From: the human T2T-CHM13v2.0 reference genome, Homo sapiens
Assembly: GCA_009914755.4 (NCBI GenBank)
Contig: CP068257.2
Span: forward strand, 6,688,001-6,752,000
Length of the DNA stretch: 64,000 nucleotides
Direction of reading: 5' to 3'
Shown: positions 1 to 64,000 of the stretch, piece by piece
Numbering within the stretch: position 1 is the first letter of the stretch
How the letters are laid out: every line of letters starts with the position of its first letter
Made by a program: the position numbers and the translations under genes
The notes under the pieces: model-generated
The model's input: the letters and a program-made list of their open reading frames with translations, nothing else
What the model was told of the DNA's origin: nothing
Database searches by the model: none

Positions 1-3000
1 AGAATGGAATGGAACAGAAAGGAATGAAATGCAATGGAATAGATTGAATGCTAGTGGAATTGAATGGAATGGAATGGATTGGAATGGAATGGAATGGATT
101 GGAGTGGAATGGAATGGAATCAACACGAATGGGATGGAACGGAATGGAATGGAATGGAAAGGAATGGAATGGAATGGAATGGAATGGAATGGAATGGAAT
201 GGAATGGAATGGATTGAAATGGAATGGAAAAGAACGGAATTGAATCAACCCGAGTGGAATGGAATGGAATGGAATGGAATCCACCCGAGTGGAATGGAAT
301 CGAATGGAAGGCAATGGAATTGAACGGAATATAATGGAATTAAATGGAATCATCCCGAGTGGAATGAAATGCTATCTAATGCAATGGAATGGAATGGAAC
401 AGAACGGAATGGAATGGAAAGAATAGATTGAATCCAAGTGGAATTGAATGGAATGGAATGGATTGGAAAGGAATGGAATGGATTGGAATGGATTGGAATG
501 GAAAGGAATGGATTCAACCTGAGTGGAATGTAATGGATTGGAATGGAATGGAATGGAATGGAATGGAATGGAATCAACACGAATGGAATGGAACGGAATG
601 GAATGGAATGGAATGGAATGGAATGGAATGGAATGGAATGAAATGGAAAGGAAAGGAATAGAATCAACCCAAGTGGAATGGAATGGAATGGAATGGAATG
701 GAATGGAATGGAATAGAATGGAATCAACCCGAGTGGAGTGAAATCAAATGGAATGGAATGGAATGGAATCAACCCGAGTGGAATGGAATGGAATGGAATG
801 GAATCAACGCAGTGGAATGGAATGGAATGGAATGCAATAGAATGGAAAGGAATGGAATGGAATGGAATTCAATGGAATCAACCCGAGTGGAAAGGAATGG
901 TATGGAATGCAATGGAATGGAGTGGAATGGAACGGAATCATCCCGAGTGGAATGGAATGGTATGGAATGCAATAGAATGGAATGGAACAGAACGGAATGA
1001 AATGCAATGGAATAGATTGAATGCTAGTGGAATTGAATGGAATAGAATGGATTGGAATGGAATGGAATGGATTGGAGTGGAATGGGATGGAACGGAATGG
1101 AACGGAATGGAATGGAATCAACACAAATGGAATGGAATGGAATGGAATGGAATAGAATGGAAAGGAATGGAATGCAATGGAATGGAATGAAATGGAATAA
1201 ACCCGAATGGAATGGAATGGAATGGAATGGAATGGAATGGAATGGAATGGAAGGGAATGGAATGGAATGGAATGAATTGGAATAAACCCGAATGGAATGG
1301 AATGGAATGGAATGGAATTTAATGGTGTGGAATGGAATAAACACCAGTGGAATGAAATGGAATGGAATGGAATGGAACTGAATGGAAAGGAAAGAAATCA
1401 ACCCGAGTAGAATGGAACACAATGGAATGGAATGGAATGGAATGGAAAGGAATGGAATCAACTGGAATGGAATGAAATGGAATGGAATGGAGTGGAATGG
1501 AATGGAATGCATTGGAATCAAAAAGAGTGAAATGCAATGGAAAGGAATGGAATGGAATGGAATGGAATGGAATGGAATGGAATGGAATAGAATGGAATCA
1601 ACCCGAGTGGAGTGAAATAAATTGGAATGGAATGGAATGGAATCAACCTGAGTGGAACGGAATGGAATGGAATGGAATGGAACGGAATGGAATGCAATGG
1701 AATAAACTGGAATGGAATGGAATGGAATGGAATGGAACGGAATCAACCTAAGTCAAATAGAATGGAATCGAATGGAATGGAATGGAATGGAATGGAATGG
1801 AATGGAATGGAATGGAAACTACTGGAATGGAATGGAAACAACCCGAGTGGAATGGAATGCAATGGAATGTAATGGAGTGGAATGGAATGGAATGGAACGG
1901 AATCAACACGAGTGGACTGCAACGGAATGAAATGGAATGGAATGCAATGGAATGGAATGGAATGGAACGGAACGGAATGGAATTGAATGGAATGGAATCA
2001 ACCCAAGTGGAAAGGAATGGAATGGAATGGAATGGAATGGAATGGAATGGAATGGAATGGAATCAACCGAGTGGAGTAGAATGGAATGGAATGGAATCAA
2101 CCCAGTGGAATGGAATGGAATGGAATGCAATAGAATGGAAAGGAATGGAACGGAATGGAATTCAATGGAATCAACCCAAGTGGAAAGGAATGGTATGGAA
2201 TGCAATGGAATGGAGTGGAATGGAACGGAATCATCCCAAGTGGAATGGAATGGTATGGAATGCAATAGAATGGAATGGAACAGAACGGAATGAAATGCAA
2301 TGGAATAGATTGAAAGCCAGTGGAATTGAATGGAATGGAATGGATTGGAATGGAATGGAATGGATTGGAGTGGAATGGGATGGAACGGAATGGAATGGAA
2401 TGGAATGGAATGGAATGGAATGGAATGGAAAGGAATGGAAACAACTGGAAAGGAATGAAATGGAATGGAATGGAGTGGAATGGAATGGAATGCGTTGGAA
2501 TCAACAAGAGTGAAATGGAATGGAATGGAATGGAATGGAATGGAATAGAATGGAATCAAGCCGAGTGGAGTGAAATAAATTGGAATGGAATGGAATGGAA
2601 TCAACCTGAGTGGAACGGAATGGAATGGAAAGGAATGGAACGGAATGGAATGCAATGGAATTAACTGGAATGGAATGGAATGGAATGGAATGGAATGGAA
2701 TGGAATGGAATAGAACGGAATCAACCTGAATCAAATAGAATGGAATGGAATGGAATGGAATGGAATGGAATGGAATGGAAACTACTGGAATGGAATGTAA
2801 ACAACCCGAGTGGTATGGAATGCAATGGAATGGAATGGAGTGGAATAGAATGTAACGGAATGGAACGGAATTGAATGGAATGGAAACAACCCAAGTGGAA
2901 AGGAATGGAATGGAATGGAATGGAATGGAATGGAATGGAATGGAATAGCATGCAATCAACTTTGGTGGAATGGTATGGAATGGAATGGAATGGAATGGAA

Positions 3001-5500
3001 TGGAATGGAACGGAATGGAATGGTATGGAATGGAATGGAATAAAAGGGCATGGAATGGAATGGAATCAACCCGAGAGGAATGGAATGTAATGGAATGCAA
3101 TGGAATGGAATGGAATGGAATAGAAATGAATCAAACCGAGTGGAATGGAATAGAATGGAATGGAACGGAATCATCCCGAGTGGAATGGAATGGTATGGAA
3201 TGCAACAGAATGGAATGGAAGAGAACGGAATGAAATGGAATGGAATAGATTGAATGCGAGAGGAATGGAATGGAATGGAATGGATTGGAATGGAATGGAA
3301 CGGATTGGAGTGGAATGGAATGAAATCAACACGAATGGGATGGAGCGGAATGGAATGGAATGCAATGGAATGGAATGGAATGGAATGGAATGGAATGGAA
3401 TGGAATGGAAAGGAACGGAATGGAATCAACCCGATTGGAATGGAATGGAATGGAATGGAATCCACCCGAGTGGAATGGAATGGAATGGAATGCAATAGAA
3501 TTGAGCGGAATATAATGGAATTAAATGGAATCATCCCGAGTGGAATGGAATGGTATCTATTGCAATTTAATGGAATGGAACAGAATGGAATGGAATAGAA
3601 AGAATGGATTGAATCCGAGTGGAATGGAATAGAATGGAATTTAATGGAATGGAATGGAATAGAATGATATGGAATCAACCCGAGTGGAATGGTATAGAAT
3701 GGAACGTAATGGAACGGAATGGAATGGAATAAAATGGAATGGAATGGAATGGAAACAACCCGAGTGGAATGGAATGGAATGGAATCGAGTAACCGGAGAG
3801 GAATGGAATGGAATGGAGTGGAATGGAATGGAATAGAATGGAATGGAATGGAATGGAATGCAATAGAATGAAAAGGAAAGGAATGGAATGGAAATAACCC
3901 GAGTGGAATGGAATGGAATGGAATGGAATGGAATGGAATGGAATAGAATGGAATCAACCCCAGTTGAATGGAATGGAATGGAATGGAACGGAATATAATG
4001 GAATGGAACGGAATCATCCCGATTGGAATGGGATGGTATGGAATGCAACAGAATGGAATGGAACAGAACGGAATGAAATGGAATGGAATAGATTGAATGC
4101 GAGTGGAATGGAAAGGAATGGAATGGATTGGAATGGAATGGAACGGATTGGAGTGGAATGGAATGGAATCAACACGAATGGATGGAAAGGAATGGAATGG
4201 AATGGAATGGAATGGAATGGAATGGAATGGAAAGGAACGGAATGGAATCAACCCGAGTGGAATGGAATGGAATGGAATGGAATCCACCCGAGTGGAATGG
4301 AATGGAATGGAATGCAATGGAATTGAACGGAATATAATGGAATTAAATGGAATCATCCCGAGTGGAATCGAATGGTATCTAATGCAATTTAATGGAATAG
4401 AACAGAACGGATTGGAATAGAAAGAATAGATTGAATCCAAGTGGAATTGAATGGAATGGAATGGATTGGAAAGGAATGGAATGGATTGGAATGGATTTGA
4501 ATGGAAAGGAATCGATTCAACCCGAGTGGAATGTAATGGATTGGAATGGAATGGAATGGAATGGAATGGAATGGAATGGAATGGTATTGAATGAAATGGA
4601 AGGGAACGGAATAGAATCAACCCAAGTGTAATGGAATGGAATGGAATGGAAGGGAATCAACACGAGTGGAATGGAATGGAATGGAATGGAATGGAATGGA
4701 ATGGAATGGAATGGAATGGAATGGAATGGAATGGAATGGAATCAACCCGAGTGGAGAAGAATGGAATGGAGTGGAATCAACCCCAGTGGAATGGAATGGA
4801 ATGGAATGCAATAAAATGGAAAGGAATGGAATGGAATGGAATTCAATTGAATCAAGCCGAGTGGAAAGGAATGGTATGGAATGCAATGGAATGGAGTGGA
4901 ATGGAATGGAATCAACGCGACTTGAATGGAATGGAATGGAATGGAACGGAATATAATGGAATGGAACGGAATCATCCCGAGTGGAATGGAATGGTATGGA
5001 ATGCAATAGAATGGAATGGAACAGAACGGAATGAAATGCAATGGAATAGATTGAATGCTAGTGGAATTGAATGGAATGGAATGGATTGGAATGAAATGGA
5101 ATGGATTGTAGTGGAATGGAAAGGAATCAATACGAATGGGATGGAACGGAATGGAATGGAATGGAATGGAATGGAATGCAATGGAATGGAATGGAATGGA
5201 ATGGAATGAAATGGAATGGAATGGAGTGGAATGGAATGGAATGCAATGGAATCAACAAGAGTGCAATGCAATAGAATGGAATGGAATGGGATGGAATGGA
5301 ATGGAATCAACCCGAGTGGAGTAGAATGGAATGGAATGGAATGGAATGGAATGGAATGGAATGGAATCAACCTGAGTTGAACGGAATGGAATGGAATGGA
5401 ATGGTATCAACCAGAGTGGAATGGAATGGAATTGAATGGAATGGAACGGAATGGAATGCAATGGAATCAACTGGAATGGAATGGAATTGAACGAAATGGA
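1..5500 (+). repeat. Short-period sub-HOR zone. A ~100 bp diverged module (DNA ...GAATGAAATGCAATGGAATAGATTGAATGCTAGTGGAATTGAATGGAATGGAATGGATTGGAATGG...GGATTGGAGTGGAATGG...AATCAACACGAATGGG; peptide signature NRLNASGIEWNGMDWNGMEWIGVEW) recurs ~6 times at ~0.85-1.3 kb spacing.
   Basis: The module occurs at ~30, ~994, ~2290, ~3230, ~4080 and ~5037, giving spacings of 964, 1296, 940, 850 and 957 bp. I identified it from the recurring ORF-track peptides (29..217, tail of 738..1190, 1782..2513, 3160..3498, 3913..4326, 4631..5209) and confirmed it in the DNA. Confidence 0.7.
4663..4742 (+). repeat. Perfect (GGAAT)16 tract. Similar perfect runs of >=10 units lie at ~5881-5940, 10573-10620, 44497-44565 and 63831-63888.
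   Basis: Read directly: GGAATGGAATGG... uninterrupted. Confidence 0.85.
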
Positions 5501-8500
5501 ATGGAATCAACCTCAGTCAAATAGAATGGAATGGAATGGAATGGAATGGAATGGAATAGAATGCAATGGAAGGGAAAGGAAAGGAATGGAATCAACCCGA
5601 GTGGAATGGAATGGAATGGAATGGAATCCACCCGAGTGGAATGGAATGGAATGGAATGCAATGGAATTGAACGGAATATAATGGAATTAAATGGAATCAT
5701 CCCGTGTGGAACGGAATGGTATCTAATGCAATGGAATGGAATGGAACAGAACGGAATGGAATGGAAGAATAGATTGAATCCAAGTGGAATTGAATGGAAT
5801 GGAATGGATTGGAAAGGAATGGAATGGATTGCAATGGATTGGAATGGAAACGAATGGATTCAACCCGAGTGGAATGCAATGGATTGGAATGGAATGGAAT
5901 GGAATGGAATGGAATGGAATGGAATGGAATGGAATGGAATCAACACGAATGCAATGGAACGGAATGGAATGGAATGGAATGGAATGGTATGGAATGAAAT
6001 AGAAAGGAACGGAACAGAATCAACCCCAGTGGAATTGAATGGAAAGGAATGCAATTGAATGGAATGGAATGGAATGGAATCAACCCGAGTGGAGTAGAAT
6101 GGAATTGAATAGAATGAACCGCAGTGGAATGGAATGGAATGGAATGCAATAGAATGGAAAGGAATGGAATGGAATGGAATGGAATGGAATGGAATTCAAT
6201 GGAATCAACCCAAGTGGAATGGAACGGTATGGAATGCAATGGAATGGAGTGGAACAGAACGGAATGGAATGGAATGGAAATGATTGAATCCGAGTGGAAA
6301 TGAATGGAAGGGAAAGCATTGTAAAGGAATGGAAAGGATTCAACCCGAGTGGAATGTAATGGATTGGAATGGAGTGGAATGTAATGGAATGGATTGGAAT
6401 GGAATGGAATCAACACAAATGGAAAGGAATGGAATGGAATGGAATAGAATGGAAAGGAATGGAATGCAATGGAATGGAATGGAATGGAATGGAATGGAAT
6501 AAACCGGAATGGAATGGAATGGAATGGAATGGAATGGAATGGAATGGAATGGAATGGAATGGAATGGAATGGAATGAATTGGAATAAACCCGAATGGAAT
6601 GGAATGGAATGGAATGGAATGGAGTGGAATGGAATAAACACCAGTGGAATGAAATGGAATGGAATGGAATGGTATGGAATGGAATGGAATGGAAAGGAAT
6701 GAAATCAACCCCAGTAGAATGGAACAGAATGGAATGGAATGCAATGGAATGGAAAGGAATGGAATCAACTGGAATGGAATGAAATGGAATGGAATGGAGT
6801 GGAATGGAATGGAATGCATTGGAATCAACAAGAGTGAAATGCAATGGAATGGAATGGAATGGAATGGAATAGAATGGAATCAACCCGAGTGGAGTGAAAT
6901 CAAATGGAATGGAATGGAATGGAATCAACCTGAGTGGAACGGAATGGAATGGAATGGAATGGAATGGAATGGAATGGAATGGTATCAACCAGAGTGGAAT
7001 TGAATGGAATGGAATGGAATGGAATGCAATGGAATCAACTGGAATGGAATGGAATGGAATGGAATGGAACGGAATGGAATGGAATGGAATGGAACGGAAT
7101 GGAATGGAAACTACTGGAATGGAATGGAAACAACCCGAGTGGAATGGAATGCAATGAATGGAATGGAGTGGAATGAAATGGAATGGAATGGAATCAACAC
7201 GAGTGGACTGCAACGGAATGAAATGGAATGGAATGGAATGGAATGGAATGAAACGGAACGGAACAGAACGGAATTGAATGCAATGGAATCAACCCAAGTG
7301 GAAAGGAACGGAATGGAATGGAATGGAATGGAATGGAATGGAATAGCATGCAATCAACTTTGGTGGAATGGTATGGAATGGTATGGTATGGAATGGAATG
7401 GAATGGAATGGTATGGAATGGAATAGAATAAAAGGGCATGGAATGGAATGGAATCAAGCCAAGAGGAATGGAATGGAATGGAATGGAATGGAATGGAATG
7501 GAATGGAATGGAATGGATTGGAAATGAATCAAACCGAGTGGAATGGAATAGAATGGAATGGAATGGAATGGAAACAATGCAATGCAATTGTATCAACGGG
7601 AATGGAATGCATTGGAATGGAATGGAATGGAATGGAATCACCCTGAGTGGATAGGAATGGAATGGAAGGGAATGGAAAGGAATGGAATGGAATGGAAACT
7701 AATGGAATGGAATGGAAACAACCCGAGTGGAATGGAATGGAATGGAATGGAATGGAATGGAATGGAATACAACAAAATGGAAACAACCCGAGTGGAATGG
7801 CATGGAATGGAAAGGACTTGAATATAATGGAATGGATTGGAATCAACCCGATTAGAAACTAATGGAATTGAATGGAATGGAATGGAATAGAATGGAATGG
7901 AATTTACCCGAGTGGAATGGAATGTAACGAAATTAAATGGAATGGATTGGAATGGAATGGAATGGATTGGAGTGGAATGGAATGGAATCAACACGAATGG
8001 GATGGAACGGAATGGAATGCAATGGAACGGAATGGAATGGAATGGAATGGAATGGAATGGAATGGTATGGAATGAAATGGAAAGGAACGGAATAGAATCA
8101 ACCCAAGTGGAACGGAATGGAATGGAATGGAAGGGAATCAACACGAGTGGAATGGAATGGAAAGGAATGCAATGGAATGGAATGGAATGGAATGGAATGG
8201 AATGGAATCTACCCGAGTGGAGTAGAATGGAATGGCATGGAATCATCTCCAGTGGAATGGAATGGAACGGAATGCAATAGAATGGAATGGAAATGAATGG
8301 AATGGAATTCAATGGAATGAACCCGAGTGGAATGGCATGGTATGGAATGCAATGGAATGGATTGGAACAGAACGGAATGGAATGGAATGGAACTGATTGA
8401 ATCCGAGTGGAATTGAATGGAAGGGAATGCATTGGAAAGGAATGGAAAGGATTCCACCGAGTGGAATGTAATGGATTTTAATGGAGTGGAATGGAATGGA

Positions 8501-11500
8501 ATGGAATGGAATCAAAACAAATGGAAAGGAATGGAATGGAATGGAATAGAATGGAAAGGAATGGAATGTAACGGAATGGAATGGAATGGAATGAAATGGA
8601 ATAAACACGAATGGAATGGAATGGAATGGAATGGAATGGATTGGAATGGAATGGAATGAATTGTAGTAAACCCGAATGGAATGGATTGGAATGGAATGGA
8701 ATGGAATGGAATAGAATGGAGTGGAATGGAATAAACACCAGTGGAATGCAATGGAATCGAATGGAATGGATTGGAATGGAATTGAATGGAATGGAATGGA
8801 ATGGAATTAACCCGAGTGGAGTAGAATGGAATGGAATGGAATCAACCCCAGTGGAATGGAATGGAATGGAATGCAAGAGAATGGAATGGAATGGAATGGA
8901 ATGGAATGGAATGGAATTCAATGGAATCAACCCGAGTGGAATGGAATGGTATGGAATGCAATGGAATGGAGTGGAACAGAACGGAATGGAATGAAATGGA
9001 ATTGATTGAATCCGAGTGGAATTGAATGGAAGGGAATGCATTGCAAAGGAATGGAAAGGATTCAACCCGAGTGGAATGTAATGGATTGGAATGGAGTGGA
9101 ATGGAATGGAATGCAATGGAATGGAATCAACACAAATGGAATGGAATGGAATGGAATGGAATAGAATGGAAAGGAATGGAATGCAATCGAATGGAATGGA
9201 ATGGAATGAAATGGAAAAAACCCGAATGGAAAGGAATGGAATGGAAAGGAATGGAATGCAATGGAATGGAATGGAATGGAATGAAATGGAATAAACCCGA
9301 ATGGAATGGAATGGAATGGAATGGAATGAAATAGAATTTACCCGAGTGGAATGGAATATAATGAAATTAAATGGAATGGAATGGAATGGAATGGAATGGA
9401 ATGGAATGGGATGGAATGGAATCTACACGAGTGGAATGGAATGGAATGGAATTTAATGGAATGGAATGGAAAAGAATGGTATGGAATCAACCCGATAGGA
9501 ATGGGATAGAATGGAACGTAATGGAACGGAATGGAATGGAATAAAATGGAATGGAATGGAATGGAAACAACCCGAGTGGAATGGAATGGAATGAAATGGA
9601 ATGGAATGGAATGGAAAGGAATACAACAAATTGGAAACAACCCGAGTGGAATGGCATGGAATGGAATGGACTTGAATATAATGGAATGGATTGGAATCAA
9701 CCCGATTAGAAACTAATGGAATGGAATGAAATGGAGTGGAATGGAATGGAATGGAATGGAATGGAATGGAATGGAATGGAATGGAATTTACCCGAGTGGA
9801 ATGGAATGTAATGAAATTAAATGGAATGGAATGGAATGGAATGGAATGGAATGGAATGGAATCAACCTGAATGGAACGGAATGGAATGGAATGGAATGGA
9901 ATGGAATGGAATGGAATGGAATGGTACCAACCAGAGTGGAATCGAATGGAATTGAATGGAATGGAACGGAATAGAATGCAATGGAATCAACTGGAATGGA
10001 ATGGAATTGAATGAAATGGAATGGAATCAACCTCAGTCAAATAGAATGGAATAGAATGGAATGGAATGGAATGGAATGGAATGGAATGGAATGGAATGGA
10101 AGGGAAAGGAACGGAATGGAATCAACCCGAGTGGAATGGAATGGAATGGAATGGAATCCACCCGAGTGGAATGGAATGGAATGGAATGCAATGGAATTGA
10201 ACGGAATATAATGGAATTAAATGGAATCATCCCGTGTGGAACGCAATGGTATCTAATGCAATGGAATGGAATGGTACAGAACGGAATGGAATGGAAGAAT
10301 AGATTGAATCCAAGTGGAATTGAATGGAATGGAATGGATTGGAAAGGAATGGAATGGATTGCAATGGATTGGAATGGAAAGGAATGGATTCAACCCGAGT
10401 GGAATGTAATGGATTGGAATGGAATGGAATGGAATGGAATGGAATGGAATCAACACGAATGGAATGGAACGGAATGGAATGGAATGGAATGGAATGGTAT
10501 GGTATGGAATGAAATGGAAAGGAACGGAACAGAATCAACCCAAGTGGAATGGAATGGAAAGGAATGCAATTGAATGGAATGGAATGGAATGGAATGGAAT
10601 GGAATGGAATGGAATGGAATCAACCCGAGTGGAGTAGAATGGAATGGAATGGAATGAACCGCAGTGGAATGGATTGGAATGGAATGCAATAGAATGGAAT
10701 GGAATGGAATGGAATGGAATGGAATTCAATGGAATCAACCCGAGTAGAATGGAATGGTATGGAATGCAGTGGAATGGAGTGGAACAGAACGGAATGGAAT
10801 GGAATGGAAATGATTGAATCTGAGTGGAATTGAATGGAAGGGAAAGCATTGGAAAGGAATGGAAAGGATTCAACCCGAGTGGAATGTAATGGATTGGAAT
10901 GGAGTGGAATGTAATGGAATGGATTGGAATGGAATGGAATCAACACAAATGGAAAGGAATGGAATGGAATGGAATAGAATGGAAAGGAATGGAATGCAAT
11001 GGAATGGAATGGAATGGAATGAAATGGAATAAACCCGAATGGAATGGAATGGAATGGAATGGAATGGAATGGAATGGAATGAATTGGAATAAACCCGAAT
11101 GGAATGGAATGTAATGGAATGGAATGGAATGGAGTGGAATGGAATAAACACCAGTGGAATGAAATGGAATGGAATGGAATGGTATGGAATGGAATGGAAT
11201 GGAAAGGAATGAAATCAACCCCAGTATAATGGAACAGAATGGAAATGAATGCAATGGAATGGAAAGGAATGGAATCAACTGGAATGGAATGAAATGGAAT
11301 GGAATGGAGTGGAATGGAATGGAATGCATTGGAATCAACAAGAGTGAAATGCAATGGAATGGAATGGAATGGAATGGAATGGAATGGAATGGAATGGAAT
11401 AGAATGGAATCAACCCGAGTGGAGTGAAATCAAATGGAATGGAATGGAATGGAATCAACCTGAGTGGAACGGAATGGAATGGAATGGAATGGAATGGAAT

Positions 11501-12290
11501 GGTATCAACCAGAGTGGAATGGAATGGAATTGAATGGAATGGAATGGAATGGAATGCAATGGAATCAACTGGAATGGAATGGAATGGAATGGAATGGAAC
11601 GGAATGGAATGGAAACTACTGGAATGGAATGGAAGCAACCCGAGTGGAATGGAATGCAATGAATGGAATGGAGTGGAATGGAATGGAATGGAATGGAATC
11701 AACACGAGTGGACTGCAACGGAATGAAATGGAATGGAATGGAATGGAATGGAATGGAACTGAACGGAACAGAACGGAATTGAATGGAATGGAATCAACCC
11801 AAGTGGAAAGGAACGGAATGGAATGGAATGGAATGGAATGGAATGGAATGGAATGGAATAGCATGCAATCAACTTTGGTGGAATGGTATGGAATGGTATG
11901 GTATGGAATAGAATGGAATGGAATGGTATGGAATGGAATGGAATAAAAGGGCATGGAATGGAATGGAATCAACCCGAGAGGAATGGAATGGAATGGAATG
12001 GAATGGAATGGAATGGAATGGAAATGAATCAAACCGAGTGGAATGGAATAGAATGGAATGGAATGGAATGGAAACAATGCAATGCAATTGTATCAACGGG
12101 AATGGAATGCATTGGAATGGAATGGAATGGAATCACCCTGAGTGGATAGGAATGGAATGGAAGGGAAACTAATGGAACGGAATGGAAACAACCTGAGTGG
12201 AATGGAATGGAATGGAATGGAATGGAACACAACAAAATGGAAACAACCCGAGTGGAATGGCATGGAATGGAAAGGACTTGAATATAATGG

Positions 12291-14350
12291 AATGGATTGG
12301 AATCAACCCGATTACAAACTAATGGAAAGCAATGGAATGGAATGGAATGGAATGGAATGGAATGGAATTTACCCGAGTGGAATGGAATGTAACGAAATTA
12401 AATGGAATGGAATGGAATGGAATGGAATGGAATGGAATGGAATGGAATACTACAAAATGGCAACAATCCGAGTGGAATAAAATGGAATGGAAAGGACCTG
12501 AATATAATGGAATGGATTGGAATCAACACGATTAGAAACTAATGGAATGGAATGGAATGGAATTGAATGGAATGGAATGGAAACTACCCGAGTGGAATGG
12601 AAGGTAATGGAATGGAGTGGAATGGAATGGAATGGAATGGAATGGAATGGAACAGAATCGAATCCAATGGAATCAACTGGAATGGAATGGAATGCAATGG
12701 AATGGAATGGAATGGAATGGGATCAATCCGGGTGGAATGGAATAGAATATAATGGAGTGGAATGGAATGGAAGGGAGTGGAATGGAGTGGAATGGAATGG
12801 AATGGAATGGAATCAACACGAATGGAATGGAAGGGAATGGAATGGAATGGAATGGAATGGAATGGAATGGAATGGAGTCCACCCGAGTTGAATGGAATGG
12901 AATGGAATGGAACGGAATATAATGGAATGGAACGGAATCATCCCGAGTGGAATGGAATGGTATGGAATTCAATAGAATGGAATGGAACAGAACGGAATGA
13001 AATGGAATGGAATAGATTGAATGCGAGTGGAATTGAATGGAATGGAACGGATTGGAATGGAATGGAATGGATTGGAGTGGAATGGAATGGAATCAACACG
13101 AATGGGATGGAACGGAATGGAATGGAATGGAAAGGAACGGAATGGAATCAACCCGAGTGGAATGGAATGGAATGGAATGGAATCCACCCGAGTGGAATGA
13201 AATCGAATGGAATGCAATGGAATTGAACGGAATATAATGGAATTAAAAGGAATCATCCCGAGTGGAATGGAATGGAATCTAATGCAATGGTATCTAATGC
13301 AATGGAATGGAATGAAACAGAACGGAAAGGAATGGAAAGAATAGATTGAATCCAAGTGGAATTGAATGGAATAGAATGGATTGGAAAGGAATGGAATGGA
13401 TTGGAATGGATTGGAATGGAAAGGAATGTATTCAACCAGAGTGGAATGTAATGGATTGGAATGGAATGGAATGGAATGGAATGGAATGGAATGGAATGGA
13501 ATACAATGGAATCAACACGAATGGAATGGAACGGAATGGAATGGAATGGAATGGAATGGAATGGTATGGAATGAAATGGAAAGGAACGGAATAGAATCAA
13601 CCAAAGTGGAATGGAATGGAATGGAATGGAAGGGAATCAACACGAGTGGAATGGAATGGAAAGGAATGCAATGGAATGGAAAGGAATGGAATGGAATGGA
13701 ATGGAATGGAATGGAATGGAATCAACTCGAGTGGAGTAGAATGGAATGGAATGGAATCAATCCCAGTGGAATGGAATGGAATCGAATGGAATGGAATGGA
13801 ATAAAAGGGCATGGAATAGAACGGAATCAACCTGAATGGAAAGGAACGGAATGGAGTGGAATGGTATGGAATGGAATGGAAACTACTGGAATGGAATGGA
13901 AACAACCCGAGTGGAATGGAATGCAATGGAATGGAATGGAGGGGAATGGATTGGAATGGAATGGAATCAACACGAGTGGACTGCAACGGAATGAAATGGA
14001 ATGGAATGCAATGGAATGGAATGGAACGGAACGGAACGGAACGGAATTGAATGGAATGGAATCAACCCAAGGGGAAAGGAATGGAATGGAATGGAATGGA
14101 ATGGAATGGAATGGAAGAGCATGCAATCAAATATGGTGGAATGGTATGGAATGGTATGGAATGGAATGGAATGGAATGGAATGGTATGGAATGGAATGGA
14201 ATAAAAGGGCATGGAATGGAATGAAATCAACCCGACAGGAATGGAAAGGAATGGAATGGAATGGAATGGAATGGAATGGAATGGAATGGAAATGAATCAA
14301 ACCGAGTGGAATGGAACGGAATGGCATGGAAACAATGCAATGCAATGGTA
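12291..14350 (+). repeat. HOR-A segment that is nearly identical to 19801-21900 (offset ~7483-7510 bp).
   Basis: ORF pairs are identical or differ by 1-2 residues: 12332..12535 vs 19830..20018, 12517..12891 vs 20000..20374, 12673..12972 vs 20156..20455, 12969..13355 vs 20452..20838, 13253..13600 vs 20736..21083, 13827..14126 vs 21315..21614, 14001..14204 vs 21489... Confidence 0.8.
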
Positions 14351-17300
14351 TCAACGGGAATGGAATGCATTGGAATGGAATGGAATGTAATCACCCTCAG
14401 TGGATAGGATTGGAATGGAAGGGAATGGAAAGGAATGGAATGGAATGGAAACTAATGGAATGGAATGGAAACAACCCGAGTGGAATGGAATGGAATGGAA
14501 TGGAATGGAATGGAATGGAATGGAATACAACAAAATGGAAACAACCCGAGTGGAATGGCATGGAATGGAAAGGACTTGAATATAATGGAATGGATTGGAA
14601 TCCACCCGATTAGAAACTAATGGAATTGAATGGAATGGAATGGAATAGAATGGAATGGAATGGAATGGAATGGAATGGAATCTACCCGAGTGGAATGGAA
14701 TTGAATGGAATTCAATGGAATGGAATGGAATAGAATGGTATGGAATCAACCCGTGTGGAATGGTATAGAATGGAACGTAATGGAACGGAATGGAATGGAA
14801 TAAAACAGAATGGAATGGAATGGAAACAACCCGAGTGGGATGGAATGGAATGGAATGGAGTGGAATGGAATGGAATAGAATGGAATGGAATGAAATGGAA
14901 TAGAATGAAATGGAAAGGAATGGAATGGAAATAACCCGAGTGGAATGGAATGGAATGGAATGGAATGGAATGGAATCAACCCGAGTTAAATGGAATGGAA
15001 TGGAATGGAACGGAATATAATGGAATGTAACGGAATCATCCCGACTGGAATGGAATGGTATGGAATGCAATGGAATGGAGTGGAACAGAACGGAATGGAA
15101 TGGAATGGAATTGATTGAAACCGAGTGGAATTGAATGGAAGGGAATGCATTGGAAAGGAATGGAAAGGATTCAACCCGAGTGGAATGTAATGGATTGGAA
15201 TGGAGTGGAATGGAATGGAATGGAATGGAATGGAATGGAATCAACACAAATGGAATGGAATGGAATGGAATGGAATGGAATAGAATGGAAAGGAAAGGAA
15301 TGCAAAGGAATGGAAAGGAATGGAATGAAATGGAATAAACCCGAATGGAATGGAATGGAATGGAATGGAATGGAATGGAATGGAATGAATTGGAATAAAC
15401 CCGAATGGAATGGAATGGAATGGAATGGATTGGAATGGAATGGAATGGAGTGGAATGGAATAAACACCAGTTTAATGAAATGGAATGGAATGGAATGGAA
15501 TGGAATGGAAAGGAATGAAATCAAACCGAGTAGAATGGAACACAATGGAATGGATTGGAATGGAATGGAAAAGAATGGAGTCAACTGGAATGGAATGAAA
15601 TGGAATGGAATGGAGTGCAATGGAATGGAATGCAATGGAATCAACAAGAGTGAAATGCAATGGAATGGAATGGAATGGGATGGAATGGAATGGAATGGAA
15701 ACTACCCGAGTGGAATGGAAGGTAATGGAATGGAGTGGAATGGAATGGAATGGAATGGAATGGAACAGAATCGAATCCAATGGAATCAACTGGAATGGAA
15801 TGGAATGGAATGGAATGGAATGGAATGGAATGGAATGGAATCAATCCGGGTGGAATGGAATGGAATATAATGGAGTGGAATGGAATGGAAGGGAGTGGAA
15901 TGGAGTGGAATGGAATGGAATTGGAATGGAATCAACCCGAATGGAATGGAACGGAATGGAATGGAATGGAATGGAATGGAGTCCACCCGACTTGAATGGA
16001 ATGGAATGGAATGGAATGGAATATAATGGAATGGAACGGAATCATCCCGAGTGTAATGTAATGGTATGGAATTCAATAGAATGGAATGGAACAGAACGGA
16101 ATGAAATGGAATGGAATAGATTGAATGCGAGTGGAATTGAATGGAATGGAACGGATTGGAATGGAATGGAATGGATTGGAGTGGAATGGAATGGAATCAA
16201 GACCAATGGGATGGAACGGAATGGAATGGAATGGAAAGGAACGGAATGGAATCAACCCGAGTGGAATGGAATGGAATGGAATAGAATCCACCCGAGTGGA
16301 ATGGAATCGAATGGAATGCAATGGAATTGAACGGAATATAATGGAATTAAAAGGAATCATCCCGAGTGGAATGGAATGGAATCTAATGCAATGGTATCTA
16401 ATGCAATGGAATGGAATGAAACAGAACGGAAAGGAATGGAAAGAATAGATTGAATCTAAGTGGAATTGAATGGAATGGAATGGATTGGAAAGGAATGGAA
16501 TGGATTGGAATGGATTGGAATGGAAAGGAATGTATTCAACCAGAGTGGAATGTAATGGATTGGAATGGAATGGAATGGAATGGAATGAAATGGAATGGAA
16601 TGGAATGGAATGGAATGGAATGGAATCAACACGCATGGAATGGAACAGAATGGAATGGAATGGAATGGTATGGAATGAAATGGAAAGGAACGGAATAGAA
16701 TCAACCAAAGTGGAATGGAATGGAATGGAATGGAAGGGAATCAACACGAGTGGAATGGAATGGAAAGGAATGGAAAGGAATGCAATGGAATGGAATGGAA
16801 TGGAACGGAATGGAATGGAATGGAATGGAATGGAATGGAATGGAATGGAATGGAATCAACTCGAGTGGAGTAGAATGGAATGGAATGGAATCAACCCCAG
16901 TGGAATGGAATGGAATCGAATGGAAAGGAATGGAATAAACGGGCATGGAATAGAACCGAATCATCCTGAATGGAAAGGAACGGAATGGAGTGGAATGGTA
17001 TGGAATGGAATGGAATGGAAGGGAATCAACCCGAAGGGAATGGAATGAAATGGAATGGAATGGAATGGAATCGAATGGAATCAACCCGAGTGTACTGCAA
17101 CGAAATGAAATGGAATGGAATGGAATGGAAAGGAACAGAACGGAACGGAACGGAATTGAATGGAATGGAATCAACCCAAGTGGAAAGGAATGGAATGGAA
17201 TATAATGGAATGGAATGGAATAGCATGCAATCAAATTTGGTGGAATGGTATGGAATGGTATGGAATGGAATGGAATGGAATGGAATGGAATGGAATGGAA

Positions 17301-19800
17301 ACAACTGGAATCGAATGAAATGGAATGGAATGGAGTGGAATGGAATGGAATGCAATGGAATCAACAAGAGTGAAATGCAATGGAATGGAATGGAATGGGA
17401 TGGAATGGAATGGAATCAACCTGAGTGGAGTAGAATGGAATGGAATGGAATGGAATGGAATGGAATGGAATGGAATCAACCTGAGTTGAACGGAATGGAA
17501 TGGAATGGAATGGAATGGAATGGTATCAACCAGAGTGGAATGGAATGGAATTGAATGGAATGGAACGGAATGGAATGCAATGGAATCAACTGGAATGGAA
17601 TGGAATTGAATGAAATGGAATGGAATCAACCTCAGTCAAATAGACTGGAATGGAATGGAATGGAATGGAATGGAATGGAATGGAATGGAATGGAAGGGAA
17701 AGGAACGGAATGGAATCAACCCGAGTGGAATGGAATGGAATGGAATGGAATCCACCCGAGTGGAATGGAATGGAATGGAATGCAATGGAATTGAACGGAA
17801 TATCATGGAATTAAATGGAATCATCCCGTGTGGGACGGAATGGTATCTAATGCAATGGAATGGAATGGAACAGAACGGAATGGAATGGAAGAATAGATTG
17901 AATCCAAGTGGAATTGAATGGAATGGAATGGATTGGAAAGGAATGGAATGGATTGCAATGGATTGGAATGGAAAGGAATGGATTCAACCCGAGTGGAATG
18001 TAATGGATTGGAATGGAATGGAATGGAATGGAATGGAATGGAATGGAATCAACACGAATGGAATGGAACGGAATGGAATGGAATGGAATGGAATGGAATG
18101 GTATGGAATGAAATGGAAAGGAACGGAACAGAATCAACCCAAGTGGAATGGAATGGAAAGGAATGCAATTGAATGGAATGGAATGGAATGGAATGGAATG
18201 GAATGGAATGGAATGGAATCAACCCGAGTGGAGTAGAATGGAATGGAATGGAATGAACCGCAGTGGAATGGAATGGAATGGAATGCAATAGAATGGAGTG
18301 GAATGGAATGGAACGGAATTCAATGGAATCAACCCGAGTGGAATGGAATGGTATGGAATGCAGTGGAATGGAGTGGAACAGAACGGAATGGAATGGAATG
18401 GAAATGATTGAATCTGAGTGGAATTGAATGGAAGGGAAAGCATTGGAAAGGAATGGAAAGGATTCAACCCGAGTGGAATGTAATGGATTGGAATGGAGTG
18501 GAATGTAATGGAATGGATTGGAATGGAATGGAATCAACACAAATGGAAAGGAATGGAATGGAATGGAATAGAATGGAAAGGAACGGAATGCAATGGAATG
18601 GAATGTAATGGAATGAAATGGAATAAACCCGAATGGAATGGAATGGAATGGAATGGAATGGAATGGAATGGAATGGAGTGGAATGGAATAAACACCAGTG
18701 GAATGAAATGGAATGGAATGGAATGGTATGGAATGGAATGGAATGGAAAGGAATGAAATCAACCCCAGTATAATGGAACAGAATGGAAATGAATGCAATG
18801 GAATGGAAAGGAATGGAATCAACTGGAATGGAATGAAATGGAATGGAATGGAGTGGAATGGAATGGAATGCATTGGAATCAACAAGAGTGAAATGCAATG
18901 GAATGCAATGGAATGGAATGGAATGGAATGGAATGGAATGGAATGGAATAGAATGGAATCAACCCGAGTGGAGTGAAATCAAATGGAATGGAATAGAATG
19001 GAATCAACCTGAGTGGAACGGAATGGAATGGAATGGAATGGTATCAACCAGAGTGGAATGGAATGGAATTGAATGGAATGGAATGGAATGGAATGCAATG
19101 GAATCAACTGGAATGGAATGGAATGGAATGGAATGGAACGGAATTGAATGGAAACTACTGGAATGGAATGGAAACAACCCGAGTGGAATGGCATGCAATG
19201 AATGGAATGGAGTGGAATGGAATGGAATGGAATGGAATCAACACGAGTGTACTGCAATGGAATGAAATGGAATGGAATGGAATGGAATGGAAAGGAACAG
19301 AACGGAACAGAACGGAATTGAATGGAATGGAATCAACCCAAGTGGAAAGGAATGGAATGGAATGGAATGGAAGGAATGGAATGGAATGGAATGGAATAGC
19401 ATGCAATCAACTTTGGTGGAATGGTATGGAATGGTATGGTATGGAATGGAATGGAATGGAATGGAATGGAATGGAATGGAAATGAATCAAACCGAGTGGA
19501 ATGGAATAGAATGGAATGGAATGGAATGGAAACAATGCAATGCAATTGTATCAACGGGAATGCAATGCATTGGAATGGAATGGAATGGAATCACCCTGAG
19601 TGGATAGGAATGGAATGGAAGGGAGTGGAAAGGAATGGAATGGAATGGAAACTAATGGAATGGAATGGAAACAACCCGAGTGGAATGGAATGGAATGGAA
19701 TGGAATGGAATGGAATGGAATGGAATACAACAAAATGGAAACAACTCGAGTGGAATGGCATGGAATGGAAAGGACTTGAATATAATGGAATGGATTGGAA

Positions 19801-21900
19801 TCAACCCGATTACAAACTAATGGAAAGCAATGGAATGGAATGGAATGGAATTTACCCGAGTGGAATGGAATGTAACGAAATTAAATGGAATGGAATGGAA
19901 TGGAATGGAATGGAATGGAATGGAATGGAATACTACAAAATGGCAACAATCCGAGTGGAATGGCATGGAATGGAAAGGACCTGAATATAATGGAATGGAT
20001 TGGAATCAACACGATTAGAAACTAATGGAATGGAATGGAATGGAATGGAATGGAATGGAATGGAAACTACCCGAGTGGAATGGAATGTAATGGAATGGAG
20101 TGGAGTGGAATGGAATGGAATGGAATGGAATGGAACAGAATCGAATCCAATGGAATCAACTGGAATGGAATGGAATGCAATGGAATGGAATGGAATGGAA
20201 TGGGATCAATCCGGGTGGAATGGAATAGAATATAATGGAGTGGAATGGAATGGAAGGGAGTGGAATGGAGTGGAATGGAATGGAATTGAATGGAATCAAC
20301 ACGAATGGAATGGAAGGGAATGGAATGGAATGGAATGGAATGGAATGGAATGGAATGGAGTCCACCCGAGTTGAATGGAATGGAATGGAATGGAACGGAA
20401 TATAATGGAATGGAACGGAATCATCCCGAGTGGAATGGAATGGTATGGAATTCAATAGAATGGAATGGAACAGAACGGAATGAAATGGAATGGAATAGAT
20501 TGAATGCGAGTGGAATTGAATGGAATGGAACGGATTGGAATGGAATGGAATGGATTGGAGTGGAATGGAATGGAATCAACACGAATGGGATGGAACGGAA
20601 TGGAATGGAATGGAAAGGAATGGAATGGAATCAACCCGAGTGGAATGGAATGGAATGGAATGGAATCCACCCGAGTGGAATGGAATCGAATGGAATGCAA
20701 TGGAATTGAACGGAATATAATGGAATTAAAAGGAATCATCCCGAGTGGAATGGAATGGAATCTAATGCAATGGTATCTAATGCAATGGAATGGAATGAAA
20801 CAGAACGGAAAGGAATGGAAAGAATAGATTGAATCCAAGTGGAATTGAATGGAATGGAATGGATTGGAAAGGAATGGAATGGATTGGAATGGATTGGAAT
20901 GGAAAGGAATGTATTCAACCAGAGTGGAATGTAATGGATTGGAATGGAATGGAATGGAATGGAATGGAATGGAATGGAATGGAATGCAATGGAATCAACA
21001 CGAATGGAATGGAATGGAATGGAATGGAATGGAATGGAATGGAATGGAATGGAATGAAATGGAAAGGAACGGAATAGAATCAACCAAAGTGGAATGGAAT
21101 GGAATGGAATGGAAGGGAATCAACACGAGTGGAATGGAATGGAAAGGAATGCAATGGAATGGAAAGGAATGGAATGGAATGGAAAGGAATGGAATGGAAT
21201 GGAATGGAATCAACTCGAGTGGAGTAGAATGGAATGGAATGGAATCAACCCCAGTGGAATGGAATGGAATCGAATGGAATGGAATGGAATAAAAGGGCAT
21301 GGAATAGAACGGAATCAACCTGAATGGAAAGGAACGGAATGGAGTGGAATGGTATGGAATGGAATGGAAACTACTGGAATGGAATGGAAACAACCCGAGT
21401 GGAATGGAATGCAATGGAATGGAATGGAGGGGAATGGATTGGAATGGAATGGAATCAACACGAGTGGACTGCAACGGAATGAAATGGAATGGAATGGAAT
21501 GGAATGGAATGGAACGGAACGGAACGGAACGGAATTGAATGGAATGGAATCAACCCAAGGGGAAAGGAATGGAATGGAATGGAATGGAATGGAATGGAAT
21601 GGAAGAGCATGCAATCAAATTTGGTGGAATGGTATGGAATGGTATGGAATGGAATGGAATGGAATGGAATGGAATGGTATGGAATGGAATGGAATAAAAG
21701 GGCATGGAATGGAATGAAATCAACCCGACAGGAATGGAAAGGAATGGAATGGAATGGAATGGAATGGAATGGAATGGAATGGAATGGAAATGAATCAAAC
21801 CGAGTGGAATGGAACGGAATGGCATGGAAACAATGCAATGCAATGGTATCAACGGGAATGGAATGCATTGGAATGGAATGGAATGGAATCACCCTGAGTG
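19801..21900 (+). repeat. HOR-A segment, partner copy of 12291-14350.
   Basis: Same evidence as the 12291-14350 entry. The offset shifts from 7483 to 7488 across the segment, which equals one extra GGAAT unit. Confidence 0.8.
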
Positions 21901-24900
21901 GATAGGATAGGAATGGAAGGGAATGGAAAGGAATGGAATGGAATGGAAACTAATGGAATGGAATGGAAACAACCCAAGTGGAATGGAATGGAATGGAATG
22001 GAATGGAATGGAATGGAATGGAATGGAATGGAATACAACAAAATGGAAACAACCCGAGTGGAATGGCATGGAATGGAAAGGACTTGAATATAATGGAATG
22101 GATTGGAATCCACCCGATTAGAAACTAATGGAATTGAATGGAATGGAATGGAATAGAATGGAATGGAATGGAATGGAATGGAATGGAATGGAATCTACCC
22201 GAGTGGAATGGAATTGAATGGAATTTAATGTAATGGAATAGAATAGAATGGTATCGAATCAACCCGAGTGGAATGGTATAGAATGGAACGTAATGGAACG
22301 GAATGGAATGGAATAAAACAGAATGGAATGGAATGGAAACAACTCGAGTGGGATGGAATGGAATGGAATGGAGTGGAATGGAATGGAACAGAATGGAATG
22401 GAATGAAATGGAATAGAATGAAATGGAAATGAATGGAATGGAAATAACCCGAGTGGAATGGAATGGAATGGAATGGAATGGAATGGAAAGGAATCAACCC
22501 GAGTTAAATGGAATGGAATGGAATGGAACGGAATATAATGGAATGGAACGGAATCATCCCGACTGGAATGGAATGGTATGGAATGCAATGGAATGGAGTG
22601 GAACAGAACGGAATGGAATGGAATGGAATTGATTGAATCCGAGTGGAATTGAATGGAAGGGAATGCATTGGAAAGGAATGGAAAGGATACAACCCGAGTG
22701 GAATGTAATGGATTGGAATGGAGTGGAATGGAATGGAATGGAATGGAATGGAATGAAATCAACAGAAATGGAATGGAATGGAATGGAATGGAATAGAATG
22801 GAAAGGAATGGAATGCAAAGGAATGGAATGGAATGGAATGAAATGGAATAAACCCGAATGGAATGGAATGGAATGGAATGGAATGGAATGGAATGGAATG
22901 GAATGAATTGGAATAAACCCGAATGGAATGGAATGGAATGGAATGGAATGGAATGGAATGGAATGGAGTGGAATGGAATAAACACCAGTTTAATGAAATG
23001 GAATGGAATGGAATGGAATGGAATGGAATGGAAAGGAATGAAATCAAACCGAGTAGAATGGAACACAATGGAATGGATTGGAATGGAATGGAAAAGAATG
23101 GAATCAACTGGAATGGAATGAAATGGAATGGAATGGAGTGCAATGGAATGGAATGCAATGGAATCAACAAGAGTGAAATGCAATGGAATGGAATGGAATG
23201 GAATGGAATGGAATGGAATGGAATGGAATAGAATGGAATCAACACGAGTGGAGTGAAATAAAATGGAATGGAATGGAATAGAATCAACCTGAGTGGAACG
23301 GAATGGAATGGAATGGAATGGTATCAACCAGAGTGGAATGGAATGGAATTGAATGGAATGGAACGGAATGGAATGCAATGGAATGAACTGGAATGGAATG
23401 GAATGGAATGGAATGGAACGGAATCAACCTGAGTCAAATAGAATGGAATGGAATGGAATGGAAAGGAATGGAATGGATTTGAATGGAATGGAATGAATTG
23501 TAATAAACCCGAATGGAATGGAATGGAATGGAATGGAATAGAATGGAGTGGAATGGAATAAACACCAGTGGAATGCAATGGAATCGAATGGAATGGATTG
23601 GAATGGAATTGAATGGAATGGAATGGAATGGAATTAACCCGAGTGGAGTAGAATGGATTGGAATGGAATCAACCCCAGTGGAATGGAATGGAATGGAATG
23701 CAAGAGAATGGAATGGAATGGAATGGAATGGAATTGACTGAATCCGAGTGGAATTGAATGGAAGGGAATGCATTGCAAAGGAATGGAAAGGATTCAACCC
23801 GAGTGGAATGTAATGGATTGGAATGGAGTGGAATGGAATGGAATGCAATGGAATGGAATGGAATGGAATGGAATAGAATGGAAAGGAATGGAATGCAATC
23901 GAATGGAATGGAATGGAATGAAATGGAATAAACCCGAATGGAAAGGAATGTAATGGAAAGGAATGGAATGCAATGGAATGGAATGGAATGGAATGAAATG
24001 AAATGGAATAAACCCGAATGGAATGGAATGGAATGGAATGGAATGGAATGGAATGGAATGGAATGGAATTTACCCGAGTGGAATGGAATATAATGAAATT
24101 AAATTGAATGGAATGGAATGGAATGGAATGGAATGGAATGGAATGGAATGGAATCTACCCGAGTGGAATGGAATGGAATGGAATTTAACGGAATGGAATG
24201 GAAAAGAATGGTATGGAATCAACCCAAGAGGAATGGGATAGAATGGAATGTAATGGAACGGAATGGAATGGAATAAAATGGAATGGAATGGAATGGAAAC
24301 AACCCGAGTGGAATGGAATGGAATGAAATGGAATGGAATGGAATGGAAAGGAATACAACAAAATGGAAACAACCCGAGTGGAATGGCATGGAATGGAAAG
24401 GACTTGAATATAAAGGAATGGATTGGAATCAACCCGATTAGAAACTAATGGAATGGAATGAAATGGAGTGGAATGGAATGGAATGGAATGGAATGGAATG
24501 GAATGGAATGGAATTTACCCGAGTGGAATGGAATGTAATGAAATTAAATGCAATGGAATGGAATTGAATGGAATGGAATGGAATGGAATCAACCTGAGTG
24601 GAACGGAATGGAATGGAATGGAATGGAATGGAATGGAATGGAATGGAATGGAATGGAATGGTATCAACCAGAGTGGAATGGAATGGAATTGAATGGAATG
24701 GAACGGAATAGAATGCAATGGAATCAACTGCAATGGAATGGAATTGAATGAAATGGAATGGAATCAACCTCAGTCAAATAGAATGGAATGGAATGGAATG
24801 GAATGGAATGGAATGGAAGGGAAAGGAACGGTTTGGAATCAACCCGAGTGGAATGGAATGGAATGGAATGGAATCCACCCGAGTGGAATGGAATGGAATG

Positions 24901-26229
24901 GATTGCAATGGAATTGAACGGAATATAATGGAATTAAATGGAATCATCCCGTGTGGAACGGAATGGTATCTAATGCAATGGAATGGAATGGAACAGAACG
25001 GAATGGAATGGAAGAATAGATTGAATCCAAGTGGAATTGAATGGAATGGAATGGATTGGAAAGGAATGGAATGGATTGCAATGGATTGGAATGGAATGGA
25101 ATGGATTCAACCCGAGTGGAATGTAATGGATTGGAATGGAATGGAATGGAATGGAATGGAATGGAATGGAATGGAATCAACACGAATGGAATGGAACGGA
25201 ATGGAATGGAATGGAATGGAATGGTATGGAATGAAATGGAAAGGAACGGAACAGAATCAACCCAAGTGGAATGGAATGGAAAGGAATGCAATTGAATGGA
25301 ATGGAATGGAATGGAATGGAATGGAATGCAATGGAATGGAATCAACCCGAGTGGAGTAGAATGGAATGGAATGGAATCAACCGCAGTGGAATGGAATGGA
25401 ATGGAATGCAATAGAATGGAATGGAATGGAATGGAATGGAATTCAATGGAATCAACCCGAGTGGAATGGAATGGTATGGAATGCAGTGGAATGGAGTGGA
25501 ACAGAACGGAATGGAATGGAATGGAAATGATTGAATCTGAGTGGAATTGAATGGAAGAGAAAGCATTGGAAAGGAATGGAAAGGATTCAACCCGAGTGGA
25601 ATGTAATGGATTGGAATGGAGTGGAATGTAATGGAATGGATTGGAATGGAATGGAATCAACACAAATGGAAAGGAATGGAATGGAATGGAATAGAATGGA
25701 AAGGAATGGAATGCAATGGAATGGAATGGAATGGAATGAAATGGAATAAACCTGAATGGAATGGAATGGAATGAATTGGAATAAACCCGAATGGAATGGA
25801 ATGGAATGGAATGGAATGGAATGGAATGGAGTGGAATGGAATAAACACCAGTGGAATGAAATGAAATGGAATGGAATGGTATGGAATGGAATGGAATGGA
25901 AAGGAATGAAATCAACCCCAGTATAATGGAACAGAATGGAAATGAATGCAATGGAATGGAAAGGAATGGAATCAACTGGAATGGAATTAAATGGAATGGA
26001 ATGGAGTGGAATGGAATGGAATGCATTGGAATCAACAAGAGTGAAATGCAATGGAATGGAATGGAATGGAATGGAATGGAATGGAATGGAATGGAATAGA
26101 ATGGAATCAACCCGAGTGGAGTGAAATCAAATGGAATGGAATGGAATGGAATCAACCTGAGTGGAACGGAATGGAATGGAATGGAATGGAATGGAATGGT
26201 ATCAACCAGAGTGGAATGGAATGGAATTG

Positions 26230-29200
26230 AATGGAATGGAATGGAATGGAATGCAATGGAATCAACTGGAATGGAATGGAATGGAATGGAATGGAACGGA
26301 ATGGAATGGAAACTACTGGAATGGAATGGAAACAACCCGAGTGGAATGGAATGCAATGAATGGAATGGAGTGGAATGGAATGGAATGGAATGGAATCAAC
26401 ACGAGTGTACTGCAACGGAATGAAATGGAATGGAATGGAATGGAATGGAATGGAATGGAATGGAACGGAATGGAACAGAACGGAATTGAATGGAATGGAA
26501 TCAACCCAAGTGGAAAGGAATGGAATGGAATGGAATGGAAGGAATGGAATGGAATGGAATGGAATAGCATGCAATCAACTTTGGTGGAATGGTATGGAAT
26601 GGTATGGTATGGAGTGGAATGGAATGGAATGGTATGGAATGGAATGGAATAAAAGGGCATGGAATGGAATGGAATTAACCCGAGAGGAATGGAATGGAAT
26701 GGAATGGAATGGAATGGAATGGAAGGAATGGAAATGAATCAAACCGAGTGGAATGGAATAGAATGGAATGGAATGGAATGGAAACAATGCAATGCAATTG
26801 TATCAACGGGAATGGAATGCATTGGAATGGAATGGAATGGAATCACCCTGAGTGGATAGGAATGGAATGGAAGGGAATGGAAAGGAATGGAATGGAATGG
26901 AAACTAATGGAATGGAATGGAAACAACCCGAGTGGAATGGAATGGAATGGAATGGAATGGAATGGAATGGAATGGAATGGAATACAACAAAATGGAAACA
27001 ACCCGAGTGGAATGGCATGGAATGGAAAGGACTTGAATATAATGGAATGGATTGGAATCAACCCGATTACAAACTAATGGAAAGCAATGGAATGGAATGG
27101 AATGGAATGGAATGGAATTTACCCGAGTGGAATGGAATGTAACGAAATTAAATGGAATGGAATGGAATGGAATGGAATGGAATACTACAAAATGGCAACA
27201 ATCCGAGTGGAATGGCATGGAATGGAAACGACCTGAATATAATGGAATGGATTGGAATCAACCCGATTAGAAACTAATGGAATGGAATGGAATGGAATGG
27301 AAACTACCCGAGTGGAATGGAATGTAATGGAATGGAGTGGAATGGAATGGAATGGAATGGAATGGAATGGAATGGAATGGAACAGAATCGAATCCAATGG
27401 AATCAACTGGAATGGAATGGAATGCAATGGAATGGAATGGAATGGAATGGAATGGGATCAATCCGGGTGGAATGGAATAGAATATAATGATGTGGAATGG
27501 AATGGAAGGGAGTGGAATGGAGTTGAATGGAATGGAATGGAATGGAATCAACCCGAATGGAATGGAACGGAATGGAATGGAATGGAATGGAATGGAATGG
27601 AATGGAATGGAATGGAATGGAGTCCACCCGAGGTGAATGGAATGGAATGGAATGGAACGGAATATAATGGAATGGAACGGAATCATCCCGAGTGGAATGG
27701 AATGGTATGGAATTCAATAGAATGGAATGGAACAGAACGGAATGAAATGGAATGGAATAGATTGAATGCGAGTGGAATTGAATGGAATGGAACGGATTGG
27801 AATGGAATGGAATGGACTGGAGTGGAATGGAATGGAATCAACACGAATGGGATGGAACGGAATGGAATGGAATGGAAAGGAACGGAATGGAATCAACCCG
27901 AGTGGAATGGAATGGAATGGAATGGAATCCACCCGAGTGGAATGGAATCGAATGGAATGCAATGGAATTGAACGGAATATAATGGAATTAAAAGGAATCA
28001 TCCCGAGTGGAATGGAATGGAATCTAATGCAATGGTATCTAATGCAATGGAATGGAATGAAACAGAACGGAAAGGAATGGAAAGAATAGATTGAATCCAA
28101 GTGGAATTGAATGGAATGGAATGGATTGGAAAGGAATGGAATGGATTGGAATGGATTGGAATGGAAAGGAATGTATTCAACCATTGTGGAATGTAATGGA
28201 TTGGAATGGAATGGAATGGAATGGAATGGAATGGAATGGAATGCAATGGAATCAACACGAATGGAATGGAACGGAATGGAATGGAATGGAATGGTATGGA
28301 ATGAAATGGAAAGGAACGGAATAGAATCAACCAAAGTGGAATGGAATGGAATGGAATGGAAGGGAATCAACACGAGTGGAATGGAGTGGAAAGGAATGCA
28401 ATGGAATGGAAAGGAATGGAATGGAATGGAAAGGAATGGAATGGAATGGAATGGAATGGAATGGAATGGAATCAACTCGAGTGGAGTAGAATGGAATGGA
28501 ATGGAATCAACCCCAGTGGAATGGAATGGAATCGAATGGAATGGAATGGAATAAAAGGGCATGGAATAGAACGGAATCAACCTGAATGGAAAGGAACGGA
28601 ATGGAGTGGAATGGTATGGAATGGAATGGAAACTACTGGAATGGAATGGAAACAACCCGAGTGGAATGGAATGCAATGGAATGGAATGGAGGGGAATGGA
28701 TTGGAATGGAATGGAATCAGCACGAGTGGACTGCAACGGAATGAAATGGAATGGAATGGAATGGAATGGAATGGAACGGAACGGAACGGAACGGAATTGA
28801 ATGGAATGGAATCAACCCAAGGGGAAAGGAATGGAATGGAATGGAATGGAATGGAATGGAATGGAATGGAATGGAAGAGTATGCAATCAAATTTGGTGGA
28901 ATGGTATGGAATGGTATGGAATGGAATGGAATGGAATGGTATGGAATGGAATGGAATAAAAGGGCATGGAATGGAATGAAATCAACCCGACAGGAATGGA
29001 AAGGAATGGAATGGAATGGAATGGAATGGAATGGAATGGAATGGAATGGAAATGAATCAAACCGAGTGGAATGGAACGGAATGGCATGGAAACAATGCAA
29101 TGCAATGGTATCAACGGGAATGGAATGCATTGGAATGGAATGGAATGGAATCATCCTGAGTGGATAGGATTGGAATGAAAGGGAATGGAAAGGAATGGAA

Positions 29201-32200
29201 TGGAATGGAAACTAATGGAATGGAATGGAAACAACCCGAGTGGAATGGAATGGAATGGAATGGAATGGAATGGAATGGAATACAACAAAATGGAAACAAC
29301 CCGAGTGGAATGGCATGGAATGGAAAGGACTTGAATATAATGGAATGGATTGGAATCAACCCGATTAGAAACTAATGGAATTGAATGGAATGGAATGGAA
29401 TAGAATGGAATGGAATGGAATGGCATGGAATCTACCCGAGTGGAATGGAATTGAATGGAATTTAATGGAATGGAATGGAATAGAATGGTATGGAATCAAC
29501 CCGAGTGGAATGGTATAGAATGGAACGTAATGGAACGGAATGGAATGGAATAAAACAGAATGGAATGGAATGGAAACAACCCGAGTGGAATGGAATGGAA
29601 TGGAATGGAGTGGAATGGAATGGAATGGAATGGAGTGGAATGGAATGGAATAGAATGGAATGGAATAGAATGGAATGGAATGAAATGGAATAGAATGAAA
29701 TGGAAAGGAATGGAATGGAAATAACCCGAGTGGAATGGAATGGAATGGAATGGAATGGAATGGAATGGAATGGAATGGAATCAACCCGAGTTAAATGGAA
29801 TGGAATGGAATGGAACGGAATATAATGGAATGGAACGGAATCATCCCTACTGGAATGGAATGGTATGGAATGCAATGGAATGGAGTGGAACAGAACGGAA
29901 TGGAATGGAATGGAATTGATTGAAACCGAGTGGAATTGAATGGAAGGGAATGCATTGGAAAGGAATGGAAAGGATTCAACCCGAGTGGAATGTAATGGAT
30001 TGGAATGGAGTGGAATGGAATGGAATGGAATAGAATGGAATGGAATCAACACAAATGGAATGGAATGGAATGGAATGGAATGGAATAGAATGGAAAGGAA
30101 TGGAATGCAAAGGAATGGAATGGAATGGAATGAAATGGAATAAACCCGAATGGAATGGAATGGAATGGAATGGAATGGAATGGAATGGAATGGAATGGAA
30201 TGGAATGGAGTGGAATGGAATAAACACCAGTTTAATGAAATGGAATGGAATGGAATGGAATGGAATACAACAAAATGGAAACAACCCGAGTGGAATGGCA
30301 TGGAATGAAAAGGATTGAATATAATGGAATGGATTGGAATCAACCCGATTAGAAACTAATGGAATGGAATGGAATGGAATGGAATGGAATGGAATGGAAT
30401 GGAATGGAATGGAATCTAACCTAGTGGAATGGAAAGGAATGGAATTTAAAGAAATGAAATGGAATGGAATGGAACAGAATTGAATGGAATGGAATGGAAT
30501 GGAATCTACCCGAGTGAAATGGAATGGAATGGAATTTAATGGAATGGAATGGTATAGAATGTAATGGAATCAACCCCAGTGGAATGGTATAGAATGTAAT
30601 GTAATGGAATGGAATGGAATAAAATGGAATGGAATGGAAACAACCCGAGTGGAATGGAATGGAATAACCGGAGAGGAATGGAATGGAATGGAGTGGAATG
30701 GAATGGAATAGAATGGAATAGAAAGGAATGGAATAGAATGAAATTGAAAGGAATGGAATGGAAACCACCCGAGTGGAATGGAATGGAATGGAATGGAATG
30801 CAATGGAATCAACCCGAGTGGAATGGAAAGGAATGGAATGGAACGGAATATAATGGAATGGAATGGAAACATCCCGAGTGGAATGGAATGGTATGGAATG
30901 CAATTGAATGGTATGGAACAGAACGGAATGAAATGGAATGCAATAGATTGATTGCGAGTGGAATTGAATGGAATGGAATGGATTGGAATGGAATGGAAAG
31001 GATTGGAGTGGAATGGAATGGAATCAACAAGAATGGAATGGAAAGGAATGGAATGGAATGGAATGGAATGGAATGGAATGGTAAGGAACAGAATGGAAAC
31101 AACCCGAGTGGAATGGAATGGAATGGACTGTAATCCACCCGAGTGGAATGGAATGTAATGGAATTGAACGGAATATAATGGAATTGAATGGAATCATCCC
31201 GAGTCGAATGGAATGGTATCTAATGCAATGGAATGGAATGGAACAGAACGGAATGGAATGGAAAGAATAGATTGAATCCAAGTGGAATTGAATGGAATGA
31301 AATGGATTGGAAAGGAATGGAATGGATTGGAATGGAAAGGAATGGATTCAACACGAGTGGAATGTAATGGATTGGAATGGAGTGGAATGGAATAGAATGG
31401 AATCAACACGAATGGAATGGAACGGAATGGAATGGAATGGAATGGAATGCTATGGAATGAAATGGAAAGGAACGGAATAGAATCAACCCAAGTGTAATGG
31501 AATGGAAGGGAATTGAAGGGAATCAACACGAGTGGAACGGAATGGAAAGGAATGCAATGGAATGGAATGGAATGGAATGGAATGGAATGGAATGGAAGGG
31601 AATGGAATGGAACGGAAAGGAATCAACCCAAGAGGAGTGGAATGGAATAGAATGGAACCAACCCGAGTGGAATGGAATGCTATGGAATTCAATGGAATGG
31701 AGTGGAACAGAACTGAATGATATGAAATGGAATTGATTGAATCCGAGTGGAATTGAACGGAAGGGAACGGATTGGAATGGAATGGAAAGGATTCAACACG
31801 AGTGGAATGTAATGGAATGGAGTGGAGTGGAATGGAATGGTATGGAATGTAATGGAATGGAATGGAATGGAATGAAATGGAATAAACCCGAATGCAATGG
31901 AATGGATTGGAATGGAATGGAATGGAATGCAATGGAATGGAATGGAATGAAATGGAAAGGAGTGCAATGGAATAAACACCAGTGGAACGAAATGGAATGG
32001 AATGAAATGGAATGGAACGGTATGGAATGGAATGGAATGGAATGCAATGGAGTGAAATCAAACCAAGTAGAATGGAACGGAATGGAATGGAATGGAATGG
32101 AATAGAAAGGAATGGAATCAACTGGAATGGAATGAAATGGAATGGCATGGAGTGGAATGGAATGCAGTGCAATGGAATCAACAAGAGTGGAATGCAATGG

Positions 32201-32800
32201 AATGGAATGGAATGGAATGAAATGTAATGGAGTGGAATGGAATGGAATGGAATCAACCCGAGTGGAGTGGAATAAAATGGAATGGAATGGAATGGAATCA
32301 ACCTGAGTGGAACGGAATGGAATGGAATGGAACGGAGTGGAATGGTATCAACCAGAGTGGACTGGAATGGAATGGAATGGAATAGAATGGAACGGAATGG
32401 AATGGAATGGAATGGAATGGAAACTACTGGAATGGAATGGAGACAACCCGAGTGGAATAGAATGCAATGGAATGGAATGGAGTGGAATGGAATGGAATGG
32501 AATGGAATCAACCCGACTGGAATGGAATGGAATGGAAAGGAATGAAAGGAATGCAATGGAATGGAATGGTATGGAATGCAATGGGAAGGAATTGAATGGA
32601 ATGGAACGGAATGGAACGGAACGGAGTGGAATCGAATGGACCCCAATGGAATGGAATGGAATGGAATGGATTGGAATGGAATGGAACCGAATTAACACGA
32701 GTGGAATGGAATGTAATGGAATGGAGCGGAATGGAGTGGAAAGGAATGGAATGGAATGGAATGGAATGGAATGGAATCAACCCGAGTGGAATGGAATGGA
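26230..32800 (+). repeat. HOR-A penultimate copy. A ~6.57 kb block is nearly identical to 33230-39800 at an offset of 7000-7010 bp, with a ~430 bp junction at 32800-33230 between them.
   Basis: Long identical ORF pairs: 27714..28736(-) vs the body of 34724..36124(-); 27766..28089 vs 34776..35099; 28091..28324 vs 35101..35334; 28111..28554 vs 35121..35564; 29160..29375 vs 36170..36385; 30609..31133 vs 37619..38143; 31483..32646(-) vs 38533..39651(-); 31737..32105 vs 38742..39110; 32282..32545 vs 39287..39550. The offset is 7010 early and 7005 late. Confidence 0.85.
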
Positions 32801-33229
32801 ATGGAACGCAATGGAATGGAATGGTATGGAATCAACCCTAGTGGAATGGTATGGAATGGAATGGAACGGAACGGAATGGAATGGAATCAACCCGAATGGA
32901 ATGGAACGGAGTGCAGTGGAATGGTACGGAATGGAATGGAATGGAAAGGAATCAACCCGAAGGGTTTGGAATGGAATGGAATGGAATGGAATGGAATGGA
33001 ATGGAATAACATGCAATCAACTTTGGTGGAATGGTATAGAATGGAATAACATACAATCAACTTTGGTGGAATGGTATGGAATGGAATGGAATGGAATAAA
33101 AGGGCATGGAATGGAATGGAATCAACGCGAATGGAATGGAACGGAATGGAGTGGAATGGTATGGAATGGAATGGAATGGAAAGGAATCAACCTGAAATGT
33201 ATGGAATGGAATGGAATGGAATGGAATGG

Positions 33230-36200
33230 AATGGAATGGAATGGAATGGAATGCAATGGAATCAACTGGAATGGAATGGAATGGAATGGAATGGAACGGA
33301 ATGGAATGGAAACTACTGGAATGGAATGGAAACAACCCGAGTGGAATGGAATGCAATGAATGGAATGGAGTGGAATGGAATGGAATGGAATGGAATCAAC
33401 ACGAGTGTACTGCAACGGAATGAAATGGAATGGAATGGAATGGAATGGAATGGAATGGAATGGAACGGAATGGAACAGAACGGAATTGAATGGAATGGAA
33501 TCAACCCAAGTGGAAAGGAATGGAATGGAATGGAATGGAAGGAATGGAATGGAATGGAATGGAATAGCATGCAATCAACTTTGGTGGAATGGTATGGAAT
33601 GGTATGGTATGGAGTGGAATGGAATGGAATGGTATGGAATGGAATGGAATAAAAGGGCATGGAATGGAATGGAATTAACCCGAGAGGAATGGAATGGAAT
33701 GGAATGGAATGGAATGGAAGGAATGGAAATGAATCAAACCGAGTGGAATGGAATAGAATGGAATGGAATGGAATGGAAACAATGCAATGCAATTGTATCA
33801 ACGGGAATGGAATGCATTGGAATGGAATGGAATGGAATCACCCTGAGTGGATAGGAATGGAATGGAAGGGAATGGAAAGGAATGGAATGGAATGGAAACT
33901 AATGGAATGGAATGGAAACAACCCGAGTGGAATGGAATGGAATGGAATGGAATGGAATGGAATGGAATGGAATGAAATGGAATGGAATGGAATACAACAA
34001 AATGGAAACAACCCGAGTGGAATGGCATGGAATGGAAAGGACTTGAATATAATGGAATGGATTGGAATCAACCCGATTACAAACTAATGGAAAGCAATGG
34101 AATGGAATGGAATGGAATGGAATGGAATTTACCCGAGTGGAATGGAATGTAACGAAATTAAATGGAATGGAATGGAATGGAATGGAATGGAATACTACAA
34201 AATGGCAACAATCCGAGTGGAATGGCATGGAATGGAAACGACCTGAATATAATGGAATGGATTGGAATCAACCCGATTAGAAACTAATGGAATGGAATGG
34301 AATGGAATGGAAACTACCCGAGTGGAATGGAATGTAATGGAATGGAGTGGAATGGAATGGAATGGAATGGAATGGAATGGAATGGAATGGAACAGAATCG
34401 AATCCAATGGAATCAACTGGAATGGAATGGAATGCAATGGAATGGAATGGAATGGAATGGAATGGAATGGGATCAATCCGGGTGGAATGGAATAGAATAT
34501 AATGATGTGGAATGGAATGGAAGGGAGTGGAATGGAGTTGAATGGAATGGAATGGAATGGAATCAACCCGAATGGAATGGAACGGAATGGAATGGAATGG
34601 AATGGAATGGAATGGAATGGAATGGAATGGAGTCCACCCGAGGTGAATGGAATGGAATGGAATGGAACGGAATATAATGGAATGGAACGGAATCATCCCG
34701 AGTGGAATGGAATGGTATGGAATTCAATAGAATGGAATGGAACAGAACGGAATGAAATGGAATGGAATAGATTGAATGCGAGTGGAATTGAATGGAATGG
34801 AACGGATTGGAATGGAATGGAATGGACTGGAGTGGAATGGAATGGAATCAACACGAATGGGATGGAACGGAATGGAATGGAATGGAAAGGAACGGAATGG
34901 AATCAACCCGAGTGGAATGGAATGGAATGGAATGGAATCCACCCGAGTGGAATGGAATCGAATGGAATGCAATGGAATTGAACGGAATATAATGGAATTA
35001 AAAGGAATCATCCCGAGTGGAATGGAATGGAATCTAATGCAATGGTATCTAATGCAATGGAATGGAATGAAACAGAACGGAAAGGAATGGAAAGAATAGA
35101 TTGAATCCAAGTGGAATTGAATGGAATGGAATGGATTGGAAAGGAATGGAATGGATTGGAATGGATTGGAATGGAAAGGAATGTATTCAACCATTGTGGA
35201 ATGTAATGGATTGGAATGGAATGGAATGGAATGGAATGGAATGGAATGGAATGCAATGGAATCAACACGAATGGAATGGAACGGAATGGAATGGAATGGA
35301 ATGGTATGGAATGAAATGGAAAGGAACGGAATAGAATCAACCAAAGTGGAATGGAATGGAATGGAATGGAAGGGAATCAACACGAGTGGAATGGAGTGGA
35401 AAGGAATGCAATGGAATGGAAAGGAATGGAATGGAATGGAAAGGAATGGAATGGAATGGAATGGAATGGAATGGAATGGAATCAACTCGAGTGGAGTAGA
35501 ATGGAATGGAATGGAATCAACCCCAGTGGAATGGAATGGAATCGAATGGAATGGAATGGAATAAAAGGGCATGGAATAGAACGGAATCAACCTGAATGGA
35601 AAGGAACGGAATGGAGTGGAATGGTATGGAATGGAATGGAAACTACTGGAATGGAATGGAAACAACCCGAGTGGAATGGAATGCAATGGAATGGAATGGA
35701 GGGGAATGGATTGGAATGGAATGGAATCAGCACGAGTGGACTGCAACGGAATGAAATGGAATGGAATGGAATGGAATGGAATGGAATGGAACGGAACGGA
35801 ACGGAACGGAATTGAATGGAATGGAATCAACCCAAGGGGAAAGGAATGGAATGGAATGGAATGGAATGGAATGGAATGGAATGGAATGGAAGAGTATGCA
35901 ATCAAATTTGGTGGAATGGTATGGAATGGTATGGAATGGAATGGAATGGAATGGTATGGAATGGAATGGAATAAAAGGGCATGGAATGGAATGAAATCAA
36001 CCCGACAGGAATGGAAAGGAATGGAATGGAATGGAATGGAATGGAATGGAATGGAATGGAAATGAATCAAACCGAGTGGAATGGAACGGAATGGCATGGA
36101 AACAATGCAATGCAATGGTATCAACGGGAATGGAATGCATTGGAATGGAATGGAATGGAATCATCCTGAGTGGATAGGATTGGAATGAAAGGGAATGGAA

Positions 36201-39200
36201 AGGAATGGAATGGAATGGAAACTAATGGAATGGAATGGAAACAACCCGAGTGGAATGGAATGGAATGGAATGGAATGGAATGGAATGGAATACAACAAAA
36301 TGGAAACAACCCGAGTGGAATGGCATGGAATGGAAAGGACTTGAATATAATGGAATGGATTGGAATCAACCCGATTAGAAACTAATGGAATTGAATGGAA
36401 TGGAATGGAATAGAATGGAATGGAATGGAATGGCATGGAATCTACCCGAGTGGAATGGAATTGAATGGAATTTAATGGAATGGAATGGAATAGAATGGTA
36501 TGGAATCAACCCGAGTGGAATGGTATAGAATGGAACGTAATGGAACGGAATGGAATGGAATAAAACAGAATGGAATGGAATGGAAACAACCCGAGTGGGA
36601 TGGAATGGAATGGAATGGAGTGGAATGGAATGGAATGGAATGGAGTGGAATGGAATGGAATAGAATGGAATGGAATAGAATGGAATGGAATGAAATGGAA
36701 TAGAATGAAATGGAAAGGAATGGAATGGAAATAACCCGAGTGGAATGGAATGGAATGGAATGGAATGGAATGGAATGGAATGGAATGGAATGGAATCAAC
36801 CCAAGTTAAATGGAATGGAATGGAATGGAACGGAATATAATGGAATGGAACGGAATCATCCCTACTGGAATGGAATGGTATGGAATGCAATGGAATGGAG
36901 TGGAACAGAACGGAATGGAATGGAATGGAATTGATTGAAACCGAGTGGAATTGAATGGAAGGGAATGCATTGGAAAGGAATGGAAAGGATTCAACCCGAG
37001 TGGAATGTAATGGATTGGAATGGAGTGGAATGGAATGGAATGGAATAGAATGGAATGGAATCAACACAAATGGAATGGAATGGAATGTAATGGAATGGAA
37101 TAGAATGGAAAGGAATGGAATGCAAAGGAATGGAATGGAATGGAATGAAATGGAATAAACCCGAATGGAATGGAATGGAATGGAATGGAATGGAATGGAA
37201 TGGAATGGAATGGAATGGAGTGGAATGGAATAAACACCAGTTTAATGAAATGGAATGGAATGGAATGGAATGGAATGGAATGGAATACAACAAAATGGAA
37301 ACAACCCGAGTGGAATGGCATGGAATGAAAAGGATTGAATATAATGGAATGGATTGGAATCAACCCGATTAGAAACTAATGGAATGGAATGGAATGGAAT
37401 GGAATGGAATGGAATGGAATGGAATCTAACCTAGTGGAATGGAAAGGAATGGAATTTAAAGAAATGAAATGGAATGGAATGGAACAGAATTGAATGGAAT
37501 GGAATGGAATGGAATCTACCCGAGTGAAATGGAATGGAATGGAATTTAATGGAATGGAATGGTATAGAATGTAATGGAATCAACCCCAGTGGAATGGTAT
37601 AGAATGTAATGTAATGGAATGGAATGGAATAAAATGGAATGGAATGGAAACAACCCGAGTGGAATGGAATGGAATAACCGGAGAGGAATGGAATGGAATG
37701 GAGTGGAATGGAATGGAATAGAATGGAATAGAAAGGAATGGAATAGAATGAAATTGAAAAGAATGGAATGGAAACCACCCGAGTGGCATGGAATGGAATG
37801 GAATGGAATGCAATGGAATCAACCCGAGTGGAATGGAAAGGAATGGAATGGAACGGAATATAATGGAATGGAATGGAAACATCCCGAGTGGAATGGAATG
37901 GTATGGAATGCAATTGAATGGTATGGAACAGAACGGAATGAAATGGAATGCAATAGATTGATTGCGAGTGGAATTGAATGGAATGGAATGGATTGGAATG
38001 GAATGGAAAGGATTGGAGTGGAATGGAATGGAATCAACAAGAATGGAATGGAAAGGAATGGAAAGGAATGGAATGGAATGGAATGGAATGGTAAGGAACA
38101 GAATGGAAACAACCCGAGTGGAATGGAATGGAATGGACTGTAATCCACCCGAGTGGAATGGAATGTAATGGAATTGAACGGAATATAATGGAATTGAATG
38201 GAATCATCCCGAGTCGAATGGAATGGTATCTAATGCAATGGAATGGAATGGAACAGAACGGAATGGAATGGAAAGAATAGATTGAATCCAAGTGGAATTG
38301 AATGGAATGAAATGGATTGGAAAGGAATGGAATGGATTGGAATGGAAAGGAATGGATTCAACACGAGTGGAATGTAATGGATTGGAATGGAGTGGAATGG
38401 AATAGAATGGAATCAACACGAATGGAATGGAACGGAATGGAATGGAATGGAATGGAATGCTATGGAATGAAATGGAAAGGAACGGAATAGAATCAACCCA
38501 AGTGTAATGGAATGGAAGGGAATTGAAGGGAATCAACACGAGTGGAACGGAATGGAAAGGAATGCAATGGAATGGAATGGAATGGAATGGAATGGAATGG
38601 AAGGGAATGGAATGGAACGGAAAGGAATCAACCCGAGAGGAGTGGAATGGAATAGAATGGAACCAACCCGAGTGGAATGGAATGCTATGGAATTCAATGG
38701 AATGGAGTGGAACAGAACTGAATGATATGAAATGGAATTGATTGAATCCGAGTGGAATTGAACGGAAGGGAACGGATTGGAATGGAATGGAAAGGATTCA
38801 ACACGAGTGGAATGTAATGGAATGGAGTGGAGTGGAATGGAATGGTATGGAATGTAATGGAATGGAATGGAATGGAATGAAATGGAATAAACCCGAATGC
38901 AATGGAATGGATTGGAATGGAATGGAATGGAATGCAATGGAATGGAATGGAATGAAATGGAAAGGAGTGCAATGGAATAAACACCAGTGGAACGAAATGG
39001 AATGGAATGAAATGGAATGGAACGGTATGGAATGGAATGGAATGGAATGCAATGGAGTGAAATCAAACCAAGTAGAATGGAACGGAATGGAATGGAATGG
39101 AATGGAATAGAAAGGAATGGAATCAACTGGAATGGAATGAAATGGAATGGCATGGAGTGGAATGGAATGCAGTGCAATGGAATCAACAAGAGTGGAATGC

Positions 39201-39800
39201 AATGGAATGGAATGGAATGGAATGAAATGTAATGGAGTGGAATGGAATGGAATGGAATCAACCCGAGTGGAGTGGAATAAAATGGAATGGAATGGAATGG
39301 AATCAACCTGAGTGGAACGGAATGGAATGGAATGGAACGGAGTGGAATGGTATCAACCAGAGTGGACTGGAATGGAATGGAATGGAATAGAATGGAACGG
39401 AATGGAATGGAATGGAATGGAATGGAAACTACTGGAATGGAATGGAGACAACCCGAGTGGAATAGAATGCAATGGAATGGAATGGAGTGGAATGGAATGG
39501 AATGGAATGGAATCAACCCGACTGGAATGGAATGGAATGGAAAGGAATGAAAGGAATGCAATGGAATGGAATGGTATGGAATGCAATGGGAAGGAATTGA
39601 ATGGAATGGAACGGAATGGAACGGAACGGAGTGGAATCGAATGGACCCCAATGGAATGGAATGGAATGGAATGGATTGGAATGGAATGGAACCGAATTAA
39701 CACGAGTGGAATGGAATGTAATGGAATGGAGCGGAATGGAGTGGAAAGGAATGGAATGGAATGGAATGGAATGGAATGGAATAACATGCAATCAATCAAC
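33230..39800 (+). repeat. HOR-A last copy, truncated at ~39.8 kb where the HOR-B family begins.
   Basis: Same evidence as the 26230-32800 entry. At 39781, ATAACATGCAATCAATCAACTTTGGTGCAATGGTATGTAATGG corresponds to 33001, after which the sequence no longer follows HOR-A. Confidence 0.85.
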
Positions 39801-39974
39801 TTTGGTGCAATGGTATGTAATGGAATGGAATGGAATGGAATGGAATGGAATGGAATGGAATGGAATAAAACGGCATGGAATGAAACAGAATCAACGTGAA
39901 TGGAGTGAAACGGAATGGATTGTAATTGTATGGAATGGAATGGAATGGGAAGGAATCAACAAGAATGGAATGGA

Positions 39975-42900
39975 ATGGAATGGAATGGAATGGAACGGAA
40001 TGGAAGCAACCGGAGTGGAATGAAATGGAATGGAATTGAAAGGAATGGAATGGAATGGAATGGAATGGAATGGAATGGAACGGACCGGAACCGAATGGAA
40101 TTGAATGGAATGGAATCAACCCAAGTGGAAAGGAATGGAATGGAATGGAATGGAATGGAATGGAATGGAATGGAATGGAATGGAATAGCATGCAATCAAC
40201 TTTGGTGGAATGGTATGGAATGGAATGGAATGGAATGGAATGGAATGGAATGGAATGGAATAAAAGGGCATGGCATGGAATGGAACCATTCCGAGGGGAA
40301 TGGTATGGAATGGAATGGAATGGATTGTAATGGAATGGAATAGAAATGAATCAAACCGTGTGGAATTTAATGTAATATAATGTAATGGAAAGGAATGGGA
40401 ACAATGCAATGCAATGGTATCAACTGGAATGGAATGCATTGGAATGGAATGGAATGGAATGGAATCACCCTGAGTGGAAAGGAATAGAATGGAATGGAAA
40501 GGAATGGAATGGAATCAAAACTAATGGAACGGAATGGAAACAACCCGAGTGGAATGGAATGCAATGGAATGGAATGGAATGGAATGCAATGGAATGGAAT
40601 GGAATGGAATGCAGTGGAATGGAATGGAATGGAATGGAATGGAATGGAATGGAATGGAATGGAATACAACAAAATGGAAACAACCCGAGTGGAATGGCAT
40701 GGAATGGAAAGCACTTGAATATAATGGAATGGATTGGAATCAACCCGATTAGAAAATAATGGAATGGAATGGAATGGAATGGAATGGAATGGAATGGAAT
40801 GGAATCTAACCAAGTGGAATGGAAAGGAATGGAATTTAATGGAATGAAATGGAATGGAATGGAACGGAATTGAATATAATGGAATGGAATGGAATCTACC
40901 CGAGTGGAATGGAATGGAATGGAATTTAATGGAATGGAATGGAATAGAATGTAATGGAATCAACCCGAGTGGAATGGTATAGAATGTAATGGAATGCAAT
41001 GGAATGAAATAAAATGGAATGGAATGGAATGGCATGGAAACAACCCGAGTGGAATGGAATGGAATAACCGGAGAGGAATGCAATGGAATGGAGTGGAATG
41101 GAATGGAATAGAATGGAATGGAATGGAATGGAATGGAATGGAATAGAATGAAATTGAAAGTAATGGAATGGAAAACACCCGAGTGGAATGGAATGGAATG
41201 GAATGGAATTTAATGGAATGGAATGGAATGGAATCAACCCGAGTGGAATGGAAAGGAATGGAATGGATCGGAATATAATGGAATGGAATGGAATCAACCC
41301 GAGAGGAACGGAATGAAATGGAATGGAATGGAATGGAATGGAATGGAATGGAATGGAATGGAAATCAGTCAAACCGAGTGGAATGGAATGGAATGGAATG
41401 GAATGGAATGAAATGGAAACAGTGCAAAGCAATGCTATCAAAGGGAATGGAATGCATTGGAATGGAATGGAATGGAATCACCCTGAGTAGAAAGGAATGG
41501 AATGGAATGGAATGGAAAGGATGGAATGGAATGGAAACTAATGGAACGGAATGGAAACAACCCGAGTGGAAGGGAATGTAATGGAATGCAATGGAATGGA
41601 ATGGAATGGAATACAACAAAATGGAAACAACCCGAGTGGAATGGCATGGAATGGAAAGGACTTGAATATAATGAAATGGATTGGAATCAACCCGATTAGA
41701 AACTAATGGAATGGAATGGAATGGAATGGAATGGAATGGAATGGAATGGAATGGAATGGAATCTACACAAGTGGAATGGAATGTAATGGAATTAAATGGA
41801 ATGGAATAGAATGGAATGGAATGGAACGGAGTGGAATGGAATGGAATGGAACGGAATCTACCCGAGTGGAATGGAATGGAATGGGATTTAATGGAATGGA
41901 ATGGAATAGAATGGTATGGAATCAACCCGAGTGGAATGGTAAAGAATGCAAAGTAATGTAAAGTAATGGAATGGAATAAAATGGAATGGAATGGAATGGA
42001 AACAACCCGAGTGGAGTGGACTGGAATGGAATGGAATGGAATGGAATAACCGGAGAGGAATTGAATAGAATGCAGTGTAATGGAATGGAATACAACGGAA
42101 TGGAATGGAATAGAATGAAATGGAAAGGAATGGAATAGAAACAACCCGAGTGGAATGGAATGGAATGGAATCCACCCGAGTGGAATGGAATGCAATGGAA
42201 TTGAACGGAATATAATGGAATTGAAGGGAATCATCCCGAGTGGAATGGAATAGTATTTAATGCAATGGAATGGAAAGGAACAGAACGGAATGGAATGGAA
42301 AGAATAGATTGAATCCAAGTGGATTTGAATGGAATGAAATTGATTGGAAAGGAATGGAATGGATTCTAATGGAAAGGAGTGGATTCAACCCGAGGGAATG
42401 TAATGGATTGGAATGGAGTGGAATGGAATGGAATGTAATCAACACGAATGGAATGGAACGGAATGGAATGGAATGGAATGGAATGCTATGGAATGAAATA
42501 GAAAGGAACGGAATAGAATCAACCCAAATGGAATGGAATGGAATGGAAGGGAATCAACACGTGTGGAATGGAATGGAAAGGAATGCAAAGGAATGGAATG
42601 GAATGGAATGCAATGGAATGGAATGGAATGGAATGGAATGGAATCAACCCGAGTGGAGGGGAATGGAATGGAATGGAATCAACAAGAGTGGAGTGGAATA
42701 AAATGGAATGGAATGGGATGGAATCAACCTGAGTGGAACGGAATGGAATGGAATGGAACGGAATGGAATGGTATCAACCAGAGTGGACTGGAATGGAATG
42801 GAATGGAATGGAATGGAATGGAATGGAATGGAATGGAACAGAATCAACCTGAGTCAAATAGAATGGAATGGAATGGAATGGAATGCAATGGAATGGAAAC

Positions 42901-45530
42901 TACTGGAATGTCATGGAAACAACCCGAGTGGAGTGGAATGGAATGGAATGGAATGGAATGGAATGGATTGGAATGGAATGTAAAGGAATGGAATGGAATC
43001 AACCCGACTGGAGTGGAATGGAAAGGAAAGGAATGAATGGAATGGAATGGAATGGATTGGAATGGAATGGAATGGAATAAACCAGAATGGAATGGAATGA
43101 AATGGAATGGAATGGAGTGGAATGGAATAAACACCAGTGGAATGAAATGGAATGGAAGGAAATGGAATGGAATGGACTGGAATGGAATGGAATGGAATGA
43201 AATCAACCCGAATAGAATGGAACGGAAAGGAATGTAATGGAATAGAGTGGAATGGAATGGAATGGAATGAAATCAACCCGAATAGAATGGAACGGAAAGG
43301 AATGTAATGGAATAGAGTGGAATGGAATGGAATGGAATGGAATGGAATGGAATGGAATGGAATGGAATGGAATGGATTCAACCCGAGTGGAATGGAATGG
43401 AATGGAATGCAATGGAATGGAATGGTATGGAATCAACCCTAGTGGAATGGTATGGAATGGAATGGAACGGAACGGAATGGAATTTAATCAACCCGAATGG
43501 AATGGAACGGAATGGAGTGGAATGGTACGGAATGGAATGAAATGGAAAGGAATCAACACGAAGGGTATGGATTGTAATGCAATGGAATGGAATGGAATGG
43601 AATCAACCCGACTGGAATGCAATGGAATAAAATGGAATGGAATGGAACGGAACGGAACGGAACGGAACGGAATTGAAAGGAATGGAATCAACCCGAGTGA
43701 AAAGGAATGGAATGGAAAGGAATGGAATGGAATGGAATGGAATGGAATGGAATGGAGTGGAATGGAATGGAATGGAATAACATGCAATCAACTTTGGTGG
43801 CATGGTATGGAATGGAATAACATGCAATCAAATTTGGTGGAATGGTATTTAAAGAAATGGAAAAGAATGGAATGGAATGGAATAAAAGGGCATTGAAAGG
43901 AAAGGAATCAAACCGAATGGAATGGAACGGAATGGAGTGGAATGGTATGGAATGGAATGGAATGGAAAGAAATCAACCCGATGTGTATGGAATGGAATGG
44001 AATGGAATGGAACGGAATGGAATGGAATCAACACGAGTGGAATGCAATGGAATGAAATGGAATGGAATGGAACGGAACAGAACAGAATTGAATGAAATGG
44101 AATCAACCCAAGTGGAAAGGAATGGAATGGAATGGAATGCAATGGAATGCAATTGAATGGAATGGAATAACATGCAATCAACTTTGGTGGAATGGTATGG
44201 AATGGAATGGAATATAATGGAATGGAATGGAACAAAAGGGCATGGAATGGAACGGAATCAAACCGAATGGAATAGAGCGGAAGGGAGTGGAATGGTATGG
44301 AATGGAATGGAATGGAAAGGAATGAACCTGAAGGGCATAGAATGGAATGGAATGGAATGGAAGGGAATGGAAAGGAATGGAATCAACTCGAGTGGAATGT
44401 AATGGAATGGAATGGAACGGAACGGAACGGAAAGGAATTGAATGGAATGGAATCAACCCGAGTGGAATGGAATGGAATGGAATGCAATGGAATGGAATGG
44501 AATGCAATGGAATGGAATGGAATGGAATGGAATGGAATGGAATGGAATGGAATGGAATGGAATAACATGCAATCAACTTTGGTGGAAAGCTATAGAATGG
44601 AATGGAAGGGAATGGAATGGAATGGAATGGAATGGAATGGAAAGGAATGGAATGGAATGGAATAAAAGGGCATGGAATGGAACAGAATCAACCCGAATGG
44701 AAAGGAACGGAAAGGAGTGGAATGGTATGGAATGGAATGGAATAGAAAGGAATCAACCCGAAGGGTATGGAATGGAATGGAATGGAATGGAATGGAATGG
44801 AATGGAATCAACCCGAGTGGAATGCAATGGAATGAAATGGAAGGGAATGGAATGGAATGGAACGGAACGGAACGGAATGGAACGGAACGGAATTGAATGG
44901 AATGGAATCAATAAAAGTGGAAAGGAATGGAATGGAATGGAATGGAATGGAATGGAATGGAATGGAATGCAATGGAATGGAATGGAATGGAATGGAATGG
45001 AATGGAATGGAATGGAATGCAATGGAATGGAATGGAATGGAATGGAATGGAATGGAATGGAATAGCATGCAATCAACTTTGGTGGAATGGCATGGAATGG
45101 AATGGAATGGAATGGAATAAAAGGGCATGGAATGGAATGGAATCAACCCGAGAGGAATGGAATGAAATGGAATGGAATGGAATGGAATGGAAATCAGTCA
45201 AACCGAGTGGAATGTAATGTAATGGAATGGAATGGAAACACTGCAAAGCAATGCTATCAAAGGGAATGGAATGCATTGGAATGGAATGGAATGGAATCAC
45301 CCTGAGTAGAAAGGAATGGAATGGAATGGAATGGAACGGATGGAATGGAATGGAAACTAATGGAATGGAATGGAAACAACCCGAGTGGAATGGAATGCAA
45401 TGGAATGGAATGGAATGGAATGGAATGGAATGGAATACAACAAAATGGAAACAACCTGAGTGGAATGGCATGGAATGGAAAGGACTTGAATATAATGGAA
45501 TGGATCAGAATCAACCGGATTAGAAACTAA
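39975..45530 (+). repeat. HOR family B, copy 1 (~5.55 kb unit).
   Basis: The sequence from 39961 (..GGAACGGAATGGAAGCAACCGGAGTGGAATGAAATGGAATGGAATTGAAAGG..) recurs at 45540. ORF pairs are identical at offsets of 5555, 5550, 5470, 5465 and 5505: 40367..41083(-) vs 45922..46638(-); 40385..40759 vs 46009..46314; 40926..41441(-) vs 46481..46996(-); 41223 vs 46778; 42270..42701 vs 47820..48251; 42533 vs 48083; 43488..43787(-) vs 48958..49257(-); 43842..44156 vs 49312..49626; 44297..44665 vs 49767..50135; 45087..45305 vs 50592..50810; 45227 vs 50732. Confidence 0.88.
43201..43340 (+). repeat. HOR-B copy 1 only: a ~70 bp tandem micro-duplication (AATCAACCCGAATAGAATGGAACGGAAAGGAATGTAATGGAATAGAGTGGAATGGAATGGAATGGAATGA x2) plus two extra GGAAT units, giving a net +80 bp relative to copy 2.
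   Basis: The motif starts at 43201 and again at 43271. The corresponding site in copy 2 (48741-48850) has a single copy followed by 8 rather than 10 AATGG units. The inter-copy offset drops from 5550 to 5470 exactly across this interval. Confidence 0.8.
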
Positions 45531-48500
45531 TGGAATGGAATGGAATGGAATGGAATGGAACGGAATGGAAGCAACCGGAGTGGAATGAAATGGAATGGAA
45601 TTGAAAGGAATGGAATGGAATGGAATGGAATGGAATGGAATGGAATGGAACGGACCGGAACCGAATGGAATTGAATGGAATGGAATCAACCCAAGTGGAA
45701 AGGAATGGAATGGAATGGAATGGAATGGAATGGAATGGAATGGAATGGAATAGCATGCAATCAACTTTGGTGGAATGGTATGGAATGGAATGGAATGGAA
45801 TGGAATGGAATGGAATAAAAGGGCATGGCATGGAATGGAACCATTCCGAGGGGAATGGTATGGAATGGAATGGAATGGATTGTAATGGAATGGAATAGAA
45901 ATGAATCAAACCGTGTGGAATTTAATGTAATATAATGTAATGGAAAGGAATGGGAACAATGCAATGCAATGGTATCAACTGGAATGGAATGCATTGTAAT
46001 GGAATGGAATGGAATGGAATCACCCTGAGTGGAAAGGAATAGAATGGAATGGAAAGGAATGGAATGGAATCAAAACTAATGGAACGGAATGGAAACAACC
46101 CGAGTGGAATGGAATGCAATGGAATGGAATGGAATGGAATGCAATGGAATGGAATGGAATGGAATGCAGTGGAATGGAATGGAATGGAATGGAATGGAAT
46201 GGAATGGAATGGAATGGAATACAACAAAATGGAAACAACCCGAGTGGAATGGCATGGAATGGAAAGCACTTGAATATAATGGAATGGATTGGAATCAACC
46301 CGATTAGAAAATAATGGAATGGAATGGAATGGAATGGAATGGAATGGAATGGAATGGAATCTAACCAAGTGGAATGGAAAGGAATGGAATTTAATGGAAT
46401 GAAATGGAATGGAATGGAACGGAATTGAATATAATGGAATGGAATGGAATCTACCCGAGTGGAATGGAATGGAATGGAATTTAATGGAATGGAATGGAAT
46501 AGAATGTAATGGAATCAACCCGAGTGGAATGGTATAGAATGTAATGGAATGCAATGGAATGAAATAAAATGGAATGGAATGGAATGGCATGGAAACAACC
46601 CGAGTGGAATGGAATGGAATAACCGGAGAGGAATGCAATGGAATGGAGTGGAATGGAATGGAATAGAATGGAATGGAATGGAATGGAATGGAATGGAATA
46701 GAATGAAATTGAAAGTAATGGAATGGAAAACACCCGAGTGGAATGGAATGGAATGGAATGGAATTTAATGGAATGGAATGGAATGGAATCAACCCGAGTG
46801 GAATGGAAAGGAATGGAATGGATCGGAATATAATGGAATGGAATGGAATCAACCCGAGAGGAACGGAATGAAATGGAATGGAATGGAATGGAATGGAATG
46901 GAATGGAATGGAATGGAAATCAGTCAAACCGAGTGGAATGGAATGGAATGGAATGGAATGGAATGAAATGGAAACAGTGCAAAGCAATGCTATCAAAGGG
47001 AATGGAATGCATTGGAATGGAATGGAATGGAATCACCCTGAGTAGAAAGGAATGGAATGGAATGGAATGGAAAGGATGGAATGGAATGGAAACTAATGGA
47101 ACGGAATGGAAACAACCCGAGTGGAAGGGAATGTAATGGAATGCAATGGAATGGAATGGAATGGAATACAACAAAATGGAAACAACCCGAGTGGAATGGC
47201 ATGGAATGGAAAGGACTTGAATATAATGAAATGGATTGGAATCAACCCGATTAGAAACTAATGGAATGGAATGGAATGGAATGGAATGGAATGGAATGGA
47301 ATGGAATGGAATCTACACAAGTGGAATGGAATGTAATGGAATTAAATGGAATGGAATAGAATGGAATGGAATGGAACGGAGTGGAATGGAATGGAATGGA
47401 ACGGAATCTACCCGAGTGGAATGGAATGGAATGGGATTTAATGGAATGGAATGGAATAGAATGGTATGGAATCAACCCGAGTGGAATGGTAAAGAATGCA
47501 AAGTAATGTAAAGTAATGGAATGGAATAAAATGGAATGGAATGGAATGGAAACAACCCGAGTGGAGTGGACTGGAATGGAATGGAATGGAATGGAATAAC
47601 CGGAGAGGAATTGAATAGAATGCAGTGTAATGGAATGGAATACAACGGAATGGAATGGAATAGAATGAAATGGAAAGGAATGGAATAGAAACAACCCGAG
47701 TGGAATGGAATGGAATGGAATCCACCCGAGTGGAATGGAATGCAATGGAATTGAACGGAATATAATGGAATTGAAGGGAATCATCCCGAGTGGAATGGAA
47801 TAGTATTTAATGCAATGGAATGGAAAGGAACAGAACGGAATGGAATGGAAAGAATAGATTGAATCCAAGTGGATTTGAATGGAATGAAATTGATTGGAAA
47901 GGAATGGAATGGATTCTAATGGAAAGGAGTGGATTCAACCCGAGGGAATGTAATGGATTGGAATGGAGTGGAATGGAATGGAATGTAATCAACACGAATG
48001 GAATGGAACGGAATGGAATGGAATGGAATGGAATGCTATGGAATGAAATAGAAAGGAACGGAATAGAATCAACCCAAATGGAATGGAATGGAATGGAAGG
48101 GAATCAACACGTGTGGAATGGAATGGAAAGGAATGCAAAGGAATGGAATGGAATGGAATGCAATGGAATGGAATGGAATGGAATGGAATGGAATCAACCC
48201 GAGTGGAGGGGAATGGAATGGAATGGAATCAACAAGAGTGGAGTGGAATAAAATGGAATGGAATGGGATGGAATCAACCTGAGTGGAACGGAATGGAATG
48301 GAATGGAACGGAATGGAATGGTATCAACCAGAGTGGACTGGAATGGAATGGAATGGAATGGAATGGAATGGAATGGAACAGAATCAACCTGAGTCAAATA
48401 GAATGGAATGGAATGGAATGGAATGCAATGGAATGGAAACTACTGGAATGTCATGGAAACAACCCGAGTGGAGTGGAATGGAATGGAATGGAATGGAATG

Positions 48501-51040
48501 GAATGGAATGGAATGGATTGGAATGGAATGTAAAGGAATGGAATGGAATCAACCCGACTGGAATGGAATGGAAAGGAAAGGAATGAATGGAATGGAATGG
48601 AATGGATTGGAATGGAATGGAATGGAATAAACCAGAATGGAATGGAATGAAATGGAATGGAATGGAGTGGAATGGAATAAACACCAGTGGAATGAAATGG
48701 AATGGAAGGAAATGGAATGGAATGGAATGGAATGGAATGGAATGGAATGAAATCAACCCGAATAGAATGGAACGGAAAGGAATGTAATGGAATAGAGTGG
48801 AATGGAATGGAATGGAATGGAATGGAATGGAATGGAATGGAATGGATTCAACCCGAGTGGAATGGAATGGAATGGAATGCAATGGAATGGAATGGTATGG
48901 AATCAACCCTAGTGGAATGGTATGGAATGGAATGGAACGGAACGGAATGGAATTTAATCAACCCGAATGGAATGGAACGGAATGGAGTGGAATGGTACGG
49001 AATGGAATGAAATGGAAAGGAATCAACACGAAGGGTATGGATTGTAATGCAATGGAATGGAATGGAATGGAATCAACCCGACTGGAATGCAATGGAATAA
49101 AATGGAATGGAATGGAACGGAACGGAACGGAACGGAACGGAATTGAAAGGAATGGAATCAACCCGAGTGAAAAGGAATGGAATGGAAAGGAATGGAATGG
49201 AATGGAATGGAATGGAATGGAATGGAGTGGAATGGAATGGAATGGAATAACATGCAATCAACTTTGGTGGCATGGTATGGAATGGAATAACATGCAATCA
49301 AATTTGGTGGAATGGTATTTAAAGAAATGGAAAAGAATGGAATGGAATGGAATAAAAGGGCATTGAAAGGAAAGGAATCAAACCGAATGGAATGGAACGG
49401 AATGGAGTGGAATGGTATGGAATGGAATGGAATGGAAAGAAATCAACCCGATGTGTATGGAATGGAATGGAATGGAATGGAACGGAATGGAATGGAATCA
49501 ACACGAGTGGAATGCAATGGAATGAAATGGAATGGAATGGAACGGAACAGAACAGAATTGAATGAAATGGAATCAACCCAAGTGGAAAGGAATGGAATGG
49601 AATGGAATGCAATGGAATGCAATTGAATGGAATGGAATAACATGCAATCAACTTTGGTGGAATGGTATGGAATGGAATGGAATATAATGGAATGGAATGG
49701 AACAAAAGGGCATGGAATGGAACGGAATCAAACCGAATGGAATAGAGCGGAAGGGAGTGGAATGGTATGGAATGGAATGGAATGGAAAGGAATGAACCTG
49801 AAGGGCATGGAATGGAATGGAATGGAATGGAAGGGAATGGAAAGGAATGGAATCAACTCGAGTGGAATGTAATGGAATGGAATGGAACGGAACGGAACGG
49901 AAAGGAATTGAATGGAATGGAATCAACCCGAGTGGAATGGAATGGAATGGAATGCAATGGAATGGAATGGAATGCAATGGAATGGAATGGAATGGAATGG
50001 AATGGAATGGAATGGAATGGAATGGAATGGAATAACATGCAATCAACTTTGGTGGAAAGCTATAGAATGGAATGGAAGGGAATGGAATGGAATGGAATGG
50101 AATGGAATGGAAAGGAATGGAATGGAATGGAATAAAAGGGCATGGAATGGAACAGAATCAACCCGAATGGAAAGGAACGGAAAGGAGTGGAATGGTATGG
50201 AATGGAATGGAATAGAAAGGAATCAACCCGAAGGGTATGGAATGGAATGGAATGGAATGGAATGGAATGGAATCAACCCGAGTGGAATGCAATGGAATGA
50301 AATGGAAGGGAATGGAATGGAATGGAACGGAACGGAACGGAATGGAACGGAACGGAATTGAATGGAATGGAATCAATAAAAGTGGAAAGGAATGGAATGG
50401 AATGGAATGGAATGGAATGGAATGGAATGGAATGCAATGGAATGGAATGGAATGGAATGGAATGGAATGGAATGCAATGGAATGGAATGGAATGGAATGG
50501 AATGGAATGGAATGGAATGGAATGGAATGCAATGGAATGGAATGGAATGGAATGGAATGGAATGGAATAGCATGCAATCAACTTTGGTGGAATGGCATGG
50601 AATGGAATGGAATGGAATGGAATAAAAGGGCATGGAATGGAATGGAATCAACCCGAGAGGAATGGAATGAAATGGAATGGAATGGAATGGAATGGAAATC
50701 AGTCAAACCGAGTGGAATGTAATGTAATGGAATGGAATGGAAACACTGCAAAGCAATGCTATCAAAGGGAATGGAATGCATTGGAATGGAATGGAATGGA
50801 ATCACCCTGAGTAGAAAGGAATGGAATGGAATGGAATGGAACGGATGGAATGGAATGGAAACTAATGGAATGGAATGGAAACAACCCGAGTGGAATGGAA
50901 TGCAATGGAATGGAATGGAATGGAATGGAATGGAATGGAATGGAATACAACAAAATGGAAACAACCTGAGTGGAATGGCATGGAATGGAAAGGACTTGAA
51001 TATAATGGAATGGATCAGAATCAACCGGATTAGAAACTAA
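45530..51040 (+). repeat. HOR family B, copy 2 (~5.51 kb unit). It ends at ~51040, where the sequence jumps to a diverged interior portion of the unit.
   Basis: See copy 1. ORF 45620..45898 equals the C-terminal part of 39915..40343, offset 5555. After 51040 the sequence resembles the unit interior near 41716 (peptide IY(T/K)SGMECNGIKWNGIEWNG) instead of starting a phase-preserving third copy. Confidence 0.85.
50380..50570 (+). repeat. Near-pure (GGAAT)n tract (~38 units, with occasional GCAAT variants). It is ~40 bp (8 units) longer than its counterpart at 44897-45060 in HOR-B copy 1.
   Basis: Read directly. The inter-copy offset changes from 5465 to 5505 across this tract. Confidence 0.75.
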
Positions 51041-53569
51041 TGGAATGGAATGGAATGGAATGGAATGGAATGGAATGGAATAGAATGGAATGGAATGGAA
51101 TCTACAAAAGTGGAATGGAATGTAATGGAATTAAATGGAATGGAATAGAATGGAATGGAACGGAATGGAATGGAATGGAATGGAATGGAATGGAATGGAA
51201 TCAACCCGAGTGGAATGGAATGGAAAGGAATGGAAGGGAATCAACACGAGTGGAATGGAATGGAAAGGAATGCAATGGAATGGAATGGAATGGAATGGAA
51301 TGGAATGGAATGGAGTGGAATGGAATGGAATCTACCCAAGTGCAATGGAATGGAATGGAATTTAATGGAATGGAATGGAATAGAATGGTATGGAATCAAC
51401 CCCAGTGGAATGGTAAAGAATGCAATGTAATGGAACGGAATGGAATGGAATAAAATGGAATGGAATGGAATGGAATGGAAACAACCCGAGTGCAATGGAA
51501 TGGAATGGAATAACCGGAGAGGAATGGAATGGAATGAAGTGTAATGGAATGTAATAGAATGGAATGGAATGGAATGGAATGGAATGGAATGGAATAGAAT
51601 GAAATGGAAAGGAATGGAATAGAAACAACCAGAGTGGAATGGAATGGAAAGGAATCCACCCTAGTGGAATGCAATGGAATGGAATGGAACGGAACACAAT
51701 GGAATGGAATGGAATTGTCCCGAGTGGAATGGAATGGTATGGAATGCAATAGAATGGAATGGAACAGAACGGAATGAAATGGAATGGAATAGATTGTATG
51801 CGAGTGGAATTGAATGGAATGGAATGGATTGCAATGGAATGGAATGGATTGGAGTGGAATGGAATGGAATCAACACGAATGGAATGTAACGGAATGGAAT
51901 GGAATGGAATGTAACGGAATGGAATGGAATGGAATGGAAAGGAACGGAATGGAATCAAACTTAGTGGAATGGAAGGGAATGGAATGGAATCCACCCGAGT
52001 GTAATGGAATGGAATGGAATGCAATGGAATTGAACGGAATATAATGGAATGGAATGCAATCATCCCGAGTGGAATGGAATGGTATATAATGCAATGGAAT
52101 GAAATGGAACAGAACGGAATGGAATGGAAATAATAGATTGAATCCAAGTGGAATTGAATGGAATGGAATGGATTGGAAAGGAATGGAATGGATTGGAATG
52201 GAAAGGAATGGATTCAACCCGAGTGGAATGTAATGGATTGGAATGGAGTGGAATGGAATGGAACGGAATGAACACGAATGTAATCGAATGGAATGGAATG
52301 GAATGGTAAGCAATGAAATGGAAAGGAACGGAATAGAATCAAACCAAGTGGAAGGGAATGGAATGGAATGGAAGGGAATCAACACGAGTGGAATGGAATG
52401 GAAAGGAATGCAATGGAATGGAATGGAATGGAATGGAATGGAATGGAATGGAATCTACCCGAGTGGAGTGGAATGCAATGGAATGGAATGGAATGGAATC
52501 AACCCGAGTGGAATGGAATGGAAGAGAATGCAATAGAATGGAATGGAATGGAATGCAATGGAATGGAATGGAGTGGAATTCAATGGAATCAAACCGAGTG
52601 GAATGGAATGGTATGGAATGCAATTAAATGGAGTGGAACAGAAGGGAATGGAATGGAATGGAATTGATTGAATCCGAGTGGAATTGAATGGAAGGGAATA
52701 CATCGGAATGGAATGGAAAAGATTCAACCCGAGTGGAATGTAATGGAATGGATTGGAGTGGAATGGAGTGGAATCACCACAAATGGAATGGAATGCAATG
52801 GAATAGAAGGGATTGGAATAGAATGGAATGGAATGGAACGGAATGGAATAGAATGGAATGTAATGGAATGGAGTAGAATGGAATAAACACCAGTGGAATG
52901 AAATGGAATGGAATGGAATGGAATGGAATTGAATGGAATGAAATGAACCCCAGTAGAACACAACGGAATGGAATGGAATGGAAAGGAATGGAATCAACTG
53001 GAATGGAATGAAATGGAATGGAATGGAGTGGAATGGAATGGAATGCAATGGAATCAACAAGAGTGAAATGCAATGGAATGGAATAGAATGGAATGGAATG
53101 GAACGGAATGGAATCAACCAGAATGGAGTGAAATAAAATGGAAAGGAGTGGAATGGAATCAACCTGAGTGGAACGGAACGGAATGGAATGGAATGCAATG
53201 GAATGGAATGGAATGGAATGGAATGGAATGGTATCAACCAGAGTGGAATGGAATGGAATGGAATGGAATGGAATGGAGCAGGAATGGAATGCAATGGAAT
53301 CAACTGCAATGAAATGGAATGGAATGGAATTGATTGAATCCGAGTGGAAATAAAAGGAAGGGAGTGCATTGGAATGGAATGGAAAGGATTAAACCCGAGT
53401 GGAATGTAATGGAATGGAGTGGAGTGGAATGGAATGGTATGGAATGGAATGGAATGGAATAGAATCAACACAAAGAGAAAGGAATGGAATGGAATGGAAT
53501 AGAATGGAAAGGAACGGAATGCACTGGAATGGAATGGAATGGAATGAAATGGAATAAACCCGAATGGAA

Positions 53570-54350
53570 TGAAATGGAATGGAATGGAATGGAATGGAAT
53601 GCAATGGAATGGAATGGAATGGAATGGAATAATATGCAATCAACTTTGGTGGAATGGTATAGAATGGAATGCAATGGAATGGAATGGAATGGAATGGAAT
53701 CAAACCGAGTGGAATGCAATGGAATGGAATAGAATGGAATGGAATGGAATGGAATCAACCCGAAGGAAATGGAATGGAATGGAAAGGAATGAATGCAATG
53801 GAATGGAATGGGATGGTATGGAATGCAATGGGATGGAATTGAATGGAATGGAACGGAATGGAACGGAATGGAATGGACCTCAATGGAATGGAAGGGAATG
53901 GAATGGATTGGAATGGGATGGAACGGAATTAACCCGAGTGGAATGGAATGGAATGGAATGGAACGGAATGGAATGGAATGGAATGGACCCCAATGGAATG
54001 GAATGGAATGGAATGGAATGGAATGGAATGGAATGGAATCAACCCGAGTGGAATGTAATGGAATGGAATGCAATGAAATGGAACGGTATGGAATCAACCC
54101 TAGTGGAATGGTGTGGAATGGAATGGAACGGAACGGAATGGAATGGAATGGAATCAACCTGAATGGAATGGAATGGAATGCAGTGGAAAGGTACGTAATG
54201 GAATGGATTGGAAAGGAATCAACTCGAAAGGTATGGAATGGAATGCAATGGAATGGAACGGAATGGAATGGAATCAACCTGAGTGGAATGCAATGGAATA
54301 AAATGGAATGGAATGGAACGGAACGGAACGGAATGGAACGGAATTGAAAG
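53570..54350 (+). repeat. Diverged-module block duplicated at 59400-60050 (offset ~5.82 kb).
   Basis: ORF 53793..54347 vs 59617..59877 have near-identical N-terminal ~85 aa. ORF 53569..54162 vs the 59132..60052 interior both read METTR/MESTRRKWNGMERNECNGMEWDGMECNGMELNGMERNGTEWNGPQWNG...DGTELTRVEWNG. Confidence 0.7.
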
Positions 54351-57300
54351 GAATGGAATCAACCCGAGTGGAAAGGAATGGAATGGAATGGAATGGAATT
54401 TAGTGGAATGGAATGGAATGGAATAACATGCAATCAACTTTGGTGGAATAGTATGGAATGAAATAACATGCAATCAACTTTGGTGGAAAGGTATGGAATG
54501 GAATGGAAAGGAATGCAATGGAATGGAATAAAAGGGCATGGAATGGAACGGAATCAACCCGAATGGAATGGAACGGAATGGAGAGGAATGGTATGGAATG
54601 GAATGGAATGGAAAGAAATCAACCCAAAGGGTATGGAACGGAACGGAATAGAATGGAATGGAATCAACCCGAGTGGAAAGGAATGGAAAGAAATGGAATG
54701 GAATGTAATGGAATGGAATAACATGCAATCAATTTTTGTGGAATGGTATGGAATGGAATGGAATGGAATGGAATGGAATGGAATGGAAAGGAATGGAATA
54801 AAAGGGCATGGAATGGAACGGAATCAACCCGAATGGAATGGAGCGGAATGGAGTGGAATGGTATGGAATGGAATAGAATGGAAAGGAATCAACACGAAGG
54901 GTGTGGAATGGAATGGAATGGAATGGAAAAGAATGGAATCAACACGATTGCAATGCAATGGAATGAAATATAATGGAATGGAATGGAACGGAACGGAACG
55001 GAATTGAAAGGAATGGAATCAACCCGAGTGGAATGCAATGCAATGGAATGGAATGGAATGGAATGGAATGGAATGGAATGGAATGGAATAAAAGGGCATG
55101 GAATTGAATGGAATCAACCAGAGAGGAATGGAATGGAATGGAATGGAATGGAATGGAATAGAATGGAATGGAATAAAAGGGCATGGGATGGAACAGAATC
55201 AACCCGAATGGAATGGATCGGAATGGAGTGGAACGGTATTGAATGGAATCGAAAGGAAAGGAATCAATCTGAGGGGTATGTAATGGAAAGGAATGGAATG
55301 GAATGGAATGGAATCAGCCCGACTGGACTGCAATGGAATGAAATGGAATGGAATGGAAAGGAATGGAACGGAACGGAACAGAACCGAACAGAATTGAATG
55401 GAATGAAATCAACCCAAGTGGAAAGGAATGGAATGGAATGGAATGGAATGGAATGGAATGGAAAGGTATGGAATGGAATAGCATGCAATCAACTTTGGTG
55501 GAATGGTATGGAATAGAATGGAATGGAATGAAATAAAAGGGCATGGAATGGAACGGAATCAAACCGAATGGAATGGAACGGAATGGAGTGGAATGGTATG
55601 GAATGGAATGGAATGGAAAGAAATCAACCCGAAGGGTATGGAATGGAATGGAATTGAAAGGAATGGAATGGAATGGAATCAACCCGAGAGGAATGCAATG
55701 GAATGAAATGGAATGGAATGGAAAGGAACGGAACGGAATAGAATGGAATGGAATCAACCCGAGTGGAAAGGAATGGAAAGAAATGGAATGGAGTGTAATG
55801 GAATGCAATAACATGCAATCAACTTTGGTGGAATGGTATGGAATGGAATGGAATGGAATGGAATGGAATTGAATGGAATGGAATGGAATGGAAAGGAATG
55901 GAATAAAAGGGCATGGAATGGAACGGAATCAACCCGAATGGAATGGAGCGGAATGGAGTGGAAAGGTATGGAATGGAATGGAATGGAAAGGAATCAACCC
56001 GAAGGGTGTGGAATGGAATGGAATGGAATGGAAAAGAATGGAATCAGCACGATTGGAATACAATGGTATGAAATGTAATGGAATGGAACGGAACGGAATA
56101 GAACGGAATTGAAAGGAATGGAATCAACCCGAGTGGAATGGAATGAAATGCAACGGAATGGAATGGAATGGAATGGAATGGAATGGAATAACATGAAATC
56201 AACTTTGGTGGAATGATATGGAATGGAATGGAATGGAATGGAATGGAATTGAATAAAAGGGCATGGGATGGAAAAGAATCAACCCAAAAGGAATGCATCG
56301 GAATGGAGTGGAATGTTATTGAATGGAATCGAATGGAAAGGAATCAACCTGAAGGGTATGGAATGGAAAGGAATGGAATGGAATGGAATGGAATGGAATC
56401 AGCCCGACTGGAATGCAATGGAATGAAATGGAATGGAATGGAAAGGAATGGAAAGGAACGGAACAGAACGGAACAGAATTGAATGGAATGGAATCAACCC
56501 AAGTGGAAAGGAATGGAATGGAATGGAATGGAATGGAATGGAATGGAATGGAAAGGTATGGAATGGAATAGCATGCAATCAACTTTGGTGGAATGGTATG
56601 GAATGGAATGGAATGGAATAGAATGGAAACTACTGGAATGGAATGGAAATAAACCGAGTGGAATGGAATGCAATGGAATGGAATGGAATACAACAAAATG
56701 GAAACAACCCGAGTGGAATGGCATGGAATGGAAAGGACTTAAATATAATGGAATGGATTGGAATAAACCCAATTAGAAACTAATGGAATGGAATGGAATG
56801 GAATGGAATCTACCCGAGTGGAATGGAATGGAATGGAATTTAATGGAATGGAATGGAATGAATGGAATGGAACGGAATGGAATGGAATGGAATGTACCCG
56901 AGTGGAATGGAATGGAATGGAATTTAATGGAATGGAATGGAATAGAATGGTATGGAATCAACCAGAGTGGAATGGTATAGTATGGAATGTAATGGAACGG
57001 AATGCAATGCAATAAAATGGAATGCAATGGAATGGACACAACCCGAGTGGAATGGAATGGAATAACCGGAGAGGAATGGAATGGAATGGAGTGGAATGGA
57101 ATGGAATAGAATGGATTGGAATGGAATGGAATAGAAAGAAATGGAAAGGAATGGAATGGAAACAACCCGAGTGGAATGGAATGGAATGGAATGGAATGGA
57201 ATGGAATGGAATGGAATGGAATCAACACGAGTGGAATGGAATGGAATGGAATGGAATGGAATGGAATGGAATGGAATGGAATGGAACGGAATATAATGGA

Positions 57301-59399
57301 CTGGAATGGAGTCATCCCGAGTGGAATGGAATGGTATGGAATGCAATGGAATGGAATGGAACAGAACGAAATGAAATGCAATGGAATAGATTGAATGCGA
57401 GTGGAATTGAATGGAATGGAATGGATTGGAATGGAAAGGTATGGATTGGAGAGGAATTGAATGGAATCAACACGAATGGAAAGGAAGGCAATGGAATGGA
57501 ATGCAAAGGAACGCAATGGAATCATCCAGAATGGAATGGAATGGAATGGAATGAAACTGAATGGAATGGAATGGAATGGTATAGAATGACCCGAGTGTAA
57601 TGGTATAGAATGCAATGGAATGGAACGGAATGGAATGGAATAAAATGGAAAGGAATGGAATGGAATCGACCCGAGTGAAATGGAATGGAATGGAATGGAA
57701 AGGAAGTGAATCAACCTGAGTGGAATGGAATGGAATGGAATGGAATGGAATGGAATGGAATGGAATGAAATGGAATGGAATGGAATCAACCAGAATGGAG
57801 TGGAACAAAATGGAATGGAATGGAATGGAATGCAATGGAATCAATTGGAATGGAATGGAATGGATTGGAATGGAACAGAATCAACACGAATCAAATGGAA
57901 TGGAATGGAATGGAATGCAATGGAATGGAATGGAATGGAAACTACTGGAATGGAATAGAATCAACCTGACTGGAATGGAATGCAATGGAATGGAATGGAA
58001 TGAAATGGAATGGAAAGGAATGGAATGAAATCAACACTAGTGGAATGAATGGAATGGAATGGAAAGGAATGGAATGGAATGGAATGGAATCAACACGAAT
58101 GGAATGGAACGGAATGGAATGGAATGGAATGGAATGTAACGGAATGGAATGCAATGGAATCAACTGGAATGGAATGGAATGGATTGGAATGGAACGGAAT
58201 CAACATGAATCAAATGGAATGGAATGGAATGGAATGCAATGGAATGGAATGGAATGGAATGGAAACTACTGGAATGGAATAGAATCAACCCGACTGGAAT
58301 GGAATGCATTGGAATGGAATGGAATGAAATGGAATGGAAAGGAATGGAATGGAATCAACACTAGTGGAATGAATGGAATGCAATGGAAAGGATTGGAATG
58401 GAATGGAACAGAATGGAATGGTATGGAATCAATCCGAGAGGAATAGTATGGAATGGAATGGAAAGGAACGAAATGGAATGGAATAAAATGTAATTGAATG
58501 CAATGGAATCAACCCGAGTGAAATGGAATGGAATGGAATGGAATGGAATGGAATGCAATCAATCCGACTGGAATGCAATGGAATGGAATGGAAGGGAATG
58601 GAATGTAATGGAATCAACAAGAGTGGAATGGAATGGAATGGAATGGAATGGAATGGAATGGAATGGAATGGAATGGAAAAGAATCTACCTATGTCAAATG
58701 GAATGGAATCGAATGGAATGGAAATTACTGGAATGGAATGGAAACAAACCGAGTGTAATGGAATGCATTGGAATGTAATGGAATGGAATGGAATGGAATC
58801 AACACTAGTGGAATGAATGGAATGGAATGGAGAGGAATGGAATGCAATGGAGCGGAAAGGAATGGTATGGAATCATCCTGAGAGGAATAGTATGGAATGG
58901 AATGGAATGGAACGGAATGGAATGGAATAAAATGTAATTGAATGCAATGGAATCAACCCGAGTGAAATAGAATGGAATGGAATGGAATGGAATGCAATCA
59001 ATCCGACTGGAATGCAATGGAATGGAATGGAAGGGAATGGAATGTAATGGAATCAACAAGAGTGGAATAAAATGGAATGCAACGGAATCACCCCGAGTGG
59101 AATGAAATGGAATATAATGCAATGAAATGGAATGGAATCAACACTAGTGGAATGGAATAGAATGGAATGGAATGGAATGGAACGGAATGCAAGGCAATGT
59201 AATCAACTGGAATGGAATGGAATGGAATGGAATGGATTGGAATGGAATGGAATGGAGTGGAATGGAGTGGAATGGAATAACATGCAACCAACTTTGGTGG
59301 AATGGTATGGAATGGAATGGAAAGGAATGCAACGGAGTGGAATAAAAAAGGCATGGAATGGAACTGATTCAACCCGAATGGAATGGAACGGAATGGAAT

Positions 59400-60050
59400 G
59401 CAATGGAATCAACTGGAATGGAGTGGAATGGATTGGAATGGAACGGAATCAACCTGAGCGAAATAGAATGGAATGGAATAGATTGGAAACTACTGGAAGG
59501 GAATGGAAACAACCTGACTGGAATGGAATGCAATGGAATGGAATGGAATGGAATGGAATGGAATGGAATGGAATGGAAACAACCCGAATGAAATGGAATG
59601 GAATGGAAAGGAATGAATGCAATGGAATGGAATGGGATGGTATGGAATGCAATGGGATGGAATTGAATGGAATGGAACGGAATGGAACGGAATGGAATGG
59701 ACCTCAATGGAATGGAATGGAATGGAATGGATTGGAATGGGATGGAACGGAATTAACCCGAGTGGAATGGAATGGAATGGAATGGAACGGAATGCAATGG
59801 AATGGAATGGACCCCAATGGAATGGAATGGAATGGAATGGAATGGAATGGAATGGAATCAACCCGAGTGGAATGTAATGGAATGGAATGCAATGAAATGG
59901 AACGGTATGGAATCAACACTAGTGGAATGGTGTGGAATGGAATGGAACGGAACGGAATGGAATGGAATGGAATCAACGTGAATGGAATGGAATGGAATGG
60001 AATGGAATGGAATGGAATCAACCAGAGTGGAATGGAATGGAATGGAATGT
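59400..60050 (+). repeat. Partner copy of the 53570-54350 module block.
   Basis: See the 53570-54350 entry. Confidence 0.7.
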
Positions 60051-63000
60051 AACGGAAGGGAATGTAATGGAATCAAATGGAATGGAATGGAATGGAATCA
60101 ACCTGAGTCAAATGGAATGGAATGGAATGGACTGGAAACTACTGGAATGGAATGGAAACAACCCGAGTGGCATGGAATGAAATGGAATGGAATGGAATGG
60201 AACGGAATGGAATGGAATGGAATGGACTGGAAACTACTGGAATGGAATGGAAACAACCCGAGTGGCATGGAATGCAATGGAATGGAATGGAATGGAATGG
60301 AATGGAATGGAATGGAAGGTAAAGGAATGGAATGGAATCAACCAGCCTGGAATGAAATGGAATGGAAAGGAATGAATGGAATGGAATGGAATGGAATGGA
60401 ATGGAGTAAACCCGAGTGGAATGGAATGGAATGCAATGGAATGGAATGGAATGCAGTGGAATGGAATGGAATGAAATGGAATGGAATGGATTGGAATGGA
60501 ATTGAATGGAATCAACCGTAGTGGAATGGAATGTAATGGAATGGAGTGGAATGCAATGGAATGGAATGGAATGGAATGGAATTGAAGGGAATTGACCCGA
60601 ATGGAACGGATTGGAATGGAATGGAATGGAATGTAATCAAATGGAATGGAATGGAATGGTATGGGATGAACCCGAGTGGAATGGTATGGAATGGAATGGA
60701 ATGGAATAAAATGGAAAGGAATGGAATGGAATCAACCAGACTGAAATGCAATGGAATGGAATGGAAAGGAATCAAGCGGAGTGGAATAGAATGGAATGGA
60801 GTGGAATTGAATGGAATGGAATGGAATGGAATGAAATGGAAAGGAACGGAATGGAATCACCCCGAGTGGAATGGAAAAGAATGGAATGGAATGGAATCAA
60901 CCTGCGTGGAATGGAATGGAACGGAATGGAATGCGATGGAATGGAACGGAATGGAATGGAATGGAACGGAATCATCCCGAGTGGAATGGAATGGTATGGA
61001 CAGCAATGGAATGCAATGGAACAGAATGGAATGGAATGGAATGGAATAAACTGAATCCGAGTGAAATTGAATGGAATGGATTGGATTGGAATGGAATGGA
61101 AGGGATTGGAATGCAATGGAATGGATTCACCCAAGTGGAATGTAACAGTTAGGAATGGAGTGGAATGGAATGGATTGGAATGGAACCAACACGAATGGAA
61201 TGGAACGCAATGAAAACGAATGGTATGGAATGGAATTGAATGGAAAGGAATCAACCCGAATGGAATGGAATGGAATGGAATGGAATGGAATGGAATGGAA
61301 TCAACCAGAGAGCAATGCAATGGAATGGATTGCAACGGAATGGAATGGAATGTAACGGAACGGAACAAATGGAATGAACCCTAATGGAATGGAATGGAAT
61401 GGAATGGATTGGAATGGAATGGAATGGAATCAACCAGAGTGGAATGGAATGGAATGGAATGGAGTGGAATGGAATGGAATTGAATGGAATGGAATAGAAT
61501 GGAATCAACCCGAATGGAATGGAATGGAATGGAATGGAATGGAATGGAAAGGAATGGAATGCATTTGACTGGAATGGAATACAATGGAATCAAGTGGAAT
61601 GGAATGCAATGGAATGGAATGGAAAGGAACTGCATCAACCTGAGTGGAATGGAATGGAATGGAAAGGAATGGATTGGAATGGAATGGAATGGAATCAACC
61701 CGAGTGGAGTTGAATAAAATGGAATGGAATGGAATGGAATGGAATGGAATGGAATGGAATGGAATGGAATAAACGCGAGTGGAATTGAATGGAATGGAAT
61801 GGAAAGGAATGGAATAGAATGGAATGGAATGGAATGGAATGGAATGGAATGGAATGGAATCAACTGGAATGGAATAGAATCAACCCGAGTGGAGTGGAAT
61901 AAATGGAGTGGAATGGAATGGAATCAAGCCGAGTGGAACGGAATGGAATAGAATGGAATGGAATGGAATGGAATGGAATCAACCTGAGTGGAGTGGAATA
62001 AAATGGAATGGAATGGAATGGAATCAAGCCGAGTGGAATGGAATGGAATGGAATGGAGTGGAATGGAATGGAATCAACCCGAGTGGAATGGAATGGAATG
62101 GAATGGAATGGAATGGAATGGAATGGAACGGAATGGAATGCAATAGAATCAACTGGAATGGAATGGAATGGAATGGAATGGAATGGAATGGAATGGAATG
62201 GAATGGAAAGAATCAACCTGAGTCAAATGGAATGGAATGGAATGGAATGGAATGGAATGGAATGGAAACTACTGGAATGGAATGGAAACAAACCGAATGG
62301 AATGGAATGCATTGGAATGTAATGGAAAGGAATGGAATGGAATCAACCCTAGAGGAATGAATGGAATGAAATGGAAAGGAATGGAATGGAATGGAGCAGA
62401 ATTGAATGGTATGGATTCAACCCGAGAGGAATAGTATGGAATGGAATGGAATGGAACGGAATGGAATGGAATAAAATGTAATTGAATGGAATAGAATCAA
62501 CCCACAGGAAATGTAATATAATGGAATGGAATGGAATGGAATGAACCCGAGTGGAATGCAATGGAATGGAATGGAATGGAATGGAATGGAATAAACCATA
62601 GTGGAAAGAAATGGAATATAATGCAATAGAATTGAATGGAATCAACCCGAGTGGAATGGAACAGAATGGAATGAAAAGGAACAGAATGGAAGGCAATGGA
62701 ATGAACTGGAATGGAATGGAAAGCAATGGAATGGAATGGAATGGAATGGAGTCAATCCGGGTGGAATGGAATGGAATGGAATGGAATGGAATGGAATGGA
62801 AAGGAATACATTGGAATGGAATTGAATGGAGTGGAATGGAATGGTATAGCATGGAATGGAATATACCCGAATGGAATGGAACAGAATGGAATGGAAAGGA
62901 ATGGAAAGGAATGGAATGGAATGGAGTGGAATGGAATGGAACGCTACGGAGTCAAACCGGGTCTAATGGAAATAAATGGAATGGAATGGAATGGAATCAA

Positions 63001-64000
63001 CCCGAATGGAATGGAATGGAATGGAATGGAAAGGAAAGAATGGAATGGAAGGTCATGGAATCAACCCGAGTGGAATGGAATGGAATGGAATGGAATGGAA
63101 TGGAATGGAATGGAATGGAATGCAAAGGAATGGAATGGAATGGAATGGAATGCAAAGGAATGGAATGGAATGGAACGGAAAGAAACGGAATGGAATGTCA
63201 CGGAATGGAATGAACCCGAATGGAATGGAATGGAATGGATTGGAATGGAATGGAATGGAATCAACTCGAGTGGAATGGAATATAATGGAATGGAGTGGAA
63301 TGGAATGGAATGGAATGGAATGGAGTGGAATGGAATGTAATGTAATGGAATGGAATGGAATCATCACGAATGGAATGGAATGGAATGGAATGGAATGGAA
63401 CGGAACGAAACGGAATGGAATGGAATGGAATGGAATGAACCCGAATGGAATGGAATGGAATGGATTGGAAAGGAATGGAATGGAATCAACTCGAGTGGAA
63501 TGGAATGTAATGGAATGGAGTGGAATGGAATGTAATGGAATGTAATGTAATGGAATGGAATGGAATGTAATGGAAGGGAATCATCCGGAATGGAATGGAA
63601 TGGAATGGAATGGAATGGAATGGAATGGAATCAACGCGAAAGGAATGTAATGGAATGGAATGGAATGGAATGGTACGGAATGACCTGAGCAGAATGATAT
63701 AGAATGCAATGGAATGGAACGGAATGGAATGGAATAAAATGGAAAGGAATGGAATGGAATCAACCCGAGTGAAATGGAATGGAATGGAATGGAAAGGAAC
63801 TGAATCAACCTGAGGGGAATGGAATGGAATGGAATGGAATGGAATGGAATGGAATGGAATGGAATGGAATGGAATGGAATCAACTAGAATGGAGTGGAAT
63901 AAAATGGAATGGAATGGAATGGAATCAACCCGATTAGAACGGAATGGAATGGAATGGAATGGAATGGAATGGAATGGAATGGAATGGAATGGAATGGAAT

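What the first reader, a model, noticed from the sequence alone, without database searches (positions are those of the whole stretch)
39750..40000. Abrupt boundary between two HOR families (~7.0 kb HOR-A and ~5.5 kb HOR-B) inside the array
Up to ~39.8 kb the array follows the 7.0 kb HOR-A, whose last copy is truncated. From ~39.98 kb it follows a different 5.5 kb unit with two near-perfect copies. A switch of HOR structure with no change of orientation is the signature of an unequal-crossover or array-expansion boundary between HSat3 sub-arrays. Such junctions are informative for dating and ordering array-expansion events.
Basis: seen in the sequence. Interest (0 to 1): 0.55.

Follow-up and report, generated by a model that had tools for sequence, protein, structure and literature searches.

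The report
Repeat-length switch inside HSat3-type satellite
Inside a 64 kb stretch of (GGAAT)n satellite DNA, a very young 7.0 kb duplicated block ends 181 bp before a very young 5.55 kb tandem duplication begins; the switch is real, but it is the ordinary, already described way such satellite arrays grow locally.

Summary
Positions 26229-32777 and 33229-39782 are 99.9% identical at a 7.0 kb offset. Positions 39964-45560 and 45529-51070 are 99.9% identical at a 5.5 kb offset. Neither period crosses the 181 bp between them.

- **Copy number.** Each "HOR family" is a single two-copy event with about 0.11% divergence, not a long homogeneous sub-array.
- **Relatedness.** The two units are related. 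The B unit shares collinear modules with the A unit at 90-97% identity.
- **Register.** The array continues in register across the boundary. The 181 bp piece plus the B head aligns with the A1 tail plus the A2 head at 92%. The last A copy is therefore not cut out of register.
- **Origin of B1/B2.** It is a clean tandem duplication made by exchange inside a 30 bp (AATGG)6 tract.
- **Origin of A1/A2.** The block is 6.55 kb, shorter than its 7.0 kb period. This fits conversion or double exchange better than simple duplication.
- **Context.** The window holds at least four period regimes: about 4.5, 7.25-7.6, 7.0 and 5.5-5.8 kb.

The sequence is HSat3-type: pentamer base, 181 CAACCCGA(G/A)T motifs, one orientation. 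Subfamily and species are unresolved. Locally varying multi-kb periods ("nested tandem repeats") in HSat2/3 are already published. Interest is low.

The parts
9800..26228 (+). Older 7.25-7.6 kb units of the same array (about two and a quarter units). They share a ~5.8 kb core with each other and ~4 kb of it with A1/A2.
   Evidence: Lag 7.5/7.25 kb alignments show 0.4-3% substitutions per 250 columns over 9800-15690 vs 17400-23198 and over 17300-23036 vs 24500-30273. The linkers 15.7-17.4 kb and 23.2-24.5 kb are not homologous to each other.
26229..32777 (+). A1, first copy of the young 6.55 kb block. It is a chimera: 26.25-30.27 kb is the older-unit core, and 30.27-32.78 kb is a B-like module absent from the older units.
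   Evidence: edges and identity; no counterpart of 30.3-32.0 kb in 11-26 kb; best other matches are in B at 90-96%.
32778..33228 (+). Spacer S between A1 and A2, not part of the near-identical pair. Its first ~265 bp have no counterpart after A2.
   Evidence: identity drops to background; best matches are B 43402-43603 at 94.6% and 32717-32899 vs 43301 at 96%; sub-repeat motif at 33014 and 33054.
33229..39782 (+). A2, second copy of the young block. It differs from A1 by 7 substitutions and 11 pentamer-multiple indels.
39750..39779 (+). Perfect (AATGG)6 tract in which the A1/A2 identity ends. First difference: 32778 C vs 39783 A.
39783..39963 (+). Junction piece J (181 bp). It is an old, diverged member of the CAATCAACTTTGGTG sub-repeat family and belongs to neither young pair.
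   Evidence: best other match 88.5% at 54717-54894; collinear with the S tail 33040-33250; its 33-mer is unique in the window.
39964..39993 (+). Perfect (AATGG)6 tract, left breakpoint of the B tandem duplication. Homologous tracts lie at 45529-45558 (new joint) and 51039-51078 (right edge).
   Evidence: Three-way comparison: the joint has the upstream sequence of the right edge and the downstream sequence of the left edge.
39964..45528 (+). B1, first copy of the 5.55 kb tandem duplication: a head homologous to the A head, then a module collinear with A 30.3-33.3 kb, then a 1.3-1.5 kb array of ~390-500 bp sub-repeats (43.8-45.1 kb).
   Evidence: identity; module content.
45529..51070 (+). B2, second copy of the tandem duplication.
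51071..57000 (+). Diverged B-like unit of ~5.6 kb, 88-92% identical to B1/B2 and collinear with them apart from a ~1.2 kb insert of older-unit-like modules.
   Evidence: 51201~40775, 52001~42181, 54001~43340, 54401~43756, 56801~40797; 5.5 kb lag at 85-90%.

Best explanation
The window is one continuous, single-orientation HSat3-type (GGAAT)n array. Its multi-kb nested tandem repeat units are homologous to one another but differ in structure, with lengths of about 4.5, 7.25-7.6, 7.0, 6.6 and 5.55-5.8 kb.

The 'boundary' at 39.78-39.96 kb is where the edges of two independent, equally young local homogenisation events (about 0.11% divergence each) come within 181 bp of each other.

1. B1/B2 is a one-step tandem duplication of one 5.55 kb unit. 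It arose by unequal exchange, or replication slippage, between two (AATGG)6-8 tracts one unit apart. This step is shown.
2. A1/A2 is a 6.55 kb tract of identity laid over two neighbouring ~7 kb units. It most likely arose by gene conversion or double unequal exchange. Both of its ends stop in (AATGG)n tracts exactly where the flanks become structurally different: the spacer S against the older-unit tail on the left, and a ~265 bp indel on the right. This step is inferred.

The sequence to the right of 39782 is the old, unconverted tail of that unit. The next unit, of B type, follows it in register. Nothing suggests any function beyond satellite turnover.
For: - **Young pairs and edges:**
- **B is a clean tandem duplication:** identical length 5.6 kb equals the offset of 5.5-5.57 kb. 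In the three-way junction comparison the joint at 45529-45558 combines the upstream flank of the right edge with the downstream flank of the left edge, across a shared 30 bp (AATGG)6.
- **A block shorter than its period:** 6.55 vs 7.0 kb, and spacer S is not duplicated.
- **Register is kept across the boundary:** 39770-40430 aligns collinearly with 33030-33800 at 92%. Head modules are A1=A2 100%, A vs B 92%, A vs older unit 95.8%.
- **J is old:** its best other copy is 88.5% identical.
- **A and B share collinear modules at 90-97%**.
- **Equal divergence of the two pairs:** 7/6511 vs 6-7/5449 substitutions.
- **Slippage-prone substrate:** all 21 multi-base indels are multiples of 5 bp.
- **Further period changes in the same window**, at about 12, 26-30 and 51 kb.
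- **Published statement** that HSat2,3 periodicity varies within arrays and that NTRs expand hyper-locally (10.1101/2021.07.12.452052).
Against: - Conversion was not distinguished from a 7.0 kb tandem duplication followed by a small deletion or replacement, nor from an in-register unequal crossover that deleted whole units. All three leave the same boundary.
- The 181 bp proximity of two independent edges has a post-hoc chance of about 1% (2 x ~181 bp over ~39.4 kb of free space; my estimate). The events may therefore not be independent.
- Perfect (GGAAT) runs of 6 or more units cover 14% of the window, and edges cannot be placed more precisely than the shared tract. Breakpoints falling in such tracts are therefore only weak evidence.
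- Assembly correctness could not be checked.
- Species, chromosome and subfamily are unknown: none of the 14 published subfamily marker 24-mers has an exact hit.
Confidence: 0.62

Rival explanations
1. One reading: two distinct HSat3 HOR sub-arrays, 7.0 kb and 5.5 kb, abut at an unequal-crossover junction that truncated the last 7.0 kb copy and may have deleted whole units. Under this reading the right side is a different sub-array brought next to the left one.
For: - Sharp loss of 99.9% identity at 39782, inside an (AATGG)6 tract.
- A2 lacks the S segment that follows A1.
- Unit length is at least 7.0 kb everywhere to the left and 5.5-5.8 kb everywhere to the right.
- An in-register unequal crossover between tails of different units would leave exactly this pattern.
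Against: - Only two near-identical copies exist on each side.
- A and B share collinear 90-97% modules, and B-like sequence (30.3-33.2 kb) already lies inside the A unit to the left of the boundary.
- Register is kept across the junction at 92%, so nothing marks J and B as foreign.
- The B duplication is a separate event with its own breakpoints 181 bp away.
Confidence: 0.22
2. One complex event, or a recurrent breakage hotspot at the unit head or tail, produced both young pairs. Examples are replication-based template switching or repeated repair of breaks near 39.8-40.0 kb. Under this reading the proximity and equal age of the two edges are causally linked.
For: - The edges are 181 bp apart, with a post-hoc chance of about 1% (inference from the block sizes).
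- Divergence is the same, 0.11% vs 0.11-0.13%.
- The left edge of the A block (33229) and the left edge of the B block (39964, which aligns to 33270) lie about 41 bp apart in homologous unit coordinates.
Against: - There are only two events, so the statistics are post hoc.
- Substitution counts of 6-7 are too small to show that the ages are equal.
- Perfect pentamer tracts occur at about 3.5 per kb, so recurrent use of similar sites is expected without a hotspot.
- No junction insertion or inversion typical of template switching is present.
Confidence: 0.1
3. Assembly artefact: a mis-join, or a falsely duplicated or collapsed segment, in a low-complexity satellite. The joins would have been placed in perfect pentamer tracts by the assembler.
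For: All four block edges lie in perfect (AATGG)n tracts, which is where overlaps are ambiguous. The junction 33-mer has no exact match in the metagenome contig collection, although that collection is not expected to cover this locus.
Against: - The copies differ by genuine scattered substitutions and pentamer-count changes.
- In-register homology continues across the junction.
- B-like modules occur on both sides, which is not expected for a chimeric join of unrelated arrays.
- Read support was not testable here.
Confidence: 0.06

Closest known systems
Human satellite 3 (HSat3, classical satellite III) with nested tandem repeats (NTRs), as described for T2T-CHM13 (Altemose et al., bioRxiv 10.1101/2021.07.12.452052; subfamilies in PMC4022460)
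   Same: - (CATTC)n/(GGAAT)n base: 53% of bases lie in exact GGAAT, and TRF reports period 5.
- The interspersed 10-mer CAACCCGA(G/A)T occurs 181 times.
- The repeat units are multi-kb and have no discrete monomers.
[quoted passage not shown]
   Different: None of the 14 published most-common subfamily-specific 24-mers has an exact hit. The HSat3B3 marker has 10 hits at one mismatch and the HSat3B1 marker has 3. Subfamily, chromosome and even species (human or another hominoid) are therefore not established. I could not check whether 7.0 kb and 5.55 kb periods are listed for any annotated array.
Alpha-satellite higher-order repeats and their HOR-haplotype / layered-expansion boundaries
   Same: Local, recent expansions produce blocks of near-identical multi-kb units flanked by older, more diverged relatives. 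Orientation is preserved and unequal exchange is the accepted driver.
   Different: There is no 171 bp-type monomer and no fixed monomer order, so the units are not HORs in the strict sense. There are only two copies per young block rather than hundreds, and no link to kinetochore position can be drawn.
Chromosome-specific HSat2/3 long repeat units (1.77 kb HSat2 unit on chr1, 3.6 kb DYZ1 HSat3 unit on Y; cited in PMC4022460)
   Same: Kilobase-scale repeat units built from diverged pentamers and amplified in tandem.
   Different: Those arrays are homogeneous over megabases with one dominant period. This window shows at least four periods within 64 kb and only pairwise near-identity.

Membership tests
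HSat3 (classical satellite III) | Built from the pentamer (GGAAT)n/(CATTC)n with period 5 | tested here: met
   GGAAT occurs 6791 times on + and covers 53% of bases. TRF gives a single array of period 5. All 21 multi-base indels between the young copies are multiples of 5 bp.
HSat3 (classical satellite III) | Interspersed 10-mer CAACCCGA(A/G)T, the reverse complement of A(T/C)TCGGGTTG. This is the classical definition, recalled from my own knowledge of Prosser et al. 1986 and not read here. | tested here: met
   CAACCCGAGT occurs 161 times and CAACCCGAAT 20 times, all on the + strand, at 3-5 per kb throughout the window.
HSat3 (classical satellite III) | Not HSat2: no decamer/trimer nested structure (10.64898/2026.01.27.702063) and no HSat2 marker 24-mers (PMC4022460 Table 1) | tested here: met
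   The three HSat2 markers have 0 hits even at one mismatch, and the HSat2-type string CATCATCGAATGGAATCGAATGG has 0 hits. The period is 5 only.
HSat3 subfamily (A1-A6, B1-B5; Altemose 2014) | Presence of the subfamily's most common specific 24-mer | tested here: inconclusive
   There are 0 exact hits for all 11 HSat3 markers. At one mismatch the counts are B3 10, B1 3, A2 2 and B5 1. One marker per subfamily is too thin to assign or exclude a subfamily.
HSat3 (human pericentromeric array) | Location in a human (or ape) pericentromeric array | not testable with these tools
   No human or ape genome is available among the collections. Ten short metagenome contigs carry the sub-repeat motif. One of them (L006) is 98% identical to 58.1-59.6 kb, but its host is not stated.
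Nested tandem repeat (NTR) as defined by Altemose et al. | Multi-kb repeat unit made of diverged simple repeat, not composed of a discrete number of similar-length monomers | tested here: met
   Units of 7.0-7.6 and 5.5-5.8 kb recur. No intermediate monomer period was detected. The sub-repeats marked by CAATCAACTTTGGTG are irregular, at about 300-760 bp.
Higher-order repeat (alpha-satellite sense) | Unit composed of a fixed number of discrete monomers of similar length | tested here: not met
   TRF finds only the pentamer. Module lengths are irregular, and the units differ by kb-scale gains and losses.
Simple tandem duplication by unequal exchange (B1/B2) | Identical length equals the offset, and the new joint combines the right-edge upstream flank with the left-edge downstream flank across shared homology | tested here: met
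   Identity spans 39964-45560 vs 45529-51070 with an offset of 5505-5570. (AATGG)6 is shared at all three sites.
Simple tandem duplication by unequal exchange (A1/A2) | Identical length equals the offset | tested here: not met
   The identity block is 6.55 kb and the offset is 7.005-7.010 kb. The 451 bp spacer 32778-33228 is duplicated on neither side.
Gene-conversion / double-exchange tract (A1/A2) | Identity tract shorter than the period, with flanks that are homologous at the older divergence or structurally heterologous | tested here: inconclusive
   The right flank is homologous in register at ~92% after a ~265 bp indel. The left flanks (25.8-26.2 kb vs 32.8-33.2 kb) are not homologous to each other. 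This is compatible with conversion but does not exclude duplication followed by deletion.

The most novel reading that the evidence does not exclude
The head/tail region of the NTR unit (around 33.2 kb, homologous to 39.9 kb) may be a recurrent exchange or breakage hotspot that seeds local satellite expansions. Two equally young events have edges 181 bp apart in the sequence. Their left edges lie about 41 bp apart in homologous unit coordinates. If that holds across the whole array and across haplotypes, it would give a sequence-defined initiation site for HSat3 turnover.
Probability: 0.1. Interest if true: 0.45.

Novelty: already known. Interest (0 to 1): 0.15.

Why it matters
Taken alone, it matters little. 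It is one instance of the local, pairwise duplication and homogenisation that shapes HSat2/3 arrays, and the T2T centromere papers describe that process in general terms.

Its practical value is as a worked example. Base-level junctions can be read in such arrays: a 30 bp (AATGG)6 exchange site, equal divergence of 0.11% in both pairs, and pentamer-slippage indels that outnumber substitutions by about 1.5 to 1. The two young copies (A2 and B2) are good candidates for copy-number polymorphisms, which could be used to date and order events if population haplotypes are compared.

It also shows that the apparent 'families' in a high-stringency dot-plot are edges of recent events on a continuous array, not separate sub-arrays.

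Tried and rejected
- **Whole-window BLAST:** self-BLAST of the full window timed out. I replaced it with rare-k-mer chaining and tile BLAST.
- **The repeat finder on 25-53 kb:** the output was swamped by the pentamer background, with about 2000 'copies' at 70-80%. It was useful only for reporting zero inverted repeats.
- **TRF:** its longest period is 500 bp and it returned only the pentamer, so it tests neither the kb periods nor the ~400 bp sub-repeats.
- **Direct BLAST of B against A:** it under-reported the homology because HSPs merged into long low-identity alignments. The 200 bp tiles recovered the collinear 90-97% matches.
- **Public collections:** the junction-specific 33-mer gave 0 hits in metagenome contigs. 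The family motif 31-mer gave 0 hits in bacterial/archaeal genomes and 10 short metagenome contigs. Most of these are 80-90% paralogues, and one (L006) is 98% identical to 58.1-59.6 kb. None covers the junction.
- **Subfamily assignment:** the 14 published marker 24-mers gave no exact hits.
- **Chance:** rejected, because the pairs are 99.9% identical over 5.5-6.5 kb against a background of 82-88%.
- **Inversion or TE insertion at the boundary:** rejected, because orientation is constant and no non-satellite stretch exists anywhere in the window.
Full report
**What the window is.** All 64 kb are one (GGAAT)n-type satellite in a single orientation.
- GC is 0.39-0.42 and GC skew about +0.65 throughout.
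- GGAAT occurs 6791 times on the + strand and 3 times on the - strand, and 53% of bases lie in exact GGAAT.
- TRF sees only period 5.
- The classical satellite-III 10-mer CAACCCGA(G/A)T occurs 181 times, always on +.
- HSat2 markers are absent even at one mismatch.
- No non-satellite insert exists anywhere.

This fits HSat3. None of the 14 subfamily marker 24-mers of Altemose 2014 (PMC4022460, Table 1) occurs exactly. The HSat3B3 marker has 10 hits at one mismatch. Subfamily, chromosome and species therefore stay open.

**Check of the observation.** A rare-k-mer dot-plot gives the strongest offsets at 7010/7005 bp and 5550/5555/5470 bp. By position, ~7.0 kb dominates 26-33 kb and ~5.5 kb dominates 40-46 kb. 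Global alignments and direct reading fix the blocks:

| Pair | Copy 1 | Copy 2 | Substitutions | Indels |
|---|---|---|---|---|
| A1/A2 | 26229-32777 | 33229-39782 | 7 in 6511 aligned bases | 11, all multiples of 5 bp |
| B1/B2 | 39964-45560 | 45529-51070 | 6-7 in 5449 aligned bases | 10, all multiples of 5 bp |

Unrelated tiles match at 82-88%, so chance is excluded. There is no 5.5 kb-lag partner at 90% or better inside 26-39.6 kb. There is no 7 kb-lag downstream partner at 93% or better for tiles starting past 40 kb.

**Anatomy of the B pair.** The identical length (5.6 kb) equals the offset (5.5-5.57 kb), so B1 ends where B2 begins. The three relevant sites read as follows:
- Left edge: ...CAACAAG(AATGG)6AACGGAATGGAAGCAACC...
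- Joint: ...GAAACT(AATGG)6AACGGAATGGAAGCAACC...
- Right edge: ...GAAACT(AATGG)8AATAGAATGG...

The joint has the upstream flank of the right edge and the downstream flank of the left edge, and the shared part is a 30 bp perfect pentamer tract. This is the direct signature of one tandem duplication by unequal exchange or slippage. That step is shown.

**Anatomy of the A pair.** The identical block is 6.55 kb but the offset is 7.005-7.010 kb. A 451 bp spacer S (32778-33228) lies between the copies and is duplicated on neither side, so this is not a simple tandem duplication.

The A unit is itself a chimera:
- 26.25-30.27 kb matches the core of the older 7.25-7.6 kb units to the left, at about 1-2% substitution divergence.
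- 30.27-33.2 kb has no counterpart in those older units. Its best matches are in the B unit.

**A and B are related, and register is kept.** Tiles of 200 bp show that B 40.7-44.0 kb is collinear with A 30.3-33.3 kb at 90-97% identity:

| B tile start | A match start | Identity |
|---|---|---|
| 40701 | 37335 | 96% |
| 42301 | 31264 | 96% |
| 42701 | 32275 | 97% |
| 43301 | 32717 | 96% |
| 43801 | 33079 | 93% |

B lacks A 27.1-30.3 kb. It carries instead a 1.3-1.5 kb array of 390-500 bp sub-repeats marked by CAATCAACTTTGGTG. That motif occurs 35 times in the window where 0.03 are expected.

The 181 bp junction piece J (39783-39963) has no close copy; its best match is 88.5% at 54717-54894. J plus the B1 head (39770-40430) aligns collinearly with the S tail plus the A2 head (33030-33800) at 92% excluding gaps, after a ~265 bp deletion relative to S. 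Head modules are 100% identical between A1 and A2, 92% between A and B, and 95.8% between A and an older unit.

The array of homologous units therefore runs on in register across the 'boundary'. What ends at 39782 is only the 99.9% identity.

**Context.** To the right of 51.07 kb a further unit of ~5.6 kb is collinear with B at 88-92%. To the left, units of 7.25-7.6 kb occupy about 10-26 kb, and the head motif is spaced 4.4-4.5 kb apart in 3-12 kb. The window thus contains at least four period regimes and several structural transitions.

**Mechanism.** The best-supported reading is that two independent, equally young local events lie on a continuous array of nested tandem repeats.
- B1/B2 arose by one unequal exchange in (AATGG)6. 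This is shown.
- A1/A2 is most simply a 6.55 kb conversion or double-exchange tract between two neighbouring ~7 kb units. Both of its ends stop in pentamer tracts exactly where the flanks become structurally different. This is inferred.

All three leave the same junction.

The 181 bp proximity of the two edges has a post-hoc chance of about 1% (my estimate from the block sizes). The two left edges are about 41 bp apart in homologous unit coordinates. A shared hotspot or a coupled event is therefore possible but rests on only two events. An assembly artefact cannot be excluded without reads. The scattered true substitutions, the in-register homology and the B-like modules on both sides all argue against it.

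**Rough age.** At 0.11% divergence, and taking a generic mammalian rate of about 0.5e-9 per site per year, the pairs would be on the order of a million years old. The rate is an assumption of mine, not measured here. Satellite mutation rates, conversion and assembly error make this only an order-of-magnitude figure.

**Comparison with what is known.** Altemose et al. (bioRxiv 10.1101/2021.07.12.452052) state that HSat2,3 can be composed of multi-kb units, which they name nested tandem repeats to distinguish them from HORs. [quoted passage not shown] The present locus is an instance of exactly that. It is not a HOR in the alpha-satellite sense, because no discrete monomer exists.

**Verdict.** The phenomenon is already known and the interest is low.

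Noticed in passing
window 11201-11703 vs 25898-26400: These segments are 99.8-100% identical at a two-unit lag of 14.7 kb, while the intermediate copy at 18745-19242 is only ~96% identical. This suggests either long-range conversion that skips a unit or a former two-unit super-repeat.
   Followed up: partly
window 12573-14160 vs 15691-17264: A 1.6 kb internal duplication lies at a 3.1 kb offset (94-98% identity) inside one older unit. It accounts for much of that unit's extra length, 7.5 kb against 7.25 kb.
   Followed up: partly
window 53305-54144 vs 59118-59963: An isolated ~0.85 kb island of 97.8-97.9% identity lies at a 5.8 kb offset, in a region where the units otherwise match at only 85-90%. 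It may be a short conversion tract.
   Followed up: no
window 26229-39782 and 39964-51070: Between the young copies, all 21 multi-base indels are multiples of 5 bp (5-80 bp). They outnumber substitutions by about 1.5 to 1 (21 vs 13-14), so pentamer slippage is the fastest mutational process here.
   Followed up: yes
window 43785-45084, 49255-50589, 54431-56590 (also 33014, 33054, 39793, 40193): A sub-repeat family marked by CAATCAACTTTGGTG has 35 sites within two mismatches, against 0.03 expected. It forms irregular 300-760 bp tandem clusters in the tails of B-type units and single copies at every unit head.
   Followed up: partly
window 2953, 7351, 11866 (head motif) and 5457-7946 vs 9977-12411: The left end of the window has a shorter period of 4.4-4.5 kb. 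This is a further period regime, not mentioned in the finding.
   Followed up: no
window 30270-33228: The 3' 3 kb of the '7.0 kb HOR-A' unit is absent from the older 7.25-7.6 kb units and is B-like at 90-97%. The A unit is therefore a hybrid of the left-type core and a right-type module.
   Followed up: yes
L006 (VNIW01012413.1, 1114 bp) vs window 58101-59556: A short metagenome contig matches this part of the window at 98% in pieces, and nine other contigs with the same motif match at 80-90%. They presumably come from host DNA in metagenomes. None covers the junction, and the host is not stated.
   Followed up: partly

What the first reader, a model, noticed from the sequence alone, without database searches (positions are those of the whole stretch)
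39975..51040. Two ~5.5 kb HOR-B copies that are nearly identical. The detected differences are pentamer-count changes and a 70 bp micro-duplication
Across ~5.5 kb the two copies give identical ORF translations over hundreds of residues. The inter-copy offset changes only in steps of 5 bp (one GGAAT unit near 41.5 kb and near 44.7 kb), 40 bp (8 units in the pure tract 44.9-45.06 kb vs 50.38-50.57 kb) and 80 bp (the 70 bp duplication at 43201-43340 plus 2 units). This pattern records recent duplication followed by replication-slippage mutations concentrated in the pure pentamer tracts.
Basis: seen in the sequence. Interest (0 to 1): 0.5.

Follow-up and report, generated by a model that had tools for sequence, protein, structure and literature searches.

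The report
Recent 5.5 kb duplication in pentamer satellite
Inside a 64 kb stretch of (GGAAT)n "satellite III"-type repeat DNA, one 5.5 kb block has recently been copied in tandem; the two copies now differ almost only in the lengths of their longest pure GGAAT runs, which is ordinary, already described satellite behaviour.

Summary
Copy A (39964-45560) and copy B (45529-51070) align with 5447 matches and 5 substitutions (0.09%). There are 11 indel events, all multiples of 5 bp. Out-of-register identity in this satellite is about 76%. Ten of the indels are unit-count changes in pure (GGAAT)n runs. One is a 70 bp tandem micro-duplication plus 2 units, and it is derived in A.

Tract length decides which runs changed. 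Pooled with an independent 7 kb duplicate next door, 0 of 300 runs of 6 units or fewer differ. In contrast, 21 of 34 runs of 7 units or more differ.

The breakpoints of the 5.5 kb, 7 kb and 70 bp duplications all lie in pure runs. Out-of-register pairing of pure pentamer tracts therefore explains all three scales: 5 bp, 70 bp and kilobases.

The "ORFs" are stop-free pentamer read-through (MEWNG...), not genes. "HOR" is a misnomer, because there are only two copies. This is a local nested-tandem-repeat duplication of the kind described for human HSat2/3 by the T2T consortium.

Species and subfamily were not determined, since 0 of 14 published marker 24-mers hit. No reads or other haplotypes could be examined. 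Ordinary finding, low interest.

The parts
39964..45560 (+). Copy A of the duplicated 5.5 kb block (about 5565 bp period), including the shared junction tract at its 3' end
   Evidence: co-linear with copy B, with 5 substitutions and 11 pentamer-multiple indels.
45529..51070 (+). Copy B of the duplicated block (about 5510 bp)
39964..39995 (+). Left parental pure tract, (AATGG)6AA. Homology between the copies begins exactly at its first base.
   Evidence: the upstream sequences differ completely (caacaag vs agaaact).
45529..45560 (+). Junction tract: a 32 bp pure pentamer run shared by the end of A and the start of B. The duplication breakpoint lies somewhere within it.
   Evidence: it matches both the left flank tract at 39964 and the right flank tract at 51039.
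51039..51081 (+). Right parental pure tract (43 bp). Homology with the end of A stops inside it, at 51070.
43178..43339 (+). 70 bp tandem micro-duplication in copy A only: two exact 70 bp copies bounded by a 22 bp pure-pentamer direct repeat. The following tract, 43318-43376, is 2 units longer than in B.
   Evidence: B (48711-48846) and two paralogous outgroup blocks (53860-54080, 32640-32800) carry a single copy, so the duplication is derived in A.
44924..45063 (+). Composite tract in A: 9 x GAATG, CAATG, 9 x, CAATG, 7 x
   Evidence: It differs from B by one extra CAATG-delimited block (35+5 bp) and one apparent substitution (45020).
50389..50568 (+). The same composite tract in B: 9, C, 7, C, 10, C, 6 units (40 bp longer)
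40042..40261 (+). Three pure tracts that differ between the copies. Lengths in A and B are 40042-40080 39 vs 44 bp, 40132-40186 55 vs 50 bp, and 40215-40261 47 vs 37 bp.
41705..41762 (+). Pure tract, 58 bp in A and 53 bp in B
42789..42967 (+). Two pure tracts. Lengths in A and B are 42789-42838 50 vs 40 bp and 42934-42967 34 vs 44 bp.
44767..44808 (+). Pure tract, 42 bp in A and 37 bp in B
45399..45436 (+). Pure tract, 38 bp in A and 43 bp in B
26229..39782 (+). Context and control: an independent, equally young duplication with a 7.0 kb offset (26229-32777 and 33229-39782, separated by a 451 bp unduplicated spacer). It shows the same mutation pattern.
   Evidence: 7-8 substitutions (about 0.12%), 11 indels that are all multiples of 5, and 0 of 169 short vs 11 of 18 long tracts changed.

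Best explanation
This is non-coding (GGAAT)n satellite with CAACCCGAGT-type interruptions, the hominid 'satellite III / HSat3' type. One 5.5 kb stretch was duplicated in tandem by out-of-register pairing between two pure (GGAAT)n runs about 5.5 kb apart. The pairing could have occurred through unequal sister-chromatid or homologue exchange, or through replication template switching.

Since then the two copies have gained very few point changes. Their long pure pentamer runs have gained or lost whole units by strand slippage, probably helped by the hairpins the purine-rich strand can form. The same misalignment process on an intermediate scale produced a 70 bp duplication between two pure runs 70 bp apart, and added a 40 bp block inside a composite tract.

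Shown here: the duplication, its breakpoints in pure tracts, the indel spectrum, the tract-length threshold, and the derived state of the 70 bp duplication. Inferred: the molecular mechanism (slippage vs exchange), the age, and the species.
For: - The whole window is one-stranded pentamer satellite. TRF gives period 5, GC skew is uniformly +0.65, and there are 6791 GGAAT and 161 CAACCCGAGT, all on the + strand. There are no foreign inserts and no Rfam hits.
- A vs B has 5 substitutions in 5452 columns and 11 indels that are all multiples of 5. Background identity is about 76%.
- All 10 simple indels lie in pure runs of 34 bp or more.
- Tract-length threshold: 0/131 vs 10/16 in A/B and 0/169 vs 11/18 in the independent 7 kb pair. 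Pooled, this is 0/300 vs 21/34.
- The step spectrum is dominated by +/-1 unit (14 events) and +/-2 units (5 events).
- Breakpoints: the junction is a 32 bp pure run identical to both parental tracts. The 7 kb pair's breakpoints are also at pure runs of 25 bp or more. Four of four gives p of about 0.002.
- The 70 bp duplication is bounded by a 22 bp pure direct repeat, and outgroups carry a single copy.
- No 1-bp or homopolymer indels occur between the copies, which argues against sequencing noise.
- Literature: multi-kb HSat2/3 units are 'nested tandem repeats' that 'evolve and expand hyper-locally' (10.1101/2021.07.12.452052). [quoted passage not shown] That statement matches the threshold seen here.
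Against: - No reads, other haplotypes or orthologous loci could be examined. The A/B-specific 27-mer was absent from the metagenome and prokaryote-genome collections. An assembly-level false duplication therefore cannot be formally excluded.
- Slippage and unequal exchange or gene conversion give the same end products.
- Polarity (expansion vs contraction) is unknown for every tract change, because no close outgroup of the unit exists.
- The threshold is fuzzy at 6-7 units. Three changed tracts are 28-32 bp in their shorter allele.
- Human origin is not shown: 0 of 14 HSat2/3 subfamily marker 24-mers match.
Confidence: 0.85

Rival explanations
1. Assembly artefact. A single 5.5 kb segment was assembled twice, for example two haplotypes or overlapping contig ends placed in tandem. 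The differences would then be allelic variation or consensus errors.
For: Near-identity of 99.9% with differences limited to tract lengths is also what two alleles of one locus would look like. No reads were available to check coverage.
Against: - The junction is a clean hybrid tract with no extra sequence.
- An adjacent, independent 7 kb pair has the same divergence and spectrum.
- Older layers at 1-3% divergence with the same architecture show that this is a recurrent natural process in the array.
- No homopolymer or 1-bp indels typical of consensus errors occur.
Confidence: 0.06
2. An old duplication that was recently homogenised. The two units are as old as the 1-3% diverged layers, but a gene-conversion or unequal-exchange tract erased their differences.
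For: Concerted evolution is well known in satellites. Neighbouring layers of the 7 kb family span 0.1% to more than 1% divergence.
Against: Identity is uniform over the entire unit and ends exactly at the unit's boundary tracts. A conversion tract would have to coincide with both unit ends. In outcome this rival is indistinguishable from, and less parsimonious than, a fresh duplication.
Confidence: 0.06
3. The region is functional (coding or structured RNA) and its near-identity is maintained by selection.
For: Long ORFs of 205-317 aa exist on both strands. HSat3 is transcribed under stress in humans, according to literature cited in PMC7767330.
Against: - The translations are MEWNG.../IPFHS... 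periodic read-through of a pentamer that contains no stop codon in any frame.
- The indels are 5 bp multiples, which would shift the frame.
- No Rfam family matches.
- The rest of the window has the same properties at only about 76-97% identity.
Confidence: 0.01

Closest known systems
Human satellite III (HSat3) nested tandem repeats (NTRs), as described by the T2T consortium (Altemose et al., 10.1101/2021.07.12.452052) and Altemose et al. 2014 (PMC4022460)
   Same: It has a (GGAAT)n base repeat interrupted by CAACCCGAGT-like motifs on one strand. It has multi-kb irregular repeat units and local variation of periodicity (7.0-7.5 kb and 5.5 kb within 64 kb). This is consistent with units 'evolving and expanding hyper-locally'.
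   Different: Only two copies of this particular unit exist in the window. None of the 14 published subfamily marker 24-mers is present, so subfamily, chromosome and even species (human vs another ape) are undetermined.
Alpha-satellite higher-order repeats (HORs)
   Same: It shows tandem amplification of a multi-unit block, near-identity between neighbouring copies, and evolution by unequal exchange.
   Different: There are no discrete monomers of similar length, and the unit is a mosaic of irregular pentamer-derived sub-blocks. There are two copies and not an array. The T2T authors explicitly reserve 'HOR' for monomer-based units and use 'NTR' for HSat2/3.
Microsatellite (STR) replication slippage with a length threshold, including (TGGAA)n hairpin slippage (Huang et al. 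2017, as cited in PMC11014236)
   Same: Changes are whole units, mostly +/-1-2 units, and mutability rises steeply with pure-run length. No changes occur at 6 units or fewer, while 62% of runs of 7 units or more changed. [quoted passage not shown]
   Different: Here the tracts are embedded by the hundred in a satellite and are not isolated loci. The same tracts also serve as breakpoints for 70 bp and kb-scale duplications.

Membership tests
HSat3-type (satellite III) pentameric satellite | Predominant (GGAAT)n / (CATTC)n pentamer repeat on one strand | tested here: met
   TRF gives period 5 over 2-64000 with 12,816 copies. There are 6791 GGAAT on + and 3 on -.
HSat3-type (satellite III) pentameric satellite | Interspersed CAACCCGA(A/G)T-type 10-mer that distinguishes satellite III from satellite II.
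   There are 161 CAACCCGAGT and 232 CAACCCGA, all on the + strand.
A named human HSat3 subfamily (A1-A6, B1-B5; Altemose 2014) | Presence of subfamily-specific 24-mers | tested here: not met
   Zero exact hits for the most common marker 24-mer of each of the 14 subfamilies. The nearest matches are 1 mismatch for A2, B1, B3 and B5. Only one marker per subfamily could be tested, because the held supplement is truncated to HSat2A1. This result is weak, not decisive.
Nested tandem repeat (NTR) in the sense of Altemose et al. 2021/22 | Multi-kb tandemly repeated unit built from a shorter simple repeat, without discrete equal-length monomers | tested here: met
   Tandem units of 5.5 kb and 7.0-7.5 kb are composed of irregular pentamer blocks. 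Sub-blocks are 87-96% alike and not co-linear.
Higher-order repeat (HOR) | Unit made of a fixed number of distinct monomers of similar length, repeated many times | tested here: not met
   There is no monomer periodicity other than 5 bp. Only two copies of the unit exist in the window.
Microsatellite slippage | Indels in whole repeat units, confined to uninterrupted runs, with the rate rising with run length | tested here: met
   All indels are multiples of 5 bp. Pooled, 0/300 vs 21/34 tracts changed, with p = 8e-12 and 2e-13 per pair.
Microsatellite slippage | Arises during replication (mechanism) and not by recombination | not testable with these tools
   Sequence end-products are the same for both mechanisms. 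Pedigree data, mutation-accumulation data or in-vitro replication data are needed.
Human origin | Identity to a human reference locus | not testable with these tools
   No eukaryotic genome collection is available. Nine metagenome contigs (probably host contamination) match other parts of the window at 88-98%, but their source organism is unknown.

The most novel reading that the evidence does not exclude
Pure (GGAAT)n runs of about 7 units or more would be the single engine of HSat3-type array evolution at every scale. The same hairpin-prone tracts that slip by one unit would also be the preferred breakpoints for the 70 bp, 5.5 kb and 7 kb duplications that create new nested repeat units. Unit birth in these satellites would then be predictable from tract length and spacing. 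The evidence here is suggestive but rests on small numbers: 4 of 4 kb-scale breakpoints and 1 of 1 micro-duplication at pure runs, and a sharp 6/7-unit threshold that matches the in-vitro hairpin-slippage threshold.
Probability: 0.3. Interest if true: 0.4.

Novelty: already known. Interest (0 to 1): 0.15.

Why it matters
The finding matters mainly as a clean worked example. Within one window, two equally young duplications give an internal calibration of tract instability against point substitution. A pure run of 7 units or more changes length roughly 900 times as often as a single base is substituted. If the substitution rate is about 1e-8 per generation, this implies roughly 1e-5 changes per tract per generation (an inference). 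No change at all is seen in 300 shorter runs.

This threshold, and the location of the duplication breakpoints in pure runs, could be useful for modelling HSat3 array evolution. They could also help in judging assembly or variant calls in such regions. The finding does not reveal a new element, gene or mechanism.

Tried and rejected
- A first BLAST of the unit against the window with permissive scoring timed out. It then returned about 300 uninformative alignments at about 76% in every register. That result is useful only as the chance baseline. Stringent scoring with masked pure tracts worked.
- Placing the window in a human HSat3 subfamily failed: 0 of 14 marker 24-mers hit. The full marker list in the held supplement is cut off within HSat2A1.
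- Looking for independent copies of the unit or its junction failed. A unit-end 27-mer had no match in metagenome or prokaryotic genome contigs.
- A generic array signature 32-mer had no match in genome contigs. It found 9 short metagenome contigs, but these are only paralogous, at 88-98% to other parts of the window. They say nothing about tract polymorphism at this locus.
- Coding potential was rejected.
- A structured RNA family was rejected: no Rfam hits.
- Foreign insertions such as transposable elements were rejected: no 150 bp window falls below 52% period-5 self-match.
- Huang et al. 2017 (PMC5594692) could not be read. It is cited second-hand through PMC11014236.
- Protein-homology, structure-prediction and phage/plasmid/E. 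coli search tools were deliberately not used. Nothing in the window is coding or prokaryotic.
Full report
**What the window is.** The whole 64 kb is one continuous, single-orientation pentameric satellite.
- Tandem Repeats Finder reports one array of period 5 from base 2 to 64000, with 72% matches.
- GC content (about 0.40) and GC skew (about +0.65) are flat along the window.
- There are 6791 GGAAT on the + strand against 3 on the - strand. There are also 161 CAACCCGAGT motifs, all on the + strand.
- No 150 bp window departs from the pentamer pattern, and no Rfam family matches.
- From established knowledge, (GGAAT)n plus the CAACCCGA(A/G)T motif is the signature of hominid satellite III (HSat3).
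- Species and subfamily could not be fixed. None of the 14 subfamily marker 24-mers in Table 1 of Altemose et al. 2014 (PMC4022460) occurs in the window, and the rest of the marker list is not held.

**Checking the observation.** Chaining of 30-mers finds the pair 39977-45557 and 45542-51067, with the offset drifting from 5565 to 5510.
- A global alignment of 39975-45541 against 45540-51051 gives 5447 matches, 5 substitutions (0.092%) and 11 indel events. Their sizes are 5, 5, 10, 5, 10, 10, 80, 5, 35, 5 and 5 bp, so every one is a multiple of 5.
- Any arbitrary register of this satellite aligns at about 76%, so the pair is not a chance similarity.
  - One-unit changes lie at 41705 and 44767.
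  - The 40 bp difference in the 44.9-45.06 kb tract is real. It adds a whole block delimited by a GCAAT variant: 9-C-9-C-7 units in A against 9-C-7-C-10-C-6 in B.
  - The 80 bp difference is an exact 70 bp tandem duplication (43178-43339 has a perfect period of 70) plus a 10 bp longer tract behind it.
- The 'identical ORFs' are MEWNG.../IPFHS... read-through of a pentamer that has no stop codon in any frame. The 238-aa pair differs by one residue. They carry no information about coding.

**Where the differences lie.** All ten simple indels sit inside uninterrupted (GGAAT)n runs of 34-58 bp.
- I classified every pure run in the unit by length. In A/B, 0 of 131 runs of 6 units or fewer differ between the copies, while 10 of 16 runs of 7 units or more differ (Fisher p = 8e-12).
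- An independent control is available next door. The pair 26229-32777 / 33229-39782 (7.0 kb offset) has almost the same substitution divergence (about 0.12%), and its 11 internal indels are all multiples of 5. It shows 0 of 169 against 11 of 18 (p = 2e-13).
- Pooled, this is 0 of 300 against 21 of 34. Steps are mostly +/-1 unit (14 events) and +/-2 units (5 events).
- The cut-off is between 6 and 7 units. Three changed tracts are 28-32 bp in their shorter allele.
- After Poisson correction, a long tract has changed about 0.96 times per pair while a base has changed 0.0011 times, a ratio near 900.
- An older pair (12346-15700 vs 19829-23223; 1.1% substitutions) still has only multiple-of-5 indels.
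- The few substitutions are themselves mostly tract-associated. Nine of 12 convert a canonical unit in a pure run into a variant or back (p about 0.02). Two others are CpG transitions in CAACCCGAG. This result is marginal.

**How the duplications arose.** Homology between A and B begins exactly at the first base of a pure run (39964 / 45529). It ends inside a pure run (45560 / 51070).
- The 32 bp junction tract 45529-45560 is identical both to the tract that precedes A and to the start of the tract that follows B. The sequences outside these tracts are unrelated.
- This is the expected product of out-of-register pairing between two pure runs about 5.5 kb apart.
- The breakpoints of the 7 kb pair are also at pure runs of 25 bp or more. 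Four of four has a chance probability of about 0.002.
- The 70 bp micro-duplication is bounded by a 22 bp pure-pentamer direct repeat.
- That micro-duplication is derived in A, because B and two paralogous blocks carry one copy.
- One process, misalignment of pure pentamer runs, therefore accounts for changes at the 5 bp, 70 bp and kilobase scales.
- Sequence alone does not show whether the misalignment happens at the replication fork (slippage or template switching) or in recombination (unequal exchange).
- Biophysical work shows that the purine-rich strand forms hairpins. [quoted passage not shown] 2017). This fits the threshold seen here. I could not read the primary paper.

**Is it a HOR?** No.
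- The unit occurs only twice. The sequence from 51.1 to 64 kb has no long near-identical partner, and the unit shares only scattered, non-co-linear sub-blocks of 87-96% identity with the rest of the window.
- The T2T centromere paper proposes 'nested tandem repeats' for the multi-kb units of HSat2/3. [quoted passage not shown]
- This window shows exactly that: 7.3-7.5 kb layers at 1-3% divergence from about 8.7 to 26 kb, a 7.0 kb pair at 0.12%, and the 5.5 kb pair at 0.09%.

**Age (inference).** Five substitutions in 5452 bp (95% Poisson interval 1.6-11.7) at 0.5e-9 per bp per year give about 0.9 Myr, with a range of 0.3-2.1 Myr. The true age would be lower if satellite DNA mutates faster, or if some 'substitutions' are really unit replacements. 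The estimate assumes a human-like mutation rate and an undetermined species.

**Rivals.**
- A false duplication in the assembly cannot be excluded without reads. It is unlikely, given the clean hybrid junction, the second independent pair with the same spectrum, the older layers of the same kind, and the absence of 1-bp indels.
- An old duplication homogenised by conversion would need a conversion tract that coincides with both unit ends.
- Coding or structured-RNA function is rejected.

**Searches elsewhere.**
- The unit-specific 27-mer is absent from the metagenome and prokaryotic genome collections.
- A generic 32-mer signature of the array found nine short metagenome contigs, presumably host contamination. 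They match other parts of the window at 88-98%; the best is L004 against 24309-25239 at 97.5%.
- These contigs are paralogous and give no information on polymorphism at this locus.

**Verdict.** The 'HOR' label should be replaced by 'two-copy local duplication / NTR'. The phenomenon is ordinary and already described for this class of satellite, so interest is low. The only mildly interesting by-products are the sharp 6/7-unit instability threshold and the placement of duplication breakpoints in pure tracts.

Noticed in passing
window 26229-32777 and 33229-39782: A second, independent near-identical duplicate pair lies here. It has a 7000-7005 bp offset, about 0.12% substitutions and 11 indels that are all multiples of 5. 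A 451 bp segment (32778-33228) lies between the copies and has no counterpart after the second copy. The pair is therefore not a simple head-to-tail duplication, or its end was later overwritten near the start of copy A.
   Followed up: partly
window ~8700-26200: Older layers of the same roughly 7.3-7.5 kb unit sit here at 1-3% divergence, for example 12346-14526 vs 19829-22024 at 98.4%. The array looks like successive local duplications of different ages and slightly different lengths.
   Followed up: partly
whole window (pure tracts); pooled pairs 39975-51051 and 26238-39780: There is a sharp length threshold for tract instability. None of 300 pure runs of 6 units or fewer differ between young duplicates, while 21 of 34 runs of 7 units or more differ. 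This matches an in-vitro statement that more than 6 repeats allow hairpin slippage (PMC11014236).
   Followed up: yes
window 40442, 43013, 43177, 44339, 45020; 29589, 30073, 30750, 30777, 31054; 29788, 31630: Most substitutions between young copies create or remove an interruption in a pure run: 9 of 12, where about 42% is expected (p about 0.02). Two others are G/A changes at the CpG of CAACCCGAG. Some 'substitutions' may really be unit replacements by slippage or conversion.
   Followed up: partly
whole window: None of the 14 published HSat2/3 subfamily marker 24-mers (Altemose 2014, Table 1) occurs in 64 kb. The array may belong to a poorly marked part of a human subfamily or to a non-human ape.
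   Followed up: partly
L001-L009 (metagenome contigs, e.g. L004 203-1143 vs window 24309-25239): Nine short public metagenome contigs carry the same satellite type at 88-98% identity to parts of the window. They are presumably host-DNA contamination of metagenome assemblies.
   Followed up: partly
window 40380-40700 vs 41400-41700, 45208-45570 vs 41389-41746: The 5.5 kb unit contains internal sub-repeats of about 1 kb and 3.8 kb spacing at 90-94% identity. The unit itself is therefore built from older nested duplications.
   Followed up: no
window 51100-64000: The last 13 kb has no long near-identical partner inside the window. It has only short blocks at 90-97%, for example 53710-54180 vs 59534-59999 at 97.2%.
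   Followed up: no
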